The notes below the pieces were generated by a model. The model did no database searches. It had not been told where the DNA came from and saw only the letters and a list, made by a program, of their open reading frames with translations. This document shows, in pieces, positions 1 through 37,981 of a stretch of 37,981 nt of DNA. The position numbers were made by a program, and so were the translations under genes. How positions within the stretch are numbered: the stretch's first letter is position 1; each line of letters begins with the position of its first letter. Source of the stretch: Catajapyx aquilonaris (lineage: Eukaryota); contig JYFJ02003751.1 in assembly GCA_000934665.2 (NCBI GenBank), positions 1 through 37,981 on the forward strand, in the 5' to 3' direction.

Positions 1-399
1 CCAAAAACCTAATATTAGGGCCTTTCAGGTCAAAGGTCAGGCTGCAACACACCATTGGAAATGCCCTAAAAAGTGTGCTGATTAATTTGCATGTGCTAGT
101 GATTTTATTGGACCTATAGTTTAAATTGTAGACTTAAATATTTGGAGGGGTGATAGGTTTGAGAATGGAACTCCCTGATATAAGACAAATGTAGGGACTA
201 TGGGGTGAGTAGGGTGGGGGCTGGCGGGATGGACAACACAAGCGAAGCCACTTGATCATTTAATGGACTTTTTATTTCTTTGACTTTCTTCTTCGAAAAA
301 AGTGACCGCCACACAGTAGGACCAAATCGGGGGGGGGGGAAAAAATCGGATATATTCCTAAATCGGCTAACAATATGACGTAAAAGTGACGAAAGTTGG

Positions 400-605
400 T
401 TCTCAGCAGAGATAGTTTTTGTCGCGGAATTCAAATATGTTGCTAAAACTGCAAAAGTCAAAATGGCAGATCCAATATGGCGGGCGTGGGACCCTGAAAC
501 CGCTCAGTACTTTGAACATCTTGGGATTGGGAGGGTTTCTGGCTCCTGAATTCAAATATGCTGATAAAAATTGGCAATGCAAAATGGCGAATCCAATATG
601 GTCAA
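400..605. repeat. Two diverged direct-repeat units, probably internal repeats of a non-autonomous transposon
   Basis: GAATTCAAATATG...CAAAATGGC(A/G)(G/A)ATCCAATATGG occurs at about 428-480 and again at about 548-601. Confidence 0.6.
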
Positions 606-636
606 CTAAGTAAAAGTGGACCCAAAATTTAAACAG

Positions 637-945
637 TGCCAGATAAATTTTTAATGTAAAAATGGAAAGTTACTAGACAGTGGGATTCAATCCCCCAGCC
701 TTCTAAGCAGTAACCCAGCGTCTTACCACTAGACCAGCTGTGCACAACGGATGAGATTTGCAGGATAGGTCTAGCCTCTTTACTACTATTGAAGCAGCAG
801 AGGAACTAAACCTACCCCACCATACTTATCAGTTGTAGCTACCTGGTCTAGCGGTAGCTGGTTTAGTGCCTCGAAGGTCGGAGGATCACATCCCACTCTC
901 TAGTAGGCCCTAACTTTCAATTTTTAGATAAAAAAATTGTCCGGC
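637..945. repeat. Diverged inverted repeat whose arms contain tRNA-like (SINE-like) sequence
   Basis: About 637-757 aligns by eye with the reverse complement of about 825-945. Each arm has an A-box-like TGGTCTAG(T/C)GGTA and a degenerate B-box/3' end ending ATCCCACT. Confidence 0.6.
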
Positions 946-1329
946 AAATTTTTCAAAGACATTATCTTAGAAAAAATTTTATGTCGCCTTACTATCTACT
1001 ATTGGTTCATCATTTTTCTAGTAACAAAATACTTGACAATAAAATAACTGACATATTATCCTGATGCAGACACTGCATTTTTATTCTCATCATTCACAAC
1101 CATGGTTAGGTACATCAAAACTAATCAATCCCATTCACCTCAGTAGGTGATATATTGTGCAAAAGTATTGTAATTAAAATTAAATGCTTTTTTGTTCTGC
1201 AAATGCTGTTTATGACTATTATACATAAGGTGGAGATAATATTTCATTGAAACGTTTTGGTGGTGCTGTGCACCCTGTCCCAGACAACTGCTTACAATAA
1301 ACAACTGTCATCAATTGGGTCGGCAAAGG

Positions 1330-1420
1330 GATTTTTTTCATGGATCTGGCTTTGGGTGCTTCCACACATGCCATACTCCACCGGCCTCGTCCCGAGTGAC
1401 TTTTACCTGTTTGCAAGTCA
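1330..1420 (+). mobile_element. Mariner transposase remnant (C-terminal catalytic region)
   Basis: Translates to WVLPHMPYSTGLVPSDFYLF, a degenerate match to the mariner motif WEVLPHPPYSPDLAPSDY/FHLF. No intact ORF. Confidence 0.7.
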
Positions 1421-2047
1421 CGAAAAAAGTACTTCAAGTCTTCGACGACATGTTTGAGAGGGTGCGCTGCACCACCATACAATGGTTCCTGGATGGCCTG
1501 GAGAGTTTGGCACACCCATGACTCCTGTGTATTCGTCTCCAAGAGGATTCTCTCTATTATCTATGACTATCTGCCAAACTTCATGGGCCCTGTATTTTTG
1601 GCAAAAAAATATTTTGCAAATCATTTTGGAACTGCACTTGTATGTAGCCTATACATAGCATACATAGCTATACATAGTCCTTCTTTTTGGAAATGGCCAC
1701 CCTAATTCCAGTGCATAATATGAAAAACAACTTTTCAAAGGATGTCAACATCAGCAAGCATAACAGACACATGTACTTTGTTTAGAAACGTCCTTTTATT
1801 ATACGTGTCATTTTTTATTCATGGAGATAAGGTCGACATACCTGGTTCACATTTTGGTATAAAATGTTAAAACCACATCAGAATACAACAGTAGTACACC
1901 TGATTCAAACCGTTCCAGCAACAGTAACTGACAGCATCTTCCTGAATCAATCCACACATCTCTCTGCCCAACACACAGATGGAAAATTTGAAGGGATTCA
2001 TTTGTTGACTCAAAATCTTTTCAATCCACTCAATTCTACACTTTCCT

Positions 2048-3532
2048 TTAGCTCTCAGCAACACAGATAGATACAATGTGCCTTCCAGGCACCATTGCCA
2101 AGCCCAACACCCGAGGCTCTTCCACTCCCTTCCCATTGTTGTTAGCACTTGCCTCCTGGGTCTCATCAGGCTTCAGGTACTCATTGCACGAACCCAGAAT
2201 AACATTGGCATCCCTATCTGTGCAGAGGAACACTCCAATCAGGATGCGTCCATCTGTCATCTCCACCTTCGTCAGAATAAAGTTACAGTACAGTATCATG
2301 CACATACAAAATCAACTCTAAAATTATTAACCCTGTCAATAGTGGAATCATTGCATCCCGCAAAGCAAGAAAATTATTTGCAAAAAATTTCAAGGTGGTC
2401 TTATGTTGGTAAGAGTGTCCATTCATTTAAGTACAGTAGAACCCAGATTATGTCCATCACCCATGGCATGGTTGGAACATAAAAAAGGTAAGATAATCCG
2501 AGAAGCAAAGAAAACTTTCATGAAACATAACACATAAAGACATGAAATAATGTACAATATTATGGTTTTCTAAGAAATCATGAAGGATTTATCTTTTACA
2601 TACACACAGTCTACTCTTACTTTACCTAACTTAACTGAAGGCCATCAGTACTTTTAACGGACTCCCAAGGCTCCGCAGAAGAATAATTTTTAATTATCTC
2701 TCTACTTTCAATCTATTATGTATCCACTTCTGCATATGTTAACCGACACCAAGTTCAACATAGACACTGTATGATAAATAAATAATTGGCAAACGAAGTT
2801 ATTCTGTGCATGTAAAAACACAAATGACGTAAGTGGTCCATTGAAGAAGCATCTTTACTCTGCATATGTATATGCACTGTTCCTCAGGGATTTTAGTTAT
2901 GTACAAATCTGACTTACGGACATTTTCAGGAACGTAACCCCGTTCATAGACCGCGCGGGGGCTTCCTGTATTTACAATTTAACCAAGGCAATACACCACA
3001 AATGCATAGTATATTGCAGTATTGGATGAGAAAACAGATTTATTGCTGGAGCAGGACTGTCGGATATGCAGAGTAGTCGAATAATCTGAGGTTGGATAAT
3101 CTGGGTTCGACTGCAACGGGAAAACTTTTGTGCAAATATTGGGCCAGTCCTGGTACAGTTTGGTGCCCTGTAAATGATCCCACAAAGTTCTGTGACCGCT
3201 CATCTTATCCACTTTCACTTTACTGACAGACAAAAACTTGTAACTACAACTGGGATCAAATCAGTTTGGAAGCGTGTCATGCTCTGTCTGAAGCGATGAT
3301 TATTCTGCCCATCCCTCACCTTCATGCTCCTGTTGAGCCATCCCCAGAGTTTCTGCCGACCCGGTGTGAGGTCACTGGGCTGCCTCCTCCGCTGGGTCAA
3401 CTGCTGGCCTGAAGGGTGGTGTCCGTTGCTGCTGCTGCCCTGCTCTTCCTCCTCCTCGTCCTCCTCCTCCTGCGTCGGGGAGTCGTCCGGTGCGGATTCG
3501 TCTGACATGTCCGACGCAGATCTCTCCGGCAT
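2048..3532 (-). CDS. NAA38: N-alpha-acetyltransferase 38, NatC auxiliary subunit (LSm domain); exons 3532-3320 and 2266-2048
   Basis: Spliced product reads ...[44 protein letters not shown]...[19 protein letters not shown], typical of LSMD1. Phase-0 GT-AG intron. The start could be ATG 3532 or 3508. Confidence 0.9.
2434..3113. mobile_element. pogo/Tc1-mariner-type non-autonomous element in the NAA38 intron
   Basis: 18-bp TIRs: CAGTAGAACCCAGATTAT (2434) and ATAATCTGGGTTCGACTG (ends 3113), one mismatch; left end preceded by TA. Confidence 0.55.
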
Positions 3533-4573
3533 CGGAGGGAACGGGCAGCTCCTGCGGGGGAGGGCCAAAAAACACTAGAGAAAACCTGCAGTATGATTTC
3601 GACTCGATCAGACGGCCATCTTCGGACTGGCGCGTTCAGATTCTCCCTCGTGGGGCACTATCGGGGTAGAAACTGAACGCACCACCCAGTGACGTCAAGG
3701 AGATGGCCATGTGCTGGTGAGGTGACCACTTCTGAAGCCTTTGGAGCCCAATTTTATGGCAAGTTTTTGACTCTGTGCACGCCAATATTAGCGGGGGAAA
3801 TGCATGAGCACAATAAGGTTCACAATGGCTAGAAATCCTGCATTGCTATTCACATGTCAGTGCAAGCGCATATTGCGTACCGTTGCGTACACTTATTTGG
3901 TGCAGCCTACCTTGCAGGAACAAGTCTTGCTTGGATTGCGCCCATTGTTAAAGAGGTACTGTAGTCAAGGATTTCAGTGGTTGATTGACTGGTACCACAG
4001 CAACTGACAGAAGCCTCCATTGCGGCAAGTTGCAATGTTATGTAACGACCGAACAAACAACTGCAATAGGATTAGACCCCGTATTATTAAGCCGATTCAC
4101 ATTGGTCTCTTGTTACTGGGTCGTTGTGTGAATATGCATTTCATTTTAAGCCCTCAACAATTCCACATTGTTATTGACAAAGTATGAAAGGAGCAGGTTG
4201 TGCATTCATGACGACACTCGAAAAATGAACTTATCACAATGCCATAAGTCTCGTATCACGCATGCCTTTATTTGCCTAAGTTATGCATTGGAACATATTT
4301 ATGCAACACCAGCAAGTCTTGTTGAAGGTAGTAACGTAGGCAACCACCAACATTCACGAACTGGAATATGAGCTGACGAGAACTTACCTTCACTACACCA
4401 AGTCCAGTTCATGCTTGTGCCCAAGTGCCCTATAATGTAACTAGAGTGAAGAAAGAAGGCAAGATAAATGTAAACTAAAGTTTTATTTTGCACAAAAATA
4501 AATACAACATCGCACTGTGCCCAGTCCATAATACTCTTGTGGTAGGGTAAAAAATGTTTTGCAAGGGTCCACT

Positions 4574-6590
4574 TTAGTCAACTTCCTCCACAGTTGGCCC
4601 CTTTCCACTTGGGTACCCCCCACTGTAGGGTGTTCCTCCAGGGACGTCGCCCTGTCCAGCATCAGCACCAGGCCCAGAACCAGCTCCGTACAGTTTGCTC
4701 ATGATTGGCTGGCAGATCTGCTGCACCTCCTTCATGCGGTCCTCTAGCTCATCCTTCTCGGCCAGGTTGTTGCTGTCCAACCACTTGATGGTCTCTTCAC
4801 ATTTGTCCATCACAGGCTTCTTCTCGTCATCGGACAGCTTCTTGTCCTCCTCCAGGGCCGACTTCACTCCAAACAGGTATGACTCCAGCTTGTTGCGAAC
4901 CTCGATCTTCTCCCTCTGCTTGTCATCCTCAGCCTTGTACTTCTCAGCATCAGCCAGCATGCGATCAATCTCTTCCTTGGACAGGCGACCCTTGTCATTG
5001 CTGATGGTGATGGCATGAGACTTGCCAGAGCTCTCCTCCTTGGCGCTGACGTTCATTATCCCGTTAGCGTCCACGTCAAAAGTGACTTCAATCTTTGGGA
5101 CACCACGTGGAGCTGGTGGGATTCCAGACAGGTCAAATTTGCCCATAAGATTATTGTCTCTCGTCATGGCCCTCTCGCCCTCGTACACCTGGATGGATAC
5201 AGCGGACTGATTGTCGCTGTAGGTGGTGAATGTCTGTGAGTGCTTGCATGGGATGCGGGTGTTTCTCGGGATGATCTTGGTCATGATACCTCCAGCTGTC
5301 TCAATCCCGAGGCTCAGTGGTGTCACATCCACCAGCAGGACGTCCTGGATCTGCTCAGACTTCTCTCCAGACAGGATGGCAGCCTGTACTGCTGCTCCAT
5401 ATGCCACTGCCTCGTCTGGGTTGATGCTCTTGTTCAGCTCCTTGCCATGGAAGAAGTCCTGCAGGAGCTTCTGGACCTTTGGTATGCGAGTGGACCCACC
5501 AACCAGCACCACATCGTGTATCTGTCCCTTGTCCAGCTTGGCATCGTTGAGGGCTCTCTCCACTGGGGTCATGGTGGACCGGAACAGGTCACCACACAGC
5601 TCTTCGAAACGTGCCCTGGAGATCTTGCTGTAGTAGTCAATGCCCTCGTGCAAGGCGTCCACTTCGATGGTGGCCTCGCTGCTGGAGCTAAGGGTACGCT
5701 TGGCCCTCTCACAGGCTGTGCGCAGCCTCCTGAGTGCCCTTTTGTTCACACTCAGGTCCTTCTTGTACTTCCTCTTGAACTCCTCCAGGAAGTGGCTCAC
5801 CATCCTGTTGTCAAAGTCCTCACCCCCAAGATGTGTGTCACCTGCAGTTGATCGCACCTCAAAGAGCGAGCCTTCATCCACCGTCAGTACGGACACATCA
5901 AAGGTTCCTCCGCCCAGGTCGAAGATGAGGACGTTTCTCTCGCCCTTCAGGTTCTGGTCCAGCCCATAGGCAAGGGCTGCGGCTGTAGGCTCATTGATGA
6001 TGCGGAGGACGTTCAGCCCAGCGATGATCCCTGCATCTTTGGTGGCCTGACGTTGCGAGTCATTAAAGTAGGCTGGGACTGTGACGACTGCATCGGTGAC
6101 TTTCTGACCCAGGAAGGCTTCTGCCGTCTCCTTCATCTTGACCAGCACCATGGAGCTGATTTCCTCTGGACTCAACCGCTTCCTCTCCCCCTTGAACTCC
6201 ACATCCACCATTGGCTTGTTGTTCTCACCACCCAACACCTTGAACGGCCAATGCTTCATGTCGTCCTGGATCTTGGGGTCATCATAGCGGCGGCCTATGA
6301 GTCTCTTTGCATCAAATACCGTGTTGCTCGGGTTCATAGCCACCTGATAATGAGACATGGAATGTTAGGTGTGCTCATGGCGTCATGCTAACCATATGCT
6401 AGTCGAGTCTTACCTGATTCTTAGCTGCGTCTCCCACCAGCCTCTCTGTGTCCGTGAATGCGACGTACGAAGGGGTGGTCCTGTTCCCCTGGTCGTTTGC
6501 GATGATCTCGACCTTCCCATGCTGCCACACTCCAACACACGAGTAGGTCGTCCCCAAGTCTATCCCAATAGCCGGCGCCTTTCCCACCAT
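4574..6590 (-). CDS. Hsp70: Cytosolic heat shock protein 70, likely inducible type; exons 6590-6414 and 6343-4574, about 648 aa
   Basis: Signatures [20 protein letters not shown] and [13 protein letters not shown]-terminal GPTVEEVD; 70-bp phase-0 intron at AAKNQ|VAMN; upstream HSEs; AATAAA on - at 4482-4487. Confidence 0.97.
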
Positions 6591-6742
6591 CTTTATGTAT
6601 GTTGCACTGTTCTCTCTCACACAAAAAGTTCCACACTACTAAACTCTGTTGTCGCTCGGAATAAACTTTCCGTCGCCTAGGAACTAGTCGTTCTCTCGCT
6701 TGGTTCAAGCTCGAATTGTGCTGAGCTGTTGAGGGCGGCGCC

Positions 6743-7030
6743 GTTTTATGCTTCCCACGTTCCGGCCTCGAGATGGCTCCTGAAACGTCTGGATGATTCT
6801 AGAACACTCGTGACTCGGGCCCGTAAAAAAGAGCCAATCAGGAGGCTAGGACGGCCGGGGAAGGGGGCGGGGCTTGCAACATGCGAACATTCTAGAAATC
6901 GCGAGAAAAACGTTTCGCAGAATTTCCAATGGCGGCTGATTTCGATTTTGATCTGACTGTTGCATCAGATTTATCCCGATCAATTTTCAATGGGATGAAA
7001 TTACATTCCGGAAAATTCCGGCAGATTCCG
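6743..7030. promoter_or_regulatory. Heat-shock promoter between Hsp70 and ZPR1: three HSE arrays, TATA-like CATAAAA (-), CCAAT and GC box
   Basis: HSE1 6766-6810 is nine in-phase nGAAn/nTTCn-like pentamers. HSE2 6884-6898 is cGAAc aTTCt aGAAa (perfect). HSE3 7005-7029 is aTTCc gGAAa aTTCc gGCAg aTTCc. CATAAAA on - at 6744-6750, CCAAT about 6834, GGGGCGGGG about 6864. Confidence 0.85.
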
Positions 7031-7306
7031 GCACACGTAATCGATAGGCGACGTGGCAACACTGTAGATTGGCTTCTCCCCGGTACGACGTCATACAATT
7101 TGGCCAAAAAACACGTGTGATATTCGTGTGCAAAGTGTCCGCCAATTTTTTATATTATTTTAGCGGACTGATTACACCGGGTGCTGTCGGTCAGACCGTG
7201 CAGGTAATGTTCGGTGGTACTTGGCAGGGGGAATAGTAGTGAAGCATATGGTACGGCAAGCCACATATGTTGGGACTAATGTGTTTGCTTTTACAGGTCA
7301 CCCAAG

Positions 7307-8602
7307 ATGGCAGCGGCTGTTCCGCTCTTCCGTGATCTGTCAGCGGATGACCCGGAGACCACTGAGGTCGAGAGCATGTGCATGCAGTGCGGGGAGAACG
7401 GGACGACTCGCCTGCTGCTTACCAAAATTCCATTCTACCGAGAGGTTATTCTCACCTCATTTTCCTGCCCGCACTGCCACCATTCCGACAACCACATACA
7501 GCCAGGAGGGCCCATACAGGCACGTGGGGTTGTTATCCGGCTGAAGGTGACCGCCAAGGATGATCTGAACCGACAGGTGGTCAGGTCGGATCAGGCCTCC
7601 ATCTCCATTCCTGAACTGGATTTTGAAGCGGAGACGCATGCGGAACAAAAGGGTGAAGTGACCACGGTTGAAGGTGTGTTGGAGAGGGCCAAGGTGGGAT
7701 TGAACCAAGGGCAGGCCATAAGGCGAATTGTGGATGTGGAAGCAGCCGAGAAGATAGATCAATTTTTGGAGCGCCTGCAGGCCGCCATTGATGGGAAGCT
7801 GGAGTTTACACTTGTCATTCGGGATATTGCTGGAAACAGCTGGGTGGAAAATCCTAAAGCACCTCAGCCTGACTCGGCAATTGAAACGTCGCATTTTGCA
7901 CGCTCTGCTGAGGAGGATACGCGTCTAGGGCTGTTCCGAAACAATGGCGAGGTTGAGCCAGACGCTGGCGATGCAGACCTGCGCAATGAGGTTCTGAAAT
8001 TTGCAACCAATTGTCCGCAATGCAATGCTCCATGTGAAACCAACATGAAGCTAACTGCTATACCTCACTTCAAAGAAGTGGTCATAATGGCTACCAACTG
8101 CGACGCATGTGGACATCGAACCAATGAAGTCAAGCCAGGAGGAAGCATAGAAACAACTGGAGTGCGGATAGCACTAAAAGTGATGCACAAACGTGACTGG
8201 AATCGTGACGTGTTAGCTTCTGACACATGTCACGTGCGCATCCCTGAACTGGACTTTGAAGGTGGAGGTGGGTCTCTGGGTGGTCGCTTCACCACACTTG
8301 AAGGACTCTTGGAAACCATCAAGGACAATCTGGTGAGGGACAACCCAATGCTAGTGGGAGACGCTGTCAGCCCTAACATCCAGGAAAGGCTGGACGGTTT
8401 CGTGCACAAGATTGACCAGGCCATAGCTGGTCAAATAAGGATCACTGTTGTGCTGGATGACCCAGCTGGTAATAGCTATCTTCAAAACCTGAATTTTCCA
8501 GACAACGATCCTGAGATGGAGGTGACCCACTACGAACGCAGTCATGAGCAAAATGAGGAACTTGGACTGAATGATGTGCGTGTTGAAGGTTATCAGTTGT
8601 GA
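7307..8602 (+). CDS. ZPR1: Zinc finger protein ZPR1; single coding exon, probable 5'UTR intron 7204-7296
   Basis: Two C4 zinc fingers each followed by an A/B domain (ESMCMQCGENGTTRLLLTKIPFYREV...CPHC; TNCPQC...IPHFKEVVIMATNCDACG), plus FTTLEGLL and LDDPAGNSYLQN motifs. Confidence 0.96.
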   Translation: MAAAVPLFRDLSADDPETTEVESMCMQCGENGTTRLLLTKIPFYREVILTSFSCPHCHHSDNHIQPGGPIQARGVVIRLKVTAKDDLNRQVVRSDQASISIPELDFEAETHAEQKGEVTTVEGVLERAKVGLNQGQAIRRIVDVEAAEKIDQFLERLQAAIDGKLEFTLVIRDIAGNSWVENPKAPQPDSAIETSHFARSAEEDTRLGLFRNNGEVEPDAGDADLRNEVLKFATNCPQCNAPCETNMKLTAIPHFKEVVIMATNCDACGHRTNEVKPGGSIETTGVRIALKVMHKRDWNRDVLASDTCHVRIPELDFEGGGGSLGGRFTTLEGLLETIKDNLVRDNPMLVGDAVSPNIQERLDGFVHKIDQAIAGQIRITVVLDDPAGNSYLQNLNFPDNDPEMEVTHYERSHEQNEELGLNDVRVEGYQL

Positions 8603-9388
8603 CTTTCAGGCATATTATACACACCAGGCCAGTAAAAAAAATTATCTGAAATTCAAATGTGACTTGACCAACATTACTGTGGATATAACGCACAGGAAGT
8701 TGCATTGTGAAAATAAATGCATGAAGTGGTACCTCATGTTTCTATTCTACATTGGAAAATATATTTCAGGCATATCAGGCCTTATTAACCTACTGCGAGA
8801 CCACTACAGTACGTATGCAATCATGCCAGACTATGTACCATCTTCATAAGGTAGGTCAATGCATGTTTGCACAAAGAAAAGGGAAGTTGGATTTTAAATT
8901 CCATCATCTTTATTCTGCATAATTATGTCAATCCAATAGGAATGTTGACTCAAACTATGCATGATCCACAAGTCTGAATATTGTGTTTAGTACCTATTCT
9001 TGGCCAAGTTCAAGAGCTTTCACATGGCTGGAAGCCCTATCTAAAAACAAAAAGGGCAAAATGTTCAACATGCTCACAACATAATTGGGAATTACACGAG
9101 GAAGTCATTCTTCCTCGCCCTCACATATTTGCCAACAGATCTCATGATGCATCTATAATAAAAATAATGATGCTGGTCTCCATCCTAGCTTCCATCACTT
9201 ACAAGCATGATTTAAGTGAGACTACTTTTTATACCTCACAGAGGTGAGCTTAACATCTGGGAGAGAATGAGGGCTCTAAACTACTCTAACGTGAAATCCC
9301 CCTCCTCTCCCAGTTCTTGTACAGTACAATCAGAGTATTTCTGGCCGAGTTGCACAAGGGGAATGTTCAGGTACAGTGTTAAGACATA

Positions 9389-9529
9389 AATCGAGGCATA
9401 CTGCTAGCGACATTTTCCGAAGAGGCAGAAGAAGGAATCTTGCTCGCCCGGCTTGCAGTATCCTTATCTTCGATTCCTTCTTCTGCCGATTCGGAGTCGC
9501 TAGCCACCAGTGCCTCGAATGCCTCGATT
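9389..9529. repeat. Foldback/MITE-like hairpin between the ZPR1 and DDB2 3' ends
   Basis: Nested inverted segments AATCGAGGCAT/ATGCCTCGATT, GCTAGCGAC/GTCGCTAGC and GGCAGAAGAAGGAATC/GATTCCTTCTTCTGCC. Confidence 0.75.
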
Positions 9530-10234
9530 AATGTCCAACACTGTACAGACAAGTGTCGACTCTTTTTATTGAACTAACAATTATTAACAAAGGTAGACCC
9601 ATTCCTGTACCTGAATCTTGTGCTAGTGCAACTGGGCCTATGCCTGCATTGCTTAAAACTGTGGTAATTGGGGACTGTGGCAGTACAAGTAGCCCTGTTT
9701 CATAATGTAGCATATTAATTACCTTTCCTTCAGGATTAACATGCATTAACACATTCCTGCAATTTTCACGAGTCCAAACACTCAATACATCTTTTGTTAT
9801 TCCTGGTGCATTAATGATTTAGTCTTGTTTTGGCAAAATTTCATTTTCTGACCACGTTTTGCTGGATCGTAGCCCCATCGTAAAATGGGGACTCCTGTAT
9901 AGTCCTAGGCAAATGTCCTCGGCCCTATGGAATGTCTAGATTGCCAGCTAGGAGGTCAATAATAATCAGAAATGTTGAATCAGAAATTTGCACTGAATGC
10001 ACGCTAACATCAACAATATGACGGATGAACACTTACTCCAGTCACACATGAATGAAGTAAGTGCTCATCCATCCTATTGTTGGAAATGTCTGCTTACCAC
10101 AGTCCTTACCATAGTGTCTTGGAGTGCTTGCTTTTAAAAAACCAACACCGTGAAGCCAGAGAATACAGTTACATGACCTCTTACCACTTGACACTTTTTG
10201 CTCCTGCATTTCAAAGATGTGACACTGGGAAATC

Positions 10235-12131
10235 TCAACATGACTTACAGTCAACTTTCAGTAACTCTGCACGTTTCTGCTTAGCAGACTTCTTCTTGGC
10301 CTTAGGAACTACTTCCTGATCCTCTTCATCATCATCTGACGACATGAGCTGGGAGCCCTCTCTCACTTTTCTTTCCAGTACCCTGCCCTCCTTCCATATC
10401 AGCACGGTATAGCCCATGGCACTACCCATGGCAGTTCCTGACTGGTTGAACTTGTTGAGGCTCACAATGCCATTCTTTGCATGATGGAGCTGTGTGACCA
10501 TCTCTCCTGTTCCAGCATTAAAGATGTCGACTGTCCTGCACTCACTCGAGTCATACCCTGGCATTTTGGGATTAGGGTAACGTCCAACAACTACGAGGTC
10601 AGCAGAGGGATGCCAGGCAGCACGGATGGCTGTAAGGTGCTGGAACTGACGATGGGGGTGAAACAGAGTTCTTTCCAGGACCCAGTTGGGATGACGATAG
10701 ATGTACAGGTGATTGAGCTGGTCAGTTGCCAAGAGGCGGGTGCCATCAAGCAAACTGGGGAAATCAGAGTGGAAGTGCTGTTACAATCAACATATTGATA
10801 CCCTTTTGTATCCTCATCTCACACTACCATGTGACAAATATTGGCACTTTACCTGAAGTAAGCTGAGTTAATTGGCTTGGAATGAGGTATTGTAACAAGA
10901 GGGTCTTGCATCATACGCAGGTCCCACAACTTAATAGTGCTGTCAACAGAAGCTGAGACTAGGAGTGACTGGTCTCTGGTGCTGAACTCAAGGTGGGAGA
11001 CCTTCTGCCTGTGAAGCCGTTGCACCCAGCATGCCGCACCGGAATCAGACATTAAGTGGACTTGACCACTGTTTTCACCAGCAATCACCAGCTTCTTGTG
11101 TGGCTCAAAGTCCAGGGATGTAAACCAATCTCTGAAAATCACTAACTGTAAGTGATAACACAATCCCTCTAAAGCACATCGCAACTCACCGCATATTGAC
11201 TGCTGTGTCAAAGATCTGGTAGTGATTATTTTCAAAATCCTGCTTAGCAACATATGAATCTTGAGTTGCTGTGTACACATAGGATGGATTGTTCCGGTCA
11301 AACTTCATGGCAGCAATTCCACAACCAGCATTTCCCTGTATGAAAGAAGTTGCCATTCAAATAAAAAAATGGAAAATTGATACCAAAAGAGTCGATGTTA
11401 TAATAACACCAGGTAAGATCCAGGATCATCCATCAAATAGCCCTTTGGTATGAAACTAAACTCACTTTGCAATATTACTAAAAGCAGCATAATGTAATAT
11501 ATCTACCTCACCGATTACCTCACCCTATTCAATAACTTGTCCTTCTGGCCGTCATCCACATTGTACAGCACCAAGTCACCATGCTTGGATCCATATGCCA
11601 CCAAGTTGTCGCAGAATGGATGCCAATCCATTGACAATATCCTGCAGTCAAACGGTGAGTATGTCTTCTTCACCTTGAACTGAGCCAGGCCATTCTTCAC
11701 AATCTGCGCTGCGTCTTGCTTGTAACGTTCAATCCCAATGCTGCCCTGCATGCGACGGTCCACAGCACACACGATGTTACGAACCATGCTTCTAGTGTCC
11801 CTTGGAAACTCAATCTGCGGTAGGTCTGGAGATTTTCTTGCAAAATACGGTGACCGCTTATCCTCTGCGTCAACCACCTTTCGACGCTTTGCCCTCGGTT
11901 TAATCCTTGGGGGCAGCTCAAAGTCAGAATCATACGAGTCATCCGACTCTGCCATCCTGAAATTACAATTACAGTTACTGTACAAGCCCTCTTTACTTGA
12001 GAGAAAACGTTGGCAGCCTGCTTCATCTGGCAGCAGGTATGCCATCAGATCCCGCACCTCTTGGCCTGCTCCTCCTGCTCTGCACGCTTGACCTGGCAGG
12101 CCCGCTTGATCCTCTCAAACCTCTTGGACAT
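10235..12131 (-). CDS. DDB2: DNA damage-binding protein 2 (XPE, WD40); exons 12131-12058, 11956-11524, 11335-11190, 11131-10853, 10754-10235
   Basis: WHPFCDNLVAYGSKHGD, LHRQKVSH, ASVDSTIKLWDLR and HPHRQFQHLTAIRAAWHP...VVGRYP match DDB2. All introns are GT-AG and phase-compatible. Confidence 0.93.
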
Positions 12132-12401
12132 CACGGTCCTCTCCCAACCACCCGACAGGCCTCCAAATGAGAGGACAACTCGTCGCAACAACAACACGCC
12201 GCTTTTTACATGCTGCAACCAGCCGCCATTTGAAGCTCCAGTGGTGCCAACAGAAACACCACAGTTTTAAACATGTGCTAAAGATTAATCTCGACTTGCA
12301 GCAACCTCAAAGCGGATTCTTCCGTAATATTTACTGCAAGGACTGGATGTAAAGGAAAAGTGCGTGTTACATGCTGTCACTGTATAGCTGAGCCGAACTG
12401 A

Positions 12402-13860
<1,459 letters not shown>

Positions 13861-13935
13861 TTTACAAATGTCCCAACTTTTAATAACTGTCTGTGATTGT
13901 GCATTTTTTTACATTTCTTACTAATGTATCCAAAA

Positions 13936-16900
13936 TTAAGTGATGTTGCCATGCTCGGAGCGTTTTGTCTGCTCTTCCCACATGCTGGTGTAAAATCCTC
14001 TACGCTTCAACAATGCCTCGTGATTCCCACGTTCTATTATAATGCCATCTCTTAGCACCAGGATCTCATCAGCATGGACAACTGTTGACAACCGATGTGC
14101 TATCACTATAGTCGTACAGTTCTGAAGAACCTTTTCCAGCGTTTCCTGTATATTCCTCTCTGTGTGACTGTCCAGGGCACTTGTTGCCTCATCCAAGAGT
14201 ACAAATGCCGGTGATTTTATGAGGGTGCGGGCAATTGCAACACGCTGCTTCTCACCTCCACTTAGTTTCAATCCACGCTCGCCAACCTGTGTGTTATACC
14301 CATCTTCCAATGATGCTATGGTGTCGTGTATCTCAGCACGCTTTGCTGCTTCAATCACATCTCCTTCGGTTGCATCATTACGCCCGTAGAGTATGTTGTA
14401 TCGGATGCTGTTGTTGTACAACACTGTGTCCTGTGGTACAATTCCAAGAGATTTGCGAAGAGACTCCTGAGTGACATCCCGAATGTCCTGGCCGTCTATC
14501 AATATACACCCCTCCCACACGTCATAAAACCTGAACAGCAGTCGTAAAATGGTTGACTTTCCACTTCCAGATGGCCCCACAAGTGCAATGGTTGCACCTG
14601 GATTGGCTACAAATGACACCCTGGACAATGTCTCATGCTCTGGGGTGTACCCAAATGATACATCTTGAAACTCAATCTTCCCTTGCAGAACATGCAGCTC
14701 TGGGGCATCATCTTTGTCTTTCACTTCAGGTTCCTTTTTGAATAGTTCAAACAGATTCTCCATATCAATGAGGTTCTTTTGCAAGGTCCGGTAATATGAC
14801 CCAAATGATGCTAATGGTGCATACAGCTGGTTGATGTAGGCCACAAACAGGACGTAGTCGCCCAAAGTCAGCTCACGATCCACGACCATAGACACGCACA
14901 GGAGGGAGCCGGCTAGAAGGCCTGAGTTGATAATCACATTCTGGGCCACGTTGAACAAGATGATGGCCACATTCAGCTTCCACTCCTCTGCCTGATCAGT
15001 GCAAAGTAAAGATGTGTTTACATGTGCGCGATTTGTTCGCGGCGATGCATCGCCAGCGGTAACATCACTGTGTAACCAAAGACACCAGTATTGTTTGAGG
15101 CGAAAATAGATTGTTACTTTCGCCCCAAACAATTGGATACATCGCTGCGAACAAATCGCTCACATTACAAATTGGGTTCATATTACAAACCAATATTTTC
15201 TGTCCACTTTACCTGGTATTTCCTTATAACATCATTGTAGTGCTTGACCTCGTTTTTCTCCTGTGCGTAGTACTTGACAGTCTCAAAGTTGAGAAGTGAA
15301 TCCACTGCCTGCGCCTGCTGCTCATTGTCTGCTTGGTTCATCTTTCTCCGGAATTTGGTCCGCCATTCCGTCAGGTATATGGTTGCCACTAAAATCAAAA
15401 GTGTTGACCTATAAAATGATGCATGTTTTTGAGCCAGCCAACGGGTCACTGGAGAGAACAAAACTCACCCACAAATATGACAATGGTGAGGACAACAATG
15501 ACCCCAAACCAGGCATTGAAGGCTGCAGAGAAATACACCACAGCAATGACAAAGTCTGCAATAGATGGCAGTATATTGAAAAGGACATAGTTGAGAAGGG
15601 TGTTGATGCTCTCCGTGCCACGGTCCACAGCCCTGAGGACCTCCCCTGTCTTACGCTGCAAGTGCCAGCGGACACTCAGACTATGTAGGTGGGAAAAGAA
15701 TTTCACCTGCAATTGAGAGAAATGTCAATGATTGTCACATTAACTCTGAGTATCCTGCATTAATACAGAGTAACTCCTACTGATAAAGGCATACAGGGTA
15801 GCATAGTTTTGAGGAAGTAGTTGGATCAGATGTATGTTCCACCAATTATTTACTCTTGGTTCCACGCATTATCCAGATTGCCCAGTAGCTGCCAGTAGAA
15901 GGAGTGATTTAAAAGGCAGTAGGCCTATTACAAAATACCTGCACTTCTCTTTCCGTGTACTGTTGCACTCGAATCCACAGGAAGCTCCTGATGTTCCCCA
16001 GGATTCCGGACCTGGCAACACCACCTTGAACTAGTCGCAACCCAACGTAACTCACAACCAAGTCCCATCTAAATCGAATGGGGGTGTTGTTCTCATCACC
16101 AGATATGCTGTCCACTGCAAAAATAATGCATAGTTAGTTGCATTAAAACTGTGAAATAATGAAATAATGGCATGCTTAACAGACTAAATTAGAATTCACA
16201 ATGTTAATCTTGGCATTAATTACACGGATGCCAGTTTTGGAATCAGCGCCACAGATATACCCTAAAATTGGTCTAACCTTCAAGGTACCTAAAGATCAGG
16301 ATGAGCAATATTATTGTCCCAGGTTTCAACATCTATTTAAATTACATACCTATCTTCTTGCTGTAGATAGGAACAAATAGATTCACAACTCTTTCTGCAG
16401 CTACACATAAGAAGTATCCAACAACACGCAGCTGCAGCCACGTTTCCTTCTTCGGCCAGATGAATGGAGAGAGAATCTTCACCTTTGCTCCCAAATTATT
16501 CCATGGTGATCTTGTTATGCTCCTCCTGGACTCAGTTCTGTTGGTGAGCAACATCTAGAAGGTTGACATGCTATCATCACAATGCAAACTGTCCACTATA
16601 ATTACTAGACAAGAAAGTAATAAGTGTACTTCTTGTGTTCTCTGACTGTCAGTAGGATGTATCTTCGGCTGCGATATTCCTGGTGCATAAAACCCAAGTG
16701 CAAGCACCAATAATGTTGCCACATATCGGAAGCAGAATATTGCAAGTTCAGCCTTGTCTGAAATACTAACGGAATTATAGTACAACTCACAAGTGCAGCA
16801 GTGCTTATTAACAGTGGCAAAGTGTGGCATGAATTTAGGTTCCACATGAGGCAAAAATGCAGGCATAAAGATAAGTTGATAATAATTATTATCATTTACT

Positions 16901-17607
16901 ATTAATTTGACCAAATTTAACAGTAATATGATACAATGAAGACCCATGTATAATATTTAAAACTATTCAAATAGCATCATGTCATCTAGTTCGAGTAGAA
17001 GCACAAGCAGACCACAAATTACCGTTTTAATAGGCCTACCAGCTAACACACTCTTTGCCTCTGCTTTCACAAAATAGGTTTACATTTAGCATTTATTATA
17101 CCTCTTAAGAGCAAACCATGAATGTTCAGAAGCTGTAGTCAGGAAGTACAGATTCTCCTTGATAGCCATCCAGCTCCAAAATGTAAGCAACAATGCACTG
17201 TGTCCCGTCCTTTGCCTGCGATGTAAATCATCTCTGCTGTTTCTTGTCTCTATCCCAATGAGTGGCACTGTCATCATCCAAGACATGATGTTCAAGGCCA
17301 TGGCCAGCACCACGTACCCCTGCACTCCTCCCTCCAAAACAGTGCTTCGGAGCACAAGGTGAAGCACTCCGAGCAACGGAATCAGAGCTATCAGAGCCAA
17401 CTGCAGTCGAAACAGCGACTTTGACTTGTGGACCAGATTTTCTCTGACCAACCCGGCACTGAGCGCATGCAGCGTAATCTGCACCAACCCAAATCCAACC
17501 ATGTAAGCACATCCCACCGCATTGCTAACAGTCTCCAGGAAACAAACTGACAACCCAGATTCATGCCATACAGCATGAAAGTTATCATATTCCGGGCAGT
17601 ACCGCAT
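13936..17607 (-). CDS. ABCB6: ABCB6/HMT1-like half ABC transporter, paralog A; exons 17607-17102, 16765-16630, 16554-16350, 16114-15939, 15706-15469, 15388-15213, 14991-13936
   Basis: N-terminal TMD0 (MRYCP...), [22 protein letters not shown], Walker [10 protein letters not shown], signature LSGGEKQR, Walker [11 protein letters not shown]. Confidence 0.9.
15022..15165. mobile_element. MITE in the last intron of ABCB6-A
   Basis: 30-bp TIRs: ATGTGCGCGATTTGTTCGCGGCGATGCATC and GATACATCGCTGCGAACAAATCGCTCACAT (3 mismatches), flanked by a direct TAC repeat. Inner hairpin TTGTTTGAGGCGAAA/TTTCGCCCCAAACAA. Confidence 0.8.
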
Positions 17608-17675
17608 ACTTCTGAAATAAATAGTACATTAATTATATTATTATATTATTATGCAACATACTGTATTATATTATA

Positions 17676-17779
17676 CAGTTGACTCTGGATATAACAGCCT
17701 CAGCTATAACAGATGACTCTTGCAGTTATAGGATACTGATTATAACGCGGTTGCGGTCTGTTATATCCTAAGTCAACTG
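17676..17779. mobile_element. pogo/Tc1-type MITE upstream of the ABCB6-A start codon
   Basis: 22-bp TIRs: CAGTTGACTCTGGATATAACAG and CTGTTATATCCTAAGTCAACTG (2 mismatches); TA on the left flank. Confidence 0.8.
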
Positions 17780-19076
17780 CATTGTATTGTATTATATTAC
17801 AATATATTATTGCGCCAACTAGAAAAAAAAGTAGTTACATGTCAACGGTAGCTTATGTGGCTGTATGGAACAAAAGTGTTACGTGTATAATAAGCAAGCA
17901 ACAACGAATAAACCATGCGTAGATGTCACTGTCAGTCCCTTTATTAACCGTAGTCACCCAAACATATGGCCTATGGCGTTGTTTTTGTCACTGTAGATCT
18001 GTTCATCTGTTGCCATGTGCAGTACAGTACCAACCTTTTTCACTCATTATTTCGATTCATTTATATACACACTCACCTATAGTATATGAGCCGCTGTTAG
18101 AGAGTGCAGTCCAGCACACAGAACGGTCGTCCCAACAGTGTTCCAAGGGGCCAGACGGATCCAACGCAGCCGTCAGACCGCATGTAACTAGCTCATTATC
18201 GCAATCAGATCACGTAATGCCAATCCATACGATCTACTCACGTTTCGTACCTTCCCCCCACCACTAGGATGAAATCAACGTAGCAGCTTTCAACCACCGA
18301 ATTTAACTTTTTAAAACTAATTTGTGCTCCAAACCCATTCCAATAATAATTCGCGCAATGATTTAAATATGACAAGAGCTAATAACGAGTATTTCAGATT
18401 AAGATCGGCAGGCATGAAATGGCATGAATGAACACTTTTTTTCTTCTTCTTCATTCGCAATCGGCCGGCGATTTATAGCACGTGCGGTTCTTTATTTCTG
18501 CGAATTAAATTCAACCAGAGTGGTCAAGGATATGTGACCACATCACGAGGAAGGAAATAAGCCAAGAACATATACTATCAAATACTATATAGTCGACAGA
18601 ACTTGTTTACTGAGGATGTGCTCCACTTGAGCTGGTTTTGAGGAAAAGGTGGATTGCGCTGGATTGCGCTTACAAAATATTGTTATTTGGTTGGCAGCAT
18701 CTTCTGGCCCAACATTTGGACATATCCGCTTGGCCTGTGAATTTATAATAAGTGGCGGTGGGTTGCAAGTACACTAAAAAGACGGACTACAATAATAATA
18801 CACTGTAGTATGACCCTGGGGCTGCCCAGATATTAAATTCCATATTTTCAAGTGTAGATCAAAGGATGATAATAATAATGGGCATGCCTAATATAATGTA
18901 CAGTACCGGTATATAATATTATCCTCTTTGACAGATGAGCTGCCATATGGAGTAATTTACATGTGAAACGGAATAGTGTATTGTGTTGCTACAAAAGATA
19001 TGGTTATGCATTGAAGCAAAGTTCAATATCGATGAACCTTTCTTCAAATCATTAGGGTGCCAGTACCTGAAACACA

Positions 19077-22000
19077 ATGAGATTCTGCCCAGCAAATGGG
19101 ACCATTGGCCAGTTTTGGGTGGACCATGGACTTACCCACTGCGCTGCGGACACTCTCCTGACGTCACTTGCGTGCGGCTTCCTCCTGCTCTTTGGGACTG
19201 CGGAATGGGTGGTGTACAGCAAGTACGGCACCCCTCTGGTGTCCTACGTGAGGCGAACTTCGTGTCTGTTTGTGACCCAGTGCGTCCTTATCCTCACCAT
19301 GGCCGGCCTGGATGTGGCCAGATTCACGGTAGAGGCTGTGGTTTTTGGAGAGAGAACACTGTATGGGTACATGCTGATGTGTGGGATCATGTCGTGCGTC
19401 ATGTGGGGCCTCAGTCTGGGCCTGGTGTCACTGGAGAGGAACTTCATGTTGCCCAGCACACCCACTCAAGGACATGGTGTGATCCTGCTAGTCTTCTGGA
19501 CTCTTACATTTATCAAAGAGAATCTTGCATTTCTCAGCTGGGGAAGTGAGAACTGGTGGTTTGGGATGCAAAGGTAAGAATTCCAGAAACCACCATTGCA
19601 CTTTTTTTTTCCTTTCAAGTTTCAACTGATGCATAACCTTTTGCAGTGCTGTCCTTTTACTGCAACCTTAATGTTCTCTTAGGCTATAGCAACCTTTTCG
19701 CACCCGCGACCCCCCAAATCATCTAAAATTTCTCCATGGCCCCCTTGCAAAAGTAACATACATAAATCTTTAATGAAGCAGCCAAACAATACAAGAAATA
19801 TATTTACCAAATATGGTACAATGCCTCTCACGGCCCCCTTGGGGGGCCACGACTCCCAGGTTGGGAACCCCTGGTCTATAGATAACATAAAAACTGCAAA
19901 GGTTTATATGTGTTTTAAGCACAGTAACTTACATGTAACTGTTGAATATTGTGTTGAATGAGGGGAGACAGGTTAGGAGTGTTGTTTCTGGCCGTGTTGC
20001 CTGATCTGCTTGCAATCTGTCAGTGTGCGTGATGCTATCTTATCATTTAAGCTATATACTCACAAGAGACTATAATATTTACATAAATAGATGGTTGTGG
20101 AATAAAATGTACATCATTACTTCAGTTGTAACCATCTGCTGCTAATAAATCTAAGTGTTTTAATTGTTTAATTCATTTGTAGCACATCGGACAAGGTGGA
20201 GTTTGGCCTTTTTGTTGCCCGTTACATCTCTACTTTTGGTATTTTTGTCCTGGGCTTGAAGGCACCAGGAATACCCCAAGTACATGACTACCGAGATGAA
20301 GAGAGGGCAGAGGTAAGTACAACATGTTCGCATTTTTCACCTACATGTTTTATCAATTTCACCTGATCCTCCATGCATGCCCTCCTTATATTATCTAGAT
20401 CTCCAAAGGGCTAAGAGGAAGAATATCCCTAAATATTTTGACTAATCCTGTACTTCTTTTTTTTTTTGCTGTCAGCCACTTCGAGGAGCTGTTGCCCAAG
20501 GGTCCACATTTAGGAACTTCTGGGAGAAGCTGAAGACATTGCTTCCATTTATATGGCCAAAAGGAGACACATGCTTGCAAGTGCAGGTCTTGTCCTGCTT
20601 GGGATTACTCGTAGTGGGACGCGTGGCCAATGTGTATGTCCCCATCTACTACAAGCTCATAGGTCAGGTTTGATTACAAATTCCTTGTCATGTATGACAT
20701 TAGGGAGCTTTTGCCCTTGCCGTACCTGGCCTGTGAAACTAAAATGCTTTTTTTTTTTTTCATTTTAGTTGACAGCTTGACCCCAGACAAAAGTGGACAT
20801 ATGCTCTATCGATGGGACTACGTGCTGATATACGTAGGCATCAAGTTCTTGCAGGGTGGTGGTGCAGGCACTACTGGACTTCTCAACAACCTGCGGTCCT
20901 TCATGTGGATCAGGATACAGCAGTACACAACCAGGGAAACTCAAGTCCAGTTTTTTGCTCATTTGCATGGACTGAGCCTGCGGTGGCACCTTGGAAGGAA
21001 GACTGGGGAGGTTCTTCGAATAATTGACCGGGGCACTGCCAGCATCAATACGCTTCTGAGCTATATTATCTTCACTATTGCTCCAACCATTGCTGATATC
21101 ATTATTGCCGTAGTGTATTTCACTACAGCATTCAATGCTTGGTTTGGACTCATTGTGTTTGTCACCATGTTTCTGTATTTGGGTAAGATCACTTTTGTAA
21201 TGTAAATTTTATTTTGTGTTTACAACACATTTTGTCCACACAGGTGCGACCATATTTGTGACAGAGTGGAGGACAAAATATCGGCGCTCTATGAACCAGA
21301 CTGACAATGAGCAGAGGGCCATAAGTGTGGATTCCATACTTAATTTTGAGACTGTCAAATACTATGGAGCAGAGGATTACGAGGTGGATCGTTACCGGAC
21401 TGCAGTGACGAATTACCAGGCAGAGGAGTGGAAATCAAATGCCTCCCTTAACATCCTCAACACTGTTCAGAATGCCATAGTCACTGGTGGATTACTAGTA
21501 GGTTCCTTGCTGTGTGTCCATATGGTTGCAGTAACCCGGAACCTCACTGTTGGAGATTACGTGCTCTTTGCCACTTACATTATGCAGTTATATGGACCTC
21601 TCAACTTTTTTGGAACTTATTACAGGTACTAATATCTCATAAAGTGAATGTTAAAAGTGTGTTTCCAAGTTCACGAGAGTCAGCCTTAGCGATAGTATGA
21701 GCAAGAGCAAGAAGCAAATTCTCAAGTCCTATTCGTCCAATAATCACTTCTCACTCAATCCAAATACGTTGTGAATTCACTCCAAACCTCTCATTCTTGC
21801 AAGCTTGGCAATACACCTTTATCCAAGGGACCTATTCATGATGAGATGATTTTGTGTCCCATAGTCAGTTCTCCTGTGTCAAGTAACCTTACTTGCTTCT
21901 CCTCACCCTATTTTTCCTCCTCGTACCTGTCTCGAGCTTGACAATTCCTGTTTTCAATACCTGTTTCAATATTTGTTTTCCCATACAACAGGATGATCCA

Positions 22001-23364
22001 GCAAAACTTCATTGACATGGAGAACATGCTTGACCTGTTTAAGGAAGAGCAGGAAGTGAAAGATTCCCCAGGTGCCACACCATTAAGAATTCAGGATGGC
22101 CAGATTGAATTCAAGAACGTTGATTTTTCTTACCACCCGGACAAGCCAGTGCTGAAGAATGTGTCCTTCTTTGTGCCTCCTGGAAAAACATGTGCCATTG
22201 TACGTATCTTATTGTGTTGAATTCCAAATGCCTGACAAATCAAAAAAAGGAAGTGAATACAATGTGTATATGCTACATTCTGCAGTTGTGACAATAATAG
22301 TTTTTCTTCAGGTGGGTCCATCAGGAAGTGGGAAGAGCACCATAATCCGGCTACTATTTCGGTTTTATGATCTCCAAAAGGGGGATATCCTCCTTGATGA
22401 TCAGAACATAAGGTATCTGAAGCAAGACTCAGTCAGACAGGCCATTGGAGTTGTGCCTCAAGACACTGTCTTGTTCAATGAAACCATTCAGTAAGTAGAA
22501 CAAATCACTGATGTCCCATCATGGCCATAAAGATAAAGGTAACTCATGTGTGAAGGTTCTGAGTGGACTGGAATTTTGCTGTAGATCTAATTTGAATATG
22601 CAAGTGGTGGGTTTTTGTGACATGAGTTTTCCTCATCTTTTGGCTGCAATGGTTCTGCACTTTTAATGAGCTATCATGCAGATGAAATTATCCACATTTA
22701 TAATCTGCAGCTATAACATCAAATACGGGCGAGTGACAGCTTCAGAAGCTGAAGTTGAAGAAGCTGCTCAGTACGCTGACATCCATGACAAGATTATAGG
22801 CTTTCCTGATGGATACAAAACAATAGTATGGCATTGTACATATTGTAAAATAGGAGTAAGTGATAGAAAATAGACTTTCAAAGTCAATTTTGCTTCACAG
22901 GTTGGTGAGCGAGGCCTGAAATTAAGTGGAGGTGAGAAACAGCGGGTGGCCATTGCACGCACCCTTCTCAAAAATCCTGCCTACATCCTCCTGGATGAAG
23001 CCACCAGTGCACTGGACACACAGACTGAGAGAAATATCCAAGCTTCCCTCAACAGCATATGTGCCAACAAGACCACCATTATTGTGGCTCACCGGTTGTC
23101 CACAATCATCCATGCAGATCAGATAATGGTTCTAAAAGATGGAGAAATTATAGAACGTGGAAGGTAAGGCAGAGTAAGGGATCTTCACAATTAGCACACC
23201 TTATTATGACACATTGCTTTCTCAGGCATCAAGACCTTCTACAGCTTGGAGGGACCTACTCTGCAATGTGGGAGCAGCAGTTAAGAAATGACAAGGATGA
23301 GAAGAGTTCTCCACTGAATTCAATAGAAGAAGTCATGGATGGAGGCGAAACTAGACATCCGTGA
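19077..23364 (+). CDS. ABCB6: ABCB6/HMT1-like half ABC transporter, paralog B; exons 19077-19573, 20183-20312, 20476-20662, 20769-21182, 21244-21625, 21992-22199, 22312-22490, 22711-22825, 22901-23163, 23226-23364
   Basis: MRFCP... TMD0, [39 protein letters not shown] and [14 protein letters not shown] introns with consistent phases. Confidence 0.93.
19681..19873. mobile_element. Degenerate hAT (Charlie-like) non-autonomous element in ABCB6-B intron 1
   Basis: Right end GGTTGGGAACCCCTG is a typical hAT TIR. Left end is degenerate (CAACCTTTT...CGCGACCCCC) and mirrored by the subterminal GGGGGGCC. Confidence 0.55.
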
Positions 23365-24255
23365 CCAAACGTTTCCTAGAAACACTTGAAGTATGTGTGA
23401 TGTGATATGGTGCATGTTTCATCAACTACTAGTGATGGGCTAGATATACGGTAGCAAATGTAAATATGTGAATGTAGGAGTTTTACAGTCCTTCAAATTT
23501 ATGATTGTATTGTCATAACTGCGCTCACAGCCAGTTACATGAGGTAAATGAAGCATAAATATTGGGGGCTGCATTCAACTGCCATTAAAAGAAGTTGTTT
23601 TCAAGTGTCCAATCAGGGTTTGGATGGCCCCCTAAAGACACCAATGTTAGACTCAGACCTGATTTAGAATTTCACCTGGGTTTGTGATGAAATGTTTTGA
23701 CTGAAGGGTTACCCACTTCTCTTTTCAAGTGTACACCTCATTATGATTACTTGTGATTACACAAAATTAGTTACCATAAGGAAACATTGGATTGTATTAA
23801 TGTGATAATGCAAGGGGAACATGAAAGTGAACACTTGATTATTATCCAAGTTGCCAATCCCTCAGTTTAAACATACCTTGTATGGCTACTTGCATGACCT
23901 GCTGCAGTATTAGTTGTAATGAAAAGGCAAAATTGCCGAATTGCAGTTCTTGTACACATTTCGCCCATCACTAATTCCATAATATGTGGCATGCACGCAA
24001 GAGTTGTTTTTTAACACACTGTTCTTCATTGTTATTACATGCTGACTCAACAATAGATAGCAATGAAAAACAATTGTGAATCCCCCTTATCAGTCACTAG
24101 TCTACAGGCCATGGGCCGTACATTGCAGGTACAAGTGAAAAACTTGTGCAGGGTACTTTGCCTTTTGGCATTTGATGTTGCCTCCATAAAAGTTGAACGA
24201 TTTTAAGTACTCAAAAATAAAGTGTTTATTTGTTCCTTCTATGTGGCTTCACTGG

Positions 24256-27035
24256 TCATTCAAATTCCTCCAACAACTGCATGAGCAAGGCTTTAGGGGA
24301 GATCCTTCCACCTGCCTGGTACTGTGGTCGAGGAGTCCATGGTCTTTGCTGGGGCCTGCTTCGGAGGGGGACCATCGCCGTGCTTTCTTCTCCTTGATCC
24401 CACTGCTGCCTCTGTCTGAAATTCTGTACTGCACGAACTAGGATGTGGTGCACATGATTGGGGATTAGTGGGGGCAGCAGGGGAGCCTCGAATGGATCCG
24501 GAAGTGGAGGGGGCTGAGGGACTCCATCAGATGGGCTGACATCCATTGAGAACTCACGCCACACAGTGGGAAGTCCTACAGCGAAAGAAAGGATTTGGGG
24601 CCTTTGAATGCACCACCTGGATAGCTATGTACGCCCTTGGACAGTTCCCCCGGGGTAAAGTCCTATATAGAGTACCATGCAACCAAGAGCCACGAAATCA
24701 GAGTGTAAGGTTATCCAGGTTTTTCACACCAAGGAACTTTGAGAGGTTTGATTTGGTGGGTGGTTAATGGATGGGGTCAAAATGACTGCACACTAGTATA
24801 AAAAATACTTGTACCTGTGTTTGCCAAGAAGCTTTATCATCCCATGATGAAACCATTTCCAGTAGTGTGTAAAATAATTGGAATTGCTGCATTTTTCTTT
24901 CTTTACTAGTACAACAATAGTCACTACAGAATAATGTTATATGCCTCAGGAAGTTACCTATTATATTGTGACTGTCGTTTTACTTGAGAAGAAATATGAC
25001 TGGTAAAACATTGCAAATCCAAGGTGCTGAAGTTATATTTCACATAGTGGTATATGTGCTACTCAGCAAGTAATGACATGAACTTCTACTGATAAATTGG
25101 CTACTATTGGCATGCTCAGAGGTCACTTTCGATTTCATTGCATTTCATGGTGAATTCAAGTGCATGGAAAGTAACTAGCAAGTTATTCATGTAGTTTGAA
25201 GTCGTCGTCACTCATTAACAATCTACATGCACTGTACAGCAGAAATCTTAATCTATAAATGAGGAGAGTTTGTTTGTTTGTCCCTTATAGAAATCCAGGG
25301 GAAAGCCCCTACACCGCCTTAAATTAGCATATCGGGGGTTACATTTTTCAAGGAATTTAATGCCGCATGTTTCAGCTTCCGAAAATGAACCTAACTCCCA
25401 CAACACGCATATTCCCGAATCTTCTCACTTCACGGGTCTCAACAATTAACATAATTACATCAACTTCTATAGCAACAACAACATTTTATCTTTTCCCAAG
25501 GTCGCAATCCCATGGAAATGCCCTTATGCAACAATACCTATCAAAGTAATGCATTTGCATTGCGTCTATTATAGGCGCATTCGGCAATTCAGAAATCTGA
25601 CTTCCTGGGCAGTTTGGATGTTCGGCAAATCAGGTGCCACGCCCCCTGAAGTAAGTGCGCATGCGCCCTACCTGACTTCCCAAGCTCAGGAACTTAGTGT
25701 ACTCCTGACCTGACTTACTTGCTGAGAAACAATTAACAAACAAATTATTGTTATGGATGCAGCAGTGTTGCCAATGCAAAATGACCAAAAACCCCGCGAG
25801 AGGACCTGAAAATATCCGATTTTACCCGCATTTTCATTTTACCCGCACCATTACCCGCAAGCGTCCGAAATACGGCACCGAAATACCCGAACATTGGCAT
25901 ATCACTGGGATGCAGCACAGGCGGGTAGGGGGGGTCTCTCAGTTCGGCCGTTCGGCAATAATCATCTGAGGGGCAGGGCTAACAACTCAGATATCACGTG
26001 ACACATCTCAGAATAATCTGAATTGCCGAATACGCCTTATATCTTGGACCTCTTTTTTTTTGCAAGTCCCATCGCCGTAAATTATTCAACTCATCCGCCA
26101 ATTACGCTAATTGGCCACCTCACATGAGTTCATATGGTATGATCATTCTGGGATTTTGTAGATTTGAAATTAGACTTCCCGACACAAATAAATACAAAAA
26201 AATGATTTTTTTAAAACAAATTACGCAGTGTTGAAAACAAATTTCCCACCAGGCATCTGTATGTACATTTCTCAAGTTCTTCAGGGCAAACAGTTGGAAC
26301 GAGGTGGGGGTGTGAGGTAGGGGTGAGGGGTCATGGGGTCAAATATTCTGGGGAAAAACATGATGGCTGTGCAGTCTTTTCCTGGGCCAAATTCATCCCC
26401 ATTCCTCTTTTTACACATCCATTCAGAATTGACTACGCTATAACCAAAGCAGGCAATCTATCACAGATAGTGACAAACTTTGGCTTATTGTAACTTGGCC
26501 TTATTTTAAGGTGCATCGAGTTCCAGTGTACGGAACGCAAATTTTACAAACAAACAAACTTCCAAAAATATACCCGTACCTTTAACAGCATCCCAACATA
26601 CCCGGGCAACGCCGGGTAACCTGCTAGTGCACTCATAATTGACAAATGGGCCAGAAAAGAGAGAAACCAACCTGGGTCATCATGATGCTGAAATGCTGGA
26701 AGTGGAGTGGCAACAAACAGCTGAAAAGTAGTAGTCTTAAAATGACTGAAACATTATTATTCACTTAAGACTACAAACATCTGCCACCCCCTGTAGCCTG
26801 TACAAACCTCTCGATCCCCCTGTGGATCAGCAGGCACTAACTGCATTGCGCCATCCCTCATGATGCGCACCCTCAGCACGTTGGCTCCTCTGAGCTGGCG
26901 TAGAGTTCCCACTACCTGATCCATGTATCGTCGTAGAAAAGACAATGCCGGAGCCATGGGTGCAGCTGGCACCAGAGGGTGCATGGTCTCTTCATCTTCT
27001 AAGTCCTCCTCCTCCTCTGCCAGGGGAGCATGCAT
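24256..27035 (-). CDS. Possible lineage-specific gene (acidic/proline-rich, no recognisable domain); candidate exons about 27035-26808 and about 24575-24256
   Basis: Two GC-rich ORF islands on the same strand, an acceptor-like TGTAG at 24576, and AATAAA (-) at 24225-24230 just after the stop at 24256. I could not resolve the joining phase. Confidence 0.35.
25574..26036. mobile_element. MITE (PIF/Harbinger-like) nested in the Helitron
   Basis: TIRs GGCGCATTCGGCAATTCAGA and TCTGAATTGCCGAATACGCC (1 mismatch); flanks ATA/TTA. Confidence 0.75.
25763..25907. mobile_element. hAT-type MITE with 8-bp target-site duplication
   Basis: Ends CAGTGTTGCCAA and TTGGCATATCACTG; perfect direct repeat GGATGCAG at 25755-25762 and 25908-25915. 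Confidence 0.85.
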
Positions 27036-27278
27036 ATTTTCTTGTATCTAGTCCATGCAAGTTCCTTCGCGTATATAAATTTTTTGTCCTAGCATATATC
27101 ACAGATTGCCTACGAATTTCTTTGCTTGCGTCACAACGCTAAAGCAACTTACCAGGAAAGGACCAGTAAAGAAAACCTCTCACTAGAATTTTGAACAAGA
27201 TTCTTTATGGAGGGGGGTAGCCCCACTGCAACAAAGACAACAACATGGTTTCCACAGAAACAGTGCGATAAATATTGA

Positions 27279-28478
27279 CTAGTTCCTCTTTAGCCTCCTC
27301 CACATCCTCTGACACCAAACCATCACTGAAAGCCACACAATCTCAAGGTTTCTTCGGTACCAGAGCTGACTGTATTCCGCATGCACATTGTGCATAGAGT
27401 TTGAAAACTTCTTGAAAAAGTCCGCCATCTCATCAGCAGTCAGTGTGCTACACTTCACTTTGCCATCCGGATATTTCTCCCTGAGACATTGCTGTACAAA
27501 GGCATCCCTCTCTATTCGGTGGATCATGTTATGCTGGTACCAGTACTCCTGGTTCCACCTCTGGACGGATTCTTTCTTCTCCCTGCAGCATCTTTCTAAG
27601 GCTGTCTCATTCTCCGGAATACAGAAGATCACAGGATGCAGGTTGCTAATGGGATTTACTGGGCCGATCCAGTCATTCTTGAGTTTTGGAAGGCCCAGTT
27701 GGAGAATCCCTCTATCTGTACTAAATCGCTGTGAAGAAAACAAAAGCTGTTTTAACAGTTGGAACAGTAGGAAGCAGCAGTTATGTCCAACTTGCAACTC
27801 CTTGCCATGAGTATAACCAGGGTATAACTCCCTTCTTTCCATATTTATTAATAAATGGTGTTAACGGTAGGTACTCTTCAACAGCATTGTTTTGCAAGTA
27901 TTATTTCTTGATTTTCATGACAAATAAGAGTATTGATCATCCTCCTTCCCTAGATCATCAATGATTCTAGCCTAGGATTCTTGGGCATGCTCAGTCGTAG
28001 TTCTCAGCAATTTTGGGCACTTCCATGTGTACGAACAGCAATATTCCTAGACTAAAATTATGTGACATGTATGCACAATACTTTATGTATAATCAGTGTG
28101 CACACTGGCCATATGCTGCCAGAATCAAATTACTGTTAGATTGTTCTATTCAACATCCGCCCTTGACGAATTACATAACCCCACCTTGGCCTGCTCTTCT
28201 TTTGGGACACTGTCTCCTTCTGGGAACCTGGTCCTCCGCATGACGGCCAGCTGCGTGTAGATCCTGGCCATCTCCTGGTCCTCCTTTTCCATCCCAACCG
28301 GCCCCTTGCCCTCTTTACCACCGCTTTCCTCCACGTCCAAGTCCAGCTGCATGACCACGGGAGGAGGCTTGAGCGTCTCCACCGCTACCTTCTGCGCTGT
28401 GGCCGAGCACCGTCTGGCAGCCCCCATCCCGCCGTACCCGTGGGGCAAGCGGAACACACGGACGGGAACGGCGTACAT
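27279..28478 (-). CDS. COA8: Cytochrome c oxidase assembly factor 8 / APOPT1; exons 28478-28185 and 27728-27279
   Basis: DWIGPVNPISNLHPVIFCIPENETALE...WNQEYW...LTADEMADFFKKF...WYRRN matches the APOPT1 family. Exon 1 begins with an Arg-rich presequence-like segment. Phase-0 intron. Confidence 0.88.
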
Positions 28479-30435
28479 GGCCACACGCGAAAATATGTCG
28501 AGATTCGAACAAGTTACGTGCCTCTGCCAGCCGCCATATTGAAATACCATTCGATCCAATTTCAGCCCGAGTCTAGCCCTCACGAGGTGGCTAGACTAAG
28601 GCTGGAATTATAATACGACCATTTTTACATATGCACAGCGCAATAAATGCATAAAATATTTAACGTGTAATTATACTGTAATGCTGATTCCTGCATTAGC
28701 AAGAGCAGTGCAGTAATTCCAACACTCAATATTCTTTGCCAAAATTTTGAGCGGGAATTTCATCAAGGTTAGCCTCTGCGTGTCTCCATGCACCTGTTTT
28801 GCCAGTCCTCTACTAAACAAGGGGTAAACCACACATGCACATTCAAGCACCTATACACACACACACACACCCAAGAAGTGCACAAGACGGCCTGTGATGA
28901 GATAACCGCCCCGCGCCGGTTCCCTTCCGTCCAATGCACTCGCTCAGCTGAGGAGGGTCAAGCAACTCGTCTCCTGCACAGCTCCCCCAAATAATAGTAA
29001 CAGCTCGTGCAGGTCACCTTAAAATTGAATCAATAGTTGTAACTGCCAAGGTCATCATTGTCCGAGGTCTAGGCCGCCGTCTAGCGTGCATTTCGTTCAG
29101 CGAATTCCCTCGGTGAGTATGCATTCAGTTCGGCCTTTGTGCTGTGCAAAGAAGCATCTGCGAGGGATAAGGTGGGAAATTGAAGAGTATCAAGAACTAC
29201 ACATTGCAAGTGCAATTTTAGGCAATATTCACGGCTGCTGTACAACACTGGTGACTGCAGGTCAAGTCTTTCATTTTCTACTTTACTGGAGTTGACTTTT
29301 TGTTTTGTTTTTTGCAGCATGTTACAATATCACACATTTTTTGGCCTTTTTTTCTGGCGTTGATGATTAGATTTTTACACCTTCACGCTGTGAATTCATC
29401 ACTTTTTAGATACATTAGCACTGAACTAATGGCTTGTCTGAGAGTTCTAAATAATTTCACCATTGCTGTTATTATTGTTATGATGTAAGCAAGGTACAAT
29501 AATAATCATAGCAATTCTGAATGTCATTTGAAACTTTTATGAATATAAGTGTTGATATCCCAGCGCAGACATACCAGTACATACAGTACAGTACATTCAT
29601 ATATTATTTGTGCCTCTGAGGATTTTTTTTCCCCTGAGGGGATATAAGCAACAGATGAGGCATGAATACATAAACAGATAAGAAATTAATCTGTAGATTA
29701 AGTACTGCACTTCAACCCTTGTTCCTCGATTCTCATACACTGCATAGTAATGCTAGCTACTCGTTTCTTGGCTTCAGTGCTTTGGCATAATACGGTACAG
29801 TAGTCTAGATAACATGGCAATTATTCTAGAAAAATTTCGGTGCAAGTTTCGAAATTACCATTGCCGCCGTTTTTAACGTCCTGCAGTTATGACATGGATG
29901 TCATATTTGTTAATTTATTCGTGAAGCTGACCACGAAGGGAAACTTCAAATGTTTTTTGTGTAAACGTAGGCCCTATCTAATCATAATGATGATAATTAT
30001 ATCGCATTAGGTAATTATATTATCTGTGTACTGTATAATTATTGTATTGGTGATTCGAGAAACACAGAGTAATCAGCCTCGATTTTATCCGAACTTTCGA
30101 ATATTCAGAATATATAATAATACATTAATATCAGTTATCACGCTATTATTTACTGATTTATGCTGCGCACAGGCATTCTCTACTCCTGGCATATGCTTTG
30201 ACTTCTGCTAATCTCCCCTCAACCTCCCAGATTTTTTTATCAGCAATTCAATTACATTGCCTAGTTTCAGAATTCAGTTTAATAAACCCGACCCTAAATT
30301 TTTACTGTACGTCCGGAATAATGACGATTATATTGAGTATAGACTACTCGATAAATTTTGATAATTTGAAATATTCTTTATTCCCACAGGCCAACTGGAA
30401 CGAAAATCTGCTGCCAAGTAGACCCTGTGTTTACC

Positions 30436-32712
30436 ATGGAGCCAGAGCATCAAAAGGCTATAAATGATAATCTCCAGATTTTGGTTGAGAAGACCAACTT
30501 TGAGTCTCTGTCCAAAATGCTTGTGGTGTATGGAATCATTACAAGAGAAACCCGGCGTCGTATTAATTCGGTCAGTAGAAAATCGCACGATATCATTATG
30601 ATTGGCACAACAGACCTGTAACTATTTCCATAGCCTGAGTCACTGTGCTATCTAAGGTTATCTATTATTTCGATAATCAGAACAATGACGTACGTGTTAT
30701 CAGAGACCAGTTGGCGGAACCAACAGGAAAATATATTTCTTAATGGAATTTATATTCTTTCACTGCTAACTTATCTCCGCATGCAAGCCATAATAGTAAT
30801 AGCATGTTACCCAGATGTTACCTTCTCAGTAATGAAAACGATACTCTGTATATGTCCAGATGTTGTTTCTTTAATGTACATATTATATTGCATCATCATT
30901 TTCACTCGTGAATTTCAGCTTAATGACAACAATAAACCAATGTTATGTTGATGCACTTTTATTTTTCAGGAAAATCCCAGCATCGGTGCGAAGAATCGTG
31001 CTTTGTACAAGCATATTCAAACCATCCCTTCAGCATTCAAAAAATTGATTGATTCATTGCTTGAAACTAACCAGAATGAATTAGCTGGACTGATTGGAAA
31101 GTATGAATATTTCCTCTCATATAAACATCAACTCCAATTAAAGATCGAGCTGTATGATAGTGGTTGCACTTTCTTTCCCAGGATTGATGTCAAATGTGCG
31201 CTAGATTGTGCTCAGAAGGGCAGCAGTGACGAAGATCCTCTGGTGATCATCGTGAAAAAAGCAGAGATGCACAAGGGGCCCAGCAACTCTGAGGTAACTC
31301 CCCTTCTGTTACATTTGTTTATCAGATTTCGGTGTATACATAAGGGAATCGTAATTTTACCTATTACAGTCATACAAGATGGGTTCCAATCCAAAGGGAA
31401 ACGCTTTAATAATCAACAACATAGACTTTATACCAGAGTTACATTTGTTGAAGAGGGATGGGGCAGAGGTCGATGGGAACAATATGAGGTCCTTGTTGGC
31501 TGGCCTGGGATATAGGGTTCAGTATCATGAGAACTGTGATCAAATGGTATGTAGTATTTTATGATTTTCAAGGAAAAACACTAAACCTATAGTTCACCAC
31601 CCTATTTGAAATAATAAAATCCACTTAAACCTGCAGGCAATGAGGAATCAAATTGTCAAATTTTCTGAAATGGAGGAGCACAAAGACGTTGACTCAGCTA
31701 TAATTGTAATCATGTCCCATGGCACAAAGGACGTGTTCTACTCAACTGATAGCAAAGAAATCCGTGAAGCATGGGTACTATCCCAATTCAACAATGTCCG
31801 ATGCCCAGCTCTTCTGGGCAAACCCAAAATTTTCTTCTTTCAAGCATGCAGGTACTGTGTTAGTACAAGTATGTATTATTTTGCAGCCTACCAATAAATT
31901 AACAAATTATTTAATAATTAATTCAGTTAAGTTAGAAGTTAATAAAGAAACATCGCATGCTTCTCTGTCATGTCACTGTAAGAAAACATTTCAGGGGAGA
32001 TGAAGAGGATTTAGGACATCGGTATGGATCAGATGGCCATTCCCAGGAACCAAAATCAAACACACAACCTGAAGCACTTGATGTCACTTGCTCAGACATG
32101 TATGTGGTTCGCTCAACAGTCTCAGGTAAAGATGTTCATATATGTAAGGTGAATTCACATGCTACCATAAGAGATGTTGAGCATTACAAGTGATTTGGGA
32201 TGGGAAGCTGTTTCACACTCTGACTTCACTCTGTCCTGCAAACATGACAAACACGTACAAGCCTATACGACCCAAACTCCTCATTTAAATGCCACCTTTA
32301 TGATATATGTATAAGCAACATTCAACTGGTACCGCATTACAATATTAATGTGTCTATATAAGAGTAATAATCTATTTAGATTAATGTATATTTATCTCTC
32401 TTTTTACAGGATATGTCTCCATTCGGGACCATATACGAGGAAGCTGGTTTATAGAAGTTTTATGTGTGGTTTTTATGGAGTGGGCCTGTAAGAAACACCT
32501 GGAGGCACTGATACGCAAAGTGAGCAGAGAGAATCGTACTGTCATAATTTATTGTCTAATAAGGTACAGTAATCCTAGCTTTATTTTTCATTTAGGCCCA
32601 GCAGAGAATAGCACGCATGACAGACGGGGTTGGACGTAAACAAATGCTTTCTGGGGAGACTGTGGGAATGATGTACAAGGTATATTTTAATCCTGACTCA
32701 TATGATGATTGA
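30436..32712 (+). CDS. Initiator-type caspase with CARD-like prodomain (Dronc/caspase-2/9-like); exons 30436-30570, 30970-31100, 31182-31293, 31370-31546, 31637-31851, 31995-32125, 32410-32519, 32596-32712
   Basis: PKGNALIINN, RDGAEVD, IMSHG, KPKIFFFQACR|G, GYVSIRD..RGSWFI. The N-terminal about 90 aa (MEPEHQKAINDNLQILVEK...AFKKLIDSLLETNQNELAGLI) has a CARD-like pattern. Confidence 0.9.
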
Positions 32713-33276
32713 CGATCATAACAACATACAACAGTGAAAGACTCCTGAAGAAAGAAGCTACTTCTTCCTAATTTGTGTAGAGTGCCAAATATGACTCATT
32801 CATAGCCATAACCATGGGTCATTTCTTGTGAGACTGGCCACCTTTTTATGCACTCTTACCGATTCTTTTTATTATGTTTGGTACATGTTGTACTAATGTA
32901 TAGGAGTCTCTGAGCAAATCCATTTTGCATCCACCACTTGGTTCCTACGTCTGGCATATTATGTTGCCATCTTCGAGCAGTTCTTTGGAGGTCAAAATTA
33001 CTTGCAAATATTAAGCGAAGGTGTAGTGAATGAGATAATTATATGTTCATCATTTTAAACATATATAGATATTCAAGGCTTTAGTATCTAGATGATTTTT
33101 AATGTACCATTTAAATCACTTTTCATGAACATTTCTGCTTTTTTGTCACATTCAACCATAAAAAAGATATAGATTTGTGTGCCAAGAGGGCCAAGACAGT
33201 GTTGACACTTTGGAAGTTTCTTTAAATGTAAGGGGCATAATTTTTAAAGGGTGGTTATCAATAATTTCTGACAATG

Positions 33277-33430
33277 CAGTAGACTCCAGATATAAGAGAC
33301 TTCAAGGGACTGCGGAAGTCAATCTGCTACAACCCAGGTTTGTTATATCCAAATACACAGGTCATTATGGAAGTGTGACCGGACCAGCCTTTCGAGTCTT
33401 CTATAACTGAAAGTCAGTTATTGCCGAGGT
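33277..33430. mobile_element. Degenerate pogo-type MITE related to the element at 17676
   Basis: Begins CAGTAGACTCCAGATATAA (compare CAGTTGACTCTGGATATAA), with internal GTTATATCC; right end eroded. Confidence 0.45.
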
Positions 33431-35421
33431 GTTCACATATCTGGTGAGGGGCTAAACTTTTATTTATAAATCATTTTTAAGTGTACCTGGGTGATTTTTA
33501 AACACATGAGATTGTAATACATTGTGCAGTTGGAGAAAAATAAACTTTTTAAATAACATGTCAAAATATTCCACCATATTATGTTGGTTCTTTGGGATAT
33601 ATGTTTCGAGTCACAGCTTATAGAAAAGAGCCCTCCCCTCCATTCCCACCCACCCCCAATCCTCACACACTTTCCTTTCTTTGCAGGAGTCTAGCTCGAT
33701 GAGGGAATGGAGGAGAAGGTTCTCTATATGTGGACTTCCAAGTTAACCTGTTGAGGGCGTGGCTCATATATATGCCAGTCTCCCCCAATGAGTACTATTG
33801 GATCAAAGCAAGCCTAAAATGTATGTGCGAGAAAAGTTGAAAACCCAACCACTGACAGTGAACGTATGGTTGCTCCGAGTGTTGCTCGTTAGACAAAAAT
33901 GTGGTCAACTACCTTGCATCTTACATCCTGGAACATATTCACAGAAAAGCATCTCAGCATGTTCTGTGCCAAGGATTTGGTCTTCGTTGTCTGCATTGTT
34001 AGCTATTTGGTTTAAAATTTCTTAATCCTACATATGAGGCTGTCTTAGGCCCAGGAGTACCCTGACATGAGATTGGCCCGGAATTCTGATTCAACCGGCA
34101 TTATTATTTAAAAACTACATCACTGGGACATGAGGAATAATAGTGCAAGTTTCTTGGCAGGCATTTTGGTTGTTACAATCATTCAGGTCAAGAGAAGAAT
34201 TTCAATTAGCCACAATTCAGGAAACGAAGCTGTACAATAGGAATATTCATAAAATACTGACGACTCACTAAAATTATTCACTTATGACTGAATTGGTTTT
34301 GCAGCATCTCAAGATTGGGCCCCACTGCTGACCCAGAATGGATTGGTCAGTGTGTTACATGTATGGAATCTAATTCTCCATTGCAGGACACTACTCCCAG
34401 CTTGAATCTATCTTTTGTGGTTCTGGTAATTTAGCCATTACATCGAATAAAAATTAAATTGCAACTCCTATGATATCAGCTGAGTTCCCTGAATAATTCC
34501 AACACTGCCTCAGCATTCTTCATTGACAAACAGCTGAGTAAACAGAAAACTACATAGCAATGTTGGTTGGTCCCTTCTAGTTGGAGGAATGCAGACGAAA
34601 GGGAGTTGATGTGGACTGGCTGGGTAAGGAGGGCAGCATGCATGCATCCAACATAGATCCACAGTGGATGAGAAAAAATATGAATTAGATGGGACTCTAT
34701 AGCGGTACCTTAGGCTGCAGCTGGGTTGGTACTGTACGTAAGAATTTGCTCATTCATGTCCTGGGTCTCATTTTGTGAACCTTGTGCACTAGCACTAGTC
34801 AGGAAGGTGGGTAAGCAATTGCAATGAGGATGTGAACAGTCATTGCTGGAGTATATTTAGAAGGAAGCAGCTCCTAAATATATTCAAAGCAAGTGAATGT
34901 TGAGTAGTAATATACCAATATCTCAGCATCTTTTTCTTTCATAACAATTCTTTAGATACCACTATAAATAGCAGCCTATGGGCAGAGTGGGAGTGTATGA
35001 CAGCATTTCCAATCCCTCACACTCTCTCCCACTGCTCCAGGTTACAGATTGTGCTGTCTTTCCTGAAGGAAAACAACAACTGTAGACTGTAGTGTAGAGC
35101 AGGAATGGTTGGTTCATGAGGGCCCGTGGGAGGCCTCCACCTTAACCCATCCCACCCATGCCTCAGTGAACAGCAGCAATTTTTTAATACTAGGATGATA
35201 AGCCTGTAATCTAATCAGCTGTACAAGCAAGTTATCAGAGTGGGTGGAGCAGTGGACAAAATTACTTCCACACAGACCCTAGCAGTAGTTCCACAACTGC
35301 TGTCACAAGTGTTGCCTCTTTTACTCTACATAGGTATTTAACCCAACTGCTCTGCAGATGGACCTAACTGCATCATCAAAGGCAACTCTCTCAAAAACCT
35401 TTTGACATTGGGCAGTAAGAA

Positions 35422-37697
35422 ATGGCAAGACGCCAAGAACACTTGGATGACGAGAGAACCTTGTATGCTGCCGTTGCTCACGGACACTTGGGCATTGTAG
35501 AAAAACTTTTGCAAGATGGTATGGATGTGAACATGCGAAACAACAACTATGAGACACCTTTGATCATCGCTGCTCGTGCAGGTAATGCTGCAATGTGCAA
35601 GTTTCTCATTGAAAACGGTACCAGCATCAATAACCAGTCAAATGATGGGATGGATGCTTTACACGAATCTGCAAGAAATGGATGGGTAGAAATATGCCGA
35701 CTTCTCTTGGCCAACGGAGCAAATGTGGACAGTCGAGATAATAGAGCCAACACGCCTTTGCACTTGGCAGCACAATCAGGAAAACTAGAAGTGATCAAAT
35801 TGTTGTTGCAGCGCCAAGCAGATCTTCTTTCATATAATGATGAAGGTCATACTCCCCTCAGTCTGTCAATTTTGCATGACCATGCTGAAACAGCATTCTA
35901 CCTGCTAGACTTTGCATCCAAGCAACAAAGGTAAGTGTCCACATTAACTTAGAAAGAACTGATTCATTAGGTCTATTTGTTTATGGGCCAGTTAAGCCCT
36001 GGTGTAATGCCAATGTAAGCACCATATTAATTTATTCCAGTAAAGGGAGAGCTGGAGCATGCCCTAGCTTGACTGCATTTGTTTATTTCAGTCATTACGT
36101 CATTTATGTCATTACAATGTCCTACACACTGACTGCCCAATAAACAAATGGACCTATTACTTGCAATCATCGTTGTCCAATACATAGTCATCTCTACACA
36201 CAGTTTCCTTTTGCTTATTTTGCATGGTGTGGATCTATGGTGATATGAATAAAATTACCCACAATAAGCGAGGTTGTATCAACTGGAGAAATACACCTTG
36301 AAGCTGACGGGGTTTCAAGAACCACAGTTACACGTCCTCGTACAGCAGGCACTGAGGTACAATAATTATTGTGGTATAGTATGCATTGAACATTTAAAAT
36401 GACTGTCTTTCCCATTTCACAGGAAGTTTATCAGATGCAATCTAATCCAAAAGGATTTGCTCTTGTTATAAACAACATTAATTTCACACCTTTCTCTGGT
36501 TTAAAGGAGCGAAAAGGAGCAAAAGTTGATGGGGAAAACATTAGTGAGCTGTTAAAGTATATGAATTACGAAGTGGAATACCATGAGAACTGCACTCGAC
36601 AAGTGAGTGTAATCATAATTTTAACTGCGTACAGTTGAATGAAAGGGATTTTAATTCCGCATTATTTCGCATATTAGGACATGGTAGATATACTCATAGC
36701 GTTTTCTAACAAGAACCATACTCAAGTGGACTCAGCAATAATTGTGATAATGAGCCATGGTAATAAGGATGTCTTTTACTCAACGGATGGTTGGGTGGTA
36801 GCTGATTCTTTTGTATTCTGGTGTTTAAACAATAGTCAATGTCCAACACTGAGGGAAAAGCCCAAAATTTTTATATTTCAGGCATGCAGGTTAGTTGAAT
36901 TAAATTATTTCTTATTCCTGATGAAATAAGTAATCCTTAATTATGAATTTCATTTCCATGTTACATATCAAAGGGGTGACAAAGGTGATTATGGCTCAAA
37001 AGGTACTGATTCTGCAAAGAGCAGTGTCACAGATCAACATCCAGCTTACGACAATGTTACCCATTCTGACATGTATATTGCACGCTCAACCATACCAGGT
37101 GACGTTATGGGTTCTCCTCCTGAACATTGAATTTGGTCCACAGTTATATTGGGTGGGTTTTTATCCTACTGGTGAAGTTAGCAGTACTTAGCACCCATGG
37201 GATAGCTTGTAGGAAAGTGCACATTAGCAGTCGTGTCCTGCATGATGAATAATAACACCTAGACTTCTTGGAAACAAGACTTGTTTTTCTCATTCGGATT
37301 TTTTGGTGTTTGTGTGGTGCATTTTTTTATGCTTCATATGACATCACCTTAAACTTCACAGCTGCATAAATTCTACCGCATTCAAGTAATTTACAACAGC
37401 TGACCATTTCTCTACTGTGCAGGGTATGTTTCCTTCCTCGATGAAGAAAGCGGTAGCTGGTTTGTGGAAGAAATATGTGCAGTATTCAGAGAATTGGCTC
37501 ATGAAGAGGACCTGGAATCTATGATGAAAAAAGTCAGTAAAAGGGGTTTTTATTATTGAAAAGACACTAATGATGTTCTCCTTTTCCAGGTGATGAAGAG
37601 AGTTGCTTCTAGGAGTGATGAATGGGGTCAGAAGCAAACAGTAGCAGGAGAAAGCTATGGACTAATGTATAAGGTCTATTTTAACTTGCACCCATAA
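35422..37697 (+). CDS. Caspase with predicted N-terminal ankyrin repeats; exons 35422-35930, 36269-36356, 36423-36602, 36678-36889, 36974-37098, 37423-37532, 37590-37697
   Basis: Exon 1 has about 5 ankyrin repeats (TLYAAVAHGH, TPLIIAARAGN, ALHESARNGW, TPLHLAAQSGK, TPLSLSILHDH) and ends at a strong donor AG|GTAAGT. Downstream are PKGFALVINN, RKGAKVD, IMSHG, KPKIFIFQACR|G and GSWFV. The linker exon 36269-36356 is phase-compatible but has a weak acceptor. Confidence 0.8.
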
Positions 37698-37981
37698 TTC
37701 TCATTTTAATAAACTATTGTAATAGCAATAACCACCCCACAATAAAATTGTCATTTAATAACCAGCTAGAATTCCTTGGTTGGAAAGTGCAACCAAACTG
37801 CATGCGTACCTGGTGTCCAACAAGAATATTGTCGCAGTGGCAGCGCACGAACTACAGTCTCTCATGTCCCTGTGCCCGTAGATTGTACTTGCCCAAACCC
37901 AGAATAATTCGCTCACCCTGATATTTCCCAGTTGAGAATATGGAAATGACGAAATATAAATTAATTGCACATAAATAGGGT

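Follow-up and report, generated by a model that had tools for sequence, protein, structure and literature searches.

Caspase locus

The window analysed here is the whole 37,981-nt stretch of Catajapyx aquilonaris contig JYFJ02003751.1, and its plus strand carries a tandem pair of caspase genes: gene A at 30436-32712, with a CARD-like prodomain, lies 2.7 kb upstream of gene B at 35422-37697. Housekeeping genes (HSP70, ZPR1, ABCB-type transporters and COA8) stand next to the pair, and no tRNA genes were found in the window. Gene A encodes 402 aa in seven exons (30436-30570, 30970-31293, 31370-31546, 31637-31851, 31995-32125, 32410-32519 and 32596-32712), with the joints 32125/32410 and 32519/32596 observed in transcript contigs. 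A CARD profile constructed from five Pfam-verified CARDs matches residues 7-83 of this protein at 15.5 bits over 76 of the 87 profile positions, in agreement with the initial annotation, which had called the upstream caspase CARD-like. Single exons of gene A give no Pfam CARD match, the domain being split across exons.

Gene B is read here, with somewhat better than even confidence, as one expressed gene for a 443-aa caspase in which some five ankyrin repeats form the prodomain and take the place of a CARD. Its minimal 5'UTR (35297-35421) is delimited by the sequence and by an unspliced transcript contig spanning 35297-35646, and includes a short upstream ORF at 35359-35406. The ATG at 35422 has an in-frame TAA directly upstream (35416-18), A at -3 and G at +4. 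Exon 1 (35422-35930; 169 codons plus 2 nt, with contigs over 35297-35927) comprises the start codon and the ankyrin repeats, and its frame stays open to the donor AAG/gtaagt in phase 2, exactly as had been noted at the outset for an ankyrin exon running without a stop into a phase-2 donor at 35930. Intron 1 (35931-36268; 338 nt) is followed by exon 2, an 88-nt linker exon (36269-36356) that contains no in-frame ATG and is stop-free in the frame set by the phase-2 donor. It carries the motif LEAD/G at 36297-36311, a putative caspase cleavage site, and has no Pfam match. A second intron of 66 nt (36357-36422; GAG/gtacaa ... tttcccatttcacag/G) is predicted from frame, phase and splice signals.

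The caspase domain begins in exon 3 (36423-36602), which encodes the first arginine of the S1 pocket (residue 229, placed by column conservation). Exon 4 (36678-36889) contains the catalytic His (36756-58, SHG) and Cys (36885-87, QACRG), and exon 5 (36974-37098), which aligns with gene A, encodes the linker between the subunits, in which several Asp residues occur, and leads into the small subunit. Exon 6 (37423-37532) places Leu377 (CTC, 37437-39) in the column of the second S1-pocket arginine, and exon 7 (37590-37697) ends in frame with the stop codon TAA at 37695-97, beyond which lies an AATAAA polyadenylation signal at 37708-37713. When the seven exons are joined by script, a single frame of 443 aa with SHG and QACRG results. 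Peptidase_C14 (PF00656) is found above cut-off in three of the five translated caspase exons (exon 3 at E 1.1e-9 and exon 4 at E 5.4e-14, the third at E 3.9e-5), and exons 5 and 7 tested singly give no Pfam match.

Transcript evidence and the prodomain-protease junction

Transcript evidence comes from Logan contigs of the one public run found to contain this stretch (depth 2.9-10.5), the kind of run not being on record. Seven contig joints are listed, every one of them skipping a GT..AG interval between predicted exon borders; they comprise intron 1 of gene B, the four introns in its caspase part (36602/36678, 36889/36974, 37098/37423 and 37532/37590) and two introns of gene A. A single contig, 398 nt long and of depth 2.89, spans the joint between the ankyrin exon and the linker exon, with 92 letters on the shorter side; the joint is recorded as 35927 to 36266, and moving the cut by three letters gives 35930/36269. 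This confirms to the base the earlier proposal that the linker exon is spliced to the ankyrin exon. A 684-nt contig extends beyond the stop codon of gene B.

The remaining splice, 36356/36423, is predicted. It falls within a stretch of about 36359-36516 over which the depth bins show no contig cover; the contig that contains the linker exon ends 1-2 letters from the predicted donor at 36356, and cover of exon 3 resumes at about 36517. A reading in which the locus makes two separate products is concerned with precisely this stretch. The ankyrin and linker exons plus two codons would form an ankyrin-only protein, ending at a TAA at 36363-65 that retention of intron 2 brings into frame (gta caa taa), and a prodomain-less caspase would be transcribed from a start within 35931-36422 and translated from an internal Met of exon 3 (EVYQMQ). 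The uncovered junction, the nearby stop and the in-frame Met all suit such a division; the end of the linker contig could likewise have arisen where spliced and unspliced forms diverge, and the donor GAG/gtacaa is not a strong consensus. Set against these points, no AATAAA is found in the sequence of 36357-36422, exon 3 begins in phase 0 at a strong acceptor, and a transcript that retained intron 2 and reached the caspase exons would have a premature stop. The predicted intron, at 66 nt, compares with 57-85 nt in confirmed introns. The linker exon has exactly the length that takes the frame from phase 2 to phase 0, as exon 3 requires, so that its omission would disrupt the frame, and the chance that an 88-nt exon would lack stops in that frame and also restore phase 0 is estimated at about 0.08. 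Gene A has the homologous intron, and there it links the prodomain to the caspase part. On this balance we regard two products as fairly improbable, and a single fused product remains the preferred reading of gene B.

Ankyrin prodomain

Exon 1 matches Pfam Ank at E 4.1e-33 in four stretches, and the block is matched by 393 PDB sequences at E <= 1e-10. A single-sequence AlphaFold2 model of the exon shows stacked helix pairs (pLDDT 79.7, pTM 0.74), for which the best Foldseek matches are the consensus ankyrin 1n0r and DARPins at probability 1.00. The prodomain is thus built of tandem 33-residue helix-turn-helix repeats, as expected of an ankyrin repeat domain. The CARD profile scores -0.4 bits on gene B, where Pfam reports Ank families only, and gene B, having no N-terminal CARD, falls outside the CARD initiator caspases in architecture. 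Neither a second ankyrin exon elsewhere in the window nor a CARD relic near gene B (tblastn over the window, E up to 50) was found.

Paralogy, phylogeny and origin

The two catalytic parts share 50% identity over 244 aa and have four introns that are the same in position and phase. A phase-0 intron precedes the caspase domain in both genes, its positions differing by one residue. The caspase tree joins A and B as sisters (SH-aLRT 99), which supplies the phylogeny of the two catalytic domains called for in the initial annotation and, with the identity and the common introns, bears out its view of the genes as tandem duplicates. Since the proteins are only 50% identical, the duplication appears to be old; the loci have no DNA similarity beyond the catalytic exons. 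The pair lies inside a clade of 26 rows (SH-aLRT 95) in which all 11 named members are pancrustacean and Dronc/caspase-2-like, among them insect and crustacean proteins named 'caspase Nc-like' and 'caspase-2', and the adjoining group includes chelicerate CARD caspases. A tree of the neighbouring ZPR1, whose best identity is 57%, sets it outside a vertebrate clade (SH-aLRT 99) and beside branchiopods, the latter position being weakly supported (78) and on a long branch. The best solved-structure matches of exon 6 are human caspase-9 (four sequences) and Drosophila Caspase Nc (two sequences). Tree position, clade names and structure matches together place the catalytic domain of gene B with the Dronc/caspase-9/caspase-2 family.

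Searches for relatives with the same architecture gave no ankyrin repeats in any of the 29 arthropod relatives checked. No ortholog of gene B was found, the best identities being 53% for an exon and 39% for the whole domain. PF00656 is absent from all 120 longer proteins listed for the ankyrin exon, a list filled by giant ankyrins in which a 443-aa ortholog would have scored too low to appear. In a word search with the caspase exon, five candidates yielded one match, to a Physella protein that combines a caspase with an AIG1 GTPase. The ankyrin-caspase-like proteins from another word search were all from bacteria or archaea and were set aside as having no bearing on an animal gene, and the one metagenome locus matching the caspase exon was rejected as unrelated, being a 25-residue match on a GC-rich, bacterial-looking contig.

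These data also bear on whether gene B is functional. The ankyrin and linker exons are thinly covered (depth 2.9-5.6 in the one run), the linker has a single differing contig letter (36309 G>T, which changes Gly to Trp), and these observations, like the missing ortholog, would fit a young chimeric gene or functionless splicing noise, with the ankyrin-to-linker splice a rare by-product and the locus drifting towards a pseudogene. We consider this very improbable. All seven exons are open and every splice site is intact, the start codon stands in the context given above, and the majority residue is retained at 23 of 26 strongly conserved caspase columns. The duplication is old, yet the terminal branch of B (0.36) is shorter than that of A (0.77).

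The presence of a CARD in the upstream copy and in the chelicerate relatives marks the ankyrin prodomain as the derived state, and to this extent the CARD-to-ankyrin swap proposed at first stands. The route proposed for it, exon shuffling, fits less well: the ankyrin exon bears the start codon and 5'UTR, and the event thus looks like the acquisition of a first exon, unlike the classical case in which an internal exon is shuffled. The origin of gene B may accordingly be pictured as a tandem duplication of a CARD caspase of the Dronc/caspase-9/caspase-2 type, followed by loss of the CARD exons from one copy and adoption of a new first exon, which would have brought a promoter, a start codon and the ankyrin repeats, together with a short linker exon restoring the frame. 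Such a protein would have no CARD-CARD docking on an apoptosome of the Apaf-1/Dark type. Its ankyrin block could instead serve as a surface for recruitment, for clustering or for holding the protease in check, and cleavage at LEAD/G in the linker might remove the prodomain.

Catalytic residues and S1 pocket

The caspase domain of gene B is alignable over 244 aa with gene A and with named caspases. The catalytic residues His286 and Cys329, in columns where 89 (His) and 90 (Cys) of the 93 aligned rows agree, are both kept, in contrast to cFLIP-like pseudo-caspases, in which Cys and/or His is lost. Of the two arginines and one glutamine that form the S1 pocket, Arg229 and Gln327 are present, whereas the second arginine, found in 84 of the 89 filled rows, is replaced by Leu377, in the column occupied in human caspase-9 by its SWR. 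Gene B is alone among the aligned rows in having Leu there, and no contig letter differs at this codon. The roles of Arg229, Gln327 and the Leu377 position in the S1 pocket are presumed from caspase structures.

With its His-Cys pair, its QACRG and one S1 arginine intact but Leu in place of the second, the enzyme is probably active, with weakened or altered recognition of aspartate at P1; the same substitution could also make it a poor or dead Asp-specific protease. The latter outcome leads to a different view of the same fused product, in which it is no initiator or executioner cutting after Asp. It would cleave poorly and be a regulator, pairing with gene A or with further caspases and serving as their decoy or modulator much as cFLIP does for caspase-8, or else it could be a protease with a different P1 preference. 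The uniqueness of Leu377 speaks for this view, as does retention of the arginine in gene A and in other ankyrin-bearing caspases (Sanderia, Macrostomum), and the tandem paralog would be a plausible partner. Designed ankyrin proteins, moreover, can bind and inhibit caspases according to work cited by Krasovec et al. (2024; PMC11463336), and PDB 4lsz is among the Foldseek matches of the ankyrin model. Gene B nevertheless keeps His, Cys, QACRG, the first S1 arginine and Gln, and its domain evolves more slowly than that of gene A. Known pseudo-caspases have usually lost the catalytic Cys, which also counts against a regulator. We therefore hold this role to be possible and rather unlikely.

If the preferred reading of gene B as a single ankyrin caspase is extended to function, the protein might be an apoptosome-independent sensor protease derived from a duplicated apoptosome caspase of an arthropod, with an ankyrin block that recognises a pathogen effector or a ligand signalling danger or non-self and a Leu-altered pocket that cleaves not strictly after Asp. 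This proposal is put forward as a long shot. The sensor-protease role, possibly in immunity, that the initial annotation suggested is likewise conjectural, and the genes beside the pair are housekeeping ones. If true, it would provide an inflammasome-like sensor and effector in a single chain, in a phylum thought to lack such a system.

Comparison with known systems

Initiator caspases are defined by a docking domain that chooses the death or immune platform on which they are activated, and exchanges of this domain show how new cell-death pathways arise. Gene B resembles Dronc (Drosophila Caspase Nc), caspase-9 and caspase-2 in QACRG, in SHG and in a linker motif of the (L/I/V)ExD type. It differs from them in the Leu at the second S1 arginine and in having no CARD, so that CARD-CARD recruitment to Apaf-1/Dark or to PIDDosome adaptors would not be available to it. 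Caiap gives a precedent for an ankyrin surface that regulates a caspase: through its ankyrin block it makes contact with a caspase, whose active complex is stabilised. Caiap, however, is an adaptor with a CARD and 16 ankyrin repeats, has no protease domain and acts in trans, whereas gene B would have about five repeats in cis. The domain order predicted for gene B recurs in the jellyfish Sanderia malayensis, whose protein P0255, an unverified EukProt transcript or gene model, has Ank_2 followed by Peptidase_C14 twice in 1127 aa (Pfam). It branches far from the A-B pair and has a long branch, and its ankyrin part is about 30% identical to that of gene B. The ankyrin-bearing caspases alignable here, a set free of parasitic flatworms, keep the S1 arginine where gene B has Leu.

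Ankyrin caspases were reportedly first noted by Lee et al. in 2014, in Schistosoma. Krasovec et al. (2024; PMC11463336) describe them in parasitic flatworms and in one annelid, Alitta virens, and state that none was observed in ecdysozoans or deuterostomes. These caspases come from gene predictions, which according to the same authors may be chimeric. A literature search returned no report of an ankyrin-prodomain caspase in an arthropod. As predicted here, gene B would be like the flatworm and Alitta virens proteins in placing an N-terminal ankyrin prodomain before a p20/p10 caspase domain, and it is like the Alitta virens case in being an unusual, lineage-specific paralog of a classical caspase. 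The flatworm ankyrin clade is reported by Krasovec et al. as sister to the DED caspases, with a kinase-ankyrin caspase of Macrostomum placed beside it; gene B, by contrast, is sister to the CARD-like gene A in a pancrustacean Dronc/caspase-2-like clade. In our tree, from a set without parasitic-flatworm sequences, the Macrostomum kinase-ankyrin caspases and the DED caspases occupy the other half from gene B, and no common descent of gene B with the flatworm ankyrin caspases is apparent. Given these positions, the gain of ankyrin repeats appears to be independent, and gene B is probably a separate origin of an ankyrin-prodomain caspase, in an arthropod. The locus opens no new field. What it adds to the known ankyrin caspases is a copy of the parental CARD type 2.7 kb upstream, transcript support for one of the two critical splices, and a change in the S1 pocket that is unusual and directly testable.

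Gene structure and transcript support

Gene B, a caspase gene with a predicted ankyrin-repeat prodomain (35422-37697, + strand), lies in a window of about 42% G+C with eukaryotic, short, GT..AG introns. When joined by script, its seven exons give a single frame of 443 aa that ends in a TAA stop, with an AATAAA 11 nt 3' of the stop. Exon 1 (35422-35930, +; 509 nt, 169 codons) starts at an ATG immediately preceded by an in-frame TAA (35416-35418, +) and closes with a phase 2 donor (AAG/gtaagt). Pfam calls ankyrin repeats in four stretches of this exon (Ank, E = 4.1e-33). A single-sequence AlphaFold2 model shows paired helices (pLDDT 79.7, pTM 0.74), has consensus and designed ankyrin proteins as its top structural matches and contains, at lower confidence, a possible fifth repeat of the capping type. 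Exon 2, the linker (36269-36356, +; 88 nt), is open in the inherited frame and ends in phase 0. The remaining exons (36423-36602, 36678-36889, 36974-37098, 37423-37532 and 37590-37697, +) encode a complete caspase domain with both SHG and QACRG, and Peptidase_C14 is matched separately by three of the five exon translations (Pfam). The initial annotation of an ankyrin exon, a linker exon and a caspase domain that share one open frame is confirmed together with its coordinates; two internal borders are shifted by one base each (37532/37590), which leaves the protein unchanged.

The transcript data are the assembled contigs of the only public run found to contain this stretch, of a type not on record, aligned to 30000-37981. 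Each of the seven joints from this run skips 57-338 nt with GT..AG ends and falls on predicted exon borders, which argues that the run is transcript-derived. The ankyrin-to-linker splice is carried, exactly as predicted, by one 398-nt contig (35927 to 36266, equal to 35930/36269 after the tool's stated shift of 3). Another contig covers 35297-35646 unspliced, which gives a 5'UTR of at least 125 nt and makes the ankyrin exon the first with coding sequence. An upstream ORF of 15 codons (35359-35406) also falls within this transcribed stretch. All four introns of the caspase part are spliced out in a 684-nt contig that extends beyond the stop codon. The depth bins fit exactly with a linker contig ending at about 36357-36358 and a caspase contig starting at about 36517; the proposed 36356/36423 joint lies inside this uncovered gap, which speaks neither for nor against the linker-to-caspase splice.

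We infer this second splice and consider it likely that a fused ankyrin-caspase mRNA is the main product. Gene B is read as one gene because of the linker frame, the signals of intron 2 and a matching intron in gene A, the CARD-like tandem caspase upstream. The 88-nt linker converts phase 2 to the phase 0 required by caspase exon 3, and its skipping would break the frame. The predicted intron 2 (36357-36422, 66 nt) has a strong, pyrimidine-rich acceptor and a moderate donor (gtacaa); among the neighbouring donors with transcript support are gttagt, gtgacg and gtcagt. Gene A has a phase 0 intron at the same place, the prodomain/caspase junction, one residue apart. Retention of intron 2 would bring a stop after two codons, no AATAAA lies within that intron, and the linker exon cannot start a protein because it has no in-frame ATG and is preceded by an in-frame TGA (36246-36248). 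It is improbable that the locus instead yields two products, an ankyrin-only protein and a caspase started at a Met in exon 3. The fused reading is used below.

Origin and classification

Gene A (30436-32712, +) has seven exons and encodes 402 aa, and two of its introns are confirmed by the same run. It is 50% identical to gene B over 244 aa, with the alignment starting at the last residue ahead of the caspase domain. The four introns of the catalytic part occupy the same alignment columns in both genes, with phases 0, 2, 1 and 0, and exon 6 is 110 nt in each. The two are sisters (SH-aLRT 99) in a tree built from 93 caspase domains. Identity, intron positions and phases, and the tree support tandem paralogy. 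The proposal that ankyrin repeats replaced a CARD in gene B is supported, with the linker-to-caspase splice still inferred. A CARD profile built from five Pfam-verified CARDs matches gene A residues 7-83 (15.5 bits), and residues 1-84 align with the CARD of a caspase-2-like protein from a horseshoe crab. Since Pfam finds no CARD in the single exons of gene A, the CARD-like nature of its predicted prodomain is modestly supported.

Neither a CARD relic nor a further ankyrin exon was found near gene B, and only in the catalytic exons are the two loci similar at the DNA level. The duplication is therefore old, and how the swap took place is not readable from sequence. With both 5'UTR and start codon on the ankyrin exon, its capture as a new first exon is a better fit than internal-exon shuffling.

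The clade of both genes comprises 26 rows (support 95), and all 11 named members are pancrustacean: crabs, shrimps, crayfish, krill, an ostracod, a copepod and two beetles, one annotated 'caspase Nc-like'. The adjoining group consists of chelicerate CARD caspase-2-like proteins. All six matches of exon 6 to solved structures are human caspase-9 and Drosophila Caspase Nc. By tree placement and these matches, the predicted catalytic domain of gene B is of the Dronc/caspase-9/caspase-2 kind, and the DNA probably comes from an arthropod. Exon 4 (70 aa), searched exhaustively and without a profile, returned 1122 proteins at E <= 1e-3, among which the highest exon 4 identity is 53%. The best whole-domain identity is about 39% (Scylla caspase-2 cluster), and no ortholog of either gene was found in the protein library searched.

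Catalytic state

At 26 columns conserved at >=80%, gene B carries the majority residue in 23 and gene A in 25. Gene B departs from the majority three times: conservatively with Val for Ile and with Leu for Phe, and with Leu377 (CTC, 37437-37439) at a column that has Arg in 84 of 89 rows, Leu in the gene B row only and Val, Lys, His or Gly in the others. The residue aligned with Leu377 in caspase-9 is the Arg of SWR, and we take the position to be the second arginine of the pair that binds the P1 aspartate in caspase structures. A transcript contig agrees with the genome at this codon, no letter differing. The terminal branch of gene B is shorter than that of gene A (0.36 vs 0.77), indicating that the domain is constrained. 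Judged from sequence, the preferred reading is an enzyme that remains active but has weaker or changed recognition of P1; the main functional rival, given the same substitution, is a regulator of other caspases.

The linker exon carries LEAD/G (36297-36311), a motif spotted post hoc. It is of the (L/I/V)ExD type favoured by initiator caspases and is a plausible putative site for shedding the prodomain. At 36309, directly after LEAD, one contig (depth 2.89) has T for the genomic G, which would change Gly to Trp; a variant allele or an error in the assembly could explain it.

Genomic neighbourhood

The window also holds an HSP70 gene in one long exon (4577-6364, -), ZPR1 as a single 431-codon frame without introns (7307-8599, +) and an exon of the cytochrome c oxidase assembly factor COA8 (27282-27860, -). 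HSP70 and ZPR1 thus contrast with the six introns of each caspase gene. The ZPR1 protein falls outside vertebrates and beside branchiopods, weakly placed. Two divergently oriented ABCB6-type half-transporter genes (13939-17628, -; 19071-23164, +; MTABC_N, ABC_membrane and ABC_tran) form a second old duplicate pair. This housekeeping neighbourhood gives no help to the initial idea of a sensor in immunity. ARAGORN found no tRNA genes in the window.

Downstream of gene A, an unspliced 523-nt transcript contig (33052-33574) ends about 35 nt past an AATAAA at 33539 and probably represents the tail of a long gene A 3'UTR; loose ends of several contigs at 33278-33323 suggest a repeated element. Immediately 3' of gene B, depth reaches about 52 at 37828-37890, where four contigs overlap that carry small indels and have loose ends; this looks like a dispersed repeat.

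Comparison with known ankyrin caspases

Ankyrin-like matches occur in three of 151 fetched caspase relatives. A 1127-aa EukProt model from the jellyfish Sanderia malayensis (P0255) reads Ank-caspase-Ank-caspase in Pfam; jellyfish may also have ankyrin-prodomain caspases, and the double unit perhaps reflects two tandem genes run together in the model. The other two, from Macrostomum lignano (P0142 and P0225, about 1070 aa), have a caspase domain preceded by ankyrin repeats and, ahead of those, a protein kinase (Pfam). All three fall in the half of the tree opposite to genes A and B, and Pfam calls no Ank in any of 29 proteins from the arthropod half, which argues that gene B gained its ankyrin prodomain independently. 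Among other fusions, a Physella acuta (snail) protein combines a caspase with an AIG1/GIMAP-type GTPase, and an unnamed CARD-caspase fused to glutathione synthetase (P0230) looks like a merged gene model.

Passages of Krasovec et al. 2024 (PMC11463336) describe ANK caspases in all parasitic flatworms studied, as a clade sister to DED caspases, and one convergent ANK caspase in the annelid Alitta virens, and report none from ecdysozoans or deuterostomes. They also state that odd-prodomain caspases are in most cases paralogous to classical ones and warn that such prodomains are possibly prediction chimeras. For the M. lignano caspase beside the flatworm ANK caspases, the same passages mention only a kinase-like prodomain; the ankyrin part of the M. 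lignano proteins may link them to that group. A full-text literature search found no arthropod ankyrin-prodomain caspase. Gene B is probably an independently evolved example of this known architecture, probably the first from an arthropod, and has an unusual S1-pocket substitution. A functional precedent for its ankyrin-caspase pairing is the fish adaptor Caiap, described as a CARD with 16 ankyrin repeats, the ankyrin part of which binds caspase-1 (PMC5662874).

Follow-up and report, generated by a model that had tools for sequence, protein, structure and literature searches.

Two tandem caspase genes

The window, which is the whole stretch of 37,981 nucleotides of Catajapyx aquilonaris DNA analyzed here, contains two caspase genes that are intact, lie head-to-tail and have GT-AG introns in the exon models. 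Gene A, the tandem paralog (30436..32712, + strand), has 8 exons encoding 375 aa, with a CARD-like prodomain and a canonical caspase domain. Its N-terminus scored 55.6 bits on a CARD-region profile, the best of 200 shuffles reaching 5.2, and Pfam CARD gave no match on its two exon pieces. Gene B (35422-37697, + strand) has 7 exons, with GT-AG introns and no internal stops in the exon models, and encodes 443 aa comprising ankyrin repeats and a caspase domain. The caspase domains of A and B are 53% identical, and, starting with the linker exon, the introns of the two genes agree in position and phase.

All exons of gene B lie on the + strand. Exon 1 (35422..35930) contains the start codon and an ankyrin-repeat prodomain with 4 Pfam Ank stretches, and ends in a phase-2 donor; this N-terminus gave no match to the CARD-region profile, and ankyrin repeats stand there instead, joined to the caspase domain. 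Exon 2 (36269..36356) encodes the prodomain-p20 linker, in which LEAD/G is a possible Asp cleavage site. The large subunit starts in exon 3 (36423..36602) with the S1 residue Arg179 (RKGAKVD) and continues in exon 4 (36678..36889) with the catalytic His (SHG), Gln283 and the catalytic Cys (QACR). Exon 5 (36974..37098) encodes the intersubunit linker, with Asp sites KGTD/S and SVTD/Q predicted from the sequence, and the start of the small subunit. The substrate loop of the small subunit, GYVSFLDEESGSWF, is the translation of 37423-37465 in exon 6 (37423..37532), where a Leu codon, CTC (37437..37439, +), occupies the position of Arg341. Exon 7 (37590..37697) encodes the last helix, the terminal strand, which we take from caspase structures to be the dimer strand, and the stop codon. 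The terminal strands of the two genes are near-identical (GLMYKVYFN in B and GMMYKVYFN in A), which would permit heterodimers.

The His-Cys dyad of gene B is complete, in SHG and QACxG, and with both catalytic residues present the gene does not have the character of a pseudo-caspase. Arg179 and Gln283 of the S1 pocket are both present, and Gly238, Ser339, Ser347 and Trp348 are also intact; the S1/S3 residue Arg341 is Leu. Judged by these motifs, gene B is a caspase homolog by descent, and it was not filed as a canonical Asp-ase (C14A).

Sequence support for the Leu codon

The preliminary description of this DNA had reported a Leu in place of Arg in the small-subunit motif, an Arg codon CGG at 32424 in the paralog, and intact RKGAKVD, SHG and QACRG motifs. 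All of this was borne out: translation and gapless alignments gave Leu from CTC at 37437, the CGG codon lies in gene A, and the three motifs are intact in gene B. The numbering was likewise correct, as the Leu aligns without gaps with the Arg in WRDPKSGSW of caspase-9 and in HRDLDTGSW of Dronc.

The reads were checked for CGC as a sign of sequence error, and none was found: X1, X2 and X4 showed 0 differences, and X5 showed 0 other letters over 37420-37532. X1, X2 and X4 are DNA runs from one sample, possibly the source of the assembly, so they are not independent. X5 comes from a different sample and a different study; none of the runs is registered as RNA, and X5, whose record does not give its kind, was judged RNA-like from spliced contigs with GT..AG joints. 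The agreement of the two samples rules out a sequence error at the Leu codon.

X5 contigs contain five GT..AG joints, four of which fit the gene B model, either as they stand or once the listed shift is applied, the fifth being one base off, within a one-letter ambiguity. These joints link exon 1 to exon 2 and exons 3-7 to one another. Exon 1 is covered by X5 contigs and joined there to exon 2 by the joint 35927-36266 (GT..AG); the exon 2-3 junction and 36358-36516 had no cover among the X5 pieces listed, beyond which there are 246 further pieces. Gene B is expressed. One low-depth X5 contig has G>T at window position 36309, in the linker exon, which may be an error.

Frequency of Arg341 replacement

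When two outside sets are pooled, 222 of 229 caspase domains have Arg341. The first set, composed of 150 profile-search representatives and one earlier match, has Arg in 108 of the 114 domains that cover the site; among the 78 in which His, Cys, Arg179 and Gln283 are all intact, Arg341 occurs in 75, and the other three have K, L and an E whose alignment is doubtful. In the second set, mostly vertebrate caspase-2, 114 of 115 proteins have Arg341.

A family search of the genome gave 53 exon-level matches, from which 24 gene models or fragments were aligned. Site 341 is covered by 23 of these models, which may include alleles or broken copies: 18 have Arg, 3 have Leu (gene B, C1781a and C1781b), 1 has Thr (C1350b) and 1 has Lys (C4528b). 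Thus 5 of 23 models replace Arg341, and the 3 Leu represent two separate origins. Neither the 229 outside domains nor the 23 genome models have Cys, Trp or His at the site. The replacement is rare, not unique, and recurrent in arthropod caspases; it is less singular than the preliminary description implied, being found again both in this genome and in other arthropods. P0084/P0185 and P0193, CARD caspases of a myriapod-like type, have Leu or Asn in place of Arg341 and otherwise intact sites. Published natural replacements of Arg341 include two mussel caspases (PMC3037946) and mouse caspase-12, which is described as Arg341Lys (PMC11121540).

The acidic loop noted after the Leu is present, and part of it is inherited, since Asp342 is common to gene A and Dronc; Asp is the commonest residue at 342 (33 of 90 outside domains). 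The four residues that follow the Leu, 342-345, sum to a net charge of -3, a value reached in 2 of 206 outside domains.

The literature searched contained neither a measured activity of any natural Leu341 variant nor usable kinetics of Arg341 mutants. The available text of PMC13587975 reports R207A only for drug binding, and that of PMC4357240 has nothing on the Arg341 residue.

Ancestry of gene B

A maximum-likelihood tree was built from 28 caspase domains, 19 from the genome (C3298 and fragments were left out) and 9 from outside; the 341 column was kept in the tree alignments. The sister of gene B is another ankyrin-caspase, located on contig C75 (L034:5334-7328; support 99/95), and gene A joins next (99/95). 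The three belong to a six-gene clade of the same genome (99/96) on the Dronc/caspase-2-like side (100/99), and a 57-row quick tree gave the same grouping for gene B. A grouping of A and B alone as sisters was rejected weakly (p-AU 0.028, for a group named after the tree had been seen). The C75 gene repeats the exon layout of gene B and, largely, the terminal strand; it keeps Arg341 and has Glu for Gln283, GHG for SHG and Cys for Ser347. As gene A, C75 and C1350a all have CGN Arg codons at 341, gene B lost Arg341 after its split from C75.

The adjacency of A and B is due to tandem duplication. The preliminary description had proposed a paired system of gene B with the adjacent caspase, which found no support, as the sister of gene B is the C75 gene; within 30 kb around the latter there is no caspase other than C75 itself.

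C1781a and C1781b (L036:4294-5454 and 7558-8755) are tandem, effector-like genes that both have Leu341, the second also having Glu at Gln283. They group together in an effector-like expansion (100/98), and a single clade of gene B with C1781a/b, as expected if the Leu motif had one origin or had been transferred between them, was rejected (p-AU 1.9e-5). P0084 stands apart, its partner in the tree being a Strigamia caspase with Asn (90/69). Therefore, as read from the trees, Leu341 arose at least three times, in gene B, in C1781a/b and in P0084. Leu341 with an intact dyad persists across the deep C1781a/b duplication and also occurs in P0084. C1350b (L032:5315-6514), the middle of three CARD caspases, has Lys/Asn/Thr at the three S1 sites with an intact dyad; C4528b has K341, and C972 is a broken member of the family.

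The nearest named relatives of gene B are arthropod caspases, and its best outside matches have about 33-39% identity. Two ankyrin-containing outside matches, P0017 and P0060, were set aside as Macrostomum kinase-caspase-ankyrin proteins and not orthologs. A profile search over 1.84 billion representatives found no protein above about 55% exon identity to gene B, and a single-exon ortholog search gave 1 weak match among 5 candidates. Elsewhere in the genome, C1587 (L050:2095-3339) is one long, uninterrupted open frame that encodes a Peptidase_C14 domain, whose motifs look to us paracaspase (MALT1)-like.

Constraint on gene B

Gene B is intact and constrained, not decaying. Of the 28 columns that show conservation in 80% or more of 90 outside domains, those domains themselves keep 22-28, gene B 25, gene A 26, the C75 sister 24 and C1350b, which was called degenerate, 19. 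The three misses of gene B are a clade-wide Lys, a Phe-to-Leu change and Arg341. Between gene B and its sister, pN was 0.30 and pS 0.67, with dS near saturation there and saturated against gene A. Unique changes numbered 15 in gene B and 28 in the sister (p 0.066), or 16 and 31 (p 0.04); the comparison with gene A, 30 in B and 21 in A, was not significant (p 0.26). These ratios and rate counts are whole-branch averages and cannot date the Leu substitution. Pseudogene decay was rejected: there is no frameshift, stop or splice defect, and the conserved columns and relative rates are contrary to it.

Origin of the ankyrin exon

The ankyrin exon of gene B has its best genomic match, at 46%, on C3354 (L051:3578-5243), where a putative ankyrin-kinase gene begins with an ankyrin exon of the same intron phase. 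At least 131 related ankyrin stretches occur in the genome (E<=1e-15), and the ESM Atlas returned generic ankyrin clusters only. A phase-2 donor ends the ankyrin exon in C3354, B and C75, and the same phase ends the CARD exons of gene A; these shared exon ends would fit exon shuffling.

Relation to known systems

The catalytic domain of gene B groups among Dronc/caspase-2-like CARD caspases, such as Hetaerina caspase Dronc (XP_071439415.1), an Anabrus caspase (XP_066998340.1) and a Tachypleus caspase-2-like protein. The best solved-structure matches were caspase-2 for the p20 exon profile, and caspase-9 and Dronc for the p10 exon. Unlike Dronc, gene B has ankyrin repeats in place of a CARD and Leu at 341.

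ANK caspases were reported in 2024 from parasitic flatworms and one annelid, where they are sister to DED caspases, and were not observed in ecdysozoans (PMC11463336). They resemble gene B in having an ankyrin prodomain on a caspase domain, but differ in this affinity to DED caspases, as gene B falls within a clade of CARD caspases from the same genome. Descent from the DED-related flatworm clade was thereby not borne out, by the indirect evidence of a tree without a flatworm ANK caspase, and the ANK-caspase architecture of gene B probably had an independent origin. We found no arthropod ANK caspase in the literature, which was searched by title and abstract start.

By analogy, rodent caspase-12 would be the system whose working most resembles that of gene B. 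It is also a paralog from a tandem cluster with the same pocket residue replaced. The Lys of mouse caspase-12 keeps the charge, whereas the Leu of gene B removes it, and caspase-12 is a mammalian CARD inflammatory caspase. Rat caspase-12 is described as autoprocessing, with a proposed regulator role, in a review that also predicts caspase-12 to be non-functional (PMC11121540).

Like gene B, cFLIP-L and Aedes CASPS18 are initiator-type caspase duplicates that could heterodimerize with a paralog; decoy caspases derived from duplications, including CASPS18, are described in Diptera (PMC3141678). cFLIP has lost its catalytic residues (PMC11121540) and gene B keeps them all, so the defining trait of the cFLIP-like regulator that had been suggested is absent. 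Strigamia maritima T1J672 (P0193, Asn341) and P0084 (Leu341) share with gene B the intact His, Cys, Arg179 and Gln283, but have a CARD prodomain and belong to a separate clade.

Proposed activity of gene B and competing readings

We take Arg314/310 of caspase-4/11 to be the residue numbered Arg341 here. Arg179, Arg341 and Gln283 are described as lining S1, with Arg341 binding the P3 backbone and a P3 Glu (PMC12550167, PMC10088814). The role first ascribed to it, binding of the P1 Asp and the backbone, therefore agrees with an S1 formed with Arg179 and Gln283 and with a tether to P3 (PMC12550167). Covalent modification of this Arg is reported to block autoprocessing and substrate cleavage in caspase-4/11 (PMC8936426, PMC11598138), and the same Arg, in the caspase-7 peptide RSPGRGSWF, is modified by bacterial effectors (PMC9239266).

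Because gene B keeps the dyad, Arg179, Gln283, Ser339, Ser347, Trp348 and the linker Asp sites, we tentatively favor, with somewhat less than even confidence, a protease that is still Asp-directed but weakened and narrowed, with the ankyrin domain bringing in its targets. Altered specificity or low activity, as first suggested, is thus a sound deduction from the sequence of a gene that is intact, expressed and constrained. Gene B would be an ankyrin-prodomain offshoot of the genome's own expansion of Dronc/caspase-2-like CARD caspases, in which Arg341 became Leu after the split from the ankyrin sister, possibly by a single base change. Its activity, substrates and ankyrin-domain role can be inferred as follows. 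Dimerization or recruitment would occur through the ankyrin repeats, with processing at the Asp sites of the linker, and Arg179, Gln283 and Ser347 would form a smaller basic pocket that accepts P1 Asp with much lower efficiency. With Leu at 341, the P3-Glu contact would be gone and a single positive charge left where there had been two, and the main-chain contact could stay; the S3 preference for Glu would be lost, and the acidic loop may favor neutral or basic P3/P4 residues. The targets of gene B would then be itself, or one or a few substrates tethered by the ankyrin repeats, comparable to rodent caspase-12, and it would not be a general apoptotic initiator. Counting against an Asp-directed protease, Arg341 is near-invariant and its modification blocking, which means that Leu may abolish the activity of gene B, and the substitution could fall anywhere on the gene B branch, of length 0.48, so that the intact dyad may reflect lag and not selection.

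Since modification of Arg341 blocks cleavage, a close rival is that gene B is silent and serves, like cFLIP or CASPS18, as a decoy or allosteric partner of gene A or another paralog, placed by its ankyrin repeats. We regard this as credible but on the unlikely side. It would account for the loss of a near-invariant residue whose modification inactivates caspases and for a terminal strand near-identical to that of gene A; cleavage in trans could occur at the Asp sites of the linker, and dipteran decoy caspases from duplications provide a precedent (PMC3141678). It does not explain why His, Cys, Gly238, Arg179 and Gln283 are retained in B, unlike in cFLIP, and the neighboring position of gene A carries no weight here, as it is explained by descent and the sister lies on another contig.

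That gene B is active with a preference for a non-Asp P1, as part of a pocket-diversifying radiation, appears improbable. Arg179 and Gln283 are unchanged, no compensating change in the pocket was seen, and the acidic residues lie at 342-344, which from caspase structures presumably point toward S3/S4, and not at the S1 floor. What makes the idea worth weighing is that intact paralogs do differ in the pocket (Q283E in C75 and C1781b, K/N/T in C1350b and K341 in C4528b), that Leu341 has at least three origins, that the loop of gene B is unusually acidic, and that the P1 specificity of clan CD is described as plastic (PMC11121540). About equally doubtful is the broader proposal that Arg341-to-Leu, whose three or more origins all left the dyad and Arg179 intact, is a repeatedly selected switch, yielding an active, re-tuned class of caspases without the Arg hit by bacterial ADP-riboxanases; gene B, with its shuffled ankyrin exon common to an ankyrin-kinase gene, could then be an immune sensor-protease.

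That gene B is a redundant duplicate just beginning to decay, with Arg341 lost recently and almost neutrally, is very unlikely. CGC to CTC is one transversion, and the family is large and redundant with broken members such as C972; yet the same letter occurs in two samples, there is no frameshift, stop or splice defect, gene B evolves more slowly than its sister, and Leu recurs at a site where no Cys, Trp or His is found. Least probable of all is a near-normal Asp-specific initiator in which Arg179 suffices and residue 341 tethers P3 by its backbone: the P3 contact is described as main-chain (PMC10088814, PMC12550167) and Leu could keep it, but an Arg that could be dispensed with would not have persisted in 222 of the 229 domains from outside.

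The Asp specificity of caspases is ascribed to three fixed residues, among them Arg341. Gene B, its C75 sister, with Arg341 kept and Gln283 changed to Glu, and gene A form a natural set for dissecting the pocket residues and for asking whether an animal caspase can change its specificity. If gene B is simply inactive, it is one more decoy caspase and carries less weight. The ankyrin prodomain adds to the significance of gene B, the 2024 report having observed none in ecdysozoans (PMC11463336).

Other features of the window

Intronless open frames for Hsp70 (4574-6364, - strand) and ZPR1 (7280-8602, + strand) lie head to head. Two divergent ABC half-transporter genes with ABC_tran and ABC_membrane domains, which we take to be ABCB6/HMT-1-like, extend over about 13936-17628 (- strand) and 19071-23364 (+ strand). 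The contig end (37804-37981) is a high-copy repeat with a depth in the thousands, compared with about 30 for single-copy sequence. Just upstream of the caspase pair, at 27279-27860 (- strand), is a frame for the cytochrome c oxidase assembly factor COA8, presumably the same as APOPT1, and its proximity to the caspase pair is probably coincidental.
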